The notes below the pieces were generated by a model. That model was given only the letters and a program-made list of their open reading frames with translations, was not told the origin of the DNA and searched no databases. A stretch of 64,000 bases of DNA. Source: Intestinimonas sp. Its GTDB lineage: Bacteria > Bacillota > Clostridia > Oscillospirales > Oscillospiraceae. Shown here piece by piece: positions 1-64,000 of the stretch. The position numbers were made by a program, and so were the translations under genes. The stretch lies in contig JALCSB010000001.1 of NCBI GenBank assembly GCA_022653075.1, positions 128,327 through 192,326 on the forward strand, written 5' to 3'. Each line of letters begins with the position of its first letter. Positions within the stretch are counted from its first letter, which is position 1.

Positions 1-488
1 ACGGCGTTCATTTTGTCGCAAACGGTCTCCGCGTTCCAGGGCTTGACCGTGGGAATACCCATGCCGCCGTTTTGACCGATGACCTTGGTGGCCGAAGTCA
101 TGACATCGGGGTTAGTGCCGTCGCCCGTGAAGGCGGCGATGCCCGCTTCCGCGCAGGCGGTTACCAGAACATCATTATAAGTAAGATCGTTGTATTTATC
201 GCCATAGTGGAGATTTACGGCACCCACCGGACCGGCGAAAAAGGGGTACCGGAAGGTGCGCCCGAACAACTGACAGGCGGTATCTACCGGGCCGCCGGCG
301 GTCAGCGTGTCCATGTTGATACGGATTTCTTTCCACTTATCATAATTTCGAATGGCCGTGTCGCCCACGCCTTTGGCGCCTGGCCCGGGAATCTGGTTGC
401 GACAGGCTCTGCCGTTACATTCCGGACACCCCTTGCAGTACGTTCCAAGACAGGTTCGCGCGTGTTCAATTACTTCTGCATAAGTCAT
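1..488 (-). CDS. FMN-dependent alpha-hydroxy-acid dehydrogenase/oxidase family protein (N-terminal part only, gene runs off the window)
   Basis: Not in the ORF track because no stop lies in the window. Minus-strand ATG at 488..486 follows GGAGGATTCGGT. Own translation: MTYAEVIEHARTCLGTYCKGCPECNGRACRNQIPGPGAKGVGDTAIRNYDKW...GPVGAVNLHYGD...GGMGIPTVKPW, resembling the Cys-rich N-terminus of clostridial FMN_dh-type proteins. Confidence 0.5.
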   Translation of the reverse strand, partial: MTYAEVIEHARTCLGTYCKGCPECNGRACRNQIPGPGAKGVGDTAIRNYDKWKEIRINMDTLTAGGPVDTACQLFGRTFRYPFFAGPVGAVNLHYGDKYNDLTYNDVLVTACAEAGIAAFTGDGTNPDVMTSATKVIGQNGGMGIPTVKPWNAETVCDKMNA

Positions 489-793
489 ACCGAATCCTCC
501 TTTTTATTGTGGGTAAAGCTTGCACCTTTTTTGAGTGTAGCACAAAGGCGAAGGATAGTCCAGCAGACAATAAGGGAGAAAAAAACGGCGCTTTTTTGGA
601 AAAGGAATAAAAGCAGAAAAAACACCGCAATATGGGAGGATTTTCCGAGATATGCTACAAAAGTGCAGCCTGCAGGAAGTATATGGAGATGACAGCGGTG
701 GGCCGCTTTACAAAACGTTGGGCGCGGAGGTATAATAAAAAACAAATCGTTCCCATGGCCGCAGTATGGCCTCGGAACAGAGGAAGTGGTACC

Positions 794-1645
794 ATGAAAA
801 CCGGGATTGTGTTGGAAGGAGGGGCCCTGCGCACGATTTTTTCCAGCGGTGCCTGTGATGGATTGCTGGAGGCCGATCTGATGCCCGATTATGTGATCGG
901 CGTTTCGGCGGGCATCGCCTACGGGGTAAGTTATGTCTCCCGGCAGAAGAAACGCAATCTGGAGATTTTAACCAGGTATGCCAACGACAAGCGCTATATG
1001 GGTAAGCGGAATCTGCTTGTCCCCAGAAACCGCTGCTATTTTGGTTTGAAATTTACTTATGACGACATTCCCAACCGGCTCGTGCCGTTTGACTATGAGG
1101 CTTTTTCCGCTTTTCCTGGAGAAGTGGAGGCAGTGGTCACCAATTTGAACACGGGGAAGGCGGAGTATCTGCCGGTACCCCGAAGGGACGACAAATTTCT
1201 GATGCTTCAGGCCACTTGCGCCATGCCGCTGCTGTTCCCCATATTCCGCCTGGATGGAAAACCCTGCCTGGACGGGGGAGCTGCTGATGCCATTCCCTAT
1301 CAGCGGGCGTTCGATATGGGCTGCGACCGCGTGGTGGTTATCCTGACCCGGGAGCGGGACTATATCCGCCAGCCGGAAAAGCTCCAGCCGTTCATTGACC
1401 TGCGTTACCGCCATTACCCCAATTTCTGCCGTACGATGCGGGAGCGGGCGGACAGGTATAACGCGTCCCGGCGGCGCCTGTTTGATCTGGAGCGGGAGGG
1501 AAAGGCTTTGCTTCTTGCGCCGGAGAATACGGTGGGCTTTTCCCGGATTGAAAGGGACGTGGATAAGATCAGAAACCTCTGGCGGGACGGTTATGAGAAA
1601 GCGTTGGCCCGACAGGAAGAGATCCGCGCTTTTTGGAGTCAATAA
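794..1645 (+). CDS. patatin-like phospholipase family protein
   Basis: MKTGIVLEGGALRTIF (oxyanion G-G-x-R), GVSAGIAYG (GxSxG nucleophile elbow) and DGGAAD (catalytic Asp). Start moved to the ATG at 794, after a purine-rich RBS, within track ORF 632..1645. Confidence 0.8.
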   Translation: MKTGIVLEGGALRTIFSSGACDGLLEADLMPDYVIGVSAGIAYGVSYVSRQKKRNLEILTRYANDKRYMGKRNLLVPRNRCYFGLKFTYDDIPNRLVPFDYEAFSAFPGEVEAVVTNLNTGKAEYLPVPRRDDKFLMLQATCAMPLLFPIFRLDGKPCLDGGAADAIPYQRAFDMGCDRVVVILTRERDYIRQPEKLQPFIDLRYRHYPNFCRTMRERADRYNASRRRLFDLEREGKALLLAPENTVGFSRIERDVDKIRNLWRDGYEKALARQEEIRAFWSQ

Positions 1646-1727
1646 TGGTACGGAATGGTACGGCGGCACCGCTAATTTAAACGGTGCCGCCGTATTTTGA
1701 TGGAGGGAAATGGACGCTTGCGGGAGA

Positions 1728-2246
1728 TTACACGCCCAGGTTTGTTTTAATCGACTTTGCCACGTCGTCGGACTTATCGCACATAACCAACAGATACGTG
1801 CCGTCGCTCAGCTTTTCCACCTTTGCGGCGTTAGCGATGTCATATTGGTCGGCCCCATTGTCCTGATAGGTCTGCTTCTGACTGCTTACATAACTGTCCA
1901 GTCCTTTTTTCACCGTGTCGTTCTTGTCGGCGGCGGGCCGAATCAGGGCGATGGCGTAGGCGTTGGTATTTACCGAAGAAATGGAGATGGCATACGAAGT
2001 CATATCGTCCGCCGTGACGCCCAGAAGCGGAAAAATCTCATCAGCGTACTGGTCTCCGGAGGTGGTGATGAGAGGATAGTTAGTGTTGTCTGCCTCCGAG
2101 CGGGCACTCTGGATGGCGCTGACAAAGTTCTGGGTAATTTCTTCCGGTGTTTTGACATCCTGGCTGGGGTTGGCTGTGGTGCGGGTACAGCCGCTTAGAA
2201 CAAGAGCCAGCAGAGTCAAGGGCAAGAAAAAACGTTTCATTTTCAT
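1728..2246 (-). CDS. lipoprotein, DUF4358-like
   Basis: Signal peptide with lipobox (LLALVLSGC). Size and C-terminal pattern resemble small clostridial DUF4358 lipoproteins. Family assignment is tentative. Confidence 0.55.
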   Translation of the reverse strand: MKMKRFFLPLTLLALVLSGCTRTTANPSQDVKTPEEITQNFVSAIQSARSEADNTNYPLITTSGDQYADEIFPLLGVTADDMTSYAISISSVNTNAYAIALIRPAADKNDTVKKGLDSYVSSQKQTYQDNGADQYDIANAAKVEKLSDGTYLLVMCDKSDDVAKSIKTNLGV

Positions 2247-2279
2247 AAGTTAACTTCTCCTTTGTTTTAAATGGGGGAT

Positions 2280-4829
2280 TTAAGAGGCGGCAGGCGGCGC
2301 CGAATGGGGCAGCAGGCTTGCCTTCCCATTGGCGATGTCGGGGGTAGCCGCCTCCTCGGGCCCAGTTTCCCGAATGGCGGGGGGGGCAGCAAGGGGTTGG
2401 GGACAGAGCTGAATGGTGGTTCCGTCCGTTTGGGCCCGTACATGGCCTCCCGAGGCGACCGCGCCGGAGAGCAGAAGTTCAGCCAGCGGATTTTCAATGT
2501 TACTGCGGATGGCACGTCGGAGGGGACGCGCTCCATTAGCGGGGTCGGTACCTTCCCGGCATAACAGGTCCAGCACGGGACCCGGCACGTCCAGAGAAAC
2601 GCCCAGTGGTTCCAGACGCTTGGAAAGAGCACGGATTAGATCTTTGGCGATCTGCTGTAATTCCGCCGGCTCAAGGGGATGGAACAGGATGATTTCATCC
2701 AGCCGGTTGAGAAATTCCGGACGGAACACGCGGCGCAGATCATCCATGACCGCTGAGGAAATGGCGTTTTTCCCGTTTTCCTTCGAATCGGAAGGGCGGA
2801 AGCCCAACCGTGCCCCGCCGCTGACAATGTGTTCAGCCCCGGTGTTGGAGGTCAAGACTACCACCGCGTTGCGAAAATCCACGTGGTGGCCTTGGGCGTC
2901 GGTCAGAATGCCGTCTTCCATGATTTGGAGGAGAAGACTCCACACATCCGGGTGGGCTTTCTCAATTTCATCGAACAGGACCACACAGTATGGCCGGCGA
3001 CGAACCTGTTCCGTCAGCTGGCCGCCCTCATCATATCCCACATAGCCCGGCGGCGAGCCGATGAGCCGGGAGACCGTATGCCGTTCCATATATTCCGACA
3101 TATCAAACCGCAGCAGGGCCTCCTCGGTGCCGAACATGGCCTCTGCCAGCGCCTTGCACAGCTCGGTTTTCCCCACACCAGTGGGGCCGAGAAACAGAAA
3201 GGCCCCCACAGGGCGGTTTGGTTCTTTGATTCCCGTCCGGCCGCGGCGCACCGCGCGGGCCACGGCGGAAACCGCTTTTTCCTGGCCCACCACGCGTTGG
3301 TGCAGCGCGCTTTCCAGGCCCATAAGCCGCGCCGATTCGGCCTGAGTCAGGCTGGTCACCGGGATACCGGTCCAATCGGACACCACTGCGGCCACATCTT
3401 CGGGCCCCACCTGATTGGGTGGATGCTGAAGCCTCCAGAGTGCACGCTGCAGTTCCAGCTCCCGGCAAAAGTCCGCCTCCGCATTCCACAGCATGGCCGC
3501 CTCTTTATAGCTCTGACGGCGGATGGCGTCCTCTTTTTGGCGGGTGGTGCGTCCGATTCGTTCCTCCAAAGTCCGCAGCAGAGGGGGGGTAGAGAGCGTT
3601 TCCAGACGGACCCGGGCGGCCGCCTCGTCCATCAGGTCCACAGCCTTATCCGGTAGAAAACGGGCGGGAAGATAACGGCAGGAGAGTGTTACGGCGGCGG
3701 AGAGTGCCTCATCGGTGATATGCAGCTTGTGATGAGTTTCATATTTACCGCGCAGACTGCGGAGAATGGCCAGCGTTGTGTCCCGGCTGGGTTCCTCTAC
3801 TAAGACGGGCTGGAACCGGCGTTCCAGCGCGGCATCCTTTTCGATATAGCGGCGATATTCATCCAGCGTAGTGGCCCCGATAACCTGAATGTCGCCCCGC
3901 CCCAAGGCTGGTTTAATGATATTGGCGGCGTCGATGGCGCCCTCTGCGCTGCCGGCGCCCACGATGGTGTGCAGTTCATCCAGAAAAAGAATGATGTTTC
4001 CGGCGCGGCGCACCTCCGCCAGGATGTTTTTGACCCGTTCCTCGAACTCTCCCCGGTATTTGGTGCCCGCCACCATGGTGGACAGCTCCAGCGAAAGAAG
4101 ATGCTTACCGCGTAGTTCCTCCGGCACGGTGCCCTCCGCGATGCGGCAGGCCAGAGCTTCCGCCACGGCAGTCTTTCCGACGCCGGGTTCACCGATCAGC
4201 GCCGGGTTATTTTTTCTGCGGCGGGACAGGATTTGAATGACCCGGCGCAGCTCCTTATCCCGGCCAACGACCGGATCCAACGCTCCATCGGCGGCTGCCC
4301 GTGTTAAATCTCGGGAAAATTGGTCCAGCAATTTTAATTCCCTCCGTTCCGCAGATTCCCGCTCACTGCAAGGTTTTCCCCCGCTCTGGGAGGTCCCTTC
4401 CAGAGCCGCCTGCATGTTGTCGTACATTTGAGCCGGTTTTATGCCGCCTTGCGTCAGAACGCTGGCGGCCGTGCTGTCTTTTTGCTGTAAAATGCCCATC
4501 AGAAGATGTTCGGTTCCCACAAAGCGCCGACCTAAGCGCTCTGCTTCGTCCAGCGCGTGCTCGATCACAGACCGGCACCTGGGAGTAAGGCCCTGAAAAG
4601 GCATGCGTGACGGTGCACCTACGCCCACCAGATGGATCACGGCGGCCTGAATGGACGATGGGGTCAGGCCGGCACCCGCCAGCACCCGCGCGGCCATACC
4701 GTGCCCCTCCTGCGCAAGGCCCAGCAAAAGATGCTCGGTGCCGATATAGCTGTGACCCAATTGAGCAGCGTAGGCCTGCGCCAGCTTCAGGGCTGCTTGA
4801 GAACTTTTGGTGAATCTGTTTTCCCGAAT
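2280..4829 (-). CDS. clpC: ATP-dependent Clp protease ATP-binding subunit ClpC (class III AAA+ chaperone)
   Basis: Two Walker A motifs (GEPGVGKT, GPTGVGKT), Clp N-repeats (GHSYIGTEHLLLGL / FVGTEHLLMGIL) and a UVR-like middle region. The conserved N-terminus (IRENRFTKSSQAALKLAQAYAAQ) extends upstream of the first ATG/GTG/TTG to an ATT at 4829, preceded by GGAGGAGG. Confidence 0.9.
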   Translation of the reverse strand: MRENRFTKSSQAALKLAQAYAAQLGHSYIGTEHLLLGLAQEGHGMAARVLAGAGLTPSSIQAAVIHLVGVGAPSRMPFQGLTPRCRSVIEHALDEAERLGRRFVGTEHLLMGILQQKDSTAASVLTQGGIKPAQMYDNMQAALEGTSQSGGKPCSERESAERRELKLLDQFSRDLTRAAADGALDPVVGRDKELRRVIQILSRRRKNNPALIGEPGVGKTAVAEALACRIAEGTVPEELRGKHLLSLELSTMVAGTKYRGEFEERVKNILAEVRRAGNIILFLDELHTIVGAGSAEGAIDAANIIKPALGRGDIQVIGATTLDEYRRYIEKDAALERRFQPVLVEEPSRDTTLAILRSLRGKYETHHKLHITDEALSAAVTLSCRYLPARFLPDKAVDLMDEAAARVRLETLSTPPLLRTLEERIGRTTRQKEDAIRRQSYKEAAMLWNAEADFCRELELQRALWRLQHPPNQVGPEDVAAVVSDWTGIPVTSLTQAESARLMGLESALHQRVVGQEKAVSAVARAVRRGRTGIKEPNRPVGAFLFLGPTGVGKTELCKALAEAMFGTEEALLRFDMSEYMERHTVSRLIGSPPGYVGYDEGGQLTEQVRRRPYCVVLFDEIEKAHPDVWSLLLQIMEDGILTDAQGHHVDFRNAVVVLTSNTGAEHIVSGGARLGFRPSDSKENGKNAISSAVMDDLRRVFRPEFLNRLDEIILFHPLEPAELQQIAKDLIRALSKRLEPLGVSLDVPGPVLDLLCREGTDPANGARPLRRAIRSNIENPLAELLLSGAVASGGHVRAQTDGTTIQLCPQPLAAPPAIRETGPEEAATPDIANGKASLLPHSAPPAAS

Positions 4830-5126
4830 GAAGGGTCACCTCCTCCTTTTGCCGGCGCGTGGGCACCGCGCAGCCGGTTTGCGTGTGCCTGAGAGCGGGC
4901 GGACAATTCCAGCTCGGGAGCCAATGTCCCCGAGAACTCCACGCGGAATGAAGCCTGGTCCTTTTTCATTTCATTTGCCCCTTCCTGCAGAAACTGTATG
5001 ATTTTCCGACTGGAAGAAGTATACCCATAAATTCACAGGATATGGCCAATTTTTCAAAGAAACAGGGATTGCATTTTTTAAAATCTGTGCTAAAATAACA
5101 TCATACTTATTTTGGAGGTGTTCCCC

Positions 5127-5297
5127 ATGGCCTATGTCATCAGCGATGCCTGTGTGAGTTGTGGCGCTTGTGAGAGTGCTTGCCCCACTGGAGCGATCTC
5201 TCAGGGCGATTCTCAGTTTGTAATCGACGCCAATACCTGCATTGACTGCGGTAGCTGTGCTGATACCTGCCCCACTGGAGCAATTTCCCAGGGCTGA
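5127..5297 (+). CDS. fdx: 2x[4Fe-4S] clostridial-type ferredoxin
   Basis: MAYVISDACVSCGACESACPTGAISQG...CIDCGSCADTCPTGAI contains two CxxCxxCxxxCP motifs in 56 aa. GGAGGTG RBS lies upstream of the ATG at 5127. Confidence 0.92.
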   Translation: MAYVISDACVSCGACESACPTGAISQGDSQFVIDANTCIDCGSCADTCPTGAISQG

Positions 5298-5315
5298 GTT
5301 GCACACAACAAAAGG

Positions 5316-5347
5316 CAGCGGCATGATTTTCATGCCGCTGTTTTTTA
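5316..5347 (+). terminator. rho-independent terminator of the ferredoxin gene
   Basis: Stem CAGCGGCATG / CATGCCGCTG with loop ATTTT, followed by TTTTTT. Confidence 0.8.
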
Positions 5348-5564
5348 GCTTGAGTTGTAAATTTATAGATAATATGGGAAATTGAGATCGCTGTTTTGGG
5401 CCTTACGCTCCACCGGGAATGGTTTCCCAAATAATCAGGAAATGGTGCAGGGAGGAAGGTATGTGCGGAACAGCGGGTCCCCTTTCTTGAAGCTGCATAA
5501 AAGGCATTGGTAATTTTGTAATAAAATGTTTACACAAAATTTATGAAATATACCATTTTGTCTC

Positions 5565-5593
5565 TTGCATATTTATGACCGCCGGATTATAAT
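5565..5593 (+). promoter_or_regulatory. sigma-70-type promoter (TTGCAT - 17 nt - TATAAT)
   Basis: TTGCAT at 5565..5570 and TATAAT at 5588..5593 with a 17-nt spacer, about 30 nt upstream of a strong RBS and the micro-ORF. Confidence 0.55.
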
Positions 5594-5625
5594 AAGCACA
5601 GTTAAAAGAAAAGGAGGTGTTGAAT

Positions 5626-5712
5626 ATGACGAAGGACACACATGCTCATGTTCCTGATGGAGAAGATTTGATGTTTGGCGGAGAAGATGTCATGGTCATC
5701 AGTGAGCGGTAA
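5626..5712 (+). CDS. 28-aa acidic micro-protein (MTKDTHAHVPDGEDLMFGGEDVMVISER)
   Basis: AAAGGAGGTG RBS lies 6 nt upstream of the ATG. It has its own promoter and its own terminator (CCACACC/GGTGTGG plus T-tract, 5747..5775). It is below the ORF-track size cutoff. Confidence 0.4.
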   Translation: MTKDTHAHVPDGEDLMFGGEDVMVISER

Positions 5713-5746
5713 TGTAAGTGTAAATTGAGTCTGGACAAAGAAGTAC

Positions 5747-5775
5747 CCACACCAGTTTTTGGTGTGGCTTTTTTA
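5747..5775 (+). terminator. rho-independent terminator after the micro-ORF
   Basis: Stem CCACACC / GGTGTGG followed by CTTTTTTAT. Confidence 0.6.
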
Positions 5776-5905
5776 TTTCTTTTGTAAATTTTTCTTGTGC
5801 AATATTCTTCGCAAAAAAATGCAGATTTTGTATAAAATAGAGTTAACATTCTTTCTATCATAATCAGACGAAAAGAATGATGAGTGTTGAGAGGGGCGAT
5901 GGAAA

Positions 5906-6598
5906 ATGAAACGGCTGCCGCGTATTTTAACTTGTCTGCTGATTGTTTTCATCCTGGGATTGCTGTTGTTTCTGGCGGAAACCGGATTCTTCTCCGCAGC
6001 TATGTCAATGGAAACCATGCGGGCCTATATCCGGCATTTTTCGCCCTACTCTCAGATTATATTTTTTATCATTCAGCTTGCCTCCGTCATTGTGGCCCCC
6101 ATTCCCAGCAATGTGACGGCGGCTGCGGGTGCCGTGGTATTTGACATGTGGACCTGCTTCTGGCTGACCTGCGGTGCGGTTCTGCTCGGCTCTGTGCTGG
6201 TGTTCTGGCTGGCTCGCGCGCTGGGGAAGCAGTTTGTAGTCCGAATTGTGAGCAAAAAGCTGACGGAACGATATCTGTCCATTATCCAAAAAAAACGTGA
6301 TGTTTTTCTGGCCTTGGCGTTCCTGCTCCCATTTTTTCCCGATGATATTCTCTGCATCTTGGCGGGGTTAACTGATATTCAGGCCAGAAGATTTTTTTTC
6401 ATAGCTGTGTGCACCCGCCCTTGGGGTTTGCTCGTGTCGTGTGCGGTGGGAAGTTCGCTTCTCAGTTTTACGCCCGCCGGCTTGATCTTTGCCGGGTCGA
6501 TCGGAGTCGAACTGTTTTTGCTGGGCCTTAAATATGGCGATCGTGTGGAGCAGTTCCTGCTTCGGAGGCTAAGCCGGGAAAGAGCGGTAAAACAATGA
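5906..6598 (+). CDS. TVP38/TMEM64 (DedA-related, SNARE-associated) family membrane protein
   Basis: Multi-pass membrane protein with PIPSNVTAAAGAVVF and FLLPFFPDDILCILAGLT segments typical of the family. Confidence 0.7.
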   Translation: MKRLPRILTCLLIVFILGLLLFLAETGFFSAAMSMETMRAYIRHFSPYSQIIFFIIQLASVIVAPIPSNVTAAAGAVVFDMWTCFWLTCGAVLLGSVLVFWLARALGKQFVVRIVSKKLTERYLSIIQKKRDVFLALAFLLPFFPDDILCILAGLTDIQARRFFFIAVCTRPWGLLVSCAVGSSLLSFTPAGLIFAGSIGVELFLLGLKYGDRVEQFLLRRLSRERAVKQ

Positions 6599-6742
6599 AA
6601 AAAGAAAACGCTATCCCCGGGTGAATAAAAGAAAATAGAATGGAGCTGCTGAGCGAATGGGGAAAGCTCAACAGCTCCATTTTCTATGACAACCGGCTTT
6701 GTTGGCCGGAGTCGCGCCATGCCGGGCGCGTGGGTGGGTGGC

Positions 6743-7582
6743 TCAGTTACAGTTGTTCCCGCAGGACCCGCGGAAGGGTGGATAGCTGCCGCCGGACAGT
6801 TCATTGGGCGGGAAAAACTCATTGACGGGGAAGTTTACTTGACTGAAAATTTCGCAGGGATCATCTTCGCTGCCGGCGTTGGTGCATTCCTTATCGGGCA
6901 TGCAGTAGTCATAGGCGGGGATGAGCAGCTGCGTGTCACGCTCCAGGCGGATGATGGAGAACTGGCCCAGTGTCACATAGACGCGCCGGCCTTCATTGCT
7001 GAAGCAGAGATCGCTTCCAAAGCAGGCGCAGATGCTGGGCGGGACCTCGGTCAGGTCACTGTCGCAGGGGCAATGATCACAGACGTCCACCAGACGCATG
7101 CTGAGTACGATGGGGTCCACGGCCTCGACCACCGCGATGGGAAGGTTGGTTCTGCCCATTTTGCGCGGGTCAGGCCCGTCGCAGGTACCGGCAGAGGTGA
7201 ATACTTTGGCGCTGCCTTCACTGCCGAACAGAATAACGCGCTTATCAAAGACCGCTAGGCCTGAGACTTCCACTGGGCGAGGCGCGCCGACAAAGGCGTC
7301 GGCAGTGATGCGGTAAAAGTAGCGAACGTCCACGGTGTAGAAACCCCGATGGTAGCCGGCAGGGTCAACGTCGATGTACACATGCAGCAGTTCCGCGGTA
7401 CCTGCCCGGATACTAATGGCGCGGTCCACGACGGCTTGGTCGTTCTTCGTGGGATAAAATCTCAGATCGTCGATACAATCTTTATCTTTGCAGGAATCAA
7501 AGATTTTCATAGTGTGTATACAGACCGCCTCCCGGATGCAGGCGTTATCCTGCACGGGACCGGGTACGACCTTTTCTGGCAT
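6743..7582 (-). CDS. Cys-rich conserved hypothetical protein
   Basis: AGGAGG RBS precedes the ATG at 7582 (MPEKVVPGP...). Many Cys residues in CxxC-like spacing (KIFDSCKDKDCIDD, VDVCDHCPCDSD, ICACFGSDLC, GSCGNNCN). Confidence 0.6.
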   Translation of the reverse strand: MPEKVVPGPVQDNACIREAVCIHTMKIFDSCKDKDCIDDLRFYPTKNDQAVVDRAISIRAGTAELLHVYIDVDPAGYHRGFYTVDVRYFYRITADAFVGAPRPVEVSGLAVFDKRVILFGSEGSAKVFTSAGTCDGPDPRKMGRTNLPIAVVEAVDPIVLSMRLVDVCDHCPCDSDLTEVPPSICACFGSDLCFSNEGRRVYVTLGQFSIIRLERDTQLLIPAYDYCMPDKECTNAGSEDDPCEIFSQVNFPVNEFFPPNELSGGSYPPFRGSCGNNCN

Positions 7583-7671
7583 TGCAATACCTCCTAGAAT
7601 GATGGTTTCCGGATAGGCTGGCTTCCATCCCATTCTATGAGGTGGGTGCGCTTCTGTGCATGCAGGGGAAA

Positions 7672-8718
7672 TCAGGACCAGGAAATGTTATTTTCCAGCG
7701 GAATGATATTTACATAAGAGCGGCCTGCGCCCAAGGACAGAGGAGAGCGGTCTTCCGTCGTGTAAATGAGAGGAGCATTCCGATCCGCTTTACTCCAGTG
7801 GATGGGAATCAGTTTTCCACCGCAGGCAAACCATCCGTCCCCACTTCCCGTAAGGGTGACGGACAGACGGCCTTTGTCATCGCCGGGGATGATGTGACAG
7901 TCGGTTTTCAGCACCAGAACGTTGGTAACCTCAACCTGAGCGCCGGTATCGCCGTCCACATAGGCCGCGCCATATTCGTCCACCTGATAGGTACGGGACT
8001 GCGCGTCATAAGTAAAGATTCCGGTTTTGTAGGAGGAGAAGGGCACGGTAATGCTGGTGGCCGCCTCACCATCCGACGGCGTGCCGGTTTCCGTAAAGGT
8101 TTGCGGATAAGAATAATCGTCCTCATGATCCAGTCGGATGCCGTAAGTGGGGAGCAGGGAGGAGATGGTATCGCCTGAGGTGAGGACGCTGTGTTCAAAT
8201 CCCATGTTTTTCCGGCGCTCTGGGTCTCGCCAGAACAAAGTACCCTCATAGGGTCCCCGGACGCAGTCCAGTGCCGTAACGTTCCAAGCTTGTATGTCGT
8301 CGTAGGCGGCCTCGCTGCCGCCGGCATGAAGATAGACCGCGTCCAGCCCTAAGGCCAGCTCCAGATAGTAGGGCCGGGATGAGCGCACGGATCCAATTTC
8401 ACCGACGCCGTCCACGTCCTGGAATACAGCCAGCATGCGGGTAATCCCGCCCTCCGCCGGCGCCTCATAGATGATGTCCGCCTGTGACACACCGAGCTGG
8501 GGCAGCGAGACACGAATGTTGTTCAGCATAATAGCAATAGGCCGGCGATTTAGAAAAGAGGCGTCCATGGACAGCCCGGTCAGCGGATTGACGGCGCGGT
8601 TCGTTTCTGCGGAGGCGGCCGGATCAGAAGACGGTGCCGCGGAGGAGCCGGGCGGTATGCCGCAGGCGGAAAGCATCAGCAGTAAAAGGAAAAGAGAGGG
8701 GATACAGCACTTTTTCAT
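7672..8718 (-). CDS. DUF3048 domain lipoprotein (YerB-like)
   Basis: Lipobox LMLSACG, then NPLTGL...RPIAIMLNN...QADIIYEAPAEGGITRMLAVFQD, characteristic of DUF3048. Confidence 0.8.
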   Translation of the reverse strand: MKKCCIPSLFLLLLMLSACGIPPGSSAAPSSDPAASAETNRAVNPLTGLSMDASFLNRRPIAIMLNNIRVSLPQLGVSQADIIYEAPAEGGITRMLAVFQDVDGVGEIGSVRSSRPYYLELALGLDAVYLHAGGSEAAYDDIQAWNVTALDCVRGPYEGTLFWRDPERRKNMGFEHSVLTSGDTISSLLPTYGIRLDHEDDYSYPQTFTETGTPSDGEAATSITVPFSSYKTGIFTYDAQSRTYQVDEYGAAYVDGDTGAQVEVTNVLVLKTDCHIIPGDDKGRLSVTLTGSGDGWFACGGKLIPIHWSKADRNAPLIYTTEDRSPLSLGAGRSYVNIIPLENNISWS

Positions 8719-8947
8719 GGCCGGTCGCTCCTTTCATTCAAGGAAATGGCAATTTTTAACAAATAAAATCATACCGCTTGTACGCAAGACTTGTCAAGGA
8801 GAACCGTTCCCGCCGTTCTACCCCGATCAGGCAGGAAATTCACCGGGAAGCACAGTTTCCTCTTTACTTTCATACTTCACTGAGGTAAAATGATGCTGTC
8901 ATAATGTCGGCCTCGGGCGGACAGAATAAGGAAAGCGAGGGCGTATC

Positions 8948-9262
8948 ATGAGCGTCAAGGACAAAAAAGAGCACGATGACCTGCTGTACGAAAGTATACT
9001 CAGCCTGAAGAATCTTGACGAATGCAAGAAGTTCTTTGAAGACTTGTGTACGGTTGCAGAGCTGCGGGCCATGGAGCAGCGGTTTGAGGTTGCACTTCTG
9101 CTCAGCGACGGCATGATTTATAACGATATTCTGGAGCGGACAGGTGCCAGCAGTGCTACCATCAGCAGGGTGAACCGCTCGCTCAATTACGGCGCGGACG
9201 GTTATAAAGACGTATTGCCGAGGGCAAAGGAGCTGCGAAAAAAACGTCATGAACAGTTATGA
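8948..9262 (+). CDS. YerC/YecD family TrpR-like protein
   Basis: LKNLDECKKFFEDLCTVAELRAMEQRFEVA...ERTGASSATISRVNRSLNYG matches the YerC/YecD pattern. Confidence 0.85.
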   Translation: MSVKDKKEHDDLLYESILSLKNLDECKKFFEDLCTVAELRAMEQRFEVALLLSDGMIYNDILERTGASSATISRVNRSLNYGADGYKDVLPRAKELRKKRHEQL

Positions 9263-9992
9263 GGCGCTGGCCTGCCGGTATGATGCGCTGACCACGGATG
9301 TGGATTATGAGGCGTGGGCGGATTACATTGAAAAACAGTTCGCCAGGGCAAAGCTGCCGGTTCATACCGTGCTGGACCTGGCCTGCGGGACTGGTACCCT
9401 GACCTGCCTTCTGGCGGAGCGGGGTTACGAGATGATCGGCGTGGACCTGTCGGAGGAGATGTTGGCGGTGGCGTCGGAAAAGGGACGGGATGTGAAGGGA
9501 ATCCCGCCTATTTTTCTGCATCAGTCTATGGATCGGCTGGATCTGTACGGAACCGTGGACGCGTGTATCTGCTGCCTGGACAGTGTGAACTATATGACGC
9601 GGCCGTCGGCCCTGCGCAGGACCTTTGCCCGGGTGCATCTGTTTCTGATGCCGGGTGGCGTGTTCCTGTTCGACATCAATACTCCGGAGAAACTGCGTGG
9701 TCTGGACGGCGGTATGTTTATCGACGAAACTGAGGACACATACTGTGTCTGGCGGGCAGAGTATTCCACACGCCGCCGGATCTGTACGTATGGGATAGAC
9801 CTGTTTTTCAAAGAGGGTGCTCTCTGGCGCAGAGCGGAGGAGATCCACGAGGAGTACGCCTACGAGACGGACGAGTTGGAGGGCTATCTCCGGGAAGCAG
9901 GCTTCCCGGAGATTCGGCGATTCGGTAATCTAAAGCTTCGTGCACCGAAAAGCGGGGAGGAACGAATCTTCTTCGCGGCACGGAAGGGGTGA
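9249..9992 (+). CDS. class I SAM-dependent methyltransferase
   Basis: VLDLACGTGTLT (motif I), IGVDLSEEML and ICCLDSVNY. Confidence 0.8.
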   Translation: MNSYEALACRYDALTTDVDYEAWADYIEKQFARAKLPVHTVLDLACGTGTLTCLLAERGYEMIGVDLSEEMLAVASEKGRDVKGIPPIFLHQSMDRLDLYGTVDACICCLDSVNYMTRPSALRRTFARVHLFLMPGGVFLFDINTPEKLRGLDGGMFIDETEDTYCVWRAEYSTRRRICTYGIDLFFKEGALWRRAEEIHEEYAYETDELEGYLREAGFPEIRRFGNLKLRAPKSGEERIFFAARKG

Positions 9993-9999
9993 TTGTACC

Positions 10000-10887
10000 G
10001 TGGCGGATGAGCTGGTACGCATGATAACAAAAGACGGTTATGTGAAGGGAATGGCCATTACAGGCCGGAAACTGACCGAACGGGCGCGGCAGATCCATAA
10101 GACGCTGCCGGTGGCTACGGCCGCGCTGGGGCGCACTCTGATGGCCGCGTCCTTGATGGGAAGTATGCTCAAGGAGCGGGAAGGTTCCGTGACACTGCGC
10201 ATCAAAGGGGGCGGCCCGCTGGGCGTTATCACAGCGGTGGCGGACAGCGAGGGCAATCCACGCGGCTATGTGCAGAACGGCCATGTGGAGCTGCCCTTGA
10301 AAGCGCCGGGAAAACTGGACGTAGGAACTGCCGTGGGCCGGGATGGTTTTCTCACCGTGATTAAGGATATGGGCCTGCGGGAACCCTATGTGGGCAGCGT
10401 GGCCCTGGTCAGCGGCGAGATCGCCGAGGACATTACGGCCTACTTTGCTCAGAGTGAGCAGATTCCTACCGCCTGCGCGTTGGGTGTGCTGGTGGACCGG
10501 GACCAGTCAGTGGCCTGCGCGGGCGGTTATCTTGTGCAGCTGCTGCCGGGCGCGCCGGCGGAGATAGTTGACCGGCTGGAGACGGCGGTAGCGGCGCTGG
10601 GTCCCGTTACAACCGCGCTGAGCGACGGTTTGGATGCGGCCGGTTTGCTGCAAAAGGTGCTGGCGGGCGGAGAACCGGAGCTGCTGGAGCGTACGGCGAT
10701 CACGTACCGCTGCCAGTGCAGCAGGGAGCGGGTGACCCGCGCGCTTATCAGTATGGGGAAAAAGGAAATGGGCGATCTGATCCGTGAGCAGGGCGGTGCG
10801 GAGCTAACCTGCCAATTTTGTGACAGGGTATACCATTTTACCAAAGAGGAGCTGGAGCGGCTGCTTCAAAACGCCACAAAAGAGTGA
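10000..10887 (+). CDS. hslO: Hsp33 family redox-regulated chaperone
   Basis: Hsp33 N-domain pattern (ATAALGRTLMAASLMGSMLK, GYLVQLLPG) and the C-terminal zinc centre CQCSRERV...CQFCDRVY. A GTG start at 10000 avoids overlap with the methyltransferase gene. Confidence 0.88.
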   Translation: MADELVRMITKDGYVKGMAITGRKLTERARQIHKTLPVATAALGRTLMAASLMGSMLKEREGSVTLRIKGGGPLGVITAVADSEGNPRGYVQNGHVELPLKAPGKLDVGTAVGRDGFLTVIKDMGLREPYVGSVALVSGEIAEDITAYFAQSEQIPTACALGVLVDRDQSVACAGGYLVQLLPGAPAEIVDRLETAVAALGPVTTALSDGLDAAGLLQKVLAGGEPELLERTAITYRCQCSRERVTRALISMGKKEMGDLIREQGGAELTCQFCDRVYHFTKEELERLLQNATKE

Positions 10888-10959
10888 GAAACGAAAAAGC
10901 GGGGAGCCTCTCCAGGAGGGAGAGGCTCCCCGCTTCCGTATGGATTGGGCAGCATATTG

Positions 10960-12615
10960 CTACAGATCAAAGGCCAGCAGAGCCGCGCCCAGCGCACCGC
11001 ACAGCTGCGCCTCGTCGGAGATAAAAAGCGATACCCCAAGTTTTTCCTCCAGCGCTTTTACCACACCCGCGTTTTTCGCCACGCCGCCGGTCATGCAGTA
11101 GTCGCCCTCCATACCCAGACGGGCCGCCAGCGCGGCGGTTTTAGCGGCCACGGATTTGTTGAGACCATGGACAATGTCGGAGACATCCTTGTTCTGGGCT
11201 ACCAGCGATACCACCTCGGACTCGGCAAACACCGTGCACATGCTGGAAATGGTGATGTCCTCCCGGCAGGTTAGACCGGTGCGGCTCATTTCTTCCAGGC
11301 CCATGCCCAGTGTGCGGGCCATCATTTCCAGAAAGCGCCCCGTTCCGGCCGCGCACTTGTCGTTCATGACAAAATTGATGACATGTCCGGTTCCGTCGAT
11401 CCGAATGACCTTACTATCCTGTCCGCCGATGTCGATGATAGTGCGGATTTTAGGATTTAGAAAAAATGCACCCCGGGCATGACAGGTGATTTCAGTGACG
11501 CTCTGTTCCAGTCCACCGCCGAGATTGGCGCGGCCATAGCCAGTGGCGACGGTACGTGCCAGCTGATCCTGCCTGAGACCCGCGGAGCGGAGCGCGGCTT
11601 CCAGACTTTTTTCGGCGCCGGCGGAGGCACCGGCGCCGGTGGGTACAATGGATGTGCCCACGATTTTTTTGTCCTGATTCAGAATGACAACATCGGTGCT
11701 GGTGGAACCGCTGTCGATTCCCGCCACAAAAAAAACTCCCTCGGTCGGCAATTTGCTTCCTCCTGTCTCCGGGGCCGGGCCGGAGACAGTTTCTGAAAAG
11801 GCCTCCAGCCGCGTCAGTATCTGCCCCTGACTCTGACGTGTATAATCCGTTTCCACTTTTAAAATGGGTACGTCCATCTGACGCCGGATTTCGGCGTACT
11901 CAAACCCATAAAAGTCGCAGAATTTGATGGTGTGGTAGACAATACCGCGCAGGTCAGGGTCCCGATACAGGGCCTGACGGGCGGTTTCGTCGTCCATGCG
12001 GCGGCAGGGGACCTGGTGCAGCAGCTCGGCGGCGTAAGCGTCCAGGGCACTTTCCAGAGTCCCGGCGGCACGCACGCTGTCCCCGTTCAGGCAGCGTCCC
12101 TGTGTGCAGGTAAGGTTCCGGACCGGAAGGGAAAAGCAGCGGGCCATCATCCGCTCCAAATCACGGCCCACCCGCACGCCCAGAATTCCTACATAAGGCC
12201 CGCAATTTTTAGCGTTTGTCCGGAAGGCGGCTTGAAATTTCGGCAGCGAAAATTCCATTCCGCTATACGTGGCATAGGTGTTCAGAAGCCGGTTCAGCTC
12301 ACCCGTGAGCAGGGCGCGGGAGCAGCCGCAGGCTTCGTGGGGCAGATCCATGAGAAACAGAAAATCACATGCTCCGGTGCGCTGGAGTACGTCATAGACC
12401 CGCCGGATGGTGTCGCAGCAGTTCACCAGCACCAGCTCCCGCACGCCGCCGGACAGAACCGCTTCCAGAACCGACTTTCCGAATCCGCACAGATTGGGGT
12501 GAGCGGTTTGTTCCGCGCGGTCAAAGCACTCGGGTATGCGATCCAGTACGGTACAGGTCTGTCCGAAACTGGCCAGCAGCTCGGTGGGTGTGTATTTGCA
12601 GATGGTGTAGATCAT
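10960..12615 (-). CDS. 2-hydroxyacyl-CoA dehydratase subunit fused to a BcrAD/BadFG-type activator ATPase
   Basis: N-terminal half resembles the dehydratase D/beta component. C-terminal half has the FVAGIDSGSTSTDVV, IIDIGGQDSK and CAAGTGRFLE motifs of the ATP-dependent activase. Confidence 0.75.
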   Translation of the reverse strand: MIYTICKYTPTELLASFGQTCTVLDRIPECFDRAEQTAHPNLCGFGKSVLEAVLSGGVRELVLVNCCDTIRRVYDVLQRTGACDFLFLMDLPHEACGCSRALLTGELNRLLNTYATYSGMEFSLPKFQAAFRTNAKNCGPYVGILGVRVGRDLERMMARCFSLPVRNLTCTQGRCLNGDSVRAAGTLESALDAYAAELLHQVPCRRMDDETARQALYRDPDLRGIVYHTIKFCDFYGFEYAEIRRQMDVPILKVETDYTRQSQGQILTRLEAFSETVSGPAPETGGSKLPTEGVFFVAGIDSGSTSTDVVILNQDKKIVGTSIVPTGAGASAGAEKSLEAALRSAGLRQDQLARTVATGYGRANLGGGLEQSVTEITCHARGAFFLNPKIRTIIDIGGQDSKVIRIDGTGHVINFVMNDKCAAGTGRFLEMMARTLGMGLEEMSRTGLTCREDITISSMCTVFAESEVVSLVAQNKDVSDIVHGLNKSVAAKTAALAARLGMEGDYCMTGGVAKNAGVVKALEEKLGVSLFISDEAQLCGALGAALLAFDL

Positions 12616-13883
12616 GAATTCCGAGCCTCCAGAAGTTCTAGAAATGCGTCCAGCCGGGTGGAGACCTGCCCGTCGCTGCTGTTCCCGGGGTCACAGCCGT
12701 CGCCATCCAGAATGAGTGTGGGGAAACCGGCGGCCTCCAGGGACTGCTTAACCATCTGGGCCGCGCCCAGCGTGGCTTTGCAGCCCCAGTGGCAAAAATA
12801 GACGACTCCATCCGCGCCTACGGTCCGCGCGGCCTGAAGTGCAGCTTTCACGCGGTACTCCGCCGAGCCGTTAAAACCGGAGTAGACCATGCGCGCCGCC
12901 ATGGATTCATAGGGCTTGCTCGCATCCATATGAACCAGTCCCTCATAGGACATGTCGCACGCCGCAATGCGGACCCGGTCGCTGAAATTGAGCCGCTGGC
13001 GTACCGGCTGCTGCCAGAAAGGGATGGTATGTAGCCACAGCAGGTTGAGACCGCTTCTTGGGGGAGCGTTCTGAACGTCTTCCAGGCACATCTGGCTGAA
13101 CCGTTCCACCTGAGGCGTACCCAGCAGTACATGGTTCATAAAGGCGGCGTACAGTTCGCTGGTTACGTCGCCCGACAGCCAGTGATCATTCTGAAGAGAA
13201 AGATAGCGACGGTAGTTTTTTGCCGTGCGCGCGCTGCGTCCCACAGCGGCCCGCAGCGCTTCCTCCGGCAGCTTTTGGCCCGAGCAGTCCTCGATAAAGC
13301 GAACCATCTTCCGGAGCTGCTCCGCCACATATCGCACTGCCTCCTCGCTGTGCGCAAAAGGTACATCCACTGCAAAGTCCGGAATGTGGAACCGGCCGGC
13401 CAGATTACGGAAGGTGAGCTGGTTGGCGTCACAGGCCAGATTAGTGTGCAGTACGAACCGGGGAGCGGGCATCACGTGCATCCCTGCCGCGCCGAGAAAG
13501 ACACGGTGATAGGAACACAGCGTTTCCGGCACGCCATCTTCTACGGTATGGTCCAGAAAAGCGCGGTAAGCGCCCGCACCGGTAAGATAGCAGGACAGCC
13601 CTTCCACGGAATAGGGGTGGACGCCCAGGGCTGTCAGCGGCTCACAGGGAACAAAAAGGCTGACCATGGCGGAGTGTTCCGGCCGACGCAGGCAGTCAAG
13701 AATGGACTGCATCATAATCAGGCACAGCTCCCGTTTGGATGGAGGCAGGCCGCGGTCTGGCGCCAGCCGCATCTGCCATTTTTTTGCTTCATAGGCAGCG
13801 ATAAGCAGCCGCCTGGCCCGGACCGGGTGAGCGGGCGCCTGCCGGTCCACAAAGGCGCCAAAGGTATCAATCAGATGGCTCAT
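12612..13883 (-). CDS. 2-hydroxyacyl-CoA dehydratase family protein (alpha-like component)
   Basis: Overlaps the downstream gene by ATGA, suggesting translational coupling. Length and Cys pattern (YFCHWGCK) fit the HgdA/HadB-type fold. The ATG at 13883 is preceded by GAGGGAG. Confidence 0.7.
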   Translation of the reverse strand: MSHLIDTFGAFVDRQAPAHPVRARRLLIAAYEAKKWQMRLAPDRGLPPSKRELCLIMMQSILDCLRRPEHSAMVSLFVPCEPLTALGVHPYSVEGLSCYLTGAGAYRAFLDHTVEDGVPETLCSYHRVFLGAAGMHVMPAPRFVLHTNLACDANQLTFRNLAGRFHIPDFAVDVPFAHSEEAVRYVAEQLRKMVRFIEDCSGQKLPEEALRAAVGRSARTAKNYRRYLSLQNDHWLSGDVTSELYAAFMNHVLLGTPQVERFSQMCLEDVQNAPPRSGLNLLWLHTIPFWQQPVRQRLNFSDRVRIAACDMSYEGLVHMDASKPYESMAARMVYSGFNGSAEYRVKAALQAARTVGADGVVYFCHWGCKATLGAAQMVKQSLEAAGFPTLILDGDGCDPGNSSDGQVSTRLDAFLELLEARNS

Positions 13884-13993
13884 TAAGGGAACTCCCTCGA
13901 TATGGTATAGTTTGGAACAGGTTTGAAATAAAAGCATTCCCCGCCCCAAAGCCGCCAAGGCGGCGCAGAGACGGGGAATGGAAAAAGCAGGGA

Positions 13994-14467
13994 TTACTTC
14001 AGCGGCGGCGGATCTTCCTTAGGGGCGGGTGCAGGGGGAGAATCAGATACGGAAAAGCCAAACAGAATCTTGCGCTTCCCGTAATAGAAGGTGACACAAG
14101 CGGAGAAAAGAAGCCAATATCCAAAGCGTTCCGCACTGGTTATCGCATTGCCGGAAGTGATTCCCAGAAAAATCAAAATCATCAGGGTGAGCTGGATGAG
14201 CGTGTTGAACCACACCAGAACAAAAATACCGTAAAAGCCGATCGGGCGGAACAGCCGCAGTCCGTTCCAAGCCACCACCGCCAGCAAGGCGGAGAAAACA
14301 GAGATAAAAAAAGCAAAGAAGAACTGCACGAAGGAGAGCTGTGCCCGCGCCTGTAGCGCACAGTAAGCGGCATAAAGAGAACCCGCTGTGTTGAGTGGAA
14401 GTAGGAGCATCGTCAGAAAGAGGTGAAATTTAAGTGGAATTTTGTCGCGGAACGAATAATACTTCAT
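13994..14467 (-). CDS. small integral membrane protein, unknown function
   Basis: Four or five predicted hydrophobic helices and a proline-rich C-terminus. Confidence 0.5.
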   Translation of the reverse strand: MKYYSFRDKIPLKFHLFLTMLLLPLNTAGSLYAAYCALQARAQLSFVQFFFAFFISVFSALLAVVAWNGLRLFRPIGFYGIFVLVWFNTLIQLTLMILIFLGITSGNAITSAERFGYWLLFSACVTFYYGKRKILFGFSVSDSPPAPAPKEDPPPLK

Positions 14468-14713
14468 CCTGTGCGCCTCCTAAAATCCCTCAAAAAGCAG
14501 AATAACGCGGTACGGGTGGACTGATCTCTGCCAAAACTATTTTCACTATATTTTATCATAAACTCTTTTCCGCTCCGCGTCAAGAAGCCGCTGCCGGTTA
14601 AGAAGATTCCGGCGGAACCGATAAAAGAGTCCTGGTTACTCGGAATTTGAAAAGAAGAAGATTTTGCTATATAATAAATCAAAACTGAAAAATCGTTCTC
14701 CGGAGGTGTTTCC

Positions 14714-15778
14714 TTGAACGAACTGAAACATTTGCCCATTCCCCTTTTGCAGTGGTATCAGGAAAATGCCAGGGTACTCCCCTGGCGCAGCGACCCGACC
14801 CCTTATAAAGTGCTGGTATCGGAGATTATGCTCCAGCAGACCCGGGTGGCGGCGGTTAAGGACTATTTTCAGCGCTTCATCAAGGTGCTGCCCACAGTGG
14901 CGGATCTGGCCACTGTGGAGGAGGACCGCCTTTTGAAGCTGTGGCAGGGGCTGGGATATTATAATCGGGCGCGAAATCTTCAGAAGGCCGCCCGACAGGT
15001 TATAGAGCAATTCGGCGGGAAGTTTCCGGCCAGCTATGACGCGCTGCGCACGCTGGCCGGGGTGGGAGACTATACGGCGGGTGCCATTGCGTCCATCGCC
15101 TTCGGTATCCCGGTCCCTGCGGTGGATGGGAATGTTTTGCGGGTGGTCTCACGGATTACCGGGAATGGGGACGATATTACCAAGCTGTCCACCAAAAAGC
15201 GGATGAGTCAGGCGGTTGGGGCGGTCATTCCGGTCCGTGCTCCAGGGGATTTCAATCAGGCCCTGATGGAGTTGGGCGCTACGGTGTGCCTGCCCAACGG
15301 CGCGCCCCTGTGTCACCGCTGCCCGGCGGGAGAATTCTGCCGGGCCCGGCAGGAAAACCGAACCGACGCGTTGCCGGTCAGGCCACCGAAAAAGATGCGA
15401 AAAATGGAAAAGAGGACCGTGTTTCTGCTGTTTTATAAGGGGCGGGTGGCCTTGCGCCGCCGGCCGGAACGGGGGCTGCTGGCCGGTTTATGGGAATACC
15501 CCAACGAACTTTTTCCAGTGGAGAAAATTCCGGAGGAGTGGGGCCTCGCAGCGACGGGTGTCTCCTTTGCGGCAGTGGGAAGGCATATTTTTACCCATGT
15601 GGAGTGGCGGATGACCGCCCTGGTGGCCGATCTGGAAAATGACTGCCTGCCGAAAGGCTGGGTGTGGGCCGGCAGGATGGAGTTGGACCGGGATTACGCC
15701 GTTCCCAGCGCGTTTGGGCTGTTCCGTTCTTTTGTGGAAGATCGCCTGCGGGCCGGAGAGAGGAGCGAGAGACCATGA
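14714..15778 (+). CDS. mutY: A/G-specific adenine DNA glycosylase MutY
   Basis: LLQWYQENARVLPWR...PYKVLVSEIMLQQTRV, the HhH-GPD segment, the 4Fe-4S loop CxxxxxxCxxCxxxxxC (CLPNGAPLCHRCPAGEFC) and a C-terminal NUDIX-like domain. TTG start follows GGAGGTG. Confidence 0.9.
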   Translation: MNELKHLPIPLLQWYQENARVLPWRSDPTPYKVLVSEIMLQQTRVAAVKDYFQRFIKVLPTVADLATVEEDRLLKLWQGLGYYNRARNLQKAARQVIEQFGGKFPASYDALRTLAGVGDYTAGAIASIAFGIPVPAVDGNVLRVVSRITGNGDDITKLSTKKRMSQAVGAVIPVRAPGDFNQALMELGATVCLPNGAPLCHRCPAGEFCRARQENRTDALPVRPPKKMRKMEKRTVFLLFYKGRVALRRRPERGLLAGLWEYPNELFPVEKIPEEWGLAATGVSFAAVGRHIFTHVEWRMTALVADLENDCLPKGWVWAGRMELDRDYAVPSAFGLFRSFVEDRLRAGERSERP

Positions 15779-16647
15779 TCTGCAGGCTCTGTCCCCGCGG
15801 GTGCGAGGCTGAGCGGACAGAGACCGCGGGCGGCGGGTACTGCCGGATGCCGTCCCTTCCCGTGGTGGCACGCGCCGCGCTCCATCGGTGGGAGGAGCCG
15901 CCCATCTCCGGAACGCGGGGGTCCGGCGCGGTGTTTTTTTCCGGCTGTCCGCTGGACTGTGTATTCTGCCAGAACGACGGCATCAGCCATCAGGACTTTG
16001 GGAAGAAAATTTCGGTTTCCCGTCTGCGACAAATCTTCCTGGAACTGATCGGTAGGGGTGCCCATAATATCAATCTGGTTAATCCCACGCACTTTGCCCA
16101 CGCTGTGGCAGCGGCGCTGGATGTGCCGCTGCCGGTTCCGGTGGTGTGGAACAGCGGGGGATACGACCGGGTGGAGACACTCCGTGCGCTTACGGGCAAG
16201 GTACAAATTTATCTGCCCGACCTCAAGTACCTGACGGCGGAATTGGCGGGCCGTTACTCCGGTGCGGCCGATTATCCGCGGGCGGCTGTGGCCGCCATCC
16301 GCGAGATGGTGCGCCAGACCGGGCCGTATGTTTTGGAAAACGGCATGCTGCGCTCTGGCGTTCTGATCCGGCACCTGATTTTGCCGGGCTGTCTGCCGGA
16401 GGCCAAACGGGTGATGGACTGGGTGGCGGAGAGTTTTCCACCCGGGACCGTACTGTTTTCCCTTATGCGCCAGTATGTGCCGCTGGGGCGGGCCGGAGAA
16501 TTTCCAGAAATCAACCGCCGGCTCCGAGCCTCCGAGGCGCGCGCTGCGGAGGGCTATATGGCCGACCTGGGCCTGGAGGGCTTTGTGCAGGAGGATGCCT
16601 CCGCGGACGCGGGCTTTGTACCAGCCTTCGATCTCACGGGGGTGTAA
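15775..16647 (+). CDS. radical SAM protein (PflX/YjjW-like activase family)
   Basis: The ATG at 15775 overlaps the mutY stop (ATGA). CPLDCVFCQN is the CxxxCxxC radical-SAM cluster motif. Confidence 0.8.
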   Translation: MICRLCPRGCEAERTETAGGGYCRMPSLPVVARAALHRWEEPPISGTRGSGAVFFSGCPLDCVFCQNDGISHQDFGKKISVSRLRQIFLELIGRGAHNINLVNPTHFAHAVAAALDVPLPVPVVWNSGGYDRVETLRALTGKVQIYLPDLKYLTAELAGRYSGAADYPRAAVAAIREMVRQTGPYVLENGMLRSGVLIRHLILPGCLPEAKRVMDWVAESFPPGTVLFSLMRQYVPLGRAGEFPEINRRLRASEARAAEGYMADLGLEGFVQEDASADAGFVPAFDLTGV

Positions 16648-16669
16648 CGTTTTTAAGCTGTAAAAGAAC

Positions 16670-16722
16670 AAAATGCTCCGCCGGAAGAAACACACGTTTC
16701 TTCCGGCGGAGCATTTTGTTTT
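16670..16722. terminator. bidirectional rho-independent terminator
   Basis: About 21-bp perfect inverted repeat AAAATGCTCCGCCGGAAGAAAC / GTTTCTTCCGGCGGAGCATTTT lying between convergent genes. Confidence 0.85.
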
Positions 16723-16744
16723 GCGGAGCGTTTTGTCTTATGGA

Positions 16745-17326
16745 TCAGATCTCGATTTTGGCACCCAACAGCTTGATAAACTCTCTGCAAATGGCGGTGT
16801 CGCCCGGCCACGCGGGCGCAGTGACCAAGTTGCGGTCCACCACGGCCTGATCCACCGGAACCTCCACATAGGTGCCGCCTGACACAGTGATATCTGGTCC
16901 CACAGCGGGGTAAGCGGTGGCTTTGTAGCCCTTTAGTACACCGGCGGCGGTTAGAATCTGCGGGCCGTGGCAGATGGCGGCCACGGGTTTGCCGGCGGCA
17001 AAGAATTCCTGCACGATCTCAATAACACGAGGATTCAGACGGATGTACTCAGGTGCGCGGCCCCCCGTCAGGAAGAGGCCCGCATAATCGGAAACTTTAA
17101 CCGCGTCAAAGTCGGCAGTCAGGGCAAAATTATGTCCGCGAAGCTCAGTATAGGTTTGCTCACCCAAAAAATCATGGACTGCTGTGGCCACGGTATCGCC
17201 CGCTTTTTTTTCAGGACAGACCGCATCGACCTGGTATCCCAGCATGGATAGCGCCTGGAAAGGGACCATGGTCTCATAATCCTCCGTAAAATCACCGCAA
17301 AGCATCAGAATTTTCTTTTCCATCAC
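16745..17326 (-). CDS. DJ-1/PfpI family protein
   Basis: [10 protein letters not shown] nucleophile-elbow Cys motif. Size and pattern fit PfpI-type class I glutamine amidotransferase-like proteins. Confidence 0.85.
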
Positions 17327-17425
17327 AAAATCCTCCTTTTATTGTGGAAATATATGGCGTTTCTGCCGTTCCTATTGTAACATCGGTGCCGGGTCAATGC
17401 AACGGCATGAGTTATTTTTTACAAT

Positions 17426-18847
17426 TTGTCCACATATCCATGGCAGGGAGGAGGTGACGTCGTGACACTGACCTTGCTGGCCGACCGGCTTTGGAATCCG
17501 TGGCTGCTGGCGGCGTTTCTGCTGACGGGGCTTTATTATTCGGTCCGCAGCGGCTTTTTTCAGATATTTGAATGGAAACTCTGGATGCGCACCGCCATAG
17601 GCGGGCTGCTAAAGCGGCATACGCCGGGGAAGGACGGAGATCTGACCCAGCTTCAGGCCCTGTCCACGGCCCTAGCGTCCACTATCGGAACCGGCAGTAT
17701 CGCGGGTGTGGCTACCGCTATTTTCTTCGGCGGACCAGGCGCGGTTTTTTGGATGTGGGTTTCAGCGTTTTTGAGCATGATGACGGGCTGCGCGGAAAAG
17801 ACGCTGGCGGTGCGTTACCGCAGGCGCGGGCCGGATGGAAAATGGCGGGGCGGGCCAATGGAGTATATGGAAAGAGGACTGCACATGCGCCCGCTGGCGG
17901 CAGTATTTGCGCTGGCCTGCATAGCGGCTTCCCTGTGCGGCGGGGATATGGTACAATCCAATTCCATCGCAACGGCCATGAAAACCGCCTTTGGCTGGGA
18001 CCGGCTGGCGGTTGGAGTGGTGCTGGCAGTTCTGACGGGCCTTGTAATGATGGGCGGCATTGGGCGGATTGGTACGGTATGTGAGCGGCTGGTACCGGCG
18101 ATGGCGCTCCTCTTTCTTTGCGGCGGCGGGTATGTCCTGTGGATCCGCCATACCGCGCTTCCGTCTGCGCTGCGGGAAATTGTACTCTGCGCATTGTCGC
18201 CCCGCGCAGCGCTAAGCGGCGGGGCCGGGTACAGTATGGCCGCCGCGATGCGATACGGGGTGGCGCGCGGCGTATTTACCAACGAGGCGGGGCTCGGCTC
18301 CTCCGCCATGGCCCACGCCGCCGCCCAAGTACGGGAACCGGCGGAGCAGGGCATGCGGGGCCTGTTTGAAGTGTTTTTTGCTACACTGGTTGTGTGTACC
18401 GTTACCGCCCTTGTCATCCTGACGTCCGGCGCCTACGACCCTACGGCCGCAAGGTTTGCCATGGAGGGCGGCATGGCAACGGAGGACATGCTGGGTGCCG
18501 CGTTGTCGGCCCATGCGTTTTCTTCCGTCCTGGGCTGGCTGGGTGGCCCCTTCGTAGCTCTGTGTTTACTGCTGTTTGCATTTTCCTCGCTTCTGGGCTG
18601 GAGTTATTACGGGCAACAGTGCCTGACCTGGCTCACGGGAGGCGTGCGGTGGGCCAGACCGTATCAAATACTGTTTCTGCTGTTTACCGTGGCGGGCAGC
18701 GTGGGAGAGGTGGGAACGGTTTGGCAGCTAGCCGATCTCTGCAACGGACTGATGGCAATGCCCAACCTGCTGGCGCTTCTGCTTCTGTCGCCGGAGGCTT
18801 TGCGCCTTATCTTCGACTGGACGGGTGTGCAGAAGAAAAGCGCGTAG
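17426..18847 (+). CDS. alanine/glycine:cation symporter (AGCS) family transporter
   Basis: LTQLQALSTALASTIGTGSIAGVATAI and TNEAGLGSSAMAHAAA motifs in a polytopic membrane protein. The true start may be the GTG at 17461. Confidence 0.85.
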   Translation: MSTYPWQGGGDVVTLTLLADRLWNPWLLAAFLLTGLYYSVRSGFFQIFEWKLWMRTAIGGLLKRHTPGKDGDLTQLQALSTALASTIGTGSIAGVATAIFFGGPGAVFWMWVSAFLSMMTGCAEKTLAVRYRRRGPDGKWRGGPMEYMERGLHMRPLAAVFALACIAASLCGGDMVQSNSIATAMKTAFGWDRLAVGVVLAVLTGLVMMGGIGRIGTVCERLVPAMALLFLCGGGYVLWIRHTALPSALREIVLCALSPRAALSGGAGYSMAAAMRYGVARGVFTNEAGLGSSAMAHAAAQVREPAEQGMRGLFEVFFATLVVCTVTALVILTSGAYDPTAARFAMEGGMATEDMLGAALSAHAFSSVLGWLGGPFVALCLLLFAFSSLLGWSYYGQQCLTWLTGGVRWARPYQILFLLFTVAGSVGEVGTVWQLADLCNGLMAMPNLLALLLLSPEALRLIFDWTGVQKKSA

Positions 18848-18916
18848 CCCCGGCAGTTTCCATGGGCAAGTCCGGGGACCTGCTGCGGCCCGGGAGCTAT
18901 TTTGTAAAATAAAAAA

Positions 18917-18964
18917 AGCCGATGCTGGAAACAAGATCATATCTGTTCCCAGCATCGGCTTTTG
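18917..18964. terminator. bidirectional terminator hairpin
   Basis: AGCCGATGCTGGAAACA ... TGTTCCCAGCATCGGCT flanked by an A-tract and a T-tract, between convergent genes. Confidence 0.75.
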
Positions 18965-18974
18965 TGAATAGGAT

Positions 18975-20765
18975 TTAGGCTGTGGGAGAAATAGCGGAGG
19001 CCAAAATTTTATCAGCATCTCCATTGGACTGAGTGCCTTCCTCCATCGAAGGCTGCGACTCAGTGGAAGTGGCCGACGTGGTGATGGGACTATCAGAATT
19101 TTTCCCGTCTACCGTGATGGAGTAGCCATCCAGAATCGCGGCCGGATTTGTCTCATCCGACTGAGGAGCGTGGTCAACAGAGACGGTGTCGCCGGGATTC
19201 ACGACCACCACAATGGGATTGCTGGCAGCGGAAATCGAGTAAAAGACATCTTCGCCATCCAGACGGATAAAGTAATAGGAATTCCCGTCCAGAACAGCGC
19301 TGCGGACCTCAGCCACGGTGCCGGTAACGGCAGTCTCGGGTAATACATCCGGTACGGTGATGTTGTTCTGCGCCAACAGCTTTACATATTCTTGCTCACA
19401 GGTTGCCACGCTGGTTCCAGTGGCCACGATCTGATACTGTGCCACATTTACCATGGCATACATCTTAACCAACTGGGCATTGTCCTTGAGTGCCATAAAA
19501 TAAGTGGGCTCACCAGAGATGTTTAGCAGCAGAGGGAAGGTGGCAGAGTAATTCAGGTGCTGGACCACACCTTTGGCCGAGTCCATGGCGGAGTACTCAG
19601 TGGCACCGGCGCACTGGTAGTATTTAGTCTCTTTGGTCCGCTGATTGGAGAGAAGAAAACCTACGTTGGACTGGTCGTTACCGATAGAGGTGACGCCGGT
19701 ATACATATAGACGTCATCGTTCAACGCAATATAGTTATAGCCTTCGGTGGTGGTGGTCACATCTTTCTGTCCAAATACGGAATTCAGGAAGCCGTGAGCC
19801 AGTTTGCCATGGTAGTTATACTGCTCCGTAATGAGGTCAGCACTGTAAACCCGGTCGACCCAATTTGGAACGTCCTGATAATAAACGCATTCACCGGTTA
19901 CAGCATCCATCAGCACAGCGCCGTCGATGTCAGTGCCGCCAAACAGGCCGATGGTCTTTTTCAGCTTGGGACAGACCCAGTAGGGGTGACCGCTGTCATC
20001 AACTTCAAAGTTGGGTGTGCTGAACATATAGGTGGGATAGCAGAAGCGCAAGTGGCGCATCACGTTTCGATTGAACGGTTCGGAAGGGGAGTACTTCATC
20101 CCATCGTCCAGCCGGACCACTTCTGCCTCTTGCGTGACCATGTCCACAATGATATAAGCGGGCAGACCGTTTGCCCGGTTGTTGAACCATTTAATCAGGT
20201 CGCCGTACTTCAGCGGTGTAACGCGGACAGGGCGGCCCTTATAGTTAATTTGGGTGTAATCGTCGGTGACTTCAAACTGACTGACCATGTCGGACAGTTC
20301 GCCCAGCTTCCGGTCGCCTAGACGCTGAGCGGAATCCTCGTCCAGCATGGGAATTTGATCATAGGAGATCTCATCAACTTCGGCGGCGAAATCGCCGGTT
20401 TCCACGTTAAGCAGGTCACGATAGGACCCTGCGCGGAAAATTGGCAGAGAGATTACCGTACCCACGACGCCTATGATGACCAGCGCAATTAACAAGATAC
20501 CAACGGGGAGACACTGGTTTCGGACGAAATGGAAATACTCCTTGAACCCGCTTCCATAGTCCATGTGAATTCCGGATGTGAACAATGTTACCACAATAAA
20601 TACAAGGCAGAGGAGGAAGATAAACACGTAAAATCTACTGTCTTGAAGGTTAAGAGCCGGCAGAGATACGTAATAGTACCCAGCGCCGACAATTAACGTG
20701 ATCACTAAAGCAAGCAGTACACGCCCGACTTTGCTTTTAGGTCCGCGGTTTTTATTATCATCCAT
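18975..20765 (-). CDS. membrane-anchored extracellular protein, unknown function
   Basis: N-terminal basic segment plus about three TM helices, a large extracytoplasmic domain and a Ser/Thr-rich C-terminal tail. No motif recognised. Confidence 0.6.
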   Translation of the reverse strand: MDDNKNRGPKSKVGRVLLALVITLIVGAGYYYVSLPALNLQDSRFYVFIFLLCLVFIVVTLFTSGIHMDYGSGFKEYFHFVRNQCLPVGILLIALVIIGVVGTVISLPIFRAGSYRDLLNVETGDFAAEVDEISYDQIPMLDEDSAQRLGDRKLGELSDMVSQFEVTDDYTQINYKGRPVRVTPLKYGDLIKWFNNRANGLPAYIIVDMVTQEAEVVRLDDGMKYSPSEPFNRNVMRHLRFCYPTYMFSTPNFEVDDSGHPYWVCPKLKKTIGLFGGTDIDGAVLMDAVTGECVYYQDVPNWVDRVYSADLITEQYNYHGKLAHGFLNSVFGQKDVTTTTEGYNYIALNDDVYMYTGVTSIGNDQSNVGFLLSNQRTKETKYYQCAGATEYSAMDSAKGVVQHLNYSATFPLLLNISGEPTYFMALKDNAQLVKMYAMVNVAQYQIVATGTSVATCEQEYVKLLAQNNITVPDVLPETAVTGTVAEVRSAVLDGNSYYFIRLDGEDVFYSISAASNPIVVVVNPGDTVSVDHAPQSDETNPAAILDGYSITVDGKNSDSPITTSATSTESQPSMEEGTQSNGDADKILASAISPTA

Positions 20766-20878
20766 GAGGACTCTCCTTTACGAAACAGAAATCAGACTGC
20801 GGCTGGTTTATGAGGAAACCAGCCTTCTTTTTCTATTATAACAGAATAAGTATAAAACAAAGCAGAAAATAAAAATAA

Positions 20879-21460
20879 TCAGAGTGCGGCAACTTCCGCC
20901 TCTACGGTGGATTCCGTCTCCTGCATGGCGTGAAGGGTTAATTCCAGCAGATGATCCAAATCCCATCCGAGTAGTTCCGCGCCCTGACGGATTACGTCCC
21001 GAGAGCAGCCCGCAGCGAACTTTTTGTCCTTGAATTTCTTTTTGAGAGACTTTAGCTCCATGTCGGTACAGCTTTTGGAAGGACGCATCAAAGCGGCCGC
21101 ACCGATCAGCCCGGTCAGTTCATCGGCGGCAAACAGGACCTTTTCCATTTCATGTTCCGGCTTTATGTCACAGACAAGTCCCCAGCCATGACTGGCGGTG
21201 GCGTGGATCAGATCTTCGCTGGCACCCGCCTGACGCATCAGCTCCTGTGATTTTACGCAATGTTCCTCCGGCCATTGTTCAAAGTCCAGATCATGCAGCA
21301 GCCCGACAACAGCCCAAAATGCCGCTTGGTTTTCGTAGCCTAATTTACGGGCAAACCAGTCCATGACAGCCTCCACCGTTAGCGCGTGGCGCAGATGAAA
21401 AGCATCCTTGTTATACTGCCGCAGCAATTTCCAAGCCTGCTCACGGGAAAATTCAGCCAT
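20879..21460 (-). CDS. HD-domain phosphohydrolase family protein
   Basis: LRHALTVE...GLLHDLDFE (H...HD signature). The ATG at 21460 is preceded by GGAGGAACC. Confidence 0.75.
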   Translation of the reverse strand: MAEFSREQAWKLLRQYNKDAFHLRHALTVEAVMDWFARKLGYENQAAFWAVVGLLHDLDFEQWPEEHCVKSQELMRQAGASEDLIHATASHGWGLVCDIKPEHEMEKVLFAADELTGLIGAAALMRPSKSCTDMELKSLKKKFKDKKFAAGCSRDVIRQGAELLGWDLDHLLELTLHAMQETESTVEAEVAAL

Positions 21461-21563
21461 ACGGGGTTCCTCCTTAATGTGTAAATCAATCGACATCGTA
21501 TGTATATATATCACATACCCGGTATAAATTCAACATTTCCGTTATTTTATTTTAAATTTCCCC

Positions 21564-21591
21564 TTGACGAAAGCAAAAAAAATGGTATAAT
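21564..21591 (+). promoter_or_regulatory. promoter of tRNA-Ser (TTGACG - 16 nt - TGgTATAAT)
   Basis: TTGACG at 21564..21569 and an extended -10 TGGTATAAT ending at 21591, about 60 nt upstream of the tRNA. Confidence 0.6.
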
Positions 21592-21650
21592 AAGCAACGT
21601 CGTCTGAGCGAACAAAAGGCATTATGTGCTTGTTATTTGAGCAGCGCCAT

Positions 21651-21742
21651 GGAGAGATGGCTGAGCTGGTCGAAGGCGCACGATTGGAAATCGTGTAACG
21701 GTTAATACCCGTTCGAGGGTTCGAATCCCTCTCTCTCCGCCA
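21651..21742 (+). tRNA. tRNA-Ser (anticodon GGA), CCA encoded
   Basis: GGAGAGA acceptor stem pairs with TCTCTCC. Anticodon arm is CGATTGGAAATCG, with a long variable arm (GTAACGGTTAATACCCGTTC), a T-arm GGGTTCGAATCCC and a 3' GCCA. Confidence 0.9.
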
Positions 21743-21798
21743 TGTCATTTGCCCAAAATAGATACATGGCCGAAAAAGCCAGTGTTTATGCGGGCTTC

Positions 21799-21837
21799 GG
21801 GGGTTTTGAATGGACAAATTCAAAACCCCCGATTTTC
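21799..21837 (+). terminator. terminator hairpin downstream of tRNA-Ser
   Basis: Perfect 13-bp stem GGGGGTTTTGAAT / ATTCAAAACCCCC followed by GATTTTC. Confidence 0.7.
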
Positions 21838-22047
21838 ATAGATGCAGCCCTCTTTTTGGTGCTGCTAATGAAAAAACGAATCAGAAGCCGCGCCTTAAAA
21901 AGGGTACGGCTTCTTTTTCATAGATCCAAAATTAAATAAAGGTCCCATGCCGGGTGACATTCTGAGCGGTTGTGTTCTTCGTAACGGAAAACACAGCCGC
22001 TTTTTTTGTTGCCCATTTTTAAGTTGAAACGAAATGGAGGAACGCAT

Positions 22048-22569
22048 ATGAAACAGGATGATTTAAAAACGCTTCGCTTATTCAGTCCCCTCTACCCCCA
22101 TATTTACAGGCGGGACGAATACGGCGATCCGGAAGATATGCCGGAGGATCTCACTGCGGAAGAAGCCCGCGATTACGAGAGAGAAATTCTCGCGCTCATC
22201 AGCCGGGAGCGCCTTCCCGATGAAGGCGATCGTGGGCTTGCCGTCTATCTGAGCGATGACGCGTTGAAACGCAAAGTTTACAGCATGAAGCCAACGGTTG
22301 AGGAATGGGATGGCAAACTTTGGAGCGTGCTGGAAGTGCAGACGCACGGAAATCTATCCCCATCCGAATTGGAGACGCTAAAATCCGAATGGTGCGGACA
22401 GGAATCCGATGGGTGGGGCGAAGGGCTGGAGCAGAGGCCGATCCGCACATCGGAGGGCGAGCTGTACGTCAGCTTTTGGAGCAGCAACAGCGATTTCTTT
22501 ATTAAGACCAAGGAAGAACTGAAAAGCGCCCCGGAACAGCGCTGGGGCCTGCGGATGGGAGGAATGTGA
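22048..22569 (+). CDS. hypothetical ICE accessory protein
   Basis: GGAGGA RBS precedes the ATG at 22048. Acidic protein with no recognised motif. Confidence 0.55.
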   Translation: MKQDDLKTLRLFSPLYPHIYRRDEYGDPEDMPEDLTAEEARDYEREILALISRERLPDEGDRGLAVYLSDDALKRKVYSMKPTVEEWDGKLWSVLEVQTHGNLSPSELETLKSEWCGQESDGWGEGLEQRPIRTSEGELYVSFWSSNSDFFIKTKEELKSAPEQRWGLRMGGM

Positions 22570-22570
22570 G

Positions 22571-23152
22571 ATGCCGAATCATGTTGCCAACATTCTCATT
22601 GCTCATGGCGATGAGAAGAAGGTCAGGGCCATGTTTGAAGCGGTTAAAAACGATAAGATCGGGGTCGGCAGTCTGGACTTCAATAAGATCATCCCCATGC
22701 CGGAGAATATCTTCCGGGGAAATCTCGGCACGGAGGAATTCGCACTGTACGGGAAAAACAACTGGTACGATTGGAGCGTCGCCCATTGGGGAACGAAATG
22801 GAACAGCTACGGCTACAGCGAGAATACGTCAAAGGAGTTTGACGGCAGCCGGATCGAGTTCGACACCGCGTGGAGCAGCGCGGCTCCCGTTATTGAAAAG
22901 CTCTCTTCCCTTTATCCGGAGATTTCCTTCGAGTATCAATGGGCAGACGAAAACCTCGGGTACAATACCGAAAAAAAAGAATACGAACACGGTAAGGAAA
23001 CCTTCTCCTTTGTCCCGCAGGGCGGCTCTTCCGAAGCTTTGGAGCTGGCCGCGAAAATTCACGGGATCGATCTGCAGGACGAAGGGTATCTCTACAATGA
23101 AAAGACAGGCGAATACGAATATCAGGAGCTGCCCTCCATGCAACTGACATGA
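22571..23152 (+). CDS. DUF1281 / Api92-like ferredoxin-like domain protein
   Basis: N-terminus MPNHVANILIAHG and NWYDWSVAHWGTKWN resemble the plasmid/ICE-borne DUF1281 family. Confidence 0.5.
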   Translation: MPNHVANILIAHGDEKKVRAMFEAVKNDKIGVGSLDFNKIIPMPENIFRGNLGTEEFALYGKNNWYDWSVAHWGTKWNSYGYSENTSKEFDGSRIEFDTAWSSAAPVIEKLSSLYPEISFEYQWADENLGYNTEKKEYEHGKETFSFVPQGGSSEALELAAKIHGIDLQDEGYLYNEKTGEYEYQELPSMQLT

Positions 23153-23190
23153 CGCGCGGCCCCTGCTTTTTACAAAGGGGGTGGTGATAT

Positions 23191-24168
23191 ATCAACAGCT
23201 TCATCAGTTGGATCGGCGGCAAAAAAGCGCTGCGAAAAGTTATTTACCGGTTTTTCCCCAAGGATTACGGCAGATACATTGAGGTATTCGGCGGTGGCGG
23301 TTGGGTTTTGTTCGGCAGAAAACCAAAGCGCGGAACAATGGAAGTCTACAACGATTTTAATTCCAATCTGACCAATCTTTTCTGCTGCTTGAAAAACCGC
23401 ACATGGGAATTTCTCCGATACCTTGGCTTCCTTCCCCTCAATTCAAGGGACGAGTTCCGCGTCCTGCGCAAATTCATCGAAAAGGAAGAATTCACACAGG
23501 AGTATCTCTCGGAAGAATTGGAGCTGGCTCAGCACAATCTGTCCCCTCCGGAATTTGAGGATATGAGGGAGCTGATGCTGGAAAACGCGAAAAAAAGCGA
23601 CGTGCGCCGCGCCGCCGCCTTTTACAAGCTCATCCGGTACAGTTACGGCAGCGGCTGCACATCCTACAGCTGTCAGCCGTGCGACATCCGGAAAACCTTC
23701 TTCCTCATATGGAAGGCTTCCCGCAGACTTGCGGACACGGTGGTGGAGAATAAAGACTTTGAGGCATTGATCCGGCAGTACGACCGGGACAATGCCTTTT
23801 TTTATTGCGATCCGCCCTATTACGAAACCGAGGGGCATTACGCGGTGGTATTCCGCAAGTCCGACCACGTGCGGCTCCGGGATACGCTGAAAAGCTGCCG
23901 GGGCAAGTGGATGGTATCCTACAACGACTGCGAGTACATCCGGAATCTCTACGCGGGATTCTATATTCTGTCCGTCACCCGCCTGAACAACCTTGCGCAG
24001 CGGTACGACGGCGGCTGTGAATATCCGGAAGTGATCATTACCAACTACGATCCCCGTGAGTGTCGGAATTCCGAGCCGATGCAGCTCAATCTTTTTAATT
24101 ATGAGAATGGAGATGATGAGGACGAATGGTATCGAGCGGATGAGATGGGCCAAAGACCTGATCTTTGA
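23191..24168 (+). CDS. Dam-family N6-adenine DNA methyltransferase (orphan), apparent ATC start
   Basis: DPPY catalytic motif (FFYCDPPYYETEG). The SAM-binding N-terminus INSFISWIGGKKAL...IEVFGGGGWVLF lies upstream of the first canonical start (TTG at 23308). The frame opens after the TGA at 23185..23187. Confidence 0.8.
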   Translation: MNSFISWIGGKKALRKVIYRFFPKDYGRYIEVFGGGGWVLFGRKPKRGTMEVYNDFNSNLTNLFCCLKNRTWEFLRYLGFLPLNSRDEFRVLRKFIEKEEFTQEYLSEELELAQHNLSPPEFEDMRELMLENAKKSDVRRAAAFYKLIRYSYGSGCTSYSCQPCDIRKTFFLIWKASRRLADTVVENKDFEALIRQYDRDNAFFYCDPPYYETEGHYAVVFRKSDHVRLRDTLKSCRGKWMVSYNDCEYIRNLYAGFYILSVTRLNNLAQRYDGGCEYPEVIITNYDPRECRNSEPMQLNLFNYENGDDEDEWYRADEMGQRPDL

Positions 24169-24526
24169 AAAGACAGGCGGCCTGCAGGAGATAGCCGTCG
24201 GCAGCCTGCACGGCGAGCCGTATATCCGCACTTCGGACAAGGCAACGGTCGGGTTGTATCTTTCCGTACCGCCCAACCGCGAAACCGGGCGGTATGACTG
24301 CCTGTTTAAAGGCTATCTTCGCACCTGCGGCGGCTACAACACAGCCGAACAAATGCAGGCACTTGCCGACGAGATGCAGAGTATCGCCAATCTGTTGAAC
24401 CAGCTTGAATCAGCAAAGATTTCGCTGACAGAAGATGAGCTGAACTCTTCCGCCGGAGAGCTGAAATCGGCAGAAGAACAACAAACACCCGCCCTGCAAA
24501 CGGGGCAAAAGGAGAAATTTATATGA
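24101..24526 (+). CDS. hypothetical protein
   Basis: ORF overlaps the end of the methylase gene. The start is uncertain (several in-frame ATGs between 24101 and 24140). Confidence 0.45.
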   Translation: MRMEMMRTNGIERMRWAKDLIFEKTGGLQEIAVGSLHGEPYIRTSDKATVGLYLSVPPNRETGRYDCLFKGYLRTCGGYNTAEQMQALADEMQSIANLLNQLESAKISLTEDELNSSAGELKSAEEQQTPALQTGQKEKFI

Positions 24527-24771
24527 AAATGAATGGTGCAGGCCCCTGCGAGCTTGACGATCTCGTTCTCCCGCGCTGCCTTCTGGAAGCGTCAGAGCTG
24601 GACGGAACCTGCGATCTGAAAATCCAGTGCGTTCCCGGAGCAATCATCATTGCCGCAGGCGATATGCCGGACGGCGTTCCCGAACCGCTGGCGGCTCTGT
24701 TCCGCGAGTTGGGGATCGGCGGCGCTGCCGTCCGGAGCGTTCTGTCGGAAGGAGGACCGCAAAATGAGTAA
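24523..24771 (+). CDS. hypothetical protein
   Basis: Start overlaps the upstream stop (ATGA coupling). No motif recognised. Confidence 0.45.
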   Translation: MKMNGAGPCELDDLVLPRCLLEASELDGTCDLKIQCVPGAIIIAAGDMPDGVPEPLAALFRELGIGGAAVRSVLSEGGPQNE

Positions 24772-25051
24772 TGGTAAACCCATGTACAAGCTGATCGATG
24801 GGAAAGGCCGCGTCCTGATTCCCAAAGAACTGCGTTCAGCCGCAGGCATGGATTACGGCGACATCGTGCGCCTTGGCGTTACGAACGGCAGAGTCAGTAT
24901 CCGAAAAATAGACATCATCGAAGTGGGAGATCAGTCTCCGGATGCGGTGGAAGCCTATGTCAGGGCGGCGTTTAAAACCATGCCGGACGATACCCGTCTG
25001 AGCCTTATCACCGATCTGACTGAGCTGCTGCGCCAGAAAAAGGAGGTGTGA
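24764..25051 (+). CDS. AbrB/MazE/SpoVT-type DNA-binding protein
   Basis: MSNGKPMYKLIDGKGRVLIPKELRSAAGMDYGDIV has the swapped-hairpin barrel signature (GRVxIPKELR). Confidence 0.7.
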   Translation: MSNGKPMYKLIDGKGRVLIPKELRSAAGMDYGDIVRLGVTNGRVSIRKIDIIEVGDQSPDAVEAYVRAAFKTMPDDTRLSLITDLTELLRQKKEV

Positions 25052-25054
25052 GCT

Positions 25055-25624
25055 TTGGAAGAAAAAGAGCGGTACAACGAAAACGACTGTGTGGAAACCG
25101 GTCTTTCCCGCTCCATCAGAGGTAAAGTCGTAGCTTTGAACCGTGAGGCGCTGCCGCCGCGCAGCCAAAATCAACTATATTACTGCCTCTGCGGGAATGG
25201 GGCCGGGGTCAATCCCACAGGCCGCGCTGTGTTCCTGGTATCCCTGCGTACCGGCGAATTTTCCCTGAAAAACCGCAATGAGGTTGTCGGCGTGCTGAAG
25301 CCAGAGCTACTGCCGGATCAGGCAAAACTTCAGCTTTCCCAAATCAGGCCGTTGGGAGCGCTGGATTTGAAGAATCATGAACCGAAGTACAGCGGCTACA
25401 GCTTTCTGCCGGATGGCCGATACGCGTCCGGTGTCTGGTTGTGCAGCGAACAGGAGGCGCTGGATTATGTGGAAGTGCAGAGGCCCTACCAGCATCGCAT
25501 CATGATCTGCGACCGGGAGGACTTCTGTGTGCTGGAAATGGAAAGCGGCAAGCTCCTGCACCCTTCTCAAAAAGAGCTGGAAACCTTCCGCAGTCCGCAG
25601 GACGGAGGAATGAATATGACTTGA
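25055..25624 (+). CDS. hypothetical ICE protein
   Basis: TTG start lies 8-10 nt after AAGGAGGTG. No motif recognised. Confidence 0.5.
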   Translation: MEEKERYNENDCVETGLSRSIRGKVVALNREALPPRSQNQLYYCLCGNGAGVNPTGRAVFLVSLRTGEFSLKNRNEVVGVLKPELLPDQAKLQLSQIRPLGALDLKNHEPKYSGYSFLPDGRYASGVWLCSEQEALDYVEVQRPYQHRIMICDREDFCVLEMESGKLLHPSQKELETFRSPQDGGMNMT

Positions 25625-25640
25625 GAGAGGAGGACGCGAT

Positions 25641-26189
25641 ATGCGCGGGATTCGAATGGAGAAGGACACGATCCTGTATTATGGGAATGCCGCAGGATAC
25701 GTTTCAAATGGCAAAGCCGTGGTCGATCCATTGTTTCAATCGAAAGAACTGCAGAATTTTCTCGACCGTCAGAAGGATGTGATCGAGGTGAAATGGGTAA
25801 ACGGTACCTTCGACCGTCTCATGAATGGGCAGCGGGATAACCGGGAAATCACTCCGCTGAAAAATGTTCGTATTTGGCAGCTCAAACCGGATGTGGATAT
25901 CCGGATGAAATTTATCGGCTACGACGAACTGCTGGAACACTTCGGCGAGCCGATTCCTGAAAATTATCAGGCAGCGTATGACGGGACTTTGAACACCAAT
26001 GATCTGGAAGAAATCTACGCCAAATTTAATGTGGAGCACCCGGAAGGATTCACCGGGCATTCCCTATCCATGTCGGATGTGGTGGAGCTTTACGACGAGG
26101 CCGAGAGCGAGTTTCACTATGTCGATCGCTTCGGCTTCAAACAGATCGGCTTCCAGCCTCCCGCCCAAACGCAGACCATGCGGCTATAA
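25641..26189 (+). CDS. YodL-like domain protein
   Basis: IWQLKPD...MKFIGYDEL...LEEIYAKFNVEHPEGFTGHSLSMSDVVELYD...HYVDRFGF matches the YodL pattern common in Firmicutes conjugative elements. Confidence 0.7.
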   Translation: MRGIRMEKDTILYYGNAAGYVSNGKAVVDPLFQSKELQNFLDRQKDVIEVKWVNGTFDRLMNGQRDNREITPLKNVRIWQLKPDVDIRMKFIGYDELLEHFGEPIPENYQAAYDGTLNTNDLEEIYAKFNVEHPEGFTGHSLSMSDVVELYDEAESEFHYVDRFGFKQIGFQPPAQTQTMRL

Positions 26190-26262
26190 CCCAAGTTTCA
26201 CCGACAGCGCGGGCTGTCTTTTTTTGTACCCATTAAACAAAATTAACGGAGGTTAAACGAAT

Positions 26263-26493
26263 ATGAAAAAGAGATTTCAGAAGGCTCAAAAGGCCCTTGT
26301 TGTCAAAATAATGACTGCCAAAGCCGCCCTTGCGGACCGTCGCGGCGAAGGCTTCATTGATACGGCCATTAAAATTTTGATGGCCGTGGTTATCGGTGCG
26401 CTCATCTTGGCGGGATTGTATGCCCTGTTCGGCGATACGATCCTGCCCACCCTGACGCAGCGCATCAAAGAAATGTTCAACTATGCGGGCTAA
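26263..26493 (+). CDS. Flp/Tad-type prepilin (major pilin candidate)
   Basis: 76 aa with a basic leader ending RRG, followed by EGFIDTAIKILMAVVIGALILAGL (hydrophobic helix). Lies directly upstream of an A24 prepilin peptidase gene. Confidence 0.65.
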   Translation: MKKRFQKAQKALVVKIMTAKAALADRRGEGFIDTAIKILMAVVIGALILAGLYALFGDTILPTLTQRIKEMFNYAG

Positions 26494-26989
26494 TTGCATG
26501 AGCTTTAGTAATTTTCCGGTGCCGCCGGTCCATGTACCGATTCCGCCGCCCGAAACCGTATTGCAAACGCTGCCGTGTGTACAGGCGGCGCTTTTTATTG
26601 TCTTTCTCGCCGCAGTGTCGGCACGGGATATCAAGACCCGGATAATTCCCGACTGGCTGCCCCTTTGCGTTACCCTGACGTCACTGCTGGATTTTCATCT
26701 GATAAACCTGTGGGGTGTCCTTGTCGGCCTGCTGTTCCTCCTTGTCAGCGTGCTGCTCGGAGGAATCGGCGGCGGGGACGTCAAGCTGATGCTGGCCGCC
26801 GGTCTGGTGCTTGGACTGCCCGGTGCCGCCGCAGCCGCCGTCATGGGGCTTGCGGCGATGGTGCTGTATTATCTCGTCAGCAAAATGGCTGCCCGTCTAC
26901 GCGGGAGGGAGGCTTCCAAGCGCCTTCCCCTCGCGCCTTTTCTGTCGGTCGGCTGTATCGCCGCCTATTTCATGACAAGGGAGGACTGA
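26483..26989 (+). CDS. A24-family prepilin peptidase (TadV/CpaA-like)
   Basis: Two catalytic Asp contexts, ARDIKTRIIPD and GGGDVKLM, in a polytopic membrane protein. Confidence 0.8.
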   Translation: MRANCMSFSNFPVPPVHVPIPPPETVLQTLPCVQAALFIVFLAAVSARDIKTRIIPDWLPLCVTLTSLLDFHLINLWGVLVGLLFLLVSVLLGGIGGGDVKLMLAAGLVLGLPGAAAAAVMGLAAMVLYYLVSKMAARLRGREASKRLPLAPFLSVGCIAAYFMTRED

Positions 26990-26993
26990 TTAT

Positions 26994-27821
26994 ATGAGCT
27001 TTTTCAAAAACAGAACCGTCATTGGTGTGATCTGCATTGTGCTTTCTCTGCTGATCTGCTTCGCGGTCACACCGCTTTTTAACGCGGAAATATCCCAGAA
27101 AACCAGCATTGTGCGCGTCGCCAAAGACATCAAGGCCGGGGATCAAATCACCAAGGACATGGTGCAGAGCGTTGAGGTGGGCGGCTACAATCTGCCGGAA
27201 AACGTGCTGAAAAGCAAAGACAGCGTCATTGGAAAATATGCCGCCGCAGATCTTTCCGTCGGGGACTATTTACTTCCCTCTAAGCTGTCCGATACGCCAT
27301 CTGCTGAGAACGCCTATCTCTACAGCCTGACCGGGGAAAAGCAGGCCATCTCCATTTCGGTAAAGACCTTTGCGGACGGGCTTTCCGGCAAGCTGATGGC
27401 CGGGGACATCGTCTCGGTGATCGCCCCGGATTACAAAAAGCAGGGCGCGACCGTCATCCCTTCGGAGCTGCAATATGTGGAGGTTATCGCCGTTACCGCA
27501 AGCACAGGCTATGACACGGATACGGAAACCAGCGATGAAAACTCGTCCGGGCAATCGTCGGATGATGAAAAGAGCCTGCCAAGCACGGTCACGCTTCTGG
27601 CCACTCTGGAGCAGAGCAAAATTCTCGCCATGCTGGAAGCGGACGGCACGATGCACCTGTCCCTCGTCTATCGCGGCGATAAGGAGAATGCCGACGAGTT
27701 TCTCGAGGCGCAGGACGACGCGCTGGCCAAGCTGTACCCGGAAGAATCCACAGGAGAAAAAACGGAAAGCGAGGCTTCTTCGGATACCGGCTCTTCCGCT
27801 ACGGGGCAGGGGGCCGATTAA
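26994..27821 (+). CDS. Flp pilus assembly protein CpaB/RcpC-like (SAF domain)
   Basis: N-terminal TM anchor, SAF-like segment (VRVAKDIKAGDQITKDMV) and CpaB-type beta domain, with an acidic Ser/Thr-rich tail. Confidence 0.7.
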   Translation: MSFFKNRTVIGVICIVLSLLICFAVTPLFNAEISQKTSIVRVAKDIKAGDQITKDMVQSVEVGGYNLPENVLKSKDSVIGKYAAADLSVGDYLLPSKLSDTPSAENAYLYSLTGEKQAISISVKTFADGLSGKLMAGDIVSVIAPDYKKQGATVIPSELQYVEVIAVTASTGYDTDTETSDENSSGQSSDDEKSLPSTVTLLATLEQSKILAMLEADGTMHLSLVYRGDKENADEFLEAQDDALAKLYPEESTGEKTESEASSDTGSSATGQGAD

Positions 27822-28631
27822 ATGCTGAATTTTATCAAAACCGGCATTTTCAGCCGCCAGACTGAAGAACCCGCGCCGGAGCCGGAAAGTAAAAATCAGG
27901 TGCTGGCCGTGTGGGGCAGCCCCGGTTCCGGCAAAACAACCGTGTCGGTCAAGCTGGCAAAGCATCTGGCCGACCAAAAAAAGAATGTGGCGCTGCTGCT
28001 GTGTGACATGACCGCGCCCATGCTGCCCTGCATTTGCCCGCCCTCGGACCTGGAATGTGAAAAATCTCTTGGTAGCATTCTGGCGGCAACCCATGTGACC
28101 GACTCTCTCATCCAGAACAACTGCGTCGTTCACAAGAAAATCAGCCATCTCACCCTCATTGGGATGAGGAAAGGCGAAAACGAATATACCTACCCGCCGT
28201 ACAGCGCGGCGCAGGCATCGGAACTGATCGACCATCTGCGGGACATCGCCCCGTATGTCGTCATTGATTGCGGCAGTTATATTGCAAACGACATTCTCTC
28301 GGCGGTATCCCTCATGGCAGCGGATTCCGTGCTTCGGCTGGTCAACTGCGATTTAAAATCCGTCAGCTACCTTTCCAGCCAGCTTCCCCTCCTGAAAGAC
28401 AAGAAATGGGACGCGGACAAACAGTACAAAGCGGCAAGCAATGTCAAAAGCAGCGAAGCCAGCGAGCATGTGGAACAGGTTCTGGGCAGCGTCGCGTTTC
28501 AGATTCCCCATTCCGAAGAGCTTTTCAATCAGTCCCTCGCCGGGGATCTGTTTCAGGAGCTGTATCTGAAAGACAGCCGGGGTTTCCGCAAAGAAATCAA
28601 GAAAATATCCATGGAGGTGTTTGGCGTATGA
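27822..28631 (+). CDS. ParA/MinD-like ATPase (TadZ/CpaE-like)
   Basis: Deviant Walker A VWGSPGSGKTTVS. Located between the cpaB-like and cpaF-like genes. Confidence 0.7.
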   Translation: MLNFIKTGIFSRQTEEPAPEPESKNQVLAVWGSPGSGKTTVSVKLAKHLADQKKNVALLLCDMTAPMLPCICPPSDLECEKSLGSILAATHVTDSLIQNNCVVHKKISHLTLIGMRKGENEYTYPPYSAAQASELIDHLRDIAPYVVIDCGSYIANDILSAVSLMAADSVLRLVNCDLKSVSYLSSQLPLLKDKKWDADKQYKAASNVKSSEASEHVEQVLGSVAFQIPHSEELFNQSLAGDLFQELYLKDSRGFRKEIKKISMEVFGV

Positions 28632-30031
28632 AGCTGTTAGAACGCGGGCCGATAAGCCCGGATACGCTCATGGAAACCAAGGCTCTGTGCACCCATGACC
28701 TGTTTTTCTCGCCGCAGGAGGACGCGCAGAATTTCGACTCGGTCCTGCGTCAGGTGCAGGAATACATCTCCGGCAAATATTCCACCCTCATCGTGGAAGG
28801 CGGCACCGGCGAGGTGAAGGCGCAGGTGAAACGGTACATCGCCAAATATGTGCAGGATAACCGCATCGCGGTCAAGGGCATGACCGGGGAGCAGCTCGTG
28901 GATGCCCTGTATACGGAAATGGCCGAGTTTTCCTTCCTCACCAAATACATCTTTGGCACCGGAATCGAGGAAATCGACATCAACAGCTGGCGGGATATTG
29001 AAATCCAGTACAGCGGCGGCAGGGACGAAAAGCTCGCGGAGCATTTCGACTCGCCGGAACACGCCGTTAACGTGGTGCGCCGGATGCTTCATGTGTCGGG
29101 CATGGTGCTGGACAACGCCAGTCCCGCCGTTCTCGGTCACCTCAGTAAAAACATCCGGATAGCCGCCATGAAAACCCCGCTGGTGGACGAGGACGTGGGC
29201 GTCGCGGCAAGCATTCGGATCGTCAATCCACAAAACATGCGGAAAGAGGACTTCATCAAGGAAGGTACGGCGACGGCTGAAATGCTGGATTTTCTTACCG
29301 AATGCGTGCACTACGGGATTTCCGTCTGCGTGGCCGGGGCCACCGGCTCCGGAAAAACCACCGTGGCAGGCTGGCTTCTGACCACCGTTCCGGATACGAA
29401 ACGGATCTTCACCATTGAAAGCGGCAGCCGGGAGCTTTCCCTCGTCCGGGAGAAAAACGGCAAGGTCCAAAACCGCGTTATACACACCATTACCCGCGAC
29501 AGCGAAAATGAGCGCCAGAGCATTGATCAGGATTTGCTCCTCGACATGGCGCTCCGCTTTAATCCGGAGGTCATCTGTGTTGGGGAAATGAGAAGCTCCG
29601 AAGCCTACGCCGCGCAGGAGGCCGCCCGCACCGGGCATACGGTGCTGACCACCATCCATTCCAATAGCTGCGAGGCCACCTACCGCCGCATGGCTACCCT
29701 GTGCAAGCGGAAATACGACATGGCCGACAACACTCTCATGGATTTGGTGACCGAGGCATTCCCCATTGTGGTCTTTACTAAACAGCTTGAGAACAAGCAG
29801 AGAAAAATGATGGAGATCATGGAATGCGAAATTCTGCCGGACGGTACCCGCAGCTTTCGCACTCTGTTTCATTACAATATCACGGAAAACAGGCTGGACG
29901 GGGACGAGTTTATCGTCAACGGTTATTATGAGCAGGTCAGCCGAATCTCCGACAGCCTGTGCAGGCGGTTTCTGGAAAACGGCATGCCGCAGGAAACCAT
30001 CAATCAATTCAGAAAAGGGGGCGTTGCTTGA
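28628..30031 (+). CDS. CpaF/TadA-family secretion ATPase (VirB11 superfamily)
   Basis: Walker A VAGATGSGKTT, Asp box, Walker B EVICVGEMR and His box TGHTVLTTIHS. The ATG at 28628 overlaps the upstream stop. Confidence 0.88.
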   Translation: MKLLERGPISPDTLMETKALCTHDLFFSPQEDAQNFDSVLRQVQEYISGKYSTLIVEGGTGEVKAQVKRYIAKYVQDNRIAVKGMTGEQLVDALYTEMAEFSFLTKYIFGTGIEEIDINSWRDIEIQYSGGRDEKLAEHFDSPEHAVNVVRRMLHVSGMVLDNASPAVLGHLSKNIRIAAMKTPLVDEDVGVAASIRIVNPQNMRKEDFIKEGTATAEMLDFLTECVHYGISVCVAGATGSGKTTVAGWLLTTVPDTKRIFTIESGSRELSLVREKNGKVQNRVIHTITRDSENERQSIDQDLLLDMALRFNPEVICVGEMRSSEAYAAQEAARTGHTVLTTIHSNSCEATYRRMATLCKRKYDMADNTLMDLVTEAFPIVVFTKQLENKQRKMMEIMECEILPDGTRSFRTLFHYNITENRLDGDEFIVNGYYEQVSRISDSLCRRFLENGMPQETINQFRKGGVA

Positions 30032-30960
30032 TGACATGGATACAACTGATTGCCTGCGCCGGAATGATTACCGGTTTTTTTCTTTTATTGCGTCTTTCCC
30101 CGATGGAGTTTACGAACGGGCTGTTCGGGTTTCTTCAGAACCACCCTAAAAGCATTCGGGAGGAAATCAACGAGGTGGCCCATCGGAAAAAGCCGTCTTT
30201 TTTTCGCAGGGAACTGATCGAGGCGAAGGACATTCTCGCCATGATCGGCAGAAGCAGCCGGTTCCCGACTGCCTGCGCCTGTTCGCTGTTGCTGTTTGCC
30301 ATCGGCGCGTCCATCGCCATTGTGATGGGCAACTTTCTCCTGGCTCCGGTGATGGCGGTGGGTTTTCTGTTCTTTCCCTTCTGGTACATCCGACTGACGG
30401 CGGGCCACTTTAAAAAGGATGTCGCCGCCGAACTGGAAACGGCGCTGTCCGTCATCACCACGGCCTACCTGAGAAACGAGGACATCTTGACGGCGGTGGA
30501 GGAAAACCTCCACTACCTGAACCCGCCCGTTCAAAACGTGTTTCGGGAGTTTTTGCTGCAGGTCAAAATGGTGAACCCCGATGTGGACGCGGCGCTGAAA
30601 AAGCTCCGTACCAGAATTGATAACGATGTGTTCCGGGAATGGTGCGATGCAGTGGCCGACTGCCAGTACGACCGGAGTCTGAAAAGCACGCTTACGCCCA
30701 TCGTTTCCAAGCTCAGCGACGTGAGGATCGTCAACGGCGAGTTGGACGCTCTCGCAGCGGAGCCGAGGAAGGAATTCATCGTCATGGTGGTATTCGTGAT
30801 CAGCAATATTCCGCTGATGTACGCTCTGAATAAGGACTGGTACGCCATCCTGATGCACACGGTGCCGGGGCAGATCATTCTGGCGGTGACCGCTGCCCTG
30901 ATCTTCCTGTCGACGGCCCGTGTGATCCGGCTGACCAAGCCTATCGAGTACCGGAGGTGA
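30031..30960 (+). CDS. type II secretion system F family protein (TadB-like)
   Basis: Membrane protein of TadB size and topology. Its start overlaps the cpaF stop (TGATG). Confidence 0.7.
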   Translation: MTWIQLIACAGMITGFFLLLRLSPMEFTNGLFGFLQNHPKSIREEINEVAHRKKPSFFRRELIEAKDILAMIGRSSRFPTACACSLLLFAIGASIAIVMGNFLLAPVMAVGFLFFPFWYIRLTAGHFKKDVAAELETALSVITTAYLRNEDILTAVEENLHYLNPPVQNVFREFLLQVKMVNPDVDAALKKLRTRIDNDVFREWCDAVADCQYDRSLKSTLTPIVSKLSDVRIVNGELDALAAEPRKEFIVMVVFVISNIPLMYALNKDWYAILMHTVPGQIILAVTAALIFLSTARVIRLTKPIEYRR

Positions 30961-30966
30961 CGTTGA

Positions 30967-31839
30967 ATGAAGGGATTACTCTTTTTATTTGGCGTTTTTC
31001 TGGCAGCGGGCCTTTTCCTGATCCTTTCCGATGCTTTAAAACTGCCCTATCTGCGCACGGCGAAGGCCATGTTGAATACCGGCAGGCGGGAGAAAAAAAC
31101 GGCGAAAACGCTGGAGGCGTATCTGCTTTCCGTCTCTGTGAAGCTCGCCCGATACGTCCGCATGGATGAGTACCGGAGGAACCGGATGCAAAGCGTCTTC
31201 AAGGCCGCCGGTATGAACCTGTCGCCGGAGGTGTACCAGACGTATGCCCTCGTCAAGGCCGGAGCGGTGCTTTTGCTTGCGATTCCCTGCCTGCTTTTCT
31301 TCCCGCTGCTGGTTCCCGTGGTGTTGTTTTTATCCATTATGGTCTATTTCAAGGAAAGCAGGCGGGCCGAGGAAAAGCTCGCGGCGAAACGGGAGAGCAT
31401 CGAAAGCGACCTTCCGAGATTCGTGGCCACCATCGAGCAGGAGCTGAAGAACAGCCGGGACGTGCTTTCCATTATTGAAAACTACAAGAAAAACGCGGGC
31501 GCGGACTTTGCCGATGAACTGGACGTTTTGGTCGCGGACATGCGCTCCTCCAGTTATGAGGCGGCGCTCACCCGTTTCGAGGCAAGGCTCAATTCTCCCA
31601 TGCTGTCCGACGTGGTGCGCGGGCTGATCGGCGTCCTTCGCGGGGACGACAGCGCTATGTATTTTCAGATGCTCTCCCATGATTTCAAGCAGATCGAGCT
31701 GCAGCGGCTCAAAAAAGAGGCGCAGAAAATCCCGCCCAAAATCCGTGCACTTTCGTTTGTGATGTTACTGTGTTTTCTGTTTACCTATCTCACCGTCATT
31801 GCCCTGCAGATCATGGATTCGCTTGGCAATCTGTTTTAA
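30967..31839 (+). CDS. type II secretion system F family protein (TadC-like)
   Basis: Second paralogous T2SS-F-like membrane protein directly downstream of the TadB-like gene. Confidence 0.7.
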   Translation: MKGLLFLFGVFLAAGLFLILSDALKLPYLRTAKAMLNTGRREKKTAKTLEAYLLSVSVKLARYVRMDEYRRNRMQSVFKAAGMNLSPEVYQTYALVKAGAVLLLAIPCLLFFPLLVPVVLFLSIMVYFKESRRAEEKLAAKRESIESDLPRFVATIEQELKNSRDVLSIIENYKKNAGADFADELDVLVADMRSSSYEAALTRFEARLNSPMLSDVVRGLIGVLRGDDSAMYFQMLSHDFKQIELQRLKKEAQKIPPKIRALSFVMLLCFLFTYLTVIALQIMDSLGNLF

Positions 31840-31860
31840 TGAAGAAGGAGGTCGTCCGTC

Positions 31861-31956
31861 ATGACGGAAAAAGAAATTCAAAAACAGCTCCAAAACTTCT
31901 ATGCCTGGGAGGAAGAGACACAGGGCGGCGGCGAAGAGGAGGTGCGAATGTGCTGA
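31861..31956 (+). CDS. 31-aa acidic micro-protein (MTEKEIQKQLQNFYAWEEETQGGGEEEVRMC)
   Basis: AAGGAGG lies 9 nt upstream of the ATG. The ORF overlaps the GTG start of the next gene. Below the ORF-track cutoff. Confidence 0.35.
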   Translation: MTEKEIQKQLQNFYAWEEETQGGGEEEVRMC

Positions 31957-32345
31957 AAGTATGGAGAAGCAGGCGGGGCGAGGGTTATGTGGATATCTGT
32001 GTTTTCGTGCTGTGCGCCATGCTGGTGCTGGCTCTGGCGGTCAAAGTGTTTCCGGTATTCATTGCCAAGAATCAGCTCGACACCTTTGCGACGGAGCTGT
32101 GCCGGGAAGCGGAAATCACCGGCTGCGTCGGCAGCGAAACCAGCCGCCGCGCCGCCGTTCTCCGGGAGCAGACCGGCCTCGATCCGGATATTTCGTGGTC
32201 AAAGACCGGGAATATCCAGCTCAACGAGGAAATCACGGTTACCGTCACGCTGCGGAAAAACCTTGGTCTGTTTGACAGCTTTGGTTCCTTTCCCATCACC
32301 CTGCGGGCGCAGGACAGCGGCAAAAGCGAGGTGTATCACAAATGA
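31950..32345 (+). CDS. minor prepilin-like protein (DUF4320/TadE-like)
   Basis: GTG start follows GAGGAGG. N-terminus VLKVWRSRRGEGYVDICVFVLCAMLVLALAV repeats the RRG-EG[FY][IV]D motif of the major pilin. Confidence 0.6.
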   Translation: MLKVWRSRRGEGYVDICVFVLCAMLVLALAVKVFPVFIAKNQLDTFATELCREAEITGCVGSETSRRAAVLREQTGLDPDISWSKTGNIQLNEEITVTVTLRKNLGLFDSFGSFPITLRAQDSGKSEVYHK

Positions 32346-32917
32346 AGAACAGCGTGACGCTGTATCGAATTCGCACAAGGTTCCGTCAGGTTTTAAGGGA
32401 TCGGCGCGGCACCGCCTTTCCTCTGGTGATCGCCCTTACGCTGGCACTGATGCTCATCCTGTGCGGCGTTACCGAGTATATGAGGCTGAACATTATCGCC
32501 TCCGGTGTTCGGGACGCGCTGGAATCCGGGATTATTACAACGGTCAACGACAACTACGCCAACGTCTATCACGGTGTCCGGGAAGGCTACAGCGGCGGGT
32601 ATCAGCCGAACGGCTCCGGTTTTGAGGAAGTGCTCGACTACGGCGATATCTACCGCTATCTTGATAAAATACTCGGCACGGAAAGCAGCGGAGGCAAGCA
32701 TGTGAAATATGCCGGGGATATTGTTGAGTACACACTCAGCGGTCTGTCCGTCAGCATTCGGAACGTGTCTCTCGCCCCTTCCAGCCCGGAAAACGCGCAG
32801 AAATTTGTCGCCGATGCCACAATTCGGCTGGAAGTGCCGGTTCGGTTCGGGGGCAAGGTTTTGCCGCCGATGTCCATTAATTTGAAAGTACAGGCGGGAT
32901 ATACAGAGGTATTCTGA
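32342..32917 (+). CDS. TadE/TadG-like minor pilin candidate
   Basis: The N-terminus has RDRRG followed by the hydrophobic helix TAFPLVIALTLALMLIL. The start overlaps the upstream stop. Confidence 0.55.
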   Translation: MKNSVTLYRIRTRFRQVLRDRRGTAFPLVIALTLALMLILCGVTEYMRLNIIASGVRDALESGIITTVNDNYANVYHGVREGYSGGYQPNGSGFEEVLDYGDIYRYLDKILGTESSGGKHVKYAGDIVEYTLSGLSVSIRNVSLAPSSPENAQKFVADATIRLEVPVRFGGKVLPPMSINLKVQAGYTEVF

Positions 32918-33009
32918 GATTGTCTCAAATATCTCTGGACTTGTGAAAAAATGTAGAGTATGTTGAAAATCAGAAAGAATAAAGCCTATCGGACAAGGAG
33001 GTTTTTACG

Positions 33010-33558
33010 ATGAAAGACAAAAAGAAAAGACTGCTGGTTGTGGCGGGCGGCGGCATCCTCGCGCTGGCGCTTATCCTTGCCATCGCGGGGCAGTTTCATA
33101 CAGATACCCCGGCAGAGGACGTCCTGTCCTCCTCCGGCGCGACCGATTCGAAGATATCCTCGGCACCAGAAGTGAATGTGCCGGAGCAGGACGAAAGCGC
33201 CGTTTCCGTCCTGCTGGAGGATATGGAATCCGAAGCATCGGCAAACTCAATGCCGCCGCAGACGGATCAGTCGGAACAGAGCATCCAGCCGGATGTGTCC
33301 AAGCCCGCAGCGCCGGAAAAACCGAAAGTGGATAACGATGCCGATATAACGAATCCGAAGCAGCCGCCGACCTACAGTCCGGAAAATACGGAAAAGGAAA
33401 CGGGGACGGAATCTTCAAAAAGCACTCCACAGGGCGGTGATACGCAGGACGGAAAAGTATATCTGCCTGGATTTGGATGGGTTACTGATACTGGAGGAAC
33501 TGGATCAACCGCCGATGATATGTATGAAAACGGCAATAAAATTGGGGAAATGAATTAA
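33010..33558 (+). CDS. membrane-anchored low-complexity protein
   Basis: N-terminal TM anchor, a long acidic/Pro/Ser-rich spacer and a conserved-looking C-terminus (KVYLPGFGWVTDTGG). Confidence 0.5.
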   Translation: MKDKKKRLLVVAGGGILALALILAIAGQFHTDTPAEDVLSSSGATDSKISSAPEVNVPEQDESAVSVLLEDMESEASANSMPPQTDQSEQSIQPDVSKPAAPEKPKVDNDADITNPKQPPTYSPENTEKETGTESSKSTPQGGDTQDGKVYLPGFGWVTDTGGTGSTADDMYENGNKIGEMN

Positions 33559-33625
33559 ACTCGTAATATTTCAGGGGACGCACGGTAAAATGCCGTGCGT
33601 TTTCTTTTGCAAAGGAGGCGACCCA

Positions 33626-35359
33626 ATGAAACGGTTATTCAGTGTTCTGCTGGCGCTTATCCTGCTGTGTTGCCCACTGTCGGCGATTCCGGCCTACGCC
33701 ATCGGCGACGGAAACGTGGACGGCGGTGGCGGCGGTATGGGAGATGGAACAAGCACCAACTCATGGACTCCCGGTAACGAGGGTGTGCGGGTTACGGTGA
33801 TTCGGGCCTCCGATCACGCAGTGGTCACCACGCCGATTGATTTGACAAACAAGAAACCTGACAATATCCAATCTCATTTTGGAAAAGTATGCAAATTATC
33901 TTACAACTCAGGTCAGGGACTCTCTCCTTCAAGTGCAAAATACAGTTATACGAATCCAGCGCAGGCTCTGCCAAAAATCATCAGCACCAACGGCACCAAC
34001 AACATTGCCGCCATCAAAAGCTATTTTACCGACGAACAGGTGATCCGCAGTATCGCGAACCTCACCGGCATGGATTTTGATGTATTGACAGACGGAGACT
34101 ACCGGTTGTTACTTGAACCCATTGCCTATTACAAATTTGAGGGCGTGATGATCGCCACCACCGCCACGGAAGCCGCGCTGTATGATAAGCAGGTCGGCGG
34201 CCTGCTCAGAAGCAGAATGGTGTCCCTGTCTCATAAGAACCTGCCGCTGGCCATGTTCTTGGAGGCGGCGGATCTCGGTTACCCCGCATGGTCAGGCAGC
34301 ACGACCACGGCGGCTTCCGACGCGGACATCATTTATTCTCTGGGTCTCGGAATCGTCCGGTTTAAGGACGTGGCGACGGAACCGCCAAACGTTTCCGCTT
34401 ACAATTATGAGTACCGGGTCAACACCGAGGTCATCACGTCGGTCACGGTCAGCGGCGGTCAAAGCGACCCGGATCATTCGGTAACGGTCACGTTCAACGT
34501 CGGCGGCAGAAGCATGCGGGTCAGCAACGTGTATTATCCGGAAGGCGACAGTCAGATTGCATGGATACGCTGGACAACGCCTTCCACGCCGCAGACCATG
34601 ACCATCCCCGTGACCGTGTCGGGAGGCGGCAGTACCAGAAGCGCAGCAATTACCGCCAAAATTGTGGATCTGTCCGGCAACGATCCGCCGAATCCCGTAG
34701 CCGACGACCGAAACGATTCCTATTCCACGCCGTCTGTCCCGAGTAAAGCGCAGAAAACCTCCGCTTCATGGAGTGTGTGGCGGCCTTGGTGGAAGGCGCA
34801 TTGGGTTTGGCACAGCGACTGGAACTGGTACGGTGACGGCAATGGCGGCGGCCATTGGGAGGATGACGGCGAATGGGTCGATGAGGGCTGGTGGGAATTT
34901 GACCTCAATCAGTACCGCGCAAGCCTTTCCGCTTCTATGAAAATACAGCCGGACGAGAAATCCCCGACTGCTTCGGGGAAAACCATGAAGTCCGGCTACG
35001 GAATCAACCAGACCGTGACCGCAAATGTCAGCACCAATCAGTCCTCGGCAGTGACCGGCGCGCAAAATGCCGTGACCTATTTCCCGGAATTCGGGTATCA
35101 GACTTACTGGCGGCTGCTGGAGTGTATGGGTTCCGGGTACAACTCCCAATTTGAGTTTCAAAAGAATCCGTACAGCACCTACGACCGCAGAACGCATTTC
35201 ACGCCGCTGTGGTTTCCTGACGGGAGCTACACGCCATATACATGGTTGATCGACTGCTGGACGCCGGATGGAATGCTCTCTATGAATCTCACTGATTCGG
35301 TAACCATCCGGGGAAATCTGTGGTCGGACTGGCACATCGCGGCGCAGAATCCGGATTAA
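33626..35359 (+). CDS. secreted protein with Gly-rich N-terminus and Trp-rich acidic segment (pilus- or surface-associated candidate)
   Basis: GGAGG RBS and a signal peptide (MKRLFSVLLALILLCCPLSAIPAYA). Last gene of the Tad-like block. Confidence 0.6.
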   Translation: MKRLFSVLLALILLCCPLSAIPAYAIGDGNVDGGGGGMGDGTSTNSWTPGNEGVRVTVIRASDHAVVTTPIDLTNKKPDNIQSHFGKVCKLSYNSGQGLSPSSAKYSYTNPAQALPKIISTNGTNNIAAIKSYFTDEQVIRSIANLTGMDFDVLTDGDYRLLLEPIAYYKFEGVMIATTATEAALYDKQVGGLLRSRMVSLSHKNLPLAMFLEAADLGYPAWSGSTTTAASDADIIYSLGLGIVRFKDVATEPPNVSAYNYEYRVNTEVITSVTVSGGQSDPDHSVTVTFNVGGRSMRVSNVYYPEGDSQIAWIRWTTPSTPQTMTIPVTVSGGGSTRSAAITAKIVDLSGNDPPNPVADDRNDSYSTPSVPSKAQKTSASWSVWRPWWKAHWVWHSDWNWYGDGNGGGHWEDDGEWVDEGWWEFDLNQYRASLSASMKIQPDEKSPTASGKTMKSGYGINQTVTANVSTNQSSAVTGAQNAVTYFPEFGYQTYWRLLECMGSGYNSQFEFQKNPYSTYDRRTHFTPLWFPDGSYTPYTWLIDCWTPDGMLSMNLTDSVTIRGNLWSDWHIAAQNPD

Positions 35360-35433
35360 AAACAGAAAAAGAATAAGGGCCGCATACTTCAAAAAGCAAG
35401 AAGCATGCGGCTTTTCTTTTTCAAACATTCAAA

Positions 35434-35790
35434 ATGAAAGGTGAAAAAATGATGAAAATGAAGCGAATCCTGACCGTACTTTGCGTCGTTGTACTGCTGG
35501 TCTGTATGTTCAGCGTCACCGCTTATGCCGCTGGCAGCGGTGATGTCGCCGGAGCTGTGGAAGGCACATGGAAAACGGCATCGCAGCAGATTAAGACTGT
35601 TGTTAACAGCGTTGTCTTCCCCGCAATCGACCTGATTCTCGCCGTGTTTTTCTTCGCCAAACTCGGTACGGCTTATTTCGACTATAGAAAGCACGGGCAA
35701 TTTGAGTGGGCGGCCCCGGCAATTCTGTTCGCTTGCTTAGTGTTTACGCTGACGGCTCCACTGTACATTTGGAGCGTCGTAGGAATGTAG
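35434..35790 (+). CDS. VirB2/TrbC-like T4SS membrane protein
   Basis: Signal peptide ending AYA plus two hydrophobic helices, about 100 aa mature, lying directly before the VirB6-like gene region. Confidence 0.5.
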   Translation: MKGEKMMKMKRILTVLCVVVLLVCMFSVTAYAAGSGDVAGAVEGTWKTASQQIKTVVNSVVFPAIDLILAVFFFAKLGTAYFDYRKHGQFEWAAPAILFACLVFTLTAPLYIWSVVGM

Positions 35791-35800
35791 AAACCAAGGT

Positions 35801-35832
35801 AGCCGGACAAAGATAATTCTCTTTGTCCGGCT
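35801..35832. terminator. bidirectional terminator hairpin
   Basis: Perfect 13-bp stem AGCCGGACAAAGA / TCTTTGTCCGGCT between convergent genes. Confidence 0.7.
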
Positions 35833-35847
35833 AAATAACTTAATGGC

Positions 35848-36849
35848 TTAATTGAAAAAACCTAGATTGGGATACTTTCTGATAAAGAAACCGTCTTTTA
35901 TTTGGCTTTTATCGAGACTTCCAATTTCGTTATCAAATAATGAATCTTTCATTTGAATTAGCATTTCAATAATTTTTTCATTTTCTTTATCGTATTCACT
36001 ATCACCAAGGTATTTTTCCACTATGAGTCTTATGTGCTCTTTTGGTCGGCTTTCATAAAAGGCTGTTAAAAATTCAATAAGCTTTAACTGTAATTCAATA
36101 GAGTCATACGCTAAATCATAATAAGATTTTTCTTCTTCAACGGTGTCATAATTTTCACCTTCAACTGTGACCACACCCTCGTAAATTTTTGTGAACACAA
36201 ACAAGGAAAAAAACAGTGTTAGCAATTGAAAATTGTTTTTGTGATATGTATAAAGCTTGTCATCAAAGTAGCAAAGAAGAGCGCCAAAGGAACAATGGGT
36301 ATACTGGCACAAAAACTGGTAGAAGTTGCTGTAATAATCTGTTTCCTTCCCCATTTTAAAACCAGCAGGCATTGGTATCTTTCCGACGGAACTTCCTTGT
36401 TCATCAATAATCTTAGATCCTTGCAAAGAGAAGTAATTCAAAGTAACAGACAAAGGGTTCAATATGAACTTCTTGACGACGCTTTCCCGTTCGTTATCAA
36501 TGTCAATATGATCACGGACATACCTATTCATAATATGGTTTTCAAAGATGCTTCGGATTAACATGAAGCAGTCTTCATTAAAAAAATAGGTTTTATCGTT
36601 TAGCAAGGATTTCAAAGCCATTAATGTCTTTGTGCTCTTTATAAATGCAAAATAATCATAATCGTACCCCAATTTGGTATTAAATTTTTCTTCTTCAGGA
36701 ATGGTTCCAGTTGCTTTATACAGCATTAAAATGTCGCCCAATCCATCAGGTACACAGTAGCAATCACAAAAACGTCTGGACTTTAAAATGAATCTATTCA
36801 ACATTTTATGTGAGAGCTTAATTAGCTCTTGTTCACTCATAGAATTCAC
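35848..36849 (-). CDS. AT-rich cargo gene: all-alpha hypothetical protein (tentatively DUF5677/Abi-like)
   Basis: Opposite strand to the conjugation operon and visibly AT-rich codon usage. Segments LIRSIFENHIMNRYV and YYSNFYQFLCQYTHCSFGAL are reminiscent of DUF5677-type proteins, but this similarity is weak. Confidence 0.6.
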   Translation of the reverse strand: MNSMSEQELIKLSHKMLNRFILKSRRFCDCYCVPDGLGDILMLYKATGTIPEEEKFNTKLGYDYDYFAFIKSTKTLMALKSLLNDKTYFFNEDCFMLIRSIFENHIMNRYVRDHIDIDNERESVVKKFILNPLSVTLNYFSLQGSKIIDEQGSSVGKIPMPAGFKMGKETDYYSNFYQFLCQYTHCSFGALLCYFDDKLYTYHKNNFQLLTLFFSLFVFTKIYEGVVTVEGENYDTVEEEKSYYDLAYDSIELQLKLIEFLTAFYESRPKEHIRLIVEKYLGDSEYDKENEKIIEMLIQMKDSLFDNEIGSLDKSQIKDGFFIRKYPNLGFFN

Positions 36850-36962
36850 CTCAATCTATAAAAATTATTTCGATTTAATATTACTGTGCTTAATTTTATC
36901 ATGTATAAGAGCGGTTAACAATTGTTTTAATGGCAACCGCATAAAAGGAGTGATTACACTAA

Positions 36963-37865
36963 ATGTTCATATGGGACTTTGTCGCCGACACGGTCCTCGG
37001 TCAGATTGTGGAATGGATCTACAGCCAGATTGTGGGCTTTCTCGGCGATTTCTTTATGCAGATGGGCGACATGGGAGCCGATCTGTTCGAACTGCCGTGG
37101 GTGCAGTCCATCGTGCTGTTTTTCTCCTATCTCGCGTGGGCGCTGTACGGCGTCGGCCTTGTGGTGGCCTGCTTTGAGTGCGCCATCGAATATCAGTCCG
37201 GCAGGGGCAGCATCCGGGACACGGCGCTCAACGCCATCAAGGGCTTTATGGCCGTGGGCCTGTTCACGACAGTGCCGGTGGAGCTGTACAAACTGTCCGT
37301 GTCCCTGCAGGGAAGTTTTACGGCTGGCATTACCGGGCTTGGCACCGATTTCGGGACGGTTGCCGCCAATATCATTGACACGCTGAAAAACGCGGGCGAC
37401 GTGAATCAGGCCATGAGCAGCAATGTGTTCGGCGGGCTTACCGTCATCACGAGTCCGATTATGATGATATTTATTCTGATCCTCATGGGCTATGCGGTGA
37501 TTAAAGTGTTCTTTGCCAACCTGAAACGCGGCGGCATCCTGCTCATCCAGATTGCCGTGGGGAGCCTTTACATATTCTCTGTTCCGAGGGGTTACATCGA
37601 CGGTTTCGTGGGCTGGTGCAAGCAGGTCATCGGACTGTGCCTGACGGCCTTTTTGCAATCAACCATCCTCATCGCGGGCCTTATGGTGGTCAAAGATCAC
37701 GCCCTGCTCGGCCTGGGACTGATGCTGGCGGCGGGCGAAATTCCCCGGATCGCAGGACAGTTTGGGCTGGACACCAGCACCAAGTCAAACCTCATGGGAA
37801 CCGTTTATGCGGCTCAGACCGCCGTGAACATGACGCGCACCATTGTACAGGCGGTGGCGAAATGA
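36963..37865 (+). CDS. VirB6/TrbL-like T4SS channel protein (CD1112-type)
   Basis: Polytopic membrane protein of typical size, positioned before PrgI and VirB4. Confidence 0.65.
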   Translation: MFIWDFVADTVLGQIVEWIYSQIVGFLGDFFMQMGDMGADLFELPWVQSIVLFFSYLAWALYGVGLVVACFECAIEYQSGRGSIRDTALNAIKGFMAVGLFTTVPVELYKLSVSLQGSFTAGITGLGTDFGTVAANIIDTLKNAGDVNQAMSSNVFGGLTVITSPIMMIFILILMGYAVIKVFFANLKRGGILLIQIAVGSLYIFSVPRGYIDGFVGWCKQVIGLCLTAFLQSTILIAGLMVVKDHALLGLGLMLAAGEIPRIAGQFGLDTSTKSNLMGTVYAAQTAVNMTRTIVQAVAK

Positions 37866-38425
37866 GTGAAAACAAGCTGGTCTATATCTGTTCGCCATAC
37901 GCCGGTGACGTGGCGAACAATGTCAAATTTGCAAAGGCGGCCTGCCGGTATGCGATTCGGAAAAATTGTACGCCGGTGGCTGTTCACCTGTTATATCCAC
38001 AGATTCTGGATGATGCTGTCCCTGCTGAGAGGGAAACCAGCATCCGGATGGGGCTTCGGATCTTAGAGGCCGCCGACGAGCTGTGGTTGTGCTCCAGCCG
38101 AATCTCCGAGGGTATGCGCACGGAGCTTGCCGCTGCCAAGCGGCTCGGAATCCCTGTAAAAGAAATACCGGAATTAGAAATTAAGGGGGGACTATCTATG
38201 AATCAATATGGCGTATGGGCGGTTCGCAGCGCAAATTCTGTGTGCGGCGCGGCGCAAAGTTGGTGCAAGCACAATGGCGAGCCAATCAAATTTGATACCT
38301 ATGAGCAGGCGGCGGCACACGCGAAAATGTTAAACGATAACGCCTACAGTCCGAATGTTTATTATTACCCGAAAGAGATCGAACCGGAGCTGCGGCAATA
38401 CCCCGGCATGAGCCTGAAATTCTGA
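37862..38425 (+). CDS. DUF4406 (nucleoside 2-deoxyribosyltransferase-like) domain protein with C-terminal extension
   Basis: KLVYICSPYAGDVANNV...AVHLLYPQ...ADELWLC matches the DUF4406 pattern. The start overlaps the upstream stop. Confidence 0.55.
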   Translation: MSENKLVYICSPYAGDVANNVKFAKAACRYAIRKNCTPVAVHLLYPQILDDAVPAERETSIRMGLRILEAADELWLCSSRISEGMRTELAAAKRLGIPVKEIPELEIKGGLSMNQYGVWAVRSANSVCGAAQSWCKHNGEPIKFDTYEQAAAHAKMLNDNAYSPNVYYYPKEIEPELRQYPGMSLKF

Positions 38426-38438
38426 AGGAGGCCGAAAC

Positions 38439-38696
38439 ATGTATATTTATCCTGATAACCTGAAGGCGAAGGCTACTCTGTGGCTGTGGCAGCTTCGGGA
38501 TATCGGCGTGATCGGCGTGGGAGCACTGCTTTCCATTCTCGCCCTGACGCAGATAAGGTTTATACCGCCCATCGTCCTGACCGCCGTATACGCCTTCCTG
38601 ACCATCCGTTTTGAGGACACAAGCATTCTGGATTTTCTCCGGTATGCTTGTGCCTTTTTTATCGGCAAGCAGCAAATCTATGAATGGGCAGACTGA
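38439..38696 (+). CDS. PrgI-family (VirB3-like) T4SS protein
   Basis: 85 aa with two hydrophobic helices, immediately upstream of the VirB4 region. Confidence 0.65.
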   Translation: MYIYPDNLKAKATLWLWQLRDIGVIGVGALLSILALTQIRFIPPIVLTAVYAFLTIRFEDTSILDFLRYACAFFIGKQQIYEWAD

Positions 38697-38778
38697 GTCT
38701 GCAAGCTAATCGCTCAATCATTTATTGCGGAAGTCGCGGCGCGATCCCCGCGCCCCGGATTTCGCGGAAAGGAGAACT

Positions 38779-39366
38779 ATGAGCAGAAAGAAAAAAGAGG
38801 CCAAGCGGAAAGCCTCCACAAGGCAGCTCATGAACACCAAGACAATCACTGACTACAGCCTGCAGACCTATGGTCACGGGGAACTGGTGTATTTTCAGAT
38901 CAAGCCGAGCAACATTTCCGTTTTGTCGGAGGAAAGCATCAGCGCCCGGATCTACGCCCTGATGACCGTGCTGAAAGGAATCGCCGAAATTGAGATGCTG
39001 TGCCTCAACAGCCGTGAAAATTTTGAGGACAACAAGCACTTTCTTTGCAGCCGGATGGAGCAGGAGCAGAATCCCGTGATGCGGAAACTGCTGGAAAAGG
39101 ACCTGTCCTTCCTTGACCGGATACAGGTGCAGATGGCCACAGCCCGTGAGTTCCTCATCATCATCCGTCTGCGCGACGAGAAGCAAAGCGAAGTATTCCC
39201 CTATCTGTCCCGGATCGAAAAATCCCTCAAGGAACAGGGTTTCATCGCCAGCCGCGCCGGGAATGAGGACATCAAGCGGCTGCTGGCCGTTTATTTTGAG
39301 CAGAACATGACCACGGAAAAGTTTGAGGATTTCGACGGGGAAAGATGGGTGATTCTGAATGAATAA
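38779..39366 (+). CDS. VirB4 N-terminal-domain-like protein (possible detached 5' part of virB4)
   Basis: AAAGGAGAA RBS. A Lys-rich leader is followed by ELVYFQIKPSNISVLSEESI..., the pattern seen at the N-terminus of Gram-positive VirB4 ATPases. Combined length with the next VirB4 ORF is about 800 aa. Confidence 0.5.
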   Translation: MSRKKKEAKRKASTRQLMNTKTITDYSLQTYGHGELVYFQIKPSNISVLSEESISARIYALMTVLKGIAEIEMLCLNSRENFEDNKHFLCSRMEQEQNPVMRKLLEKDLSFLDRIQVQMATAREFLIIIRLRDEKQSEVFPYLSRIEKSLKEQGFIASRAGNEDIKRLLAVYFEQNMTTEKFEDFDGERWVILNE

Positions 39367-39380
39367 GAATGGGCCTATGC

Positions 39381-39423
39381 AAAATCAGAAGCCGAGAGCT
39401 ATTATTCTCGGCTTCCGATTTTG
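39381..39423. terminator. bidirectional terminator hairpin
   Basis: Stem GAAGCCGAGA / TCTCGGCTTC flanked by AAAATCA and CGATTTT. Confidence 0.7.
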
Positions 39424-39436
39424 CTCATAATATAAA

Positions 39437-40243
39437 TTACTTATTATTAGGTAACTCAAATTCTGCAAACAAAATTGCATGGTCGGGAAGTCCTATTAAA
39501 TCAGATTTATAATCTTCTGGCTTTCTATTTCCGTAGCCATTGCCGTTTGTCACAAAACTCCAATCATACACTATGCTATCGCTATGCATTTCAATACCTA
39601 TTGTTACGATATGATCAATTAAAGCTTTACCAACTACATCAGTTTTAGGATTTCTAATCACCGCACTCCAAGTGTCAAGAGTGTTAAAATCGCCGAACTC
39701 CATCGCATACTTTGGGGTAAAAATATTATCTGAAATTATACCCAACTTTTTTGAAAGGGGTTTTTTCCATACATTAAAATCACCTGCACAAAGTACATTT
39801 GTGTTCTTTAATGACTTTAAGTGATCTTTTAAGAATTCAAATTGAGATGCTATCTGTTCTTTAGTTCCTTGGGTCTTAATTCTCACACCCATAATAGCTA
39901 AAGATGTACTATCCAATTTTGCTTCAATTTGTAAAGATTCTGGTTTTTCTTTTTCCAAGGGATTCTCTGTTAGGACTCTTTTAATTGAAAATCCTGTTTC
40001 TTTTTTCAAAGCAATCATAACCTGATTTCTTTCACTTATATATGGTGAAAGAAATAAATTATAAGTCTTTTCCAATGTCTTTTTTAAATAATCCCATTGT
40101 TTCCCAGCTACAAACTCTACAATAATAGCAATATCTACCTTTTGGTATAAAATTGTATCTGCAACAAAATTGGGTATGGCATAATTTCCATAGCCACCGG
40201 CACCATGAATATTCCATTCCATGATTTTAATTGTTTGAGACAT
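39437..40243 (-). CDS. endonuclease/exonuclease/phosphatase (EEP) family protein, AT-rich cargo
   Basis: IMEWNIHG (N-terminal metal-binding Asn/His context), CAGDFNV, and a C-terminal IDHI...LPDHAIL (SDH-like motif). Opposite strand and AT-rich. Confidence 0.8.
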   Translation of the reverse strand: MSQTIKIMEWNIHGAGGYGNYAIPNFVADTILYQKVDIAIIVEFVAGKQWDYLKKTLEKTYNLFLSPYISERNQVMIALKKETGFSIKRVLTENPLEKEKPESLQIEAKLDSTSLAIMGVRIKTQGTKEQIASQFEFLKDHLKSLKNTNVLCAGDFNVWKKPLSKKLGIISDNIFTPKYAMEFGDFNTLDTWSAVIRNPKTDVVGKALIDHIVTIGIEMHSDSIVYDWSFVTNGNGYGNRKPEDYKSDLIGLPDHAILFAEFELPNNK

Positions 40244-40405
40244 ATTTATATTCCTCTTTAATTCAAAAAGTTTGTAATCAACATATTATATTGCGAATTT
40301 ATATACAACCATTATACCATGTTTTTCCTCAGATTTGTCCAAAGCCGTCACAGAAATGTGGCGGCTTTTCTATGTTCAGAAAAAATCAGAAAGGAAGCAT
40401 GCCTC

Positions 40406-42247
40406 ATGGCAAAACAGCCGAAAACCAAAGCTCCTCCGCAGGAGGATGTACATGTACAGGATTTTCTGGAAATGATCGCGCCTTCCATCATCAAATTTAA
40501 TACCGACCATTTCATCTGCGGCAACACGTATCGCTGCGTCTGGGCGCTTCGGGAGTACCCGACCTCCACTGACGAGCAGGCGATCCTGCGGCACCTCGGT
40601 GAAAAGGACGGCATCACACTGCGAATCTATACCCGCCACGTTACGCCGGTGGAAGAAAAAAAGATCATCAGCAATGCTGCCAATAAAAACCGAATGAGCA
40701 AAAGCAATACCAACGATCTGCAGCAGACTGTGCTGGCCGAAAGCAATTTGCAGGACGTGGCGACCATCGTGGCGCAGATGCACCGGAACCGGGAACCGCT
40801 GCTCCATGCCGCCGTTTACATCGAGCTGTCCGCTCATGATATGGATCAGCTTAAACTATTACAGACCGAGGTTCTGACGGAGCTGATCCGCAGTAAGCTC
40901 AATGTCGACCGGCTGATGCTCCTCCAGCAGCAGGGATTTCTCTGCGTCATGCCGAGCGGCTGGAACGTGTTCGGCGACCAGTTTGAACGCGTTCTCCCCG
41001 CGTCTTCGGTTGCCAATCTCTATCCCTTCAACTACTCCGGTAAGACCGATCCCCACGGATTTTACATTGGGCGGGACAAATTCGGCAGCAACGTGCTGGT
41101 GGATTTCAACCGTAGGGCCGATGACAAGACCAACGCCAACATTCTCATCCTCGGCAATTCCGGTCAGGGAAAGAGCTATCTTCTTAAGCTCATCCTGTGC
41201 AATCTGAGGGAATCCGGCATGAATGTAATCTGCCTAGATCCCGAAATGGAGTACGAGGATTTAACCAACAATCTCGGCGGCTGCTTCATTGATTTAATGT
41301 CAGGGGAACATATCATCAATGTTCTGGAACCGAAAACATGGGACGAGCAGGATTGCGCGGATGCCCGCGAGGACGGCGAGTATGTGCCGGAAGCCTTCCG
41401 GAAAACAAGCAAGCTCAGTCAGCACATCAGCTTTCTCAAGGATTTTTTCCGGACATACAAGGATTTTACCGACCGGCAGATCGACGTGATCGAAATCATG
41501 CTCCAGAAGCTCTATGAGAAATGGGGCATCACCGATCACAGCAACTTCGACCGGCTGAAGCCTGCGGATTATCCGATTCTGTCCGACCTTTACGCGCTGA
41601 TTGAGGACGAGTACAAAAATTATGATACGGTCAGCCGCCAGCTCTATAACGCCGAGCTGCTGCAGGAAATCCTTCTTGGCCTCCACTCCCTATGCAAAGG
41701 GTCGGAGGCCAAATTCTTTGACGGACATACCAATATCACGGACGGCAGCTTCATCACCTTTGGGGTGAAAGGCTTGCTGCAAGCCAGCAAAAGCATCCGG
41801 AACGTTATGCTGTTCAATGTGCTGTCCTACATGAGTAACGAGCTTCTGACTACCGGGAACACCGCCGCCAGCATCGATGAATTTTATTTGTTCCTGACCA
41901 ATCTCACCGCCGTGGAGTATGTCCGCAACTTTATGAAACGTGTCCGCAAAAAGGACAGCGCCGTGATCCTTGCCAGCCAGAACCTTGAGGACTTCAACAT
42001 CGAGGGTATCCGGGAGTACACCAAGCCTCTGTTTTCCATTCCAACCCATCAGTTTCTGTTTAACGCCGGGAATATCGACGCGAAGTTTTACATCGATACG
42101 CTTCAGCTTGAACAGAGCGAATACAATCTGATCCGCTACCCGCAGCGAGGCATATGCCTTTATAAATGCGGAAATGAGCGGTACAACCTGATGGTGAACG
42201 CGCCGGAGCATAAGGCGGCTCTGTTTGGAAAGGCGGGCGGGCGCTGA
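40406..42247 (+). CDS. virB4: VirB4-family conjugal transfer ATPase (lacking the usual N-terminal ~190 aa)
   Basis: DFLEMIAPSIIKF...REYP, Walker A GNSGQGKSYLLK, Walker B IDEFYLF and the COG3451 pattern. Confidence 0.85.
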   Translation: MAKQPKTKAPPQEDVHVQDFLEMIAPSIIKFNTDHFICGNTYRCVWALREYPTSTDEQAILRHLGEKDGITLRIYTRHVTPVEEKKIISNAANKNRMSKSNTNDLQQTVLAESNLQDVATIVAQMHRNREPLLHAAVYIELSAHDMDQLKLLQTEVLTELIRSKLNVDRLMLLQQQGFLCVMPSGWNVFGDQFERVLPASSVANLYPFNYSGKTDPHGFYIGRDKFGSNVLVDFNRRADDKTNANILILGNSGQGKSYLLKLILCNLRESGMNVICLDPEMEYEDLTNNLGGCFIDLMSGEHIINVLEPKTWDEQDCADAREDGEYVPEAFRKTSKLSQHISFLKDFFRTYKDFTDRQIDVIEIMLQKLYEKWGITDHSNFDRLKPADYPILSDLYALIEDEYKNYDTVSRQLYNAELLQEILLGLHSLCKGSEAKFFDGHTNITDGSFITFGVKGLLQASKSIRNVMLFNVLSYMSNELLTTGNTAASIDEFYLFLTNLTAVEYVRNFMKRVRKKDSAVILASQNLEDFNIEGIREYTKPLFSIPTHQFLFNAGNIDAKFYIDTLQLEQSEYNLIRYPQRGICLYKCGNERYNLMVNAPEHKAALFGKAGGR

Positions 42248-42269
42248 TGGGAGGAAGTGAAGAAATTGT

Positions 42270-43304
42270 ATGGACATGAAGCAGCAGCGATTCGGCATTG
42301 AAATCGAGCTGACCGGAATCACCCGCAAGGCCGCCGCTGAGATTGCCGCCGAACATTTCGGTACCGCCGTCAATTTTGACGGCACCTACTACAATACCTA
42401 CAGCGCGCTGGACGATCAGGGACGCAAGTGGAATTTCATGAGCGATTCCAGTATTTCGGCGCAGAAAAAGTCCGGCGGGCAGGTCGTATCCGCCTCAGAT
42501 GAGTACAAAACCGAGATGGTCAGCCCGATCTGCCGGTGGGAGGACATCGAAACCGTACAGGAGCTGGTGCGCAAACTCCGTAAAGCGGGGGCCATCGCCA
42601 ACGAGAGCTGCGGTATCCATGTTCACGTGGACGCTTCTCCTTTTAACGCCAACACCCTTCGGAATATTACCAATATCATGGCCAGCAAAGAGGATCTGAT
42701 CTACAAGGCGCTGCAGGTCACCGTGGCAAGGCAGCATCGCTGGTGCAAGCCGGTGGATTCGCGTTTCTTGGAGGAACTGAACCGGAAAAAACCGAAAACG
42801 CTGAACGAGGTCAGCCGCATCTGGTACAACGGCGGCGACCGCAGCAATATCCACTACGATGAAAGCCGCTATCACTGCCTCAATCTGCACAGCGTATTCC
42901 AGAAAGGCACGGTGGAATTCCGCTTGTTCAACTCCACCACCCACGCCGGGAAAATCAAGGCGTATATCCAGTTCTGCCTTGCCATCTCCGCACAGGCGCT
43001 GAACCAGCGGTGTGCGAGCCGCCAGAAAACGCAGACCACCAACGAGAAATACACCTTCCGCACCTGGCTTCTGCGGCTCGGTTTGATTGGCGACGAATTC
43101 AAAACCGCCCGCACTCATCTTTTGGAGCATCTGGACGGCTGCATCGCGTGGCGCGATCCGGCGCAGGCAGAGAAACAGAAGGAACGGATGCGGCAGAAAA
43201 AAGAACAGGAGCAGACGCAATCCGTGCCCGCAGAAACAACCGAAAGCGGACAGGAACAGGCCGGGGATCAGAACGAATCCCCGGCCTTTGTCATGCGCAT
43301 GTAA
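42270..43304 (+). CDS. amidoligase family protein (Pfam Amidoligase_2, glutamine-synthetase-like fold)
   Basis: FGIEIELTG, TEMVSPIC, ESCGIHVHVD and GTVEFRLFNST match the Amidoligase_2 signature. Confidence 0.7.
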   Translation: MDMKQQRFGIEIELTGITRKAAAEIAAEHFGTAVNFDGTYYNTYSALDDQGRKWNFMSDSSISAQKKSGGQVVSASDEYKTEMVSPICRWEDIETVQELVRKLRKAGAIANESCGIHVHVDASPFNANTLRNITNIMASKEDLIYKALQVTVARQHRWCKPVDSRFLEELNRKKPKTLNEVSRIWYNGGDRSNIHYDESRYHCLNLHSVFQKGTVEFRLFNSTTHAGKIKAYIQFCLAISAQALNQRCASRQKTQTTNEKYTFRTWLLRLGLIGDEFKTARTHLLEHLDGCIAWRDPAQAEKQKERMRQKKEQEQTQSVPAETTESGQEQAGDQNESPAFVMRM

Positions 43305-43321
43305 GAAAAAGGAGGCTGATC

Positions 43322-43828
43322 ATGAGTACGAAAAACACATTGTATATCGCCTACGGCAGCAACCTGAATCTGCCGCAGATGGCGTTCCGCTGCCCGACTG
43401 CCAAGGTGGTCGGCGCAAGCGAAATCAAGGGATACGAGCTGCTGTTCCGGGGAGGCCGGAAAGGAGCCGTGGCAACTGTGGAACCTTTTGAGGGCGGCTC
43501 GGTGCCTGTGCTTTTGTGGAAGATCAGGTCCGGTGACGAGCAGGCCCTTGACCGTTACGAAGGGTATCCTCACTTTTACCGCAAAGAAATGATGGAGGTG
43601 GAGCTGAAAGGAAAAGCTGTTCCGGGCATGGTTTATGTGATGAACGGAGGCCATGAGCTTGGCGCTCCCTCCGATTTTTACCTCAATACCATAATGGAAG
43701 GATATAAAACTGCCGGGTTTGATACGGATTTCCTCGATCAGGCTGTGGAGAAATCTGTCCGGTTGGCAGCAGAACAGCAGGAAGCGGAATCAATGCAGGG
43801 CAGTTTGTTCGGCCCGAAATGGTGGTGA
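43322..43828 (+). CDS. gamma-glutamylcyclotransferase (AIG2/GGACT-like) family protein
   Basis: LYIAYGSNLNLPQM (YGSNL motif), LDRYEGYPHFYRK. Confidence 0.75.
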   Translation: MSTKNTLYIAYGSNLNLPQMAFRCPTAKVVGASEIKGYELLFRGGRKGAVATVEPFEGGSVPVLLWKIRSGDEQALDRYEGYPHFYRKEMMEVELKGKAVPGMVYVMNGGHELGAPSDFYLNTIMEGYKTAGFDTDFLDQAVEKSVRLAAEQQEAESMQGSLFGPKWW

Positions 43829-43834
43829 TGCCCC

Positions 43835-44932
43835 ATGGCTGATCCGGCAACCATAGCCCTCGCGGTCAAAGCCGCCATTGCCGCCGCTTCGGACAAGCGG
43901 ACGTGGAAAGCCGCCGGTGTGCTGATTGCCGTCGTTCTGACTCCCTTCATTTTAATCATTGTAATGATTATGAGCCTGTTGTCCGGAACGGCGCAGCACA
44001 ACGACTCCGCTGTGGATCTGGTTTTCAACGGCGGCTCCATCTCGGCACAGGTACCCGCTGAGTACCGGCAGTACATCGAAGATATGCGGGACAGCTTCTC
44101 CGCTTTAGACGGCGCTGTGTCGGAGATCACACCTCAGATTGAAAGCGGCAGTATCGACACTACCCGAGTGAAATCCATTTTTTATTCTCTGTATTTCGGC
44201 GCTGAAAATCTTCGAATGGACAAAAATGGCTACCGAAAATTTGCCGACACTTTCATCCGGTACAAAAAGCGCACACGCACCGTCACCGACAAGGATGGCA
44301 AGCAAATGGAAGAAACCTACACTGTGGCGGTTCCGATTTCCGACCTGAATGAAATTTACGCCAACCTTGAAAGCGCGCTTGGCAGAACGATCACCAACGA
44401 AAACAAAGTCAACGCCGCTCAGATTTACAGCCGTGTGATCTATGGACACAGCCTGCAGGAAAATGAAAACTTCGGTGAAGATGAATGGAAAAAAGGCGTC
44501 GGAACAGATGACGTGTATACAGGCGGCGGCTATTTTGCCAGTCCTATCGGGGCGAACTGGCGCAGTTTGGTCACCTCGGAATTCGGGTGGAGGCCAAATC
44601 CTTTCGGCGGCAACGGCGGCGAAGGCCACTCCGGTCTTGACCTCGGTGCACCCAAAGGTACGCCCATCCATGCTGCCCGTGACGGTGTTGTGAGCAGCGT
44701 GGTGGACTCCGGCAGCAGTGGCTACGGCTATCATTTGGTCATCGATCACGGCGACGGGATGGTCACTCTTTACGGTCACTGCTCTAAGGTTTATGTCCGT
44801 TCCGGCCAGACTGTAAAGCAGGGCGACGTCATCGCAGCGGTGGGCAGCACCGGCAGAAGCACCGGAAACCATCTGCATTTTGAAATCCGCGTAAACGGAA
44901 AGGCGGTTAATCCGAGAAATTATTTACCTTAA
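43835..44932 (+). CDS. membrane-anchored M23 family metallopeptidase (T4SS peptidoglycan hydrolase)
   Basis: TM anchor, then the HSGLDLGAP...GTPIHA...GSTGRSTGNHLHFEI (HxxxD ... HxH) LytM signature. Confidence 0.85.
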   Translation: MADPATIALAVKAAIAAASDKRTWKAAGVLIAVVLTPFILIIVMIMSLLSGTAQHNDSAVDLVFNGGSISAQVPAEYRQYIEDMRDSFSALDGAVSEITPQIESGSIDTTRVKSIFYSLYFGAENLRMDKNGYRKFADTFIRYKKRTRTVTDKDGKQMEETYTVAVPISDLNEIYANLESALGRTITNENKVNAAQIYSRVIYGHSLQENENFGEDEWKKGVGTDDVYTGGGYFASPIGANWRSLVTSEFGWRPNPFGGNGGEGHSGLDLGAPKGTPIHAARDGVVSSVVDSGSSGYGYHLVIDHGDGMVTLYGHCSKVYVRSGQTVKQGDVIAAVGSTGRSTGNHLHFEIRVNGKAVNPRNYLP

Positions 44933-44944
44933 GGGGGACGAATC

Positions 44945-45868
44945 ATGTTAAAGACCAAAGCTGTTTTTGAAAGAAAGCTGGATTGCTTCCAACCGCAGGA
45001 CTGTGTGATCGAGGCAATCGAAGAACTGTCGGCAGCGGAATTCAAAGACTTTTGTGAAAATATGCTGGCCGACAGAAACTTTATTGCCGACCGTATCGGC
45101 GATATGTATTTGGATGGAAACGGAGTGCAGCACGGGCTGCTGGTACTCGGTGAAGGCTCGGATGATGCTGTTCTGGTGGACAGCTCCGGCTATTCCTACG
45201 GCAGATATACCGCTTTCCTTCCAAACTTTAAGCCATATGTGAACCATCAGATTTCGCTGCTGGCTGATGAGATCATCCGGGACGGAACTCAAAAAACCGA
45301 AAACGGCAATTGGGAAATTTCCTTTGATGAGATCGAGGAACGGTACGGTGTTCACGTTACACCGAACAACGGCATCGGTACCATGCTGCTGAATGCGTTG
45401 TCCGCCAGTGATGAGGTAGCGGAAATTGAACCGATGGAGGACAACTTTGACATCACCTATTATCTTGATTACTGCCCCAAGTGCGACGGACAGCAGGAAA
45501 AAGGCTCCAAAAAAATAACAGAGCAAATTGCCCCGGCTGCCAAGCTCCGTGATATGCTTCACACCAAATGGGAGGACATCCATCTCATCCACCACGAGAT
45601 TGAAAACGAGCCATCCACCATTGTGGAGCTAGATGAATCTACGCTGACCGAAGCCGGAAAGGAAGCGTGGGCTGATGTTCTGAATGCAGATGTCTTGCGT
45701 GTCTATACCGGCTATTACGGTTTGCAGATGGAGCTTGCCGGTGTGAAGGCCAGCCGACTGGATGCGTTTTCTTCCATGCTGGCTGGCTACTGCTCGGTTC
45801 AGAACTATGAAAAATGGGTAAACGAATCAGGGGATCAGTCGTCGCAGACCCCGGAAATGAAATTATGA
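44945..45868 (+). CDS. hypothetical ICE protein
   Basis: Acidic cytoplasmic protein with no recognised motif. Confidence 0.5.
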   Translation: MLKTKAVFERKLDCFQPQDCVIEAIEELSAAEFKDFCENMLADRNFIADRIGDMYLDGNGVQHGLLVLGEGSDDAVLVDSSGYSYGRYTAFLPNFKPYVNHQISLLADEIIRDGTQKTENGNWEISFDEIEERYGVHVTPNNGIGTMLLNALSASDEVAEIEPMEDNFDITYYLDYCPKCDGQQEKGSKKITEQIAPAAKLRDMLHTKWEDIHLIHHEIENEPSTIVELDESTLTEAGKEAWADVLNADVLRVYTGYYGLQMELAGVKASRLDAFSSMLAGYCSVQNYEKWVNESGDQSSQTPEMKL

Positions 45869-45869
45869 A

Positions 45870-46139
45870 ATGGAGGAAACCAACATGAAAAACACAAATT
45901 TAACCGTTTCTTTCGACACAGAAAAACTGGACGCCCTGACCTATCACATGGGCAAAAAGGACGCGGATCTGCAGACGGAACTGCAGTATACCGTTCAGAA
46001 GCTCTATGAAAAATATGTCCCGCAGGCTACCCGCGAATACATCGACGACAAGCTCTCCCGCGAAACCGCAGAGAAACCGAAGCCCAAACGCCCTGTACGC
46101 CCTGTGGTATCGAACGGTTCTGCAGACAGCCTGACATAA
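45870..46139 (+). CDS. small hypothetical ICE protein
   Basis: 89 aa with a Pro/Lys-rich tail. The start may be the ATG at 45885. Confidence 0.45.
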   Translation: MEETNMKNTNLTVSFDTEKLDALTYHMGKKDADLQTELQYTVQKLYEKYVPQATREYIDDKLSRETAEKPKPKRPVRPVVSNGSADSLT

Positions 46140-46531
46140 GGAACAAAACCGTTGGCGCGTGTTGGCGGCTGTGTTGCCCCGTGTGGCGTTTTATGAGGCC
46201 GAGTGGCATCCATATACCTGTTGGCAGCAGCAGCCCCGCGTTGCGCCCGTTTGACAAAGCTGTGAGAAAACCCCTGAATTCCTTGAAATTGCTGCTTTCC
46301 GGAGGCAGACTGGCAGGGTCGAAAGTGGTGCAGGTTAAAGGCATTATGCTGCTTTCGCAGCCTAATGCCGAGAAACACCGACCGGCAAAGCCGTTCGGTG
46401 ATTGCGAAGTGACATAACTTCTCCCCAAAGTCCTGATTTGTTATGCTGAATTTTGAAATAAGCGAGATGTTCCGGGCGTTCTGAGCGTTTTCATTGTATA
46501 CTCACGACCATCGCCAGAAAAAGGAGGCAGT
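46140..46531 (+). promoter_or_regulatory. non-coding region, candidate oriT/relaxosome binding region
   Basis: No credible ORF. Contains clustered GTTGGC repeats (46152..46240) and inverted repeats GGCATTA/TAATGCC (46340..46369) and CACCGACCGGC/GCCGTTCGGTG (46376..46400). Lies upstream of the RHH accessory gene and the relaxase gene. Confidence 0.35.
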
Positions 46532-46945
46532 ATGGCAAACGAAACGAAAAAAGTGCGCACCGGTTTTTATATTGAAAAGGAAGTGTTGGATCGGTGCGAC
46601 GAGCTGCTGCCCGTGGCAAATGTAAAATCGAGAAACGAGTTTGTCACCGAGGCACTCAAATTTTACTGCGGTTACCTGACTTCTCAAAAAGCCGAAAACT
46701 ATCTGCTGCGAGCTTTGTCTTCTGTGCTGACTGCTACCGTTCATGACAGTGAAAACCGCATTGCACGAATGGATTTCAAAATGGCCGTGGAGCTTTCCGA
46801 GCTGGCGCATGTGATCGCCTGCTCGCACAATATCGACGAAACGGCTCTGCACAAGCTACATCTGAAATGTTTGGACGAGGTGAAGCGGATCAACGGCGCG
46901 GTGGATTTTGAAAGCGCATATAAATACCAGAAACGGGAAATCTGA
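46532..46945 (+). CDS. ribbon-helix-helix (CopG/MobC-like) relaxosome accessory protein candidate
   Basis: The N-terminus KKVRTGFYIEKEVLDRCDELL fits an RHH beta-strand plus helix. The gene lies upstream of the relaxase gene. Confidence 0.55.
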   Translation: MANETKKVRTGFYIEKEVLDRCDELLPVANVKSRNEFVTEALKFYCGYLTSQKAENYLLRALSSVLTATVHDSENRIARMDFKMAVELSELAHVIACSHNIDETALHKLHLKCLDEVKRINGAVDFESAYKYQKREI

Positions 46946-46989
46946 AAATGCTTTTGGATATGGACTAGCGGGAAATCCTCACCAATTAC

Positions 46990-47021
46990 TTTGAGCAAAC
47001 CAATCTCATCGCGGATCATGA
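46990..47021 (+). repeat. direct repeat copy 1 (TTTGAGCAAACCAATCTCATCGCGGATCATGA)
   Basis: A 25-nt identical core AAACCAATCTCATCGCGGATCATGA plus the TTTGAG prefix recurs at 48171..48203. Confidence 0.85.
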
Positions 47022-47054
47022 GTGCTGCGAAAGCTTAGGGTGCTGTAGAGGAAA

Positions 47055-47085
47055 GGGCAGAATCTACATCTGATTCTGCCCTTTT
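47055..47085. terminator. terminator hairpin
   Basis: Stem GGGCAGAATC / GATTCTGCCC followed by TTTT. Confidence 0.7.
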
Positions 47086-47090
47086 AGATT

Positions 47091-47194
47091 TGGCGGCCCG
47101 TTATGGATTCGAACCACAATTTTCCCCTTCATAAATGCACTTAGTTAAAATGCATTTATGAAGGGGGACGTCCTAACCATTGGACGAACGAGCC
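47091..47194 (-). ncRNA. tRNA-like RNA gene with a 36-nt anticodon loop (29-nt palindromic insertion), CCA encoded
   Basis: Minus-strand cloverleaf: acceptor GGCTCGT/ACGGGCC, D arm GTCC-AATGGTTA-GGAC, anticodon stem TCCCC/GGGGA, T arm TGTGG-TTCGAAT-CCATA, and GCCA 3' end. The loop contains a perfect 12-bp helix TTCATAAATGCA/TGCATTTATGAA. Confidence 0.6.
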
Positions 47195-48015
47195 AAAATA
47201 AGTCTAATAATATTGGGTAACTGACTTTTAAAGTTGGTGTCAACTTTAAAATAAGTTTTCATATATAGACATATTGAATGTTTACGGCGCTCTGGTTTAT
47301 ATTTTTTCCACTTTGCAAGTTGCTGATTAGGAATATCAGCAACTATTTTTATGTAATCGAACTCGCAGTTTTCATACAAGTATGTTGCGAGTTCAACACA
47401 AGAACGAGCAAACAGAATAAAATCATCAAATGAAATTTTCTCATAACTATTGGGGGCGGTCAATTTGGAATATTTTGTGTCTTTCTTAAAATCGTAATCA
47501 GATAATCTCTTATACTCTGAAGAATGAGTCTCAACATTACAAAGGTCGTGGACGGCACTATTGCGGACCAAGCGATAATATTCACAAAGTGCATACATCG
47601 GTTTTATATCAGGAGAAAATCGTTCACCATTTATATTTTTACTCACACTTTTTAACCAAGATTCCTCTTGCTTTTTTTCTTGAAATTGATTTTGTCCATA
47701 ATCTTTAATTTGTTGATAGAGTTGCTTTAGAAAAGTTTCAAAACATAGATGAACGTTAACAATATAACTCAGAGAGATAGAATGCACCATCTTTAATGGA
47801 TCACAGTATGTCAAAGTAATAGAGTTGTTATTTGCAAACTGAGCAAATTTATCTGTATCTGTTAGTAACACAGAATGGTCTGCCAAAAAACTTCGCTTTG
47901 ATAATTCGACGAATTGATTTATCGCACAATATTCTCCCAATATCTGTTTAAAGCTATTCAGGATATTCCTGTTTTGCACATCGCTCACCTTCGTTTGTTT
48001 TGATAATTTTATCAT
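47173..48015 (-). CDS. HEPN-domain protein (Rx4H motif), AT-rich cargo, Abi/toxin-like RNase candidate
   Basis: YYRLVRNSAVHDL contains R-N-x-x-x-H, the HEPN catalytic signature. Alpha-helical, AT-rich and on the opposite strand. The last 7 codons and the stop overlap the tRNA-like gene. Confidence 0.6.
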   Translation of the reverse strand: MIKLSKQTKVSDVQNRNILNSFKQILGEYCAINQFVELSKRSFLADHSVLLTDTDKFAQFANNNSITLTYCDPLKMVHSISLSYIVNVHLCFETFLKQLYQQIKDYGQNQFQEKKQEESWLKSVSKNINGERFSPDIKPMYALCEYYRLVRNSAVHDLCNVETHSSEYKRLSDYDFKKDTKYSKLTAPNSYEKISFDDFILFARSCVELATYLYENCEFDYIKIVADIPNQQLAKWKKYKPERRKHSICLYMKTYFKVDTNFKSQLPNIIRLILARSSNG

Positions 48016-48122
48016 AGAAACATCTGCGTTTCAACACTGAAGGCATTACTATAATAGCAATAAAGACGATTTTTATTAAAATAATAAAGGTGCTTTCATT
48101 TCGAAGTGGAAAGGCGGTCGCC

Positions 48123-48168
48123 GTGCCAAAAATTATTTTTACTTTCCACTATATGCGGACGCTCTGCC
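48123..48168 (+). pseudogene. duplicated 5' fragment of a MobL-type relaxase gene
   Basis: GTGCCAAAAATTATTTTTACTTTCCACTATATGCGGACGCTCTGCC aligns with the start of the intact relaxase gene at 49151 (ATGCCCAAGATTATTTTTACTTCCCGCTACATGCGGGATGCTCCGCC), then diverges into direct repeat copy 2. Confidence 0.7.
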
Positions 48169-48170
48169 GT

Positions 48171-48203
48171 TTTGAGAAAAACCAATCTCATCGCGGATCA
48201 TGA
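48171..48203 (+). repeat. direct repeat copy 2 (TTTGAGAAAAACCAATCTCATCGCGGATCATGA)
   Basis: Matches 46990..47021 apart from one substitution and a 1-nt indel after TTTGAG. Confidence 0.85.
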
Positions 48204-48372
48204 ATGGCAGCACCTCTATTTGCAGGGTGCAAAGGACTGCGCGGGTTGCTAAAAAAGCTGGGCGTGCTGTAAGGGAACATAGGTGGGCCTTTGTGTGAAC
48301 AGAAGCTGTTTTACATATTGCTGATGAATTTTATTGAGTAGAATGTTATAATCAATTTCAAGGAGGAATAAA

Positions 48373-49089
48373 ATGGGAAAGAGAAAAAAAGAAGTCAAAA
48401 AACCTCGGATGAGAACATATTCTGCAAATTTTATTGGTACTTCAGATGAAATCCATATATCTACAGATTCTAATGGTGCCTTAGTTATGAGAACAAAATC
48501 AGGAGAAATTCCTTTATCTGATAGGCAAATGTGGAGTGGATATGAACGGCCTAAAGGTGAAAAAAAGTTAAACTATTTTACAGATGCAATTACTATTGAC
48601 CCTAATAAAGAGATTGTAAATAAGTATAATCAAATATATGGAGTTGATACAAATTCGAAATTCTTCAATAATCGTCTGCATGTTTTAGCTGTTTTAACCA
48701 AAGCGGAAATAGTAGAAACAGATGAACAAGGTGGCAAGGTTAGCTGTAGAATTAAACAAGTTTTGAGTTGGAAGTATGAAGCTCGGCAAGAAAAGTTGGA
48801 ACAACAAGCTTGGTGGTATGCTTGTGAATACATACTTAGGGAATGTGCAATATATGCTAATCCAAGAATAGCCTTAATTGTTGATTGCGACTTGGGTAAT
48901 ATTTTCCGATATAATAAAAGAGAATTGCCTATAATAGAAAATAAGTTTTTACCACCTCAAATTCAACTTGTGTATGGCAGTGTTGATTCAGGAAAAGAAT
49001 TTATACCTAATATAATTATTAACTATACCGACAAAAAGGCAACTGAATACTTAAGCATGGAAATTAAAGGAGATTTGAAGTCGCTTTGA
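48373..49089 (+). CDS. AT-rich cargo gene: hypothetical protein with conserved acidic motifs (possible RNase H-like/EndoV-like nuclease)
   Basis: AAGGAGGA RBS and an extended -10 TGTTATAAT upstream. Motifs IYGVDTNS, EQQAWWY, IALIVDCDLGN and VYGSVDSGKE suggest a D-E-D type active site. No family recognised. Confidence 0.55.
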   Translation: MGKRKKEVKKPRMRTYSANFIGTSDEIHISTDSNGALVMRTKSGEIPLSDRQMWSGYERPKGEKKLNYFTDAITIDPNKEIVNKYNQIYGVDTNSKFFNNRLHVLAVLTKAEIVETDEQGGKVSCRIKQVLSWKYEARQEKLEQQAWWYACEYILRECAIYANPRIALIVDCDLGNIFRYNKRELPIIENKFLPPQIQLVYGSVDSGKEFIPNIIINYTDKKATEYLSMEIKGDLKSL

Positions 49090-49150
49090 TTTTGAGCGAT
49101 CAGCAGTGGTCGCTCTTTTTCTTTGCCCCAAACACAGAAAGGAGGCTGCC

Positions 49151-50950
49151 ATGCCCAAGATTATTTTTACTTCCCGCTACATGCGGGATGCTCCGCCAGA
49201 GCAGCTTCAGAATTACGTCAAGTACATCGGCACTCGGGAGGGCGTAGAGAAAATCGACGAGAGCAAAGCACAGCTTCCGGCGACGGTAAATCAACAAAAA
49301 TTGATTGGCCAGCTTCTCCGGGACATCCCGTCCGCAAAAGATATGCTTGAGTACGGCGATTACCTTCTGCGCCCCACAAGGGAAAACGCCTCTGAGTTTA
49401 TCTCCTGTGCCTTGGAGCAGAACCTTGATCTTGTTGGCAAGAGGGAAAATTATGTGGACTACATCGCAAACCGTCCCCGTGTGGAACGGATTGGTGAGCA
49501 CGGTCTGTTCACCGATGCCGGAATTCCGGTAGTCTTATCTCAGGTGCAGGAGGACGTAATCAATCACAAAGGGCCGGTCTGGACGCATGTGATTTCTCTT
49601 CGGCGCGAGGACGCCGCCCGGCTCGGATATGACAGCGGCAAACAGTGGCGGGAGCTGATCCGCAGCAAGCGGGCCATACTGTGCAAGTACATGAAAATCG
49701 ACAGTGAAAACCTCCGCTGGTACTGCGCTTTTCATAATGAAAGCCATCATCCGCATGTGCATCTCATGGTCTACTCCGCGAAGGATAACGACGGATTTCT
49801 CACCGAGTCTGCCATTGAAGCCATGCGTTCCGAGTTGGCGCACGATATCTTCCGTCAGGATTTTGCCAACATTTATGATCAGCAGGATCAGGCACGGGGT
49901 AACGTTAAGCAAGGCACTGCGGATTTGATGGAAGAACTGCTGCGACAGATATCCTCCGGCATCTGTGAGAACAAGGCAATCGAAGAAAACATTTTGCTGC
50001 TCTCCGAACGTCTTCAAAATACAGGAGGGAAAAAGGTATACGGGTATCTCAAGGCAGACGTCAAGGCTATCGTCGACCGGATCGTGGATGAGTTGGCCAA
50101 AGACGAGCGCGTCGCAAGGTTCTATGCCGCATGGGGCGGCTGGCAGAATGAAATCTATCGAACGTATACCAATCAGCCTCCGCCCCTGCCGCCGCTATCC
50201 AAACAGAAACAATTCAAGAGTATCAAAAACATGGTGATCGCCGAAGCAATGAAAATCGGCGATCACCATGTTTCATTTGAAGATAAATCCATGCCGGAGT
50301 CGGTGATACACCCGGAAGTTGCAGCCGATCTTTCTGAACGGCAAGGCGGCAGAGTTTCTGATCAAAGGATCGCTTCCGGCCTTGGCGCTCCTCATGCGCA
50401 GTGCGCCTTGGCGAAGCTGTACCTCACCGGAGAAGATGTCCCAAAGGACATTCCAAACGCAATCCGGCTGTTCACTCTATCGGCAGAACAGAAAAATGAG
50501 TACGCCGCCTATCAGCTCGGGAAGCTCTATCTCTCCGGCGAAGATGTTCCGAAAGATGTGGAGGCCGCTGTCCGCTGGCTCACTATATCAGCTGAGCAGG
50601 GAAATCAGTATGCTCAATATGCTCTCGGAAAGCTGTATTTCTATGACGGGGATGTTCCCCGCGATAAGGAGAAAAGCCTGCACTGGCTTTCCCTCTCCGC
50701 ACAGCAGGGAAACGTCTATGCGCAGTTTCTCATCGACCACATCAGCGAGTACCGCAATCCGTCCGTGTTGCTGGCGGCGACAAGGCTGATGCATCGGCTG
50801 GAGAATCTGTTCCGCGCGAATTATCACAAGGCGGCGGGCGGCGCTGCATTCCGCATCGATCGGAAGCGCCTGCGCAGGCTGCGGGAAAAAAAGCAGGCGC
50901 AGGGCCACGCCCGCGATGATCACGAACATCAACATCAAATCACTTTATGA
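49151..50950 (+). CDS. MobL/MOBP-type relaxase with C-terminal Sel1-like (SLR) repeats
   Basis: MPKIIFTSRYM..., the histidine triad HNESHHPHVHLMVYS, and a C-terminus with 3-4 repeats of the YxLGxLYxxGxxVPxDxxxAxxW type. Confidence 0.8.
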   Translation: MPKIIFTSRYMRDAPPEQLQNYVKYIGTREGVEKIDESKAQLPATVNQQKLIGQLLRDIPSAKDMLEYGDYLLRPTRENASEFISCALEQNLDLVGKRENYVDYIANRPRVERIGEHGLFTDAGIPVVLSQVQEDVINHKGPVWTHVISLRREDAARLGYDSGKQWRELIRSKRAILCKYMKIDSENLRWYCAFHNESHHPHVHLMVYSAKDNDGFLTESAIEAMRSELAHDIFRQDFANIYDQQDQARGNVKQGTADLMEELLRQISSGICENKAIEENILLLSERLQNTGGKKVYGYLKADVKAIVDRIVDELAKDERVARFYAAWGGWQNEIYRTYTNQPPPLPPLSKQKQFKSIKNMVIAEAMKIGDHHVSFEDKSMPESVIHPEVAADLSERQGGRVSDQRIASGLGAPHAQCALAKLYLTGEDVPKDIPNAIRLFTLSAEQKNEYAAYQLGKLYLSGEDVPKDVEAAVRWLTISAEQGNQYAQYALGKLYFYDGDVPRDKEKSLHWLSLSAQQGNVYAQFLIDHISEYRNPSVLLAATRLMHRLENLFRANYHKAAGGAAFRIDRKRLRRLREKKQAQGHARDDHEHQHQITL

Positions 50951-51924
50951 TTGGAGGTTATGCCATGTCAGGCTATGTACATTTTACCGATGAAGAAAAG
51001 AAAAGAGCCAATTCCGTGGATCTGGTTGACTTTCTGCAGCGTCAGGGAGAGCGCCTCCTGCCCTCCGGTCGGGATAAACGGCTGACATCGGATCACAGCA
51101 TCACAATCCGGGGAAATCAGTGGTTCGATCATTCCTCCGAAGAAGGCAGCCATGCCATTGATCTGGTACGGAGGCTGTACAACTTGTCTTTTCCGCAAGC
51201 CGTTACCCTTCTACTTGGCGGTGAACAGAGAATCGAATACCAGCAGAGCGACAGAAGTAAAGAACCGGAGCCGAAAAAGCCCTTTGAGCTGCCACCTGCC
51301 AATCCGGATATGCGCCGCGTGTTTGCTTATCTCATCAAGCAGCGGTTTATTGACCGGGATGTGGTGACTTGTTTTGCCAAAGCGAAGATGCTCTATGAGG
51401 ACAAGAAATATCACAACGCCGTGTTTGTCGGCTGCGACGCGGATGGAATCCCGCGCCATGCCCATAAGCACGGCACCTATTCCGGCGGCAAAAGCTACAA
51501 GGGCAATGTGGAGGGATGCGATCCCCAGTTTAGTTTCCATTACACCGGAACCGGGAACAGCGTCTATGTGTTTGAAGCGCCCATCGATTTGCTTTCTTTT
51601 CTTACGCTCTATCCGCAAGACTGGAAACGGCAGAGCTATGTTTCTCTCTGCGGCGTCGCGGAACACGCGCTGCTGGAGCAGCTGCAAGAACATCCGAATA
51701 TCCGGGAGGTGTTTCTTTGCCTGGATCACGACGAGGCAGGGATCAAGGCGACGGAACGCCTCGAAAAGATTTTACAGGGACACGGATATTCCGATGTATC
51801 CGTGCTGCAATCGCAGTACAAGGATTGGAACGAGGATCTTAAGACGCGGCATGGTGTAGAGCCGCTCGCTGCCGAAGAACCGGATTTCGAAGAACAGCAC
51901 TGCGGAATGAAAATGACGTTGTAA
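50947..51924 (+). CDS. DUF3991 / Toprim domain protein (primase-like ICE protein)
   Basis: Toprim Glu context VYVFEAPIDLLSF and DxD context LCLDHDEAG. The N-terminal DUF3991-like segment includes NQWFDHS. Confidence 0.75.
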   Translation: MIGGYAMSGYVHFTDEEKKRANSVDLVDFLQRQGERLLPSGRDKRLTSDHSITIRGNQWFDHSSEEGSHAIDLVRRLYNLSFPQAVTLLLGGEQRIEYQQSDRSKEPEPKKPFELPPANPDMRRVFAYLIKQRFIDRDVVTCFAKAKMLYEDKKYHNAVFVGCDADGIPRHAHKHGTYSGGKSYKGNVEGCDPQFSFHYTGTGNSVYVFEAPIDLLSFLTLYPQDWKRQSYVSLCGVAEHALLEQLQEHPNIREVFLCLDHDEAGIKATERLEKILQGHGYSDVSVLQSQYKDWNEDLKTRHGVEPLAAEEPDFEEQHCGMKMTL

Positions 51925-51932
51925 AAACGGAG

Positions 51933-53756
51933 GTGAAAATTATGCAATCATCGCAGATTATCACATTGCTTGTGGTCGGGATTGGAATGTTTGCCGTCAA
52001 TGGGTTTATCTCCCTTCTGGCGCACTACTATACCCTAAATGGGATCAAATCCAAAACGGTCGGCGACGGTCAGCACGGAACGGCGCGGTTTGCCACGGAA
52101 AAGGAAATTCGGCAGACCTATACCCGTGTTGCATACGAGCCTGAAAAATGGCGAAAGCGTATTCAAACACCAGACGCCTCTGCGGAGCATCTTCCGCAGG
52201 GACTGGTTGTCGGCTACAAAAAGAAAAGCGGCTCCGTCACCGCGCTGGTGGATACCGGAGATATCCACTGCCTGATGATTGGAGCCGCCGGTGTCGGCAA
52301 AACCGCGCATTTCCTTTATCCCAACATCGAATACGCCTGCGCGTCCGGAATGAGTTTTCTCTGCACCGATACCAAGGGCGACTTGTTTCGCAACTACGCT
52401 GGCATCGCCAAAGACTGCTATGGTTACAATATTTCCGTGTTGGATCTCCGCAACCCGACGCGCTCGGACGGCGATAACATCCTGCATCTGGTGAACAAAT
52501 ACATGGATGCTTACAAAGAGAATCCGGAAAATCTGTCCTTTAAGGCAAAAGCGGAGAAATATGCTAAGATTACCGCCAAGACCATCATCACCAGCAGCGG
52601 CGAGGACACGGCAAACTACGGACAGAACGCCTTCTTTTATGATGCAGCCGAGGGCCTGCTTACTTCGGTGATTTTATTGATCGCGGAATACTGCTCCCCG
52701 GAAAAGCGGCACATCATTTCGGTGTTCAAGCTGATACAGGATCTGCTGGCTCCCTCGCCGGTGAAGAACAAAAGCTTGTTTCAACTGCTAATGGATAAAC
52801 TGCCGCCCGATCACAAGGCGAAGTGGTTCGCGGGGGCTGCACTGAACACAGCGGATCAGGCGATGGCTTCTGTGCTTTCCACCGCCATGTCCCGGCTCAA
52901 TGCCTTTTTGGATTCCGAAATGGAGCAAATCCTGTGTTTTGACAGCACATTGGACACGGAAACCTTTTGCCGGGAGAAGTCGGCAATCTTCATCGTCCTC
53001 CCGGAGGAAGATAACACAAAATATTTTATGGTGTCGTTATTTTTACAGCAGCTTTACCGCGAGATGCTGACCGTTGCCGATGAATGCGGCGGCAAGCTGC
53101 CGAACCGGGTGATGATTTTTGCCGACGAGATTGGCACCATCCCGAAAATCCAATCAATGGAAATGATGTTCTCGGCAGGCCGTTCCAGACGCATCAGCAT
53201 GGTGCCAATCATTCAGTCTTTCGCACAGCTTGAAAAGAACTACGGCAAAGAGGGTTCCGCAATCATCGTTGACAACTGTCAGGATGTTCTTTTCGGCGGG
53301 TTTGCCCCCAATTCGGAAAGCGCGGAGATACTCTCCAAGGCCCTCGGGAACCGGACGGTCATGTCCGGTTCCATCAGCCGGGGTAAGAACAATCCGGGCC
53401 AGAGTTTGCAGATGATCCAGAGGCCGCTCATAACACCGGACGAACTGAAAACGCTTCCCAAGGGAAACTTTATTTTGGCAAAGATCGGCTGCTGCCCCAT
53501 GCGAACCAAGCTGCCGCTGTTTCTCAAATGGGGCATTACGTTTGACAAAACCTATGAAGTAGAAGAACGGGCGGCACGTAAAGTGTCCTACGCCGACCGC
53601 TTTGAGCTTGAGCAGGAAATCTTGCGGCAGAACTGCGCCTACGAAGACGATTATGATGAATCCCCCGAACCTCCTGACGCCGCGACCGGAGGAATCGCTC
53701 ATACGCCCGCACCGGAACCGCCGGAGCAGCAGATGCCTCCGCTACGGACAGATTAG
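51933..53756 (+). CDS. virD4: VirD4/TraG-family type IV coupling protein
   Basis: N-terminal TM helices, Walker A GAAGVGKT, Walker B IFADEIG and the TraG/TraD pattern. Confidence 0.88.
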   Translation: MKIMQSSQIITLLVVGIGMFAVNGFISLLAHYYTLNGIKSKTVGDGQHGTARFATEKEIRQTYTRVAYEPEKWRKRIQTPDASAEHLPQGLVVGYKKKSGSVTALVDTGDIHCLMIGAAGVGKTAHFLYPNIEYACASGMSFLCTDTKGDLFRNYAGIAKDCYGYNISVLDLRNPTRSDGDNILHLVNKYMDAYKENPENLSFKAKAEKYAKITAKTIITSSGEDTANYGQNAFFYDAAEGLLTSVILLIAEYCSPEKRHIISVFKLIQDLLAPSPVKNKSLFQLLMDKLPPDHKAKWFAGAALNTADQAMASVLSTAMSRLNAFLDSEMEQILCFDSTLDTETFCREKSAIFIVLPEEDNTKYFMVSLFLQQLYREMLTVADECGGKLPNRVMIFADEIGTIPKIQSMEMMFSAGRSRRISMVPIIQSFAQLEKNYGKEGSAIIVDNCQDVLFGGFAPNSESAEILSKALGNRTVMSGSISRGKNNPGQSLQMIQRPLITPDELKTLPKGNFILAKIGCCPMRTKLPLFLKWGITFDKTYEVEERAARKVSYADRFELEQEILRQNCAYEDDYDESPEPPDAATGGIAHTPAPEPPEQQMPPLRTD

Positions 53757-53767
53757 GAGGCGGCGCT

Positions 53768-54025
53768 GTGGGTTATTTTACATCCATCTATGCGGAAAAT
53801 CTGCCGCACCGGGCCAAGGCCGTCTATATGTACCTTCGGGATCGGGCAGACCGGGACGGCAGATGCTATCCGGCCATCGGCACTATCGCAAAGGAACTGA
53901 AGCTCTCCCGCAGCACGGTCAAGCGCGCCATCGTCGATCTTGAAAAGGCCGGCTATCTTTCCAAGAAACAGCGGTGGCGTGAAAACGGCGGCAAAAGCAG
54001 CCTGCTCTACACACTGAAACTGTGA
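53768..54025 (+). CDS. winged helix-turn-helix DNA-binding protein
   Basis: CYPAIGTIAKELKLSRSTVKRAIVDLEKAGYL is a typical wHTH. GTG start. Confidence 0.6.
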   Translation: MGYFTSIYAENLPHRAKAVYMYLRDRADRDGRCYPAIGTIAKELKLSRSTVKRAIVDLEKAGYLSKKQRWRENGGKSSLLYTLKL

Positions 54026-54333
54026 AAAAAGAAATCAGGCCGCCAAGAAATATATGTGCTTTTTTAATGGACTATGGCATGGTTCGTGATGAACCATGCA
54101 GAGAAGGACTCACTCTATCAGAGATTTATCTACAGAGAAATAACATCATATAGATAAGAAATTATTTCTTCTGTAAATATAATTTCTATATTTTATTTTG
54201 CTGATAGTTAAAGACATTTTAAAACAGAAAAAATTTTACGTTTTATGCTTTTTTTATAATTGCATTATTCATTTTTTAAAGCAATGTTCTATTCTGGGTT
54301 CAGCAAAACAAAATGAAACGGAAGGGGAATTCC

Positions 54334-55251
54334 ATGACTAATATTATTGAAGTAAATCATTTCACAAAACGATACGGAAATTTTACAGCGGTAGACGATA
54401 TATCTTTTTCTGTCAAAGAAGGCGCCATCTTCTCGTTTTTGGGGCCAAACGGAGCGGGAAAAAGCACTACGATCAATACGTTATGTACGATCCTCGATAA
54501 AACGGAAGGAGAAATATATATCGGCGGGCACGACGTAACCAAACAAAAAGATCTTGTCCGAAAAGATATTGGTATCGTCTTTCAGGAATCGACTCTTGAT
54601 CAAAAATTGACCGTCGAGGAAAATCTGCTGTTCCACTGTGATTTTTACGGTGTACCGAGGAAAGAAGCAAATCAGCGGATTGATTTCGTATTAAACCTTG
54701 TGGATTTAAAAGACCGTAAAAAAGATGTGGTGGGCAGTCTGTCCGGAGGTATGAAAAGGCGCGTGGAAATTGCGCGCGGGCTGGTGCATGACCCAAGGGT
54801 GCTGTTTCTCGATGAACCGACGGCGGGGCTCGACCCGCAGACGCGGGCAAATGTCTGGGATTATATCCGCAGGCTTCAGAAGCAGAAAAACATCACAATT
54901 TTTTTAACTACTCACTACATGGATGAGGCGGAAATCAGTTCCAGTGTCGCCATTATGGATCACGGTAAAATTGTGGCATCCGGAACACCGGCAAAGTTAA
55001 AATCGCAGTTTACGGGAACGCGGATGGAAATTACAGCGGCTGACCCGAACAACATGGCGGCCTGTTTGAAAAAATCGAATTTTCAGTTTTCCCAAGCAGA
55101 CTGCCATTTTGATCTGTCAATTAAAGAGAATAAAAAAGCGATTGATTTTCTTAGCAGGGAAAAAAATAATATTCAGGACTTTGAAGTCACAAAGGGTTCG
55201 TTAAATGATGTGTTTTTGGCGGTAACGGGAAGGGAGATTCGGGAATCATGA
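54334..55251 (+). CDS. ABC transporter ATP-binding protein
   Basis: Walker A GPNGAGKST, signature LSGGMKRR and Walker B VLFLDEPT. Confidence 0.9.
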   Translation: MTNIIEVNHFTKRYGNFTAVDDISFSVKEGAIFSFLGPNGAGKSTTINTLCTILDKTEGEIYIGGHDVTKQKDLVRKDIGIVFQESTLDQKLTVEENLLFHCDFYGVPRKEANQRIDFVLNLVDLKDRKKDVVGSLSGGMKRRVEIARGLVHDPRVLFLDEPTAGLDPQTRANVWDYIRRLQKQKNITIFLTTHYMDEAEISSSVAIMDHGKIVASGTPAKLKSQFTGTRMEITAADPNNMAACLKKSNFQFSQADCHFDLSIKENKKAIDFLSREKNNIQDFEVTKGSLNDVFLAVTGREIRES

Positions 55252-56072
55252 AAAAAACAGCTGCAATTTTACGCCGCAATCTGCTGAATTTTACGCGCGA
55301 TAAAGTGCGTATGATCGGAAGCTTTGTTATGTCCTTTTTCTTTCTGTTTGTTTTTTCTTTTGTGATGAAATCCTCCGTTGGCAGAATAGCGCAGCCGATG
55401 AATTATTTAATCAGCGGTATCATTATCATGACGGTGTTTCAGCAGGCTCTCAACAATTCCACGGCTATTCTGGATGATATTTCGAATGGATTTATGAAAG
55501 AAATTTTAGTAGCGCCGATCTCTCGCCGAGAGATTTCAATTGGGCAAATCCTTTCCTCTTCCGTCATTGCGGTACTGCAGGGGTTGATTATCCTAATCGC
55601 CGGATTGTTTATGGGGCTCCGCCTTGATCTCCTGCATTTTATCGGTACGGTGGGTATCATGGCGGTCGCCGGTATCACTTTCGGTTCGCTCGGACTTTTT
55701 ATCGCAACGGTCTCCAAAGGTTCTTCCGCATTTCAGGTCCTTTCAACCATTCTTGTCATGCCGCTTACTTTCCTTTCGGGAGCTTACATTCCAACAACGA
55801 TTCTTCCGAATTTTCTATTGCCGGTCGTTTACATCAATCCTCTTACCTACATCACATCCATTTTCCGCTTTATTACGATGAGTATGGAAAACCTGCCTGT
55901 TTCGCAGCTTGTGGAAGAAGGAATCGCCTTTAATATTCATGGGTTTATCCTAATGCCGCAGATGGGACTTTTGATCGTTATCGCCATCGGATTATGCTTT
56001 TTTGCCTTGTGTGTCCGGAAGTTCAATCAGGCGGATTTCTCAGTAGTAAAGACATTTCACCACCACATGTGA
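55248..56072 (+). CDS. ABC-2 type transporter permease
   Basis: Six-helix membrane protein translationally coupled to the ATPase gene (ATGA overlap). Confidence 0.8.
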   Translation: MKKTAAILRRNLLNFTRDKVRMIGSFVMSFFFLFVFSFVMKSSVGRIAQPMNYLISGIIIMTVFQQALNNSTAILDDISNGFMKEILVAPISRREISIGQILSSSVIAVLQGLIILIAGLFMGLRLDLLHFIGTVGIMAVAGITFGSLGLFIATVSKGSSAFQVLSTILVMPLTFLSGAYIPTTILPNFLLPVVYINPLTYITSIFRFITMSMENLPVSQLVEEGIAFNIHGFILMPQMGLLIVIAIGLCFFALCVRKFNQADFSVVKTFHHHM

Positions 56073-56096
56073 GGGAGGGCGCAAGGTGACGACACA

Positions 56097-56516
56097 ATGG
56101 AACAGAGAGATACCGTGAATTTATCTTCCTCAGACCGGAGATATCTTACAGCAATCTATCAACTGAGCTTCGGGTCAAAATCCCATGCCGTGCGACCGGT
56201 TGATGTCGCCGCATTGGCCGGGGTATCCCGTCCGAGCGTCACCCATGCGTTAAAACGCCTGCAGCAGCAAAAAATCATTTTCAGAATTCCTCAAAAAGGC
56301 GTCACGCTGACACAGGAGGGATATGAAATCGCCGAGTCCATCCAATTCCGGTACCACACGGTGGAGTCGTTTCTGGAAACCACGCTGGACGTGGATCAGG
56401 CGACGGCAGAGCAGGATGCATGGAACATAGAGCGCGTAGTCAGCGCTGCCACCATTTGTAAGATGGATCAATTCAACCAGAAGAATGCCGGTTCCAATTA
56501 TGCGTTAAACCGGTAA
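56097..56516 (+). CDS. DtxR/MntR-family metal-dependent transcriptional regulator
   Basis: RYLTAIYQL...VRPVDVAALAGVSRPSVTHALKRL...LTQEGYEIAESIQFRYHTVESFL matches the DtxR N-terminal and dimerisation domains. Confidence 0.75.
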   Translation: MEQRDTVNLSSSDRRYLTAIYQLSFGSKSHAVRPVDVAALAGVSRPSVTHALKRLQQQKIIFRIPQKGVTLTQEGYEIAESIQFRYHTVESFLETTLDVDQATAEQDAWNIERVVSAATICKMDQFNQKNAGSNYALNR

Positions 56517-57184
56517 CCGGCACCCCACAGCGTCTCTATAAATTCCGGGTTGGAGGGGTCCCTCTCTATTTTTTTGCGGATTTTTTGAATGTGGACCGGC
56601 ACGGTGGCCTGTTCCCCACAAAAATCCTGTCCCCAAATGGATGTGAGCAAATGCTCCTTGCTGAACACGATGTTCGGGTTGGATGCAAGGAACACCAGCA
56701 GTTCATACTCCTTGGCTGTCATCGTGACTTCCTGGCCGCTGACAAATACCTGATGCGCCGCCGTATGAATCTCAAGATTTCTAATGGTCAGGAGATCGGA
56801 TGAAGCGGTTTTGCCGCGCAGACGCTCATACCGGCTGATATGTGCTTTAACGCGGGCCGCGAGTTCAGCCGGGCTGAATGGTTTTGTCATATAATCGTCC
56901 GCTCCGAAATCAAGTCCACGGATTTTATCAATATCGTCGGATCGGGCGGAAACGATGATCATTGGAATTTCCTTCTCTTTGCGGATTTCCCGTATGACGT
57001 CGAATCCGCTTTTTCCCGGCAGCATCAAGTCGACAATCAGCAGGGCATAGCGGTTCGACAGAGCCTTTTGGACTGCCTTGTCCCCGTCCGGTTCGATATC
57101 CGTATCAAATCCGTTGAGTTTCAGGTAATCACGCTCTAATTCCGCAATGTTTTGGTCATCCTCAATAATCAAAATCTTTTTCAT
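56498..57184 (-). CDS. OmpR-family response regulator
   Basis: MKKILIIEDD...LLIVDLMLPG receiver domain and a C-terminal winged-helix (ETLWGAGYRF). The start overlaps the kinase stop. Confidence 0.9.
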   Translation of the reverse strand: MKKILIIEDDQNIAELERDYLKLNGFDTDIEPDGDKAVQKALSNRYALLIVDLMLPGKSGFDVIREIRKEKEIPMIIVSARSDDIDKIRGLDFGADDYMTKPFSPAELAARVKAHISRYERLRGKTASSDLLTIRNLEIHTAAHQVFVSGQEVTMTAKEYELLVFLASNPNIVFSKEHLLTSIWGQDFCGEQATVPVHIQKIRKKIERDPSNPEFIETLWGAGYRFNA

Positions 57185-58536
57185 TTTATATCCTCCGATC
57201 TTTTTGGGGCGGCAGTCGGAAACGACAGGGTAAAACAGGTGCCGCACCCTTCTTCGCTTATCACAGATATTGTCCCACTGTGTGCTTCCACCAGTTCTTT
57301 TGCGATGGCAAGCCCAAGGCCTGTTCCGGAAAAATCCTTGGTTCGCTCGCTGTCCACACGGTAGAACCGTTCGAAAATGTGGGGCAGTTTTTCAGGCGGA
57401 ATGCCGGGACCGTTGTCGGATATATCGATATGAAATTCCTTTTCTCCGCCGTACAGCCGCACATCGATTGAAAGCCCGGTTTTCGGGCCGTATTTTATGG
57501 CGTTTTCCGTGAGGTTACGGATAATCTGATGAAACCGGCGTCCGTCAAGATTTGCTTGGCAGTTCCCCTGCAGGTCGTCCCTGTACCGCATGGAAACTCC
57601 CCTTTCCTCGAAATCCAAATTCAATTCTTCGATCATATCCCACAGGAAAGGACGGACACTGACCGTTTTAAAGTTCAATTCAAGCTTTTGCATATCAAGC
57701 TTTGAAAACAAAAACAGATCGTCTATCAGGTGATTCATATAATCCGTGTTGTCCGATATGATTTTTAAGTATTTTGCCTTTTTTGCGTCGGAAAGATCAT
57801 TCCGGTCCAGAAGAGCTTCGATATATCCTTCAATGGAAGTCATCGGAGTCTTTAAATCATGCGATATATTGGCAATGAGAGCTTTCCGGTTATTCTCATA
57901 TTCCGTCTGAATCCGCTCGTCTTCCTTGAGCTTTTGAGCCATCCCGTTAAACGCAGCAATCAGCGAATTAATTTCACTGGATCTTTCGGCCTTCACCTCG
58001 ACATTATAATTTCCTTTTGCAATTTCGTCCACGCTGTTTGTAAGTTCTTCCACCGGCAGCAGGATGCGGCTTTTTACCCGCATAAGGAATGTCAATTCTA
58101 AAAGACTGCCAGCGGTGGAAACCAAGGCGAAAATCAGAATAATAATCTTCAAAACCGTGGAAACTCCGCCAAACCAAAACAGAAGTCCCCAGAGAATCAA
58201 ATTAATAACCATCGAAATTGGGCGAGTCACGTGAATATGCCGGTAATACTGCTTTAAATCCGATTGATACCTGCGAGCGTGGATATGACGCTTTACAATT
58301 TCCTCATTTATTTTTTCATCGACGGCATGCATTTTATCTCGAATCATCTTCTTCTCGGCATTCGTGGCCGAGAGATATTTTCGAAACAATGATCTTTTTT
58401 CCCGTTTAAGCTCGGTTAATTTTGACTTGCTGTGAAAAAGCCGATGCTTTTTATACCAACTAACAGAATGTTTCACTTTCACTTCAACCCACTTATCAGT
58501 TTTTTGTATATTACCATACAATTTTAAAAATTTCAT
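57181..58536 (-). CDS. sensor histidine kinase
   Basis: TM segments, HAMP-like linker, H-box ISHDLKTPMTSI, N box and G box GTGLGLAIAKELVEAHSG. Confidence 0.9.
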   Translation of the reverse strand: MKFLKLYGNIQKTDKWVEVKVKHSVSWYKKHRLFHSKSKLTELKREKRSLFRKYLSATNAEKKMIRDKMHAVDEKINEEIVKRHIHARRYQSDLKQYYRHIHVTRPISMVINLILWGLLFWFGGVSTVLKIIILIFALVSTAGSLLELTFLMRVKSRILLPVEELTNSVDEIAKGNYNVEVKAERSSEINSLIAAFNGMAQKLKEDERIQTEYENNRKALIANISHDLKTPMTSIEGYIEALLDRNDLSDAKKAKYLKIISDNTDYMNHLIDDLFLFSKLDMQKLELNFKTVSVRPFLWDMIEELNLDFEERGVSMRYRDDLQGNCQANLDGRRFHQIIRNLTENAIKYGPKTGLSIDVRLYGGEKEFHIDISDNGPGIPPEKLPHIFERFYRVDSERTKDFSGTGLGLAIAKELVEAHSGTISVISEEGCGTCFTLSFPTAAPKRSEDIK

Positions 58537-58664
58537 AAAATGAAATCATATTACCAACGTAACAATTATAACGTCGGAATGTATCGAAAACAATTGACGT
58601 ACAACGAAAGAAGTGTTATATTAATAATTAGTCAAGCGGTTGACAATAAAGTGGTTTACTAAGT

Positions 58665-59132
58665 ATGGGAGGATTATCTGTGACAAATCAAGAAATGGAC
58701 GGTCTGATTTCAGATGTGTCCTTTGTCGTGCATGATCTTACGAGAACGGCTTTTGCAAAGATTGATGAGTATTTAAGAGAATTTGGGCTGGTAAGAACTC
58801 ATGCGTCGATATTAAGGCTACTTAAAATCAGTTCCGAAATGTCTATGACGGATTTAAGCGATAAACTGCAGGTTACCAAACAAAATATTACCCAGTTGAT
58901 TGATAAGCTTGAAAAATTGGGCTATGTAGAGCGTTCCAGAGCATCAAATGATCGAAGAATCATTCTCATCCGACTAAGCTCGGCTGGAGAAGAATTTGTC
59001 GATAATTATGTAAAAAAATTTTACAACTATTTTTCAAAGCTGTTTTCAAAGCTTGAACCTGAGGATTTAAATCAGTTTCAGTCCGATATTTCATCACTGA
59101 AACAGATTCTCTCAAAACTAAAGGAGGATTGA
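58665..59132 (+). CDS. MarR-family transcriptional regulator
   Basis: The wHTH segment MTDLSDKLQVTKQNITQLIDKLEKLGYVER...DRR fits the family. Confidence 0.8.
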   Translation: MGGLSVTNQEMDGLISDVSFVVHDLTRTAFAKIDEYLREFGLVRTHASILRLLKISSEMSMTDLSDKLQVTKQNITQLIDKLEKLGYVERSRASNDRRIILIRLSSAGEEFVDNYVKKFYNYFSKLFSKLEPEDLNQFQSDISSLKQILSKLKED

Positions 59133-59136
59133 GTGA

Positions 59137-60696
59137 ATGCCCGAACCTATCAAAAAGACAAAACAGACAGTAATTTTGGTTGGAGTACTTTTTGTCGCTT
59201 TTCTTATCTATTTAAACAGTACCATTATCGGTACGGCAACGCCTAAAATCGTGGCGTCATTGAATGGGATGGCTTATGTCGGCTGGATTTCCAGTATATA
59301 TATGTTGGCATCGGTGGTGTGCATCCCGGTATTCGGCAAGCTTTCGGATATGTATGGCAGAAAATGGTTTTATTTAAGTGGCCTTATCATATTCATTGTC
59401 GGTTCTTTTTTATCAGGAGTCGCGCAAACGATCTTTCAGCTGATTGCTTTCAGGGCCCTTCAGGGTGCGGGTTGCGGGATTATCACAGCAATTTCATCGG
59501 CGATACTAGCCGATATTTACACTCCGGCGGAACGTGGAAAAGCGCAGGGATACCTCGGCGGAGTCATGGGTGTTGCCAGCATATTCGGTCCGCTTGTCGG
59601 AGGTGTTTTAACGGACAAGCTTTCATGGAGATGGGTATTCTTTATTAATGTTCCGATTGGAATTATTCCGTTAATTATTTTATGGATCGTACTCTCACAA
59701 GTGAAAACGGAAAATACATCCAAAAAGGTTGACTGGCTTGGAACGATTTTTATCGCAGTGTTCTCTATCCCATTACTTCTGGCGTTAACATGGGGAGGCG
59801 ACAAATTCGCCTGGAATTCTCCGCAGATTATCGCTATGTTTCTTATTTCTGCCGTCGCGTTAATTGCTCTTCTCTGCATTGAAAATAAGGAAAAAGAGGC
59901 AATTATTCCTCTTACTTTGTTTCGAAATTCAATATTCAACATTACCAATATCACTATTTTTTGTCTGATGGCTTTACAGTATGGGCTGATGAATTATATG
60001 CCGCTCTTTACCGAAGGAGTGCTTAAGAAAAACGCCAGTGAATCAGGACTTATCATGTTCCCCATGGTACTTGGATTTTCTGTGGCTACCATATTAGGTG
60101 GATCTCTTATTACGAAAATCAAGAAATACAAAGCAATGTATGTGACCGGATACATAGTAATATTTATTGGAACTTTTCTTTTTTGTTTTTTAAATATAAA
60201 GTCCGGAAGTCTGGCAGTTGCAATGGAAATGCTGTTGTTTGGCATAGGGGCTGGAATCGCTTTCCCAATTTCAATGATCATTGTTCAGAATGCGTTCCCA
60301 TATTCACAGGTTGGCACCGTTACTGCTTCATTCCAATTTATTAGAAATTTTGGAGGTGCCATTGGAGTTGCGATCTTTGGAGTTTTGATAAACAATCAAT
60401 ACAGGTCTGCGTCTGTGGATATTCTGGAAACGGCAAGAAAATCAAAATTTTCCGACACAGTTGTAAACCTGCTAAGTTCACCCCAATCGCTGTTTGATAC
60501 AAAAACATTGAATTCCATTACTCAAAACATACCTAAGGACCTGATCAATACATTTTATACTCTTCTTGATAAATCCCGTGTTGCTTTGTCATCTTCCATG
60601 CATGATTTATTTATCCTGTTTGCAATTATCGCTCTTATCAGTATCGTTTTTGCTGTCTTTCTCAAAGAAATCCCGTTACGGGAAAAGAATGATTAA
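59137..60696 (+). CDS. MFS transporter, DHA2 (EmrB/QacA-like, 14-TMS) drug efflux family
   Basis: Motif A-like GKLSDMYGRK. Length and hydrophobic pattern fit a 14-TMS MFS transporter. Lies downstream of the MarR gene. Confidence 0.85.
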   Translation: MPEPIKKTKQTVILVGVLFVAFLIYLNSTIIGTATPKIVASLNGMAYVGWISSIYMLASVVCIPVFGKLSDMYGRKWFYLSGLIIFIVGSFLSGVAQTIFQLIAFRALQGAGCGIITAISSAILADIYTPAERGKAQGYLGGVMGVASIFGPLVGGVLTDKLSWRWVFFINVPIGIIPLIILWIVLSQVKTENTSKKVDWLGTIFIAVFSIPLLLALTWGGDKFAWNSPQIIAMFLISAVALIALLCIENKEKEAIIPLTLFRNSIFNITNITIFCLMALQYGLMNYMPLFTEGVLKKNASESGLIMFPMVLGFSVATILGGSLITKIKKYKAMYVTGYIVIFIGTFLFCFLNIKSGSLAVAMEMLLFGIGAGIAFPISMIIVQNAFPYSQVGTVTASFQFIRNFGGAIGVAIFGVLINNQYRSASVDILETARKSKFSDTVVNLLSSPQSLFDTKTLNSITQNIPKDLINTFYTLLDKSRVALSSSMHDLFILFAIIALISIVFAVFLKEIPLREKND

Positions 60697-61141
60697 TATC
60701 TTTATAACATCTTTCGCGTGTATGCGATTCCGGACAAGTCTGCTTACTAGGAAACCAAAATGATATATGGCGTTACCCGCCAAAGAAAAAAACGGTGCTT
60801 TGGCGGGTATCTCTTCATGCCGAAATATTGCAACTATATTCTCGCCCTCCAAACCCAAAAGTTTGGAGGGTTGCTTTACGTATTGGTCGATTCAGACTAA
60901 CTCGCTGCAGATTTGTTACAGCGATATTAGATCTTTAATATAGCCGACAGCCATGCGGATAAGTTCTGTATATGGGAACGTAAATGTCATCAACACAAAC
61001 GTGGATATAAGAGTGTACCAACGGACAGTTATGTCCGCAGGTACGCTCTTTTTGCGTTTTTAAGGGATATTCCCCGCTGCAGATCGCCGCCTTCTTGCCC
61101 TTCGTTTTCAACCAAATTTTGAAAATCAGGAGGACAAGCAT

Positions 61142-61555
61142 ATGTCGGAAGGTAAAAAATATACGATCTTTGTAAAACACCAGCACGTCGAAGTCAGCAA
61201 AGCGGTCTATCACGCTTACCATAAAGCGCGGGAAGCAGAACGGTATCAGGATAAGGTTGCCCGTCAATTCGAGCTTTCTCTGGAACGCTTTCAGGAGGAC
61301 GGCGTTCAAGTGGAGCTCCAACTTTCCATATATCAGCCTACCGTTGAGGACAGGCTCATCCAGCAAGAACAGTTGCAGAAATTGGGACAAGCCCTTGCTG
61401 CCTTGAATTCTGAAGAAAAGCTGTTGATTCATGAGCTGTTCTACAATGGTAAAAGTGAGCGAGTGTTGGCGCTGGAAACCGATGTTCCGAATATGACTAT
61501 TCATGACCGGAAGCAGCGTATTCTCAAAAAGTTAAGAAAGATAATAGAAAGCTAA
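61142..61555 (+). CDS. sigma-70 region-4-like HTH protein (ICE regulatory)
   Basis: ALNSEEKLLIHELFYNGKSERVLALETDVPNMTIHDRKQRILKKLR resembles sigma-70 region 4. Followed by the terminator CCCCCTCACT/AGTGAGGGGG. Confidence 0.65.
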   Translation: MSEGKKYTIFVKHQHVEVSKAVYHAYHKAREAERYQDKVARQFELSLERFQEDGVQVELQLSIYQPTVEDRLIQQEQLQKLGQALAALNSEEKLLIHELFYNGKSERVLALETDVPNMTIHDRKQRILKKLRKIIES

Positions 61556-62129
61556 AGTTTTTCCGTGCAACCCCCTCACTTTTTCCTTTATAGAAGTGAG
61601 GGGGATTTTTCTAATTCCCCGTGTTCCTTGAAAAACACCGAAATCATTCGGTTATATCCAGCAGTTCAGATACGTTAGCTGTTTCGCGTGATGAGCGAAA
61701 GCGGCATCGGAAAACACGCCAAGACCACCTGCAGGCAAGTCAGAGCTGCCTGTCAAAACGATTGCATCAAAGGTGCCGAGCGGGAAATGTTTGACCGGAA
61801 AACGATCCGTGGTGGATCGTACCGCCAAGACCGAAACAGCCTACAATGATACTTCCGTCCAGCCACAGACATCGCAATGGGGGCGGTCGCCGGAGATCCC
61901 GGCGAGGGTGTGAGTCCCATGACAGCCATATGTCACGCTCGCGTGACGTCAACCACTGGCTGGTCTGAATTGACTGCCCCGGCTCCGGGAAGTAGTGTCG
62001 AATAGGAGCAGCAAAAAACGAAGAACGAGTCTGGCGGTTTCATGCCAGATACCATGAGGGCAGGCGTTTTTATACGTCTGCCCTTATGCATGTGCCATGA
62101 AACAATTCATCGTGAAGGAGGAAATCAAT

Positions 62130-62507
62130 ATGCATACAAAACAAAAAGCGTGGCTTTATTGCCGCATTGACGCGCCGGAGGATACCCACGGCGCTTTAAA
62201 ACAACAGAAAGAAAAGCTGGACGGCTATGCCCGTCAGATGGGCTTCGAGGTTGTCGGGGCCTCCGAGGACTTGGGCAGTGGTCTGGATTATAACCGCGCT
62301 GGCCTGAAGGATGCGATGGCCGCCGCCAAAGAGGGAGAAGTAGATGCTTTGATTGTCCACTCCGTCAGCCGTATCGGTCGCAACACAGCGAAAACCGTTG
62401 ATTTTCTCCGACAGCTCAACGGTTGCGGCGTGAAGGTGTACTCTCCGCTGGAAGGAGAAATTTCCGTGGGGCGACAGGCCAAACTTTCGTCTCCATTACT
62501 CGGTTAG
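62130..62507 (+). CDS. resolvase-domain-only serine-recombinase-like protein lacking the nucleophile Ser
   Basis: AWLYCRIDAPED stands where YxRVS(S/T) is expected (Asp replaces Ser). SVSRIGRN and the rest of the resolvase N-domain are conserved. No DNA-binding or recombinase domain follows. GGAGGAA RBS precedes the ATG at 62130. Confidence 0.65.
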   Translation: MHTKQKAWLYCRIDAPEDTHGALKQQKEKLDGYARQMGFEVVGASEDLGSGLDYNRAGLKDAMAAAKEGEVDALIVHSVSRIGRNTAKTVDFLRQLNGCGVKVYSPLEGEISVGRQAKLSSPLLG

Positions 62508-62520
62508 GAGGCGTTCAACC

Positions 62521-62676
62521 ATGACACAGAAACAGGTAATGAATGAAATCAAATACCGGATGGCCCGAAATTTTCTAGTATCCCTTTTAAAACAGGGGAA
62601 AATCACCTCGCGGGAATACGAAAAGGCCGAGGAATACGCAGTCAAAAAGTATCGCCCGATACTCCGGTCGATTTAG
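62521..62676 (+). CDS. 51-aa helical micro-protein (MTQKQVMNEIKYRMARNFLVSLLKQGKITSREYEKAEEYAVKKYRPILRSI)
   Basis: AGGAGG lies 8 nt upstream of the ATG, between two recombinase genes. Below the ORF-track cutoff. Confidence 0.45.
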   Translation: MTQKQVMNEIKYRMARNFLVSLLKQGKITSREYEKAEEYAVKKYRPILRSI

Positions 62677-62768
62677 TGGATATTGTGATAGCTATTCCCG
62701 CGTCCATGTGGTAGTGTATGTGCTAATACCAAAAAGGTATCGAACCCACAAGAAAGGAGACAGTGAAA

Positions 62769-64000
62769 ATGAATAGCGCATACGCTCAAACCGCTGCGGG
62801 AGCGGGCAGAAACGGAATGCCGGTTGCGTGTCGAAGCCCTCAACCGCCGCAGATTCAGGTGATCGAACCCGTTCACCCGATTTTGGGTTATCAGCCGGAA
62901 AAACTGCGTGTCTGCGCCTATGCCAGAGTCAGCAGCAATTCGGACGATCAGCTCAATTCCTTTGCCGCGCAGGTGGATTACTATACCGAGCATATCACCG
63001 GCAACGACGAATGGGAGCTGGTCGATATTTATGCCGACGAGGGCATCACCGGAACCCGGACGGATAAACGAGAGGATTTCCTGCGGATGATGAACGACTG
63101 CCGCAAAGGGAAAATTGATCTGATTCTGGTCAAATCCGTTTCCCGATTTTCCCGAAACATTCGGGACTGCCTCTCCGCTCTCCGGGAGCTGAGAGCGTTC
63201 GGCGTGAACGTTAATTTTGAAAAGGAAGGCATCAAGACCGTCGAAATGCAGGACGAACTGGTCATGGAAATGTTCAGCACCGTCGCGCAGGAGGAATCTT
63301 CCTCCATCTCCAATAACATGCGCTGGAGCTATCTTCGCCGTATGCAAAGCGGTAACTTCATCACCTGCAAGGCCCCCTTTGGATACCAACTGGTCGACAA
63401 TATCCTGATTCCGGATAAAAAGGAAGCCCCGGTCGTCCGGTATATCTTTGCGAGCTACCTTGCCGGAAAGAGTATGGATGTCATCGCCGACCGCCTGACG
63501 AAAGACGGCGTTCCGCGCAAGGACGGCAAATTCAACTGGCACCACACGGGCATCCGGTACATACTGACCAATGAGAAATATATTGGGGACTCTTTGCTGC
63601 AGAAGTCCTTCACCACCGATACCCTGCCGTTTCGAAAAGTAATGAACACTGGACAGAAAGACCGCTACTATGTGACGGGCTCTCACGAGCCAATCATCGG
63701 TAAGACTGAATTCGAGCAGGTCAAAGAGCTGATTAATTTAAGGCAGCGCCAATGTCCCGGCAGAGGGGAACGAAAGCAGTACAATCTAAGCCGGAAAATT
63801 TACTGCGGAAAATGCGGGGCGTCGTTTCGCAGACGATATACCAACGGGAAAGCCTATTGGATCTGCAGGACCCACGACAGAGGAAAAGCTCTCTGCGAAA
63901 TCCGGCAGATTCGGGAGGATGCCATCTATCAGGCGTTTATCCGCTTGTACAATAAGTTAAAACAGAACAGCCGCTATCTTTTGAATCCGGTTCTCGATCA
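62769..64000 (+). CDS. large serine recombinase (5' ~410 codons, continues beyond the window)
   Basis: Not in the track because no stop lies in the window. Own translation: ...LRVCAYARVSSNSDDQ (catalytic Ser), ILVKSVSRFSRN, the recombinase domain (PFGY...) and the zinc-ribbon CGKCGASFRR...WICRTH. Confidence 0.88.
   Translation, partial: MNSAYAQTAAGAGRNGMPVACRSPQPPQIQVIEPVHPILGYQPEKLRVCAYARVSSNSDDQLNSFAAQVDYYTEHITGNDEWELVDIYADEGITGTRTDKREDFLRMMNDCRKGKIDLILVKSVSRFSRNIRDCLSALRELRAFGVNVNFEKEGIKTVEMQDELVMEMFSTVAQEESSSISNNMRWSYLRRMQSGNFITCKAPFGYQLVDNILIPDKKEAPVVRYIFASYLAGKSMDVIADRLTKDGVPRKDGKFNWHHTGIRYILTNEKYIGDSLLQKSFTTDTLPFRKVMNTGQKDRYYVTGSHEPIIGKTEFEQVKELINLRQRQCPGRGERKQYNLSRKIYCGKCGASFRRRYTNGKAYWICRTHDRGKALCEIRQIREDAIYQAFIRLYNKLKQNSRYLLNPVLD

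Follow-up and report, generated by a model that had tools for sequence, protein, structure and literature searches.

Does the set of Tad/Flp-type pilus genes found inside a Gram-positive ICE of Intestinimonas sp. belong to the element's transfer machinery, or is it a passenger? In the 64,000-nucleotide stretch of DNA analysed here (the window), the pilus module occupies positions 26263-35359 as 12 tightly packed genes, all on the plus strand, as is every other feature for which coordinates are given below. An earlier sequence-only reading of the window had counted thirteen genes, but the genes it listed are real, lie at the positions and on the strand that it gave, and keep their assignments in profile and sequence comparisons. 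The intergenic distances are -11 to +21 nt through the tenth gene, and the final three are 92, 67 and 74 nt.

The first gene (26263..26493) encodes a 76-aa Flp-like prepilin of family DUF6133 (PF19629, E 1.2e-33) in which the basic leader varies, the motif G-E-x-[FY]-[VI]-D is conserved and a hydrophobic helix is present. Residues G28, E29 and D33 are nearly invariant in the DUF6133 pilin alignment, and cleavage is predicted after G28, with the D at +5; the mature pilin would then be ~48 aa long and mostly a single hydrophobic helix. The canonical Flp 'EY' motif is missing. The pilin gene is followed by that of an A24 prepilin peptidase of the TadV/CpaA type (26483..26989; PF01478, Peptidase_A24, E 2.2e-11), whose translation contains a D-containing IPD stretch and a GGGDVK motif and has no methyltransferase domain. 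Two minor pilin-like proteins are encoded further downstream: a DUF4320 protein with a GTG start (31950..32345; PF14208, E 5e-39), in which the RRGEG/YVD prepilin motif of the major pilin can be read, and a protein without a family match in profile searches (32342..32917) whose translation has a DRRG/TAFPLV leader and then a hydrophobic helix.

Between these lie the genes of the putative assembly machine. CpaB/RcpC (26994..27821) has an N-terminal membrane anchor, matches PF16976 (E 8e-16) and SAF, and passes the cut-off of TIGR03177 (79.8 bits, cut-off 71 bits). The TadZ-like P-loop ATPase of the ParA/MinD family (27822..28631; AAA_31, 1.5e-8; CbiA) is without the TadZ N-terminal domain and matches the MinD and ParA NCBIfam models below their cut-offs. 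The pilus motor, a CpaF/TadA-type secretion ATPase (28631..30031; T2SSE, E 6e-28), carries a Walker A sequence, GATGSGKTT, and a His box, and its best PDB sequence match is C. crescentus CpaF (8rkd, E 9.5e-19, residues 65-420), with VirB11 behind. Genes for ATPases of this module type have historically been annotated as VirB11, in LGI1 (below) and in pAW63/pXO-type plasmids. The two membrane proteins of ~300 aa that follow are weakly linked to T2SSF. The first (30031..30960) found no family match in profile searches and is called TadB-like, a putative platform subunit, from its position, size and polytopic topology; its profile aligns weakly with that of the second (hhalign E 0.026). The second, a TadC-like (T2SSF/GspF-like) platform protein (30967..31839), matches T2SSF below the cut-off in its C-terminal half (E 0.016), and its plasmid homologues give comparable sub-threshold matches to the same region of the profile. 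Its structural model (mean pLDDT 63) resembles the OutF cytoplasmic domain 5nbg in Foldseek (prob 0.99, TMt 0.71, rmsd 3.2 A), and its homologues are annotated 'secretion protein F', FlaJ or TadB.

The remaining gene between the platform and minor pilin genes is a 31-aa micro-ORF (31861..31956) whose stop overlaps the start of the DUF4320 gene. It is an in-frame, internally deleted remnant of an acidic protein of ~124 aa, whose full-length form (MTEKEIRKKLQ...EGVQMC) lies between the TadC-like and DUF4320 genes in related loci L002, L003, L004, L007, L016 and L054; the gap between these two genes is <100 nt in 34 of 72 loci.

Two surface proteins complete the module. The product of 33010..33558 is a DUF6550 protein (PF20187, E 7e-31) anchored in the membrane by its N terminus; its linker is acidic and of low complexity, and it has a C-terminal motif that is conserved. 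The last gene (33590..35359) encodes a secreted protein of 577-589 aa (start at 33590 or 33626) with a signal peptide, an Ig-like/CARDB-like beta-sandwich in its middle and a Trp-rich C-terminal part. It has no match in the Pfam copy searched, and the designation DUF8193/8194/8195 is taken from its homologues. The mean pLDDT of its model is 53, the N-terminal domain and the sandwich being mostly about 65-88, and Foldseek returns generic beta-sandwich domains (e.g. CARDB 3idu, TMt 0.62). We regard this protein as a candidate adhesin. A motif scan of all six frames of the window found no LPXTG adhesin.

The sequence-only reading had also placed the module within a Gram-positive ICE, with the VirB2-, VirB6- and VirB4-like genes immediately downstream, and this is correct. 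The first T4SS gene downstream encodes a small VirB2/TrbC-like membrane protein (35434..35790; DUF3852, PF12963, E 1.5e-48; TrbC 9e-5, below cut-off), and it is followed by the VirB6-like channel protein TrbL_5 (36963..37865; PF19511, E 2e-152), a VirB4-like ATPase (40319..42247; AAA_10, DUF87, P-loop_TraG) and, by Pfam, an Amidoligase_2 protein and an M23 peptidase (42270..44932), the latter likely the cell-wall hydrolase of the T4SS. Low-GC insertions are present between the T4SS genes in the Intestinimonas copy. Pfam matches further identify a MobL relaxase fused to Sel1 repeats, a DUF3991-Toprim primase-like protein and a VirD4 coupling protein (49106..53756), and three-frame translation reveals two serine recombinases with Resolvase domains (62097..64000), the small one at 62097-62507 and the large one beginning at 62769 and extending past the window end. 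On the other side of the module, 22006..26189 encodes a 187-aa protein, a DUF1281_C protein, a D12 N6-adenine methylase, an AbrB/MazE-like protein, a 189-aa protein and YodL (Pfam). This 22.0-26.2 kb block had been taken for accessory DNA, but it is conserved backbone: of 80 related genome loci, between 22 and 65, depending on the gene, have its genes in the same order and on the same strand, except for the DUF1281_C protein, for which tblastn found no match in those 80 loci.

Is the pilus module itself equally fixed? With the CpaF-type ATPase as query we collected 80 species-representative genomes (ATPase 70-98% identical), whose annotated hosts include Oscillospiraceae, Lachnospiraceae, Desulfitobacterium/Desulfosporosinus, Tissierella, Peptococcaceae and Paenibacillaceae; hosts that carry the module come from gut, sediment, bioreactors and food plants. 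All matches in these loci lie on one strand and in one order. Counting only loci in which the contig has room, the Tad genes are present in 66/68 to 76/76 by gene (TadB-like, 74/74; DUF4320, 72/72; the second pilin-like gene, 72/72), DUF6550 in 70/71 and the secreted-protein gene in 66/66, and DUF3852 follows the module in 63 of the 65 loci whose contig extends 7 kb or more beyond it. In the reverse survey, which used TrbL_5 as query (73-99% identity) against metagenome contigs, 51 of the 53 contigs that reach 4 kb or more upstream carried Tad-associated genes. The module thus has the same place, order and strand in 160 loci (80 genomes, 80 metagenome contigs) spread over many Firmicutes families, so that the Tad/T4SS co-occurrence whose survey had been proposed is family-wide. 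Sequence divergence follows this linkage in part: the identities of TadB, the secreted protein and CpaB correlate with that of TrbL_5 (Spearman 0.69, 0.68 and 0.58, respectively), and that of CpaF, which varies little, does not (-0.07).

The possibility that the operon is a distinct element nested in the ICE and bounded by ends of its own had been named as what would overturn the interpretation. The module has no recombinase of its own and no flanking repeats beyond chance matches, and because it lacks ends and holds the same position in 160 related loci the nested-element reading fails. Its description as an 'embedded' addition fails as well: throughout the ICE family the Tad module is a constant part of the backbone, neither cargo nor nested element. 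The true cargo of the Intestinimonas element (an ABC transporter, a two-component system and an MFS pump) is of a kind that varies by locus in the family (EmrE in Listeria) and occupies positions other than that of the Tad module.

The combination of Tad and T4SS genes in a Gram-positive element has been known since the 2010 description of Listeria genomic island 1 (LGI1) of L. monocytogenes 08-5578 by Gilmour et al., who reported cpa/tad genes for 'pilus-like surface appendages' beside virB4, virB6, virB11 and virD4, and LGI1-like regions in C. kluyveri, C. bolteae and D. hafniense (PMC2834635). The Intestinimonas element is an LGI1 relative. In L. monocytogenes CP007018 the order is the same: YodL, DUF6133, A24, RcpC, TadZ-like, T2SSE ATPase, two ~300-aa membrane proteins, DUF4320 and a pilin-like protein, then DUF6550, DUF8193-5, DUF3852, TrbL_5, DUF7768, VirB4, amidoligase, hydrolase and DUF6329; the secreted proteins of the two elements are 77% and the TadC-like proteins 74% identical. 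LGI1 and the Intestinimonas ICE also have in common serine recombinases, a Sel1-repeat protein, a primase-like gene adjoining virD4 (the LGI1 set of Sel1, dnaG and virD4 matches 49106..53756; PMC2834635) and MarR, efflux and two-component cargo. They differ in host (Listeria versus Clostridia), in pilin genes (two with spoVG between them in Listeria, one here), in the hydrolase (NlpC/P60 versus M23 at the same position), in cargo (EmrE versus the MFS pump and ABC transporter) and in the small acidic protein, which has shrunk to the micro-ORF in the Intestinimonas copy. A 2023 Listeria review still speaks only of a 'possible pilus-like outgrowth'. The earlier interpretation as a whole therefore survives in part: the gene identities, the ICE location and the absence of own ends stand, the add-on status does not, and the combination is not new.

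What kind of machine is this? Like the canonical Tad/Flp loci (A. actinomycetemcomitans tad, C. crescentus cpa and B. breve tad), the module combines in one operon a short prepilin, an A24 peptidase without methylase, a CpaF/TadA ATPase, two platform-like proteins, a ParA-like TadZ, CpaB and two pilin-like minor subunits. A secretin, TadD and RcpB are missing from it, as one would expect in a monoderm, and CpaB is present although reviews give RcpC as missing from monoderm models. It departs from canonical Tad in its pilin (G/E-x-[FY]-[VI]-D and DUF6133 versus G/XXXXEY and the Flp family), in its minor pilins (DUF4320 versus TadE), in platform proteins that fall under the T2SSF threshold and in being always T4SS-linked. 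We read it as an intact set of genes for a monoderm type IVc (Tad/Flp-like) pilus machine inside the conserved transfer region of an ICE family.

More distant modules (ATPase 24-51% identical, each with DUF4320) adjoin other Gram-positive T4SS types on plasmids, and on all six plasmids inspected DUF4320 genes accompany Tad-like modules. The T4SS is of the VirD4-CD1115/pLS20_p028 type in Terrisporobacter pTPHSE1 and C. difficile pCd5_2, of the Tcp type in B. cytotoxicus pCh25_53 (both types different from that of the ICE) and of the DUF3852/TrbL type in an Oscillospiraceae plasmid. CpaB, a ParA-like protein, the ATPase, two ~300-aa membrane proteins and DUF4320 form the common core in pTPHSE1, pCd5_2, pCh25_53, B. 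cereus pG9842_209 and Thermoanaerobacterium pMU3262; among these five, only the annotation of pTPHSE1 includes DUF6133 and A24, and that of pCd5_2 includes a prepilin peptidase. T4SS genes lie right beside the module in the first three, whereas on pG9842_209 there is no more than a replication-relaxation gene and one with a TraM-recognition domain, some 8-13 kb upstream, and on pMU3262 only FtsK/SpoIIIE-domain and replication-relaxation genes nearby. Linear plasmids of Cutibacterium acnes, likened here by gene content, also carry a tad locus adjoining VirB4, TcpC and FtsK-like genes (PMC5696575), in an actinobacterial host, on a plasmid and with different T4SS genes. Finally, C. estertheticum pCF016-18 (VirB4 50% identical) has DUF3852, TrbL, VirB4, the hydrolase and a HerA-like ATPase and no Tad genes, so that by gene content the pilus lies outside the minimal gene set of this T4SS type.

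What, then, might the pilus do? A role in mating-pair formation or stabilisation beside the T4SS is plausible, the linkage of the two gene sets supports it, and on balance we lean towards it for this ICE family. Counting against it are the Tad-less T4SS of pCF016-18, the weak tie of the platform proteins to T2SSF, the missing 'EY' motif, the nil correlation between CpaF and TrbL_5 and the fact that Tad pili elsewhere are mainly colonisation factors. The pilus could instead be a colonisation or biofilm factor that binds mucus, surfaces or other cells to the benefit of the host, with the ICE merely spreading it and no role in transfer. Tad pili do colonise in Bifidobacterium breve and many diderms (PMC6916266), Tad loci are, among type IV filament systems, those most often horizontally transferred and plasmid-borne (PMC6668835), and a T4SS of the same type exists without them in pCF016-18. 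We nevertheless consider this unlikely: the module is invariant and lies within the transfer region across varied habitats, whereas true cargo varies and sits elsewhere, and the same module type recurs beside three T4SS types on plasmids. On these co-occurrence data a mating role appears more likely than a purely colonising one.

A short pseudopilus or piston integral to the secretion channel, its ATPase the equivalent of VirB11, which would serve the T4SS by opening or crossing the thick peptidoglycan in the manner of Com or T2SS pseudopili, seems improbable. In its favour, the VirB11 NCBIfam model gives the ATPase 125.7 bits and the 'TadA family conjugal transfer-associated ATPase' model 117.6 bits (both below cut-off), the virB11 names of homologous genes (above) point the same way, and the mature pilin would be tiny, about 48 aa; but CpaF, not VirB11, is the closest solved relative of the ATPase, the pilus set is complete with peptidase, CpaB, TadZ-like protein and minor pilins, and pCF016-18 keeps the other T4SS genes without the module. 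DNA uptake or another non-mating task (competence-like import or export of the DUF8193-8195 protein, for example) is very improbable, for although natural transformation of Micrococcus luteus is reported to require Flp pili (PMC4322843), no ComEA-, ComEC- or DprA-like gene is present among the element ORFs scanned and the module's constant partner is a conjugative T4SS with relaxase and coupling protein.

If the pilus does act in mating, ICE induction would lead the donor to assemble a thin filament: the A24 peptidase would cleave the prepilins after the conserved Gly, and the subunits would be polymerised across the wall by the ATPase and platform, from a tip primed by the minor pilins. Binding to the recipient surface may fall to the secreted protein or to the minor pilins, and retraction (CpaF powers both extension and retraction of the Tad pilus; PMC6920026) or bundling may then draw the cells into wall-to-wall contact, after which the VirB4/VirB6/VirD4 T4SS, aided by the M23 hydrolase, would transfer the relaxase-bound DNA. 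Element-encoded type IV filaments that bind recipients and stabilise mating pairs besides a T4SS are found in IncI1 R64, where 12 further genes are needed for liquid mating and the thin pilus is a type IV pilus (PMC4027160), and in IncI2 TP114, whose type IV pilus is described as important for DNA transfer in the mouse gut (PMC9045228). The likeness is a functional analogy only, since those pili are type IVb with large pilins and a PilV adhesin and the ICE machine is type IVc-like in a monoderm host. In this ICE family the pilus would thus replace the sortase-anchored adhesins of pCF10-type systems and may work much as the accessory type IV pili of IncI plasmids do.

The module consists of twelve co-oriented genes on the plus strand (26263-35359), rather than the thirteen counted in the sequence-only reading, and all of the genes listed there are present and intact. 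The assignments that we regard as firm are those of the A24 peptidase, CpaB, the T2SSE-type ATPase and the DUF6133, DUF4320 and DUF6550 proteins. Tad/Flp systems have a short Flp-type prepilin whose class III signal peptide is cut after a glycine (G/XXXXEY). The 76 aa DUF6133 protein looks like such a prepilin in alignment, with a variable basic leader, an invariant or nearly invariant glycine (G28), an aspartate at +5 (D33), a single hydrophobic helix and the near-invariant motif G-E-x-[FY]-[VI]-D; cleavage at the predicted site would leave a mature protein of ~48 aa. In Pfam it matches DUF6133 and not the Flp family, and it lacks the EY motif that is the norm there. Two proteins encoded farther downstream, the DUF4320 protein and the one that follows it, also have prepilin-like N-termini (RRGEG/YVD, the same motif as in the DUF6133 protein, and DRRG/TAF, respectively); neither matches the TadE family, and we read them as putative minor pilins. 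The Listeria monocytogenes (L087, 1853-2725) and Terrisporobacter (L081, 2356-2885) relatives each carry two DUF6133 pilin genes, separated in Listeria by a spoVG-like gene, and in several Clostridia loci up to ~6 kb of additional DNA lies between the pilin and A24 genes.

The processing and motor components are clearer. The A24 aspartic prepilin peptidase (PF01478, E = 2.2e-11, above the cut-off) is 168 aa long, has a GGGD motif and no methyltransferase domain, and is thus of the TadV/CpaA type of Tad/Flp systems. The CpaB/RcpC component of such systems is present as well (TIGR03177, 79.8 bits against a 71-bit cut-off; PF16976, E = 8e-16). The TadZ-like protein has a ParA/MinD-type P-loop domain (AAA_31, 1.5e-8; CbiA), and no TadZ N-terminal domain was found in it, the CpaE-homologue model giving only E = 0.0038. 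The ATPase (T2SSE, E = 6e-28) is 100% identical to a protein of an Intestinimonas MAG, and its placement in the TadA/CpaF clade is by best solved relative rather than by a tree: this is CpaF (E = 9.5e-19 over ~355 residues), with archaeal GspE and VirB11 behind it. It does not qualify as a VirB11: its TIGR02788 score is 125.7 bits where the cut-off is 249.95, and the genes around it make up a full type IV filament set.

The sequence-only reading's gene assignments nearly all stand, and the two for which this is tentative, the platform proteins, are the weakest link of the module. Only the second of the two ~300 aa membrane proteins, the TadC-like one, matches T2SSF, with an E value of 0.016 that falls below the cut-off; its plasmid homologues give comparable sub-threshold scores, except for one (27071-27889 of the Thermoanaerobacterium plasmid pMU3262) that is above it at 5.8e-7. 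The TadB-like protein has no family match, and hhalign aligns it with the TadC-like protein at E = 0.026. A PDB search with sequence profiles of both proteins, plasmid homologues included, returned no match. Foldseek places the TadC-like model (mean pLDDT 63) with the GspF-family OutF domain at probability 0.99 and TMt 0.71, but with an E value of 0.47. A signal peptide is present in the large secreted protein, whose homologues contain DUF8193-8195; its poor model (pLDDT 53) includes an Ig-like/CARDB-like sandwich. Because these models are of low to moderate confidence, the fold matches are supportive only.

The micro-ORF at 31861-31956 retains both termini (MTEKEI... and ...EVRMC) of a ~124 aa acidic protein that is kept in other loci and is the remnant of an in-frame internal deletion in that protein, which rules it out as a pilin or regulator. 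Stop and start codons still overlap between it and the DUF4320 gene, which begins with GTG, and this suggests that translational coupling is being kept. Up to gene 10 the genes of the module overlap or are at most 21 nt apart, and the final three gaps are 92, 67 and 74 nt.

Where does the element that carries this module begin and end? Ordinary chromosomal genes (ClpB, Hsp33, 2-hydroxyacyl-CoA dehydratase, MutY, DJ-1 and a Na:Ala symporter) occupy the window from 1 to ~18.9 kb. Two minus-strand ORFs beyond them (18975-20765 and 20879-21514) have no family match and no counterpart in related loci, and so may be a separate islet. To their right a tRNA-Ser(GGA) gene (21651-21742), with a near-consensus promoter before it and a strong terminator after it (21564-21832 in all), is the immediate left-hand neighbour of the ICE's first conserved gene (22006), and we infer that the left end of the ICE is at ~21.85-22.0 kb, just past the tRNA gene. 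The conjugative element takes up the rest of the window from ~22.0 kb on, with nearly all of its genes on the plus strand: a leading conserved block (D12 methylase, AbrB/MazE-like protein and YodL); the Tad-like module; DUF3852 (VirB2/TrbC-like), TrbL_5 (VirB6-like), DUF7768, VirB4, an amidoligase and an M23 peptidase; a MobL relaxase fused to Sel1 repeats, DUF3991-Toprim and VirD4; cargo (an ABC transporter, a two-component system, and MarR with an MFS pump); and two serine recombinases in tandem (62097-64000). The smaller recombinase is 136 aa and the larger, which starts at 62769, runs for at least 410 aa before it leaves the window at 64000, so the right end of the ICE lies beyond the window.

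Several stretches of lower GC content interrupt this order. The DNA between DUF3852 and TrbL_5 at 35800-36950 (~40% versus ~54% GC) has a perfect-looking hairpin at its boundary (35800-35833) and a minus-strand 333 aa ORF with a weak DUF5677 match; the distance between these two genes varies from ~0.35 to 7 kb across related loci, which marks the gap as a hotspot for insertions. A second low-GC insert (39437-40243, minus strand) lies between a conserved 213 aa gene and VirB4, and its 268 aa ORF has no Pfam or PADLOC match and no counterpart in 80 related loci. PADLOC likewise found nothing among the inserted and flanking ORFs. The lowest GC of the element (35-42%) is at 46000-49100, just 5' of the relaxase gene; this region contains a minus-strand 280 aa ORF (47173-48015) and a 238 aa ORF (48373-49089), neither with a family match, and could house oriT or regulatory sequences.

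With the ATPase as query against one genome per species, we obtained 80 loci whose ATPases are 70-98% identical to it; the annotated hosts are Oscillospiraceae, Lachnospiraceae, Desulfosporosinus/Desulfitobacterium, Tissierella, Sedimentibacter, Peptococcaceae and others. All window proteins were compared with these loci by tblastn, and the matches follow a single order and share a single strand: methylase, AbrB-like, YodL, pilin, A24, CpaB, TadZ-like, ATPase, TadB-like, TadC-like, DUF4320, pilin-like, DUF6550, secreted protein, DUF3852, TrbL_5, DUF7768 and VirB4. Gene by gene, the Tad genes are found in 66/68 to 76/76 of the loci whose contigs are long enough. The co-occurrence of Tad and T4SS genes, for which the sequence-only reading had suggested a survey, holds from both directions: DUF3852 comes next in 63 of 65 loci, and when TrbL_5 was instead the query against metagenome contigs (73-99% identity), Tad-associated genes were present in 51 of the 53 with at least 4 kb upstream. 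Eight contigs have no ATPase in the flank; six of these still carry downstream module genes, five of the six with insertions that displace the remaining module beyond the 10-kb flank. TrbL_5 identity correlates with the identities of TadB, CpaB and the secreted protein (rho 0.58-0.69), and variable DNA enters at fixed gaps (pilin/A24, TadC/DUF4320 and DUF3852/TrbL_5) and otherwise not inside the module. A repeat search of 25-37 kb found short chance matches alone, and the module neither contains a recombinase nor is delimited by one. The nested element with its own ends that had been raised as a possibility is therefore rejected, the position being constant in 160 loci. From the order, presence, reverse test, co-variation and lack of its own ends we conclude that the module is a backbone component of this ICE family.

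That family is a known one. In its 2010 description, Listeria genomic island 1 (LGI1) spans 50 kb and carries serine recombinase genes, cpa/tad genes, virB4, virB5, virB6, virB11, virD4, a primase gene beside virD4 and a gene for a Sel1-repeat protein; it was likened to the proposed pXO1 secretion system, and similar regions were noted in C. kluyveri, C. bolteae and D. hafniense (Gilmour et al. 2010, PMC2834635). The L. monocytogenes locus in CP007018.1 (1.83-1.85 Mb), whose gene order is the same, maps where LGI1 was placed; it is collinear through the Tad-like module, DUF3852, TrbL_5, VirB4, hydrolase and DUF6329, and its secreted and TadC-like homologues are 74-77% identical to ours. Serine recombinases, relaxase, primase-like gene, VirD4 module and Sel1-repeat protein were all found here. 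The gene combination was therefore already published in 2010, the sequence-only reading's picture of a surprising embedded operon overstated its novelty, and the element joins the LGI1 family as a new member without adding a new kind of system. The LGI1 paper took the Sel1-repeat protein for a possible adhesin (PMC2834635), whereas here three Sel1 repeats form the C-terminal part of the MobL-family relaxase (49106-50950; MobL E = 1.3e-29). At the equivalent T4SS position the hydrolase is an M23 peptidase here (42270-44932) and NlpC/P60 in Listeria (L087, 18218-20855), a swap consistent with adaptation to host peptidoglycan. A 2023 Listeria review adds nothing functional on the LGI1 pilus genes, and the same functional question has already been raised for C. 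acnes plasmids (PMC5696575). Literature searches found no paper on DUF6133, DUF3852, DUF6550, TrbL_5 or DUF7768 and no functional study of Tad genes in Gram-positive ICEs.

More distant copies of the module, with ATPases 24-51% identical and a DUF4320 gene in each (DUF6133 is annotated in pTPHSE1 only), lie on plasmids beside other types of T4SS: the VirD4-CD1115/pLS20_p028 type in Terrisporobacter and C. difficile, the Tcp type in B. cytotoxicus and a DUF3852/TrbL type in Oscillospiraceae, with additional copies on B. cereus pG9842_209 and on pMU3262. The last has two separate DUF4320-type modules (L085, 13036-31287) as well as phage-like (Gam, dUTPase, HNH), FtsK-like and relaxase-like genes. 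On C. estertheticum pCF016-18, by contrast, DUF3852, TrbL and VirB4 (the last 50% identical) occur together while Tad genes are absent. Given these several partners and the Tad-less plasmid, the module is an accessory that has become joined to several Gram-positive T4SS types and lies outside the minimal set of genes that this type of T4SS needs.

What might such an accessory do? We lean modestly toward an ICE-encoded thin pilus with which the donor would grip a recipient and steady the mating pair, DNA then passing through the T4SS once the pair is formed. The obligate linkage of module and T4SS within the family favors this, as do its repeated joining to unrelated T4SS types, the two surface proteins constantly attached to it, and the lack of any sortase-type adhesin in the window by LPXTG motif scan. 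Precedents exist in IncI and TP114, and the CpaF motor is bifunctional. The likeness to the IncI type IVb thin pilus is functional only: that system has a PilQ-type ATPase, a large PilS pilin and PilV adhesins with a shufflon, whereas the ATPase here groups with CpaF, the pilin is Flp-sized, and no shufflon recombinase was found in or adjoining the module. Against a mating-pair role stand the Tad-less relative and the fact that Tad pili are usually colonisation factors. The latter would fit a pure colonisation factor, which we consider unlikely; the reading of the module as cargo is weakened by its constant place, true cargo in this family varying from locus to locus. A short pseudopilus that forms part of the channel itself, as a VirB11 reading of the ATPase would have it, is somewhat less probable again, given that ATPase's CpaF-like affinities and the Tad-less T4SS of pCF016-18. 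DNA uptake or some other function seems very improbable.

Gram-positive conjugation is, in its standard description, pilus-free. A survey of T4SS classes detected no T4SS pilins in MPF_FATA and remarked that certain Firmicutes systems are believed to have no pili, and reviews of Gram-positive T4SSs state that pilins are not found and adhesins are used instead (PMC4027160). It is conceivable, at somewhat less than even chances, that a retractile Tad-like (type IVc) pilus serves a large fraction of the conjugative elements of Firmicutes as their regular organelle for mating-pair formation (LGI1-family ICEs, pLS20_p028/CD1115-type Peptostreptococcaceae plasmids and Tcp-type B. cereus group plasmids), recruited repeatedly by unrelated T4SS types. 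If true, conjugation in many Gram-positives would be pilus-assisted, against the textbook "adhesin only, no pilus". The functional idea of the sequence-only reading is reasonable and testable, and since tractable hosts carry close relatives the question is directly answerable. The ICE family, with its complete and near-constant Tad-like pilus gene set inside the transfer region, is widespread in gut Clostridia, in environmental Firmicutes and in a Listeria monocytogenes clone that caused an outbreak. Capture of recipients by the pilus, if it occurs, would account for efficient transfer in habitats that are liquid or flowing, the gut among them, would be one determinant of host range for elements that spread efflux and resistance genes, and would offer a target for blocking their transfer.

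Follow-up and report, generated by a model that had tools for sequence, protein, structure and literature searches.

Organization of the virB4 locus

The segment 38779..42247 of the window (the whole 64,000-nt stretch of Intestinimonas sp. DNA that was analyzed, to which all positions refer) was re-examined with ORF, composition and hairpin scans, and every feature listed there in a first-pass annotation was present at its coordinates. Two plus-strand genes, designated here virB4-N and virB4-C, are separated by a cassette that carries a gene for an EEP-fold protein on the opposite strand and is bordered by two terminator-like hairpins (Table 1). The GC content drops to 0.30 to 0.38 over 39300-40499 (about 0.30 to 0.36 in the EEP gene), as against 0.50 to 0.56 in both flanks. 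A search of Rfam over 35000-43000 at E ≤ 1 returned nothing.

Table 1. Features of the virB4 locus (window positions)
Feature	Position	Strand	Basis or remark
Small protein, 85 aa, two hydrophobic stretches	38439..38696	+	Directly 5' of virB4-N, VirB3/PrgI position
virB4-N, stand-alone, 195 aa	38779..39366	+	ORF 38725..39366, ATG at 38779
Left-border hairpin, 11 pairs, T-runs on both strands	39388..39415		Hairpin scan and sequence
Cassette-specific segment, EEP gene and about 50 nt upstream, about 0.86 kb	39432..40293		Divergence points of variant elements
EEP-fold protein, 268 aa	39437..40243	-	ORF, residues, PDB profile, fold
AT-rich spacer preceding the EEP gene, its presumed promoter region	40244..40340		Sequence
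Right-border hairpin and T-run, 12 pairs	40341..40368	+	Hairpin scan
virB4-C ribosome-binding site, AAAGGAAG	40390..40397	+	8 nt before the ATG at 40406
virB4-C, P-loop ATPase, 613 aa	40406..42247	+	ORF 40319..42247, start at 40406

The host is an LGI1-like Gram-positive conjugative element in which VirB4 is encoded by two genes. The same element encodes a MobL relaxase, VirD4, TrbL_5 and a Tad pilus, and the ORFs of the other transfer genes in the window, including all those downstream of virB4-C, are open. The small protein encoded ahead of virB4-N had no match in Pfam or NCBIfam; by its position and hydrophobicity, the only indications available, it may be VirB3-like. A DUF5677-like protein matched nothing in PADLOC or PHROGs.

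VirB4 encoded in two genes

The virB4-C product, encoded in a single copy in the genome, has the DFLEMIAPS segment near its start, the Walker A motif GNSGQGKS and a DEFY motif (D491, E492) that was read as Walker B; the Walker A and DEFY motifs do not vary among 15 relatives. In Pfam, it matches AAA_10 (37.6 bits, with a cut-off of 27.5), DUF87 and P-loop_TraG, so that a P-loop ATPase domain of the VirB4/TraC type, complete with both Walker motifs, is present in this protein. In NCBIfam, it aligns with positions 186-730 of the 752 in the conju_CD1110 profile (NF045971; 157.2 bits, below the cut-off of 325) and with positions 293-888 of the 894 in the VirB4_plasma profile (NF045975; 285 bits, below the cut-off of 590). 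Given that the alignment with conju_CD1110 starts at position 186, this protein lacks the N-terminal ∼185 positions of the single-chain VirB4. Both the DF..IAPS start and the Walker motifs had been noted earlier, and the reading of this ORF as the remainder of a VirB4 agrees with these partial alignments.

The virB4-N product is the counterpart of the first ∼200 residues of single-chain VirB4. It had no match in Pfam, NCBIfam or PHROGs, and its sequence profile found no PDB sequences at E ≤ 10. Its predicted model (pLDDT of 83.7) had no Foldseek match at E ≤ 1e-3; however, ranks 1-10 and 12 of that search were all occupied by TrwK/VirB4 of R388 (E values from 1.8e-3 to 1.6e-2). A separate search with VIA also returned TrwK as the best match (7o42_A; Z 7.3, rmsd 5.4, 168 aligned residues), with residues 13-195 of the model placed colinearly on residues 15-229 of the TrwK chain. 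Alignment by hhalign with the N termini of 8 single-chain CD1110-type relatives was likewise colinear over 172 columns (probability 80.7%, E 1.3e-5). As support for a fold, that Z score at that rmsd and that hhalign probability are middling values. An N-terminal VirB4-fold domain is therefore present, at moderate strength, in a separate 195-aa protein. Among the 150 best relatives of this protein found with phmmer in a representative library of 1.84 billion proteins, 144 are shorter than 400 aa. One library protein, P0017 (712 aa), combines the N and C parts in a single chain; query residues 218-412, the Walker A stretch, are unmatched in this chain, so it may be a decayed copy.

The TrwK fold match, the hhalign result and the fused P0017 all bear out the earlier view of the 195-aa ORF as the N-terminal part of VirB4. 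The proposed colinearity with CD1110-type VirB4 was recovered in both parts, with virB4-N falling on the N termini and virB4-C continuing from profile position 186. The expected single polypeptide of about 750 to 850 aa is not what is found here, and the protein should be viewed as a two-chain variant rather than a standard member of the VirB4 family. The N and C proteins would be expected to make a working VirB4 together.

The same arrangement was looked for in 80 sister loci, which were selected by likeness to virB4-C (at least 80% identity) and so represent a sample of one family. The virB4-N gene lies upstream of virB4-C in 75 of these loci, and four of the five exceptions have less than 1.4 kb of upstream DNA. 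In all 75 loci with both parts, a stop codon closes virB4-N ahead of virB4-C and the two ORFs are each open; none has a fused ORF. The virB4-C start at 40406 is also kept in the sister loci, and the GAAAGGA core of its ribosome-binding site is invariant in 28 aligned borders. In 16 of the 75 loci, the junction is closed (less than 150 nt from the stop codon of N to codon 16 of C), the two genes lying end to end or overlapping, with no insert. In five loci (L003, L005, L014, L040 and L042), the C frame even has its first start codon a few bases ahead of where the N stop codon ends. The split is also seen in L092, a more distant relative whose C part is only 62% identical. The split of VirB4 is thus a family trait that is older than the present cargo. 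A literature search for a described split VirB4 yielded nothing relevant in the titles and passages seen, including those from PMC3548315.

The junction as a cargo slot

The junction between virB4-N and virB4-C is a recurrent cargo slot. It is occupied by 0.15 to 5.1 kb of unrelated DNA in 59 of the 75 sister loci, two of which (L026 and L069) have no ORF of 60 aa or more in that space. The 152 ORFs in sister junctions fall into 72 clusters, and the occupants recognized with Pfam and PADLOC include Fic proteins, ars operons, CAT, BacA, MFS transporters with MarR, GNATs, AbiEi/AbiEii, HEPN proteins and the DDE transposase of an insertion sequence. The features of an ICE cargo hotspot are all present: a single intergenic site, unrelated contents and intact core genes. 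A literature search on hotspots found no title on this element family among those listed.

The cassette in the window is a rare occupant. Its EEP gene was found in none of the 80 sister loci, and the 90%-identity cluster of the EEP protein has two members. Nevertheless, the EEP-loaded junction recurs in the runs of several studies, and variant elements delimit the cassette-specific segment. On the left, contigs from X6 and X19 that carry other cargo turn to unlike sequence only after 39431/39433; on the right, unlike sequence in an X6 contig gives way to matching sequence at 40294. In contig X7, the same cassette (with 4 listed differences) follows a virB4-N gene that has at least 31 differences, and three kinds of junction coexist in metagenome X6, one loaded with the EEP gene, one with other cargo and one closed. 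Such patterns would be expected if related elements swap cassettes by recombination in the conserved flanks. The border hairpins were also considered as recombination sites, an idea that was set aside. They share only the outer AAGCCG/CGGCTT in this window, and in other lineages the position of the right hairpin is taken by one of quite different sequence, which is more in line with a structural than with a sequence-specific role.

The EEP-fold occupant

The cassette gene can be predicted to encode a cytoplasmic EEP-fold metal-dependent phosphodiesterase or nuclease with the catalytic-type residues intact; its translation shows no signal peptide. The assignment, which had also been made in the first-pass annotation along with the AT-rich composition and the opposite orientation of the gene, is confirmed at the superfamily level by invariant residues, PDB profile search and fold. 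Residues N11, E43, F156, D254 and H255 are invariant in 40 EEP sequences, and D155 and N157 are conserved in 90% or more of them. The predicted model (pLDDT of 93) matched 297 PDB chains at E ≤ 1e-3 in Foldseek, the best being TDP2 (E 8.8e-16, TMq 0.64-0.67, 17-22% identity), and a sequence-profile search of PDB retrieved sphingomyelinase C (4e-4) and TDP2 (1e-3). Family databases were less informative. No Pfam family matched at E ≤ 0.01, so the gathering score of PF03372 was not reached, and the one NCBIfam match was weak (E 3.7e-4; 20 bits, with a cut-off of 144). A precomputed PF03372 match is available for 6 of the 63 relatives, and two relatives, L100 (25.3 bits) and L101 (32.5 bits), score above the PF03372 cut-off of 24.5.

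With TDP2, LINE-1 endonuclease, Nocturnin and sphingomyelinase C, the present protein shares the EEP fold, the N/E/D-N/D-H residues and a size of about 250 to 270 aa. Unlike TDP2, it is bacterial and borne on a mobile element, and its sequence similarity is marginal (E of about 1e-3); the likeness is one of overall fold rank. The most likely activity of this protein would be cleavage of phosphodiester or 5'-adduct bonds in nucleic acids, from which either the element or its host would profit. The role of defense effector that was suggested for it in the first-pass annotation is a guess: it matched none of the families in PADLOC-DB 2.0 at E ≤ 1e-3 and none in PHROGs, and a literature search on stand-alone EEP defense genes returned nothing relevant among the titles listed. 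The genes found around three EEP relatives include a type I restriction-modification system, prophage-like genes and a large serine recombinase; these contexts are suggestive of mobile or variable regions, albeit not decisively.

Border hairpins and transcription

Both terminator-like hairpins noted previously were located, and each has the stem-loop and T-run pattern that is typical of an intrinsic terminator. In a scan of 20 kb for terminator-like sites, both rank among the three strongest. The left hairpin, whose extended stem (about 39378-39423) comprises 19 pairs, 9 of them GC, is likely a bidirectional terminator for virB4-N and the EEP gene. Hairpins of the GGAAGCC...GGCTTCC type also follow the N stop codon in L009, L015 and L025, all of which carry other cargo.

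The right hairpin precedes the ribosome-binding site of virB4-C by about 35 nt and is kept across different cargos. A score of at least 24 was obtained in 39 of 60 occupied junctions, compared to 2.2% of 228 control pieces. In 28 borders of one sequence class, the hairpin has 10 consensus pairs, 4 of them with compensatory changes; other sequence classes have a different hairpin sequence at the same place. It is also found in L026 and L069, whose junctions contain no cargo ORF, and so appears to be a normal part of working backbones.

Sequence inspection found no convincing promoter between 40368 and 40406. A weak plus-strand promoter-like site at 40262-40289 matches 9 of the 12 consensus positions and belongs to a class that does not exceed shuffle expectation here. 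RNA-library contigs X19 and X20, which come from a relative, cover only virB4-N, and X19 then enters other cargo. Transcription of virB4-C and the downstream genes would proceed by read-through or antitermination of the border hairpin. Terminators combined with antitermination have been described for conjugation operons of Gram-positive bacteria (PMC8955417).

Alternative explanations

Taken together, the most plausible explanation, held with considerable confidence, is that the two-gene VirB4 is natural, its seam serves as a cargo slot, the EEP gene is the current occupant and the loaded element is still able to transfer. Retention of transfer is probable rather than certain, and is suggested by the near-identity of loaded elements in differently labeled genera. 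Thus, L028 and L029, labeled Anaerovorax and Butyricicoccus, share a stretch of 13,827 nt at 99.96% identity, of which 5.1 kb is cargo, although this cross-genus argument is weakened by the fact that genus labels of metagenome-assembled genomes can be wrong. The pairs L060/L061 and L073/L074 represent similar cases. The earlier suggestion that the cargo had inactivated conjugation is therefore probably incorrect, and its alternative, an ICE that tolerates a split VirB4, is the one supported.

It could be argued that the two-gene state is natural and the present load is nonetheless harmful, the hairpins stopping transcription so that little virB4-C is made and transfer is poor or absent. This is unlikely. 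It is true that the interval from N to C contains, on the plus strand, two of the three top-ranking terminator-like sites in 20 kb, that no good promoter follows the right hairpin and that this particular cassette is rare. However, the right hairpin is found in most occupied junctions, loaded relatives are nearly identical across genus labels, the EEP-loaded junction has been sampled in several studies and every downstream transfer ORF remains open.

An independent origin of the 195-aa protein, as an accessory transfer protein that resembles the VirB4 N terminus only through a common alpha/beta arrangement, next to a VirB4 that is simply short at its N terminus, can be considered improbable. 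It would account for the failure of sequence-family searches, for fold scores in a range where common arrangements occur and for N-C distances of up to 5 kb. It does not sit well with two independent structure searches that rank VirB4 first and colinear with residues 15-229, with the 172-column profile-profile match to single-chain N termini or with a virB4-C that begins exactly where the N-terminal ∼185 positions of the profiles end. In addition, the order of small membrane protein, N and C mirrors virB3-virB4, and N accompanies C in 75 of the 80 loci.

A more elaborate version of the favored explanation, an insulated cargo bay with antitermination and a TDP2-like occupant that disables rivals, is very doubtful as a whole. 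In such a bay, the conserved terminator would shield the transfer operon from transcription of the cargo and would be read through by the element's own polymerase complexes. The TDP2-like enzyme would strip tyrosine-linked 5' proteins (relaxases, rolling-circle Rep and terminal proteins), and incoming rival plasmids, ICEs or phages might thereby be disabled.

Finally, the original proposal that insertion of the EEP cassette cut a single-chain virB4 in two and inactivated conjugation, for which the joint coverage of the whole VirB4 by the two ORFs, the sharply different GC content of the cassette and the one-chain P0017 could be cited, is almost certainly wrong, because none of the 75 sister loci is fused, 16 of them have two genes with no insert (the outcome that had been named beforehand as refuting it), the N stop codon and the ribosome-binding site and start of C are conserved backbone features, and P0017 lacks a match to residues 218-412 and may be decayed.

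Relationship to known systems

VirB4, the most conserved of the conjugation proteins, is used as the marker for finding and classifying conjugative systems. Single-chain forms, such as TrwK of R388 (PDB 7o42, 8rtb and 8rtd), NF045971 and the Mbov_0397-type NF045975, have in common with the present protein the P-loop ATPase with Walker A and DEFY motifs, the same N-terminal fold and a gene order in which a small membrane protein comes first and a VirB6/TrbL protein is nearby. They differ in that two genes are found here, with a stop codon, often followed by kilobases of cargo, between the equivalents of residues of about 190 and 200. Pipelines that expect one long VirB4 may miscall such elements as broken; for the present window, the notion of an insertion that disabled conjugation falls.

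Variable cargo hotspots are also known in the SXT/R391 ICEs, where, as in the present family, a fixed intergenic site among transfer genes receives varied accessory genes, including those for resistance and abortive infection. In contrast to those hotspots, the present site lies inside what other families encode as one gene and has terminator-like hairpins on both sides, and the analysis identified no dedicated recombination genes here. This widespread ICE family of Firmicutes, with its VirB4 in two genes and the seam used as an accessory-gene slot, provides a precise place to track resistance and defense genes in the Clostridia of gut, sludge and soil.

The conAn system of pLS20 and Tn916, in which internal terminators are reportedly combined with processive antitermination, resemble the present element in having strong intrinsic-terminator-like hairpins within a long transfer operon. 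They differ in that no antitermination factor or RNA was identified here, so that read-through is inferred. How cargo is insulated within a transfer operon could be studied with the conserved border hairpin of this slot.

Among described elements, LGI1 (Gilmour et al. 2010, PMC2834635) is of the same kind, with virB4, virD4, virB6 and tad/cpa pilus genes and with relatives in Clostridia. Its description names virB4, and the part consulted makes no mention of a two-gene form or a slot. The relationship extends to the small protein encoded 5' of virB4-N, whose 90%-identity cluster takes in members from Carnobacterium and from Listeria, the latter being the link to LGI1.

The virB4-N and virB4-C genes

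The first-pass annotation proposed that a single virB4 gene had been split by insertion of an AT-rich gene of the EEP family. Its three ORFs recur at the same coordinates in the ORF listing, the region around the middle gene is indeed AT-rich (GC content of 0.30 to 0.38 over 39300-40499 vs 0.50 to 0.56 in either flank), and a pattern scan recovers both of its hairpins (see the table). Products of neighboring genes match the Pfam domains TrbL_5 (E = 2e-152), DUF7768, Amidoligase_2, and Peptidase_M23, and genes for a MobL relaxase, a Toprim primase-like protein, and VirD4 are found farther along the element, all with open frames. The LGI1 paper covers the same kinds of genes (PMC2834635).

Features of the virB4 junction in the window
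Feature	Position	Strand	Properties	Source
virB4-N	38779-39366	+	195 aa from ATG; 213 aa from TTG at 38725	ORF listing
Left hairpin	39388-39415		T-runs on both sides	Pattern scan; T-runs from sequence
EEP gene	39437-40243	-	268 aa	ORF listing
Right hairpin	40341-40368	+		Pattern scan
virB4-C ribosome-binding site	8 nt upstream of ATG at 40406		AAAGGAAG	Sequence
virB4-C	40406-42247	+	613 aa; frame open from 40319	ORF listing

The 613-aa virB4-C product matches the Pfam domains AAA_10, DUF87, and P-loop_TraG. Its alignments with the NCBIfam profiles conju_CD1110 (positions 186-730 of 752; 157 bits, cut-off 325) and VirB4_plasma (positions 293-888 of 894; 285 bits, cut-off 590) begin well inside the profiles and score under the cut-offs. 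This protein is therefore a VirB4 ATPase in which the first ∼185 profile positions have no counterpart, and it belongs to neither curated family.

The 195-aa virB4-N product had no match in Pfam, NCBIfam, or PDB sequences. In a Foldseek search with its AlphaFold model (pLDDT 83.7; 41 input sequences), the R388 protein TrwK/VirB4 filled ranks 1 to 10 and 12, with E values of only 1.8e-3 to 1.6e-2. A Foldseek-independent structure search placed residues 13-195 of the model on residues 15-229 of 7o42_A (Z = 7.3, rmsd 5.4, 168 residues), the best match, followed by one with Z = 6.9 and 94 aligned residues. The profile of the 195-aa family was also compared with the first 260 residues of eight single-chain relatives (778 to 842 aa), which NF045971 had identified in genomes from the same order. 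The alignment was colinear over 172 columns (probability 80.7%, E = 1.3e-5), which agrees with the earlier assignment of the first ORF to the N-terminal domain of Gram-positive VirB4 ATPases. That the two products together make up VirB4 can be considered well supported, albeit with middling structural scores.

The two-gene state in related elements

The search for relatives with virB4-C returned 127 loci, of which the best 80 (80 to 93% identity) were taken as sister loci. A tblastn search found virB4-N upstream of virB4-C in 75 of these; for four of the remaining five, the DNA available upstream is shorter than 1.4 kb. In L037, alone among the sister loci, a full 6 kb of sequence precedes virB4-C but contains no match to virB4-N; either its load exceeds 6 kb or the virB4-N gene has been lost. 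A stop codon closes virB4-N before virB4-C in all 75 loci, and a single frame is found in none. The two genes abut in 16 of the 75. In L003, L005, L014, L040, and L042, the virB4-C frame has its first start codon a few bases upstream of the end of the virB4-N stop codon, as it does in L041, where virB4-N is truncated by the contig end; in L044, L054-L056, L048, L018-L021, and L059, the genes are separated by a spacer of 20 to 56 nt with a ribosome-binding site. The proposal that the EEP cassette split virB4 is therefore ruled out, as none of the 75 loci is fused and 16 encode two separate proteins without any cassette.

The same arrangement is seen in the more distant relative L092 (62% identity in virB4-C and 43% in virB4-N). 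A phmmer search of 1.84 billion representative sequences matched virB4-N to 971 proteins at E ≤ 1e-3; among the 150 relatives listed, 144 are shorter than 400 aa and only one, P0017 (712 aa), is long enough for both parts. The virB4-N part occupies its residues 8-190, and virB4-C residue 4 aligns at its residue 196, but virB4-C residues 218-412, the stretch with the Walker A motif, have no counterpart. P0017 may be a fusion that has decayed or an artifact of gene calling.

All components of this system (VirB4, hotspots in integrative and conjugative elements, internal terminators, and EEP enzymes) are of known kinds. What is unusual is the combination, with the most conserved conjugation gene present as two genes and a terminator-bordered cargo slot at the seam. 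No published description of such an arrangement was found in the part of the literature covered, including the available portion of the LGI1 paper (PMC2834635), and coverage in print is possible.

A cargo slot between virB4-N and virB4-C

In the other 59 of the 75 sister loci with both genes, 182 to 5,194 nt separate the virB4-N stop codon from codon 16 of virB4-C. These occupied gaps contain 152 ORFs of at least 60 aa, which form 72 clusters; representatives of 63 clusters were scanned against Pfam (the nine omitted were short singletons) and 23 cargo ORFs against PADLOC. Fic/DOC proteins (PADLOC PDC-S04/SoFic) are encoded in 19 loci. Other cargo recognized by Pfam or PADLOC includes arsenic-resistance operons, chloramphenicol acetyltransferase, BacA, and MFS pumps with MarR; GNAT acetyltransferases, a metallo-beta-lactamase-fold protein, and a glyoxalase; and AbiEi/AbiEii, HEPN, and DUF6119 proteins, sigma/anti-sigma pairs, and one DDE transposase. 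The junction is thus a cargo slot. The EEP gene of the window was absent from all 80 sister loci.

The transposase gene (DDE_Tnp_1_6, DUF772; L023, 4388-5860) lies within the slot, so insertion sequences are one route by which DNA enters it. Many plus-strand loads, those encoding Fic and others, open with an extended -10 box resembling TGTGGTATAAT directly after virB4-N (first 90 nt past its stop codon; for example, L016, L017, L024, L070-L074, and L077-L080). Such cargo appears to carry, or to make use of, a strong promoter of its own, and to end at the conserved hairpin.

Borders of the slot

In most occupied junctions, a GC-rich hairpin with a T-run ends ∼30 to 45 nt upstream of the virB4-C start codon. 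Alignment of the junctions on that codon shows this hairpin irrespective of the cargo and its strand. Its score is at least 24 in 39 of the 60 occupied junctions, the window included, compared to 2.2% of 228 control 95-nt pieces from within the virB4-C gene; several further junctions score 17 to 23 at the same place, and a few (L008, L010, L027, and L049) have no right hairpin. The window hairpin is of the most frequent sequence class, for which RNAalifold on 28 borders gave 10 pairs, four with a compensatory double change; quite different stems occupy the same position in other lineages. L026 and L069 retain the hairpin without a cargo ORF, and closed junctions leave no space for it. A strong left hairpin was found within 90 nt past virB4-N in only 12 of the 60 junctions, including those of the window, L007, L009, L015, and L025, which all differ in their minus-strand cargo; the left stems of L009, L015, and L025 are related to that of the window.

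It is possible that a loaded slot blocks transfer, given that two plus-strand terminator-like hairpins lie between the genes and that no credible promoter was found downstream of the second. However, the right-border hairpin is a normal feature of the backbone, and some loaded loci are nearly identical. L028 and L029, whose records are labeled as an Anaerovorax metagenome-assembled genome (MAG) and a Butyricicoccus isolate, are 99.96% identical across 13,827 nt, of which 5.1 kb is ars cargo; either a loaded element was transferred recently or the sequence was binned wrongly. Two other pairs, L060/L061 and L073/L074, each a named isolate vs a MAG, are 99.9% identical. Because bin labels can be wrong, these loci are only suggestive, but they argue against a transfer block. 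Bypass of internal terminators by processive antitermination has been described for Gram-positive conjugation operons (PMC8955417; related papers are PMC8191782 and PMC11658703).

Probable cassette exchange in metagenomes

The stretch 38700-41200 was found in sequencing runs of several studies, and four runs were compared with the window junction. In run X7, a single contig spans 38705-40339, with at least 31 differences in virB4-N and 4 listed in the cassette. Run X6 contains a contig with the cassette (39402-40323, 4 differences), another that matches virB4-N and the left hairpin up to 39431 and then continues into unlike sequence, one that joins from unlike sequence at 40294, and a low-depth contig that departs at 39366 into sequence resembling the closed junction of L003. 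The divergence points at 39431 and 40294 thus delimit a cassette-specific segment of ∼39432-40293. These contigs suggest that cassettes are swapped between diverged backbones; the exchange would most simply occur by recombination in the conserved flanks. Contigs from the RNA libraries X19 and X20 come from a relative, cover virB4-N only, and are uninformative on transcription across the window junction.

The EEP protein

The assignment of the middle gene to EEP enzymes is confirmed at the superfamily level by several lines of evidence. N11, E43, F156, D254, and H255 are invariant in 40 aligned sequences, and D155 and N157 are nearly so. The model (pLDDT 93) has TDP2 as its top Foldseek match (E = 8.8e-16, TMq 0.64 to 0.67), followed by LINE-1 endonuclease and Nocturnin; the sequence profile matches sphingomyelinase C (4e-4) and TDP2 (1e-3); and a protein-atlas feature search gives the same family. 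The translation opens directly in the first strand and has no signal peptide, which makes a secreted lipase-type role unlikely. The protein is predicted to be a cytoplasmic metal-dependent phosphodiesterase that acts on nucleic acid.

This protein has 63 relatives in a collection of 5.8 billion proteins and is found in 4 of the 399 scored genomes of its class, its own included. Three relatives are encoded near a type I restriction-modification system, in a prophage-like stretch, and near a large serine recombinase, respectively. The window protein had no match in PADLOC or PHROGs; a role in defense or competition is plausible because of the company of its gene in the slot.

Other genes and possible variable regions of the element

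The three strongest terminator-like sites over 26500-46400 are the two hairpins of the slot and a third at 35800-35833, which adjoins a second cargo gene, also AT-rich and on the opposite strand (35848-36849, 333 aa, GC content ∼0.33; region 35800-36849), located between a 589-aa ORF (33590-35359) and the TrbL_5 gene. Its product shows a weak match to DUF5677 (24 bits, under the 27.1 cut-off), has no PADLOC or PHROGs match, and is absent from all 80 sister loci. The corresponding gap varies from 511 to 2,477 nt in 17 sister loci, which suggests a second variable slot. The element also encodes a stand-alone D12-class adenine methyltransferase, and its MobL relaxase is fused to Sel1 repeats (23308-24168 and 49106-50950). 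An ABC transporter pair, a histidine kinase, and an MFS pump encoded downstream of VirD4 (54313-60696) may represent further cargo near the end of the element.

Follow-up and report, generated by a model that had tools for sequence, protein, structure and literature searches.

A HEPN-like protein and a tRNA-like RNA with a clamped anticodon loop are inherited together across four bacterial phyla

We analyzed a 64,000-nt stretch of DNA from Intestinimonas sp. (GCA_022653075.1 JALCSB010000001.1:128327-192326; hereafter the window) and found an unannotated pair of a protein gene and a tRNA-like RNA gene that recurs in hundreds of bacterial contigs. The protein and the RNA are inherited together across four phyla, and the pair is probably a self-contained two-component module consisting of a HEPN-type RNase of ~265 aa and a tRNA-derived RNA at the end of its mRNA. 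The RNA keeps every feature of the L-shaped tRNA body, and the comparative evidence supports the tRNA-like gene as genuine and structurally constrained.

Results

The tRNA-like gene was first noticed in an earlier note made from the sequence alone, which described it as a complete cloverleaf on the minus strand at 47194..47091. This reading was borne out by Rfam, and the arms were reread as follows:

47091..47194, minus strand: tRNA-like RNA gene, 104 nt with its encoded CCA (Rfam, fold, covariance model, and covariation in 35 relatives)
47194-47188 and 47101-47095, minus strand: acceptor stem GGCTCGT/ACGGGCC
47185-47170, minus strand: D arm GTCC-AATGGTTA-GGAC
47168-47164 and 47127-47123, minus strand: anticodon stem TCCCC/GGGGA
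47128..47163, minus strand: clamp replacing the 7-nt anticodon loop (from the sequence; inverted repeat of 19 nt, 95% complementary, with core pairs invariant and distal pairs covarying)
47118-47102, minus strand: T arm TGTGG-TTCGAAT-CCATA
47094, minus strand: discriminator G
47093-47091, minus strand: encoded CCA

The gene has the 7-bp acceptor stem, the D arm with GG, and the T arm with a GTTCRA loop that define a cloverleaf, together with a variable region of 4 nt; in place of the open 7-nt anticodon loop of a tRNA, it has a 36-nt hairpin. The Rfam family RF00005 matched 47094..47194 on the minus strand over its full length (model positions 1-71) with a score of 48.7 bits and an E-value of 1.2e-8 (gathering score 29), and the alignment placed 32 inserted nucleotides in the anticodon loop. 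Against the same model, the tRNA-like RNAs of 13 relatives scored 44.9-54.5 bits, and our own covariance model R1 gave the window RNA 98.2 bits. The minimum free energy (MFE) of the RNA was -51.9 kcal/mol, a value that none of 200 shuffled sequences equalled (z = -7.7), and the anticodon helix of this fold was an unbroken 19 bp. Among only five comparator tRNAs, the body of the window copy scored best against tRNA-Glu. Of the tRNA finders proposed earlier as a check, the profile search was thus positive; ARAGORN did not call the element in the window nor in 23 loci. The structured RNA is picked up only by the generic Rfam tRNA model.

In the clamp, an unpaired C (47163) is followed by a 12-bp helix, formed by TTCATAAATGCA and TGCATTTATGAA, and by an 11-nt distal segment in which 3+3 nt are paired in the MFE fold. 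Both the sequence and the continuous fold agree with the original description of a palindromic insertion in the anticodon loop that forms a 12-bp helix. Taking 29 nt out of the window RNA leaves 75 nt, and the insert is 29-36 nt long among the members. The conserved core of the clamp reads C-U-U-C-A opposite U-G-A-A: across the relatives, C32-U33-Y34-C35-A36 and the (U)GAA opposite hardly vary, and all 35 have nucleotides 33-36 base-paired, with occasional C.A mismatches. In the UCCA variants, the C.A mismatch is kept and UGGA was never seen; one member (L155) has CGAA. The former loop nucleotides (C32 U33 Y34 C35 A36 ... A37 A38) are conserved as nucleotides yet locked in a long helix. The distal helix and the terminal loop are free to vary, which fits a mere clamp, as such freedom is what the clamp model expects.

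In the 35 relatives, 97.7% of the cells were paired, and double (compensatory) changes were found in 26 of the 33 pairs of the RNA. None of 500 shuffles reached the observed level, and slid controls were at most 51% paired. All stems covary, with compensatory changes in all four helices; pair 27-43, for example, switches between U-A and C-G. We dropped the idea that the hairpin is an attC-like or other DNA-level site, given that the surrounding tRNA body covaries as RNA. CCA is encoded in about half of the copies. The discriminator varies (A, G, U, or C) and the acceptor stem sequences differ between subfamilies, both of which argue against a constant aminoacylation identity.

An insertion at this place brings to mind tRNA splicing. 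In archaeal and eukaryotic pre-tRNAs, an insertion of ~30 nt beside the anticodon similarly pairs with the anticodon and lengthens the arm, and a HEPN-type nuclease would, like the KEN/HEPN enzyme Ire1, make ends that RtcB can join. The chemistry of HEPN enzymes suits RtcB substrates, as in splicing by Ire1 and RtcB. The nuclease could thus excise the hairpin as an intron, leaving a 2',3'-cyclic phosphate and a 5'-OH, and the host RtcB could reseal a decoding tRNA with the loop CU(U/C)CAAA (anticodon UCA or CCA), an inducible opal suppressor or a Trp-type tRNA. With the segment between A36 and the invariant AA taken out (a 36/37 cut), every UYCA-core member, that is, all but L023, would have a regular 7-nt loop with U33 and A37, and the encoded CCA of about half of the copies also speaks for a decoding tRNA. 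The bulge-helix-bulge motif that marks splice sites has two 3-nt bulges 4 bp apart. The module has neither this motif nor an EndA/Sen homologue; its helix is continuous but for one unpaired C, and the cuts would have to be made inside a perfect duplex. Further, an opal suppressor would be harmful in a host with the standard code, and no RtcB or other ligase gene is linked. We consider such splicing very improbable. Its fullest form, in which cuts on both strands beside the UYCA/UGAA core and ligation by RtcB would amount to the first protein-dependent tRNA splicing in Bacteria and provide a mobile, switchable UGA suppressor or a spare Trp-type tRNA, is highly improbable. To our knowledge, tRNA introns in bacteria belong to the self-splicing group I class, which have a P1-P9 core and measure at least 200 nt; no Rfam intron matched at E-values up to 10, and the insert is far shorter. 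Because single-stranded splice sites and bulge-helix-bulge motifs are lacking, the discriminator and acceptor stem are unconserved, and an intron at the canonical 37/38 position would leave position 37 variable (U in some members, A or C in others, and often a pyrimidine), the comparative sequence data lean toward a pseudosubstrate or antitoxin rather than maturation into a suppressor tRNA.

The protein gene lies directly upstream of the RNA and overlaps it:

47173..48015, minus strand: ORF for the HEPN-like protein (ORF list, 115 homologues, AF2)
47548..47565, minus strand: Rx4H motif R151-N152-S-A-V-H156 (RNSAVH, codons 151-156; 125 homologues and AF2)
48051..48079, minus strand: promoter-like TTAATA-17-TATTAT with extended TG, 36 nt upstream of ATG 48015 (consensus scan, 9/12 match only)
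47052..47084, minus strand: 13-bp hairpin AAAGGGCAGAATC / GATTCTGCCCTTT, 7 nt after the CCA (read from the sequence)

The ORF ends with TAG (47175..47173) in the D loop of the RNA, and the two genes share 22 nt. These comprise a single base plus six sense codons and the stop, which corrects the earlier count of seven codons plus the stop. A single shared transcript is strongly indicated; the claim that the two must be on one transcript went too far. The hairpin at 47052..47084 is probably the terminator of this transcript and, judging by its sequence, looks two-way. A consensus terminator scan left it unflagged, its T tail being short. Two further candidates were dropped: an internal promoter for the RNA in the 3' end of the ORF, where no consensus match was found, and Shine-Dalgarno/anti-Shine-Dalgarno mimicry by the CCCCCUU/AAGGGG strands, which was unsupported numerology.

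All 55 unique modules have a single RNA copy downstream of the ORF and overlapping or adjoining it, and the stop either precedes the RNA start by 7-13 nt or ends 2-38 nt within the RNA. The stop lies inside the tRNA-like gene in 36 of the 55 and within 13 nt of it in the rest, as one would expect of a purely cis-acting 3' element. In that case, the tRNA fold would only recruit RNase P and tRNA 3' processing, setting or stabilizing the mRNA 3' end or throttling the protein through removal of the stop, and have no function in trans. The conserved parts of the body (acceptor stem, T arm, and elbow GG/TTC) are indeed those that RNase P needs. An ordinary tRNA or a simple hairpin would suffice for this, however, and the explanation accounts neither for the long anticodon-arm clamp being kept in four phyla nor for its proximal 9-10 nt being invariant at 20% protein identity. 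We regard it as decidedly unlikely.

The ORF encodes 280 aa from ATG 48015 or 268 aa from GTG 47979. The GTG, preceded by AAGGTGA, is probably the true start, as the N termini of the homologues align there and the AF2 pLDDT is below 50 at residues 1-14. The AF2 model is all-alpha, with a pLDDT of 88. We found the previously reported RNSAVH motif at codons 151-156, within an invariant block Y146 Y147 R148 x x R151 N152 x x x H156 (YYRxxRNxxxH); none of 125 homologues (17-58% identity) deviates at R151 or H156, and conservation of N152 is at least 90%. The HEPN motif is defined as Rx4-6H with a polar residue (N/D/H) directly after the R (PMC3710099), and the window protein has this motif, with N152 as the polar residue. 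The AF2 models place R151/N152 at the end of helix 138-155 and H156 at the start of the loop, with E93xxxK97 in the preceding long helix 73-106 and an insert at residues 107-137. E93 is at least 90% conserved in the family alignment, and the helix layout of the models agrees with the published HEPN definition.

Database searches were mostly silent. The window protein had no Pfam, NCBIfam, or PADLOC match, and thus no significant curated HEPN profile; across Pfam, NCBIfam, PADLOC, and PHROGS, nothing was significant for it or for 21 family members, which gave weak single matches to HepT-like (E 0.039) and CARF_HEPN (E 0.012). Sequence and profile searches of the PDB were empty. Foldseek found no significant match in the PDB for the full model or for a high-confidence core model (pLDDT 95.5), all E-values being at least 0.15, nor in BFVD for the full model. 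The top PDB matches were generic four-helix bundles, and the HEPN toxin 7ae6_A appeared at rank 23 with an E-value of 1.4. Of the earlier assignment as a HEPN RNase, the motif and the helix layout stand, and on these the protein probably belongs to the HEPN superfamily; no curated profile matched significantly, and the Foldseek search of the PDB (E at least 0.15) spoke neither for nor against membership. At 50% identity, the protein family forms 639 clusters.

We studied the linkage of the two genes from both sides. Starting from the protein, the same kind of tRNA-like RNA was found at 32 of 34 loci, -13 to +38 nt from the stop. The loci come from Firmicutes, Betaproteobacteria, Cyanobacteria, and Myxococcota and span 20-58% protein identity; those with the RNA include Polyangiales (26% identity), Paracidovorax (21%), and the Acaryochloris plasmid pREB4 (30%). 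Candidate cultured carriers of the module are [Ruminococcus] faecis JCM 15917, Blautia sp. HCP28S3_G10, Bariatricus sp. SGI.154, Paracidovorax wautersii, and Acaryochloris marina MBIC11017 (pREB4). Starting from the hairpin in metagenomes, we found the ORF directly upstream on the same strand at 112 of 120 loci; of the other eight, five had no room upstream and two were unrelated palindromes. L059 and L064 share a 13-mer with the element and were rejected as GC-rich palindromic repeats without a tRNA body. One locus (L091) is a clear orphan RNA without the ORF, its element lying at a rearrangement junction, and two homologues (L016 and L156) have an intact Rx4H but no RNA. The RNA core and the protein clades co-diverge. 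The suggestion that an element with compensatory changes follows the homologues of the protein thus holds up strongly, in both searches and in the covariation of 26/33 pairs.

No third gene is conserved with the pair: the downstream ORF families vary by subfamily and are absent in the window. We found no family member in IMG/VR by protein or RNA pattern and none in GenBank phages, and E. coli genomes had no match to the proteobacterial RNA.

As tRNA genes are common integration sites and the element of L091 sits at a rearrangement junction, one could take the RNA for a decayed tRNA, an integration-site remnant, or a chance palindrome beside an unrelated gene. The compensatory changes in four helices, the strict two-way linkage, and the conservation in four phyla refute this reading, whose probability we consider negligible.

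The earlier note had also described the module as an acquired cassette bracketed by direct repeats and a duplicated relaxase fragment, and these features were recovered:

46997..47024, plus strand: first copy of the direct repeat (AAACCAATCTCATCGCGGATCATGA...), bounding the AT-rich cargo region on the left (repeat search, alignment)
48179..48206, plus strand: second copy of the direct repeat, matching the first at 27/28 positions, between cassettes A and B
48109..48158, plus strand: duplicated 5' fragment of the MobL relaxase including RBS and start, 82% identical to the real start at 49137-49186

Cassette A consists of the tRNA-like gene and its ORF, and cassette B of an ORF at 48373-49089. 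The relaxase gene matches Pfam MobL with an E-value of 1.3e-29, and the region 47100-49100 has 31-35% GC, compared with 50-55% in the flanks. The window module is an AT-rich cargo cassette within a T4SS/MobL element, which supports its acquisition as part of a conjugative element. The direct repeats do not look like the ends of a self-mobile cassette; a better reading is that two relatives of the element, carrying different cargo cassettes, recombined unequally and left them as a scar. Elsewhere, the module adjoins KAP NTPases, HATPase_c_4 proteins, integrases, or methylases, or sits on conjugative plasmids.

Discussion

The HEPN enzymes PrrC and RloC are anticodon nucleases (PMC3710099). Tentatively, and at somewhat less than an even chance, we interpret the pair as a toxin-antitoxin or abortive infection-like module in which the RNA is a noncleavable tRNA mimic that restrains a HEPN anticodon nuclease. 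The ORF and the RNA would be made as a single transcript, from which RNase P and 3' processing would free a stable RNA of ~100 nt. The protein, supposedly a dimer as HEPN enzymes are, would bind this RNA as it binds its natural tRNA substrate; with the scissile loop double stranded, the RNA could not be cut and would act as a pseudosubstrate antitoxin. If the supply or integrity of the RNA failed, for instance through phage-induced shut-off of transcription or loss of the mobile element, the nuclease would be freed to cut the anticodon loop of a cellular tRNA. Translation would then stop, resulting in abortive infection or in postsegregational killing on behalf of the carrier conjugative element. 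The loop sequence CU(C/U)CAAA looks tRNA-Trp-like and would point to tRNA-Trp as the target; in the majority form of the core, position 34 is U (UUCA), a sequence without a counterpart among standard elongator tRNAs, which makes the proposed target a guess.

The overlap of the two genes could add a level of control. With about two-thirds of the variants having their stop codon within the tRNA-like gene, cleavage by RNase P would give a nonstop message. Release of the RNA and synthesis of the toxin from one transcript would then be mutually exclusive, and the ratio of the two would be biased toward the RNA.

Some observations count against an antitoxin. A tRNA-shaped RNA is expected to be stable, whereas classical antitoxins are labile. 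The two homologues that keep the Rx4H without the RNA are awkward for an obligatory antitoxin, and the RNA is single copy and located downstream of the putative toxin gene, the opposite of ToxIN-type loci. The stability of the tRNA fold would better suit a long-lived subunit, and the RNA could instead be an indispensable part of a ribonucleoprotein, providing structure or specificity or acting as its sensor, with the complex and not the free protein being active. The protein would recognize the C-bulge/UYCA-UGAA helix, and the complex might detect a tRNA binder or compete with it. Helices of invariant sequence with one conserved bulged nucleotide are typical protein-binding sites, and the strict linkage and the co-divergence of the RNA core with the protein clades speak for this explanation as much as for an antitoxin. 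The homologues without RNA are a difficulty here too, the variable distal loop offers no obvious surface for a guide or sensor, and there is no third conserved partner. On balance, we think a cofactor role unlikely.

The roles of the two components could also be reversed, with the tRNA mimic being harmful because it titrates RNase P, a modification enzyme, or an aminoacyl-tRNA synthetase, for example, and the nuclease serving as the antidote, similarly to type V systems. Orphan RNAs would then be expected to be rare, and we found one clear case; ORFs without RNA, such as the two we observed, would be fit to act as stand-alone antidotes. A nuclease antidote would need to cut a fully paired helix, however, and we know of no precedent for a tRNA-mimic toxin of this kind. 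The Rx4H proteins are toxins or effectors in all characterized cases (PMC3710099), and we consider the reversal of roles highly improbable.

Under the tRNA-mimic antitoxin reading, the module resembles several known systems, each in part. It shares with PrrC and RloC the Rx4-6H motif, the location in mobile or defense loci, the proposed action on the anticodon loop, and silencing by a partner until infection. Those two nucleases are large, fused to an ATPase, and kept silent by a restriction enzyme or their own domains, whereas the module has a stand-alone protein of ~265 aa without detectable HEPN Pfam similarity, and its proposed silencer is an RNA. It has the same logic as the type III toxin-antitoxin systems (ToxIN, CptIN, and TenpIN), in which an endoRNase toxin is neutralized by a structured RNA from the same operon and which have an anti-phage abortive infection role on plasmids, like the role proposed here. 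The type III antitoxin, however, is made of tandem pseudoknot repeats that precede the toxin gene, are separated from it by a terminator, and are excised by the toxin itself; the module has a single tRNA-shaped RNA downstream, presumably cut by RNase P, and the fold of its toxin is unrelated. PADLOC and Pfam gave no match of the protein to ToxN, CptN, or TenpN.

Small HEPN RNase toxins with a dedicated neutralizer in a two-gene module are also known from HepT-MntA (HEPN-MNT, type VII) and RnlA-RnlB. There, the neutralizer is a protein, either an AMPylating nucleotidyltransferase or RnlB. No gene of either kind lies beside the ORF in the relatives or in the window, where it is flanked by the promoter region on one side and the tRNA-like gene and terminator on the other, and no nucleotidyltransferase recurs among the neighbors.

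Among tRNA-like RNAs, MALAT1-mascRNA similarly has a 3' tRNA-like structure at which a cut by RNase P forms both the upstream 3' end and a small tRNA-like RNA; it is a eukaryotic nuclear lncRNA, whereas in the module a bacterial mRNA would lose its stop codon by the predicted cut. The YrlA Y RNA, bound by Ro/Rsr, is a bacterial mimic of the tRNA elbow with a long protein-binding helix in place of the anticodon arm. It differs in being circularly permuted, with its ends in the long helix and the acceptor closed, and in its linkage to rsr/rtcB; no Rfam Y RNA matched in the window.

We found no description of a HEPN/tRNA-like module in the literature, and nowhere does the HEPN census speak of a linked tRNA gene (PMC3710099). 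With no protein model matched and the RNA seen by the generic Rfam tRNA model only and missed by ARAGORN, current annotation pipelines and defense-system finders are likely to miss the module. Whatever the mechanism, the family is widespread, its 639 clusters occurring in gut Firmicutes, Proteobacteria, Cyanobacteria, and Myxococcota, with no matching model in Pfam, NCBIfam, or PADLOC. The module offers a compact system of ~1 kb for the recognition of tRNA by a nuclease, and it raises the question of whether bacteria splice tRNA by a protein enzyme. If the antitoxin interpretation is true, the module would represent a new, type III-like class of RNA antitoxin in which a tRNA has been made into an uncuttable decoy for an anticodon nuclease, with dosage control built in through the removal of the toxin stop codon by RNase P.

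The tRNA-like gene and the HEPN-like protein

The tRNA-like gene that an earlier note had drawn at 47194..47091 was recovered end to end by the Rfam tRNA model (48.7 bits vs. a gathering score of 29, E 1.2e-8), with 32 nt of the anticodon loop treated as an insertion; no non-tRNA Rfam family matched there at E up to 10. Its minimum free energy fold is a cloverleaf with the anticodon arm as a continuous 19-bp helix, and the fold energy is -51.9 kcal/mol vs. -24.1 +/- 3.6 for shuffles (z = -7.7). ARAGORN left the gene uncalled, its sole report in the window being an unrelated tRNA-Ser, and called none of the tRNA-like elements in 23 related loci (L001-L023); the missed elements score above the gathering cut-off of the Rfam tRNA model. 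The module and its surroundings comprise the following features:

47194..47091, minus strand: tRNA-like gene, GGCTCGT-TC-GTCC-AATGGTTA-GGAC-G-TCCCC-C-TTCATAAATGCA-TTTTAACTAAG-TGCATTTATGAA-GGGGA-AAAT-TGTGG-TTCGAAT-CCATA-ACGGGCC-G-CCA
47084..47052, minus strand: 13-bp hairpin 3' of the CCA of the tRNA-like gene
48015..47173, minus strand: HEPN-like ORF, directly upstream of the tRNA-like gene
48079..48051, minus strand: promoter-like site, consensus match only
Cassette A, minus strand: tRNA-like gene and HEPN-like ORF
Cassette B, 48373..49089, plus strand: unrelated 238-aa ORF with its own RBS

The HEPN-like ORF overlaps the tRNA-like gene by 22 nt and ends at the TAG of the D loop. Its true start is likely GTG 47979, preceded by AAGGTGA, since homologue N-termini align there, model residues 1-14 are disordered and the RBS is good; the start of the deposited protein (280 aa; 100% match, Intestinimonas sp. 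MAG), ATG 48015, is probably 12 codons too far upstream. The AlphaFold2 model is all-helical (pLDDT 88 for the whole protein, 95.5 for residues 71-220).

Hallmarks given in the HEPN census paper (PMC3710099) include an Rx4-6H whose R is directly followed by a polar residue, the position of that motif at a helix end, and an acidic Ex3[KR] of helix 2 together with an insert ahead of helix 3. All three are present: the RNSAVH reported earlier lies at codons 151-156 and forms R151-N152-x3-H156 at the end of helix 138-155, E93xxxK97 lies within helix 73-106, and the insert spans 107-137. The Rx4H is invariant: among 125 homologues (17-58% identity), G27, Y147, R151, H156 and D198 never change, and conservation is at least 90% at E37, Y146, R148, N152, P188 and F196. 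Profile searches of Pfam, NCBIfam, PADLOC and PDB with the window protein gave no match, single family members gave weak ones (HepT-like, E 0.039; CARF_HEPN, E 0.012), and Foldseek found generic four-helix bundles only, a HEPN toxin ranking 23rd (E 1.4). The HEPN assignment of the earlier note thus holds for the motif and helix layout and lacks a significant profile or Foldseek match; as the hallmarks are present but homology tools give no confirmation, we keep the label HEPN-like, and RNase activity is what we infer for the protein.

Linkage of protein and RNA

Searching from the protein, we found 115 homologues of the ORF at E below 1e-3, and a profile search of 1.84 billion representatives extended the family to 639 clusters at 50% identity, 495 with E below 1e-10. 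We considered 21 loci on one-genome-per-species contigs in which the homologue was readable through to its stop codon, including Lachnospiraceae, Blautia, Roseburia, Dorea, Acetatifactor, Faecalimonas, Acutalibacteraceae and a Polyangiales MAG. A tRNA-like gene of ~100 nt stood at the ORF end in 20 of these, and the RNA accompanied all eight of the more distant proteins examined (19-28% identity; 11 loci, one from Paracidovorax wautersii); it is also present at the homologue on the Acaryochloris marina plasmid pREB4. The linkage that the earlier note had proposed to check was thereby found in 32 of 34 loci. The other two homologues, in a Roseburia MAG (L016, 4022-4819) and on the Methylobacterium radiotolerans plasmid pMRAD03 (L156, 2944-3891; 316 aa), have no tRNA-like gene within reach and keep an intact YYRLVRNxxVH-type motif. 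In L016, a different ORF follows the family ORF by ~70 nt.

In the opposite direction, a search with the hairpin pattern CCCCCTTCATAAG...TTATGAAGGGG matched at least 120 metagenome contigs, mainly human gut, and none in IMG/VR. In 112 of the 120, tblastn placed the family ORF directly upstream in the same orientation (24-93% identity to the nearest query); the remaining eight were five cut by the contig end, two unrelated GC-rich palindromes and one true orphan RNA. The two palindromes (L059 3552-3633 and L064 9570-9647; nested, GATCCCCC...CCCCCTTCATAAGGGGG...) contain the exact 13-mer of the clamp, the hairpin that replaces the anticodon loop; as neither has a tRNA body or a family ORF, they were rejected as members and probably belong to an unrelated repeat family. 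The orphan (L091 1514-1619) scores 93.5 bits with R1, our covariance model of the RNA; it directly adjoins a truncated sugar-transferase gene at that gene's 3' end, the junction being the 5' end of the tRNA-like gene to within a base or two, and has the usual small Lys/Ala-rich ORF downstream of it.

Across 55 unique modules, the last base of the stop codon falls 7-13 nt ahead of the RNA in 19 cases and 2-38 nt into it in 36, never beyond those limits; the usual stop is either U8-A9-G10 read as TAG or one of TAA, TGA and TAG within the D arm. Protein and RNA are thus strictly coinherited and nearly contiguous. An RNA that acts purely in cis, for processing or dosage, is a distinctly unlikely account of this arrangement; that the RNA is a required subunit of the protein, the two forming an RNP, is a more serious possibility, although we consider it rather unlikely.

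Conservation of the RNA structure

Among 31 distinct aligned copies, 18 of the 33 consensus pairs showed compensatory changes. With distant copies included (35 on the covariance model), 97.7% of the cells were standard pairs and, answering the earlier question of compensatory change, 26 of the 33 pairs carried double changes. None of 500 shuffles of this alignment reached any of five measures, and sliding the partners by 1-3 columns lowered pairing to 36-51%. We regard the chance of a decayed tRNA or a fortuitous arrangement as negligible. The RNA is retained as an L-shaped tRNA body, with the elbow kept (D-loop GG, T-loop GTTCRA); the 27-43 pair is U-A in 27 copies and C-G in 4, and one C of the C-run is partnerless in every copy. 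Among five real tRNAs compared, the body of the window copy is closest to Lachnospiraceae tRNA-Glu.

Beyond the 5-bp stem, the helix has two zones. Distally, the sequence is free to change, with compensation, over 5-8 pairs and the terminal loop; proximally, 5'-CCCC-C-U-Y-C-A / 5'-(U)-G-A-A-GGGG is almost fixed, even where the proteins share ~20% identity and the genomes have 55-61% GC, as in these distant loci:

CCCCCUUCACAAG... in L144, L152 and L154
CCCCCUCCAAAAG... in L146
CCCCCCUCCAYCUG... in L147 and L153

Anticodon-loop nucleotides are thus conserved yet held in duplex by a clamp of free sequence. Conservation of the loop core exceeds what pairing needs: C34 variants retain a C.A mismatch whose partner never becomes G, and the pREB4 copy has CGAA, breaking the A36 pair. 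The sole deviant, from Polyangiales (CUUUC-G-UCUCAAG.../...UUUGAGA-G-GAAAG), keeps the architecture, with a G.G mismatch where others have the bulge. In tRNA numbering, C32 U33 Y34 C35 A36 are fixed against A37 A38 and the G and U/C facing C35 and A36, which amounts to an entire anticodon loop, CU(C/U)CAAA, interrupted after A36 by a hairpin that pairs with it. CUCCAAA is presumably the tRNA-Trp loop; the UCCA form occurs on the deepest protein branches.

Such a loop makes protein-dependent removal of the hairpin, yielding a decoding tRNA, attractive, because excision at 36/37 gives a perfect loop in all UYCA-core members except the related locus L023. Single-stranded splice sites are absent, however, acceptor identity varies and an opal suppressor would damage the host, and we judge splicing very unlikely.

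Genomic context and mobility

The window holds a conjugative element with TrbL, a VirB4-like ATPase, M23 peptidase, amidoligase, MobL relaxase, DUF3991-Toprim and a coupling protein. Directly upstream of the relaxase gene are the two AT-rich cargo cassettes (31-35% GC vs. 50-55% in the flanks); the 238-aa ORF of cassette B had no match in Pfam, NCBIfam or PADLOC. The borders bear out the direct repeats and duplicated relaxase fragment described earlier: the same 28-nt sequence precedes each cassette (46997-47024 and 48179-48206, 27/28 identical), and cassette A is followed by a duplicate of the opening 50 nt of the relaxase gene (82% identical), cassette B by the real start of that gene. This layout is most simply explained if two relatives of the element, bearing different cargo at this hot spot, recombined unequally. 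The MobL relaxase coding region also contains a perfect 18-bp inverted repeat with an 11-nt spacer (50227-50273; AAACATGGTGATCGCCGA / TCGGCGATCACCATGTTT).

No constant third gene was found among the neighbours of related loci, and the surroundings range from defence and mobile genes (KAP NTPase, HATPase_c_4, HATPase_c_3, RhuM, integrases, methylase, relaxase and other Rx4H proteins) to ordinary metabolic genes; the module thus appears as an autonomous two-part unit moving between contexts. Some neighbour ORFs (L002-type and other loci) have RNDIAH or RRNDITH motifs of their own and are therefore read as further HEPN-like proteins, which suggests that the module sometimes sits within RNase-rich defence islands. 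It occurs on ICEs and conjugative plasmids and was not found in phages (IMG/VR, GenBank phages).

Three unrelated ORF families, one per subfamily, follow the RNA by ~35 nt on the same strand, their starts lying at about +132 to +144 nt counted from the first base of the tRNA-like gene. Each may serve its own subfamily as a third component; none occurs in the window:

Family 1: 185 aa, Cys cluster, 36 loci (e.g., L079, module coordinates 137-694)
Family 2: 113 aa, Lys/Ala-rich coiled coil, 25 loci (L062, 141-482)
Family 3: 416 aa, 19 loci (L105, 144-1394)

Proposed mechanism and relation to known systems

Our preferred reading, held tentatively, is that the RNA is an uncuttable tRNA mimic restraining a HEPN-like anticodon nuclease. 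The two would be made as a single transcript and the RNA freed by RNase P and 3' processing; it would then fill the tRNA-binding site of the nuclease and, as HEPN enzymes cut single-stranded loops, would resist cleavage. Loss of the RNA would free the nuclease and arrest translation, with abortive infection or addiction to the element as the outcome. In modules whose stop codon falls within the RNA gene, the RNase P cut would leave a non-stop mRNA, so that freeing the RNA would at the same time block synthesis of the toxin. Against an antitoxin role stand the unconfirmed fold, the two homologues without RNA, the expected stability of a tRNA-like RNA and the majority form having U34, equal to no standard tRNA. 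Exchanging the roles of toxin and antidote is hardly plausible.

In logic, the module most resembles type III toxin-antitoxin systems and HEPN anticodon nucleases such as PrrC and RloC; in transcript architecture, tRNA-like 3' ends of the MALAT1-mascRNA kind are closest. It differs from ToxIN-type loci in their defining gene organisation and homology, and from HepT systems in having no MNT partner; unlike protein-spliced introns, its RNA has no bulge-helix-bulge, and the insert falls far short of group I intron length. Full-text literature searches and the HEPN census paper (PMC3710099) yielded no account of a tRNA-like RNA linked to a HEPN protein. We rate the module as an RNase effector with a cis-encoded RNA partner, neither component previously described.
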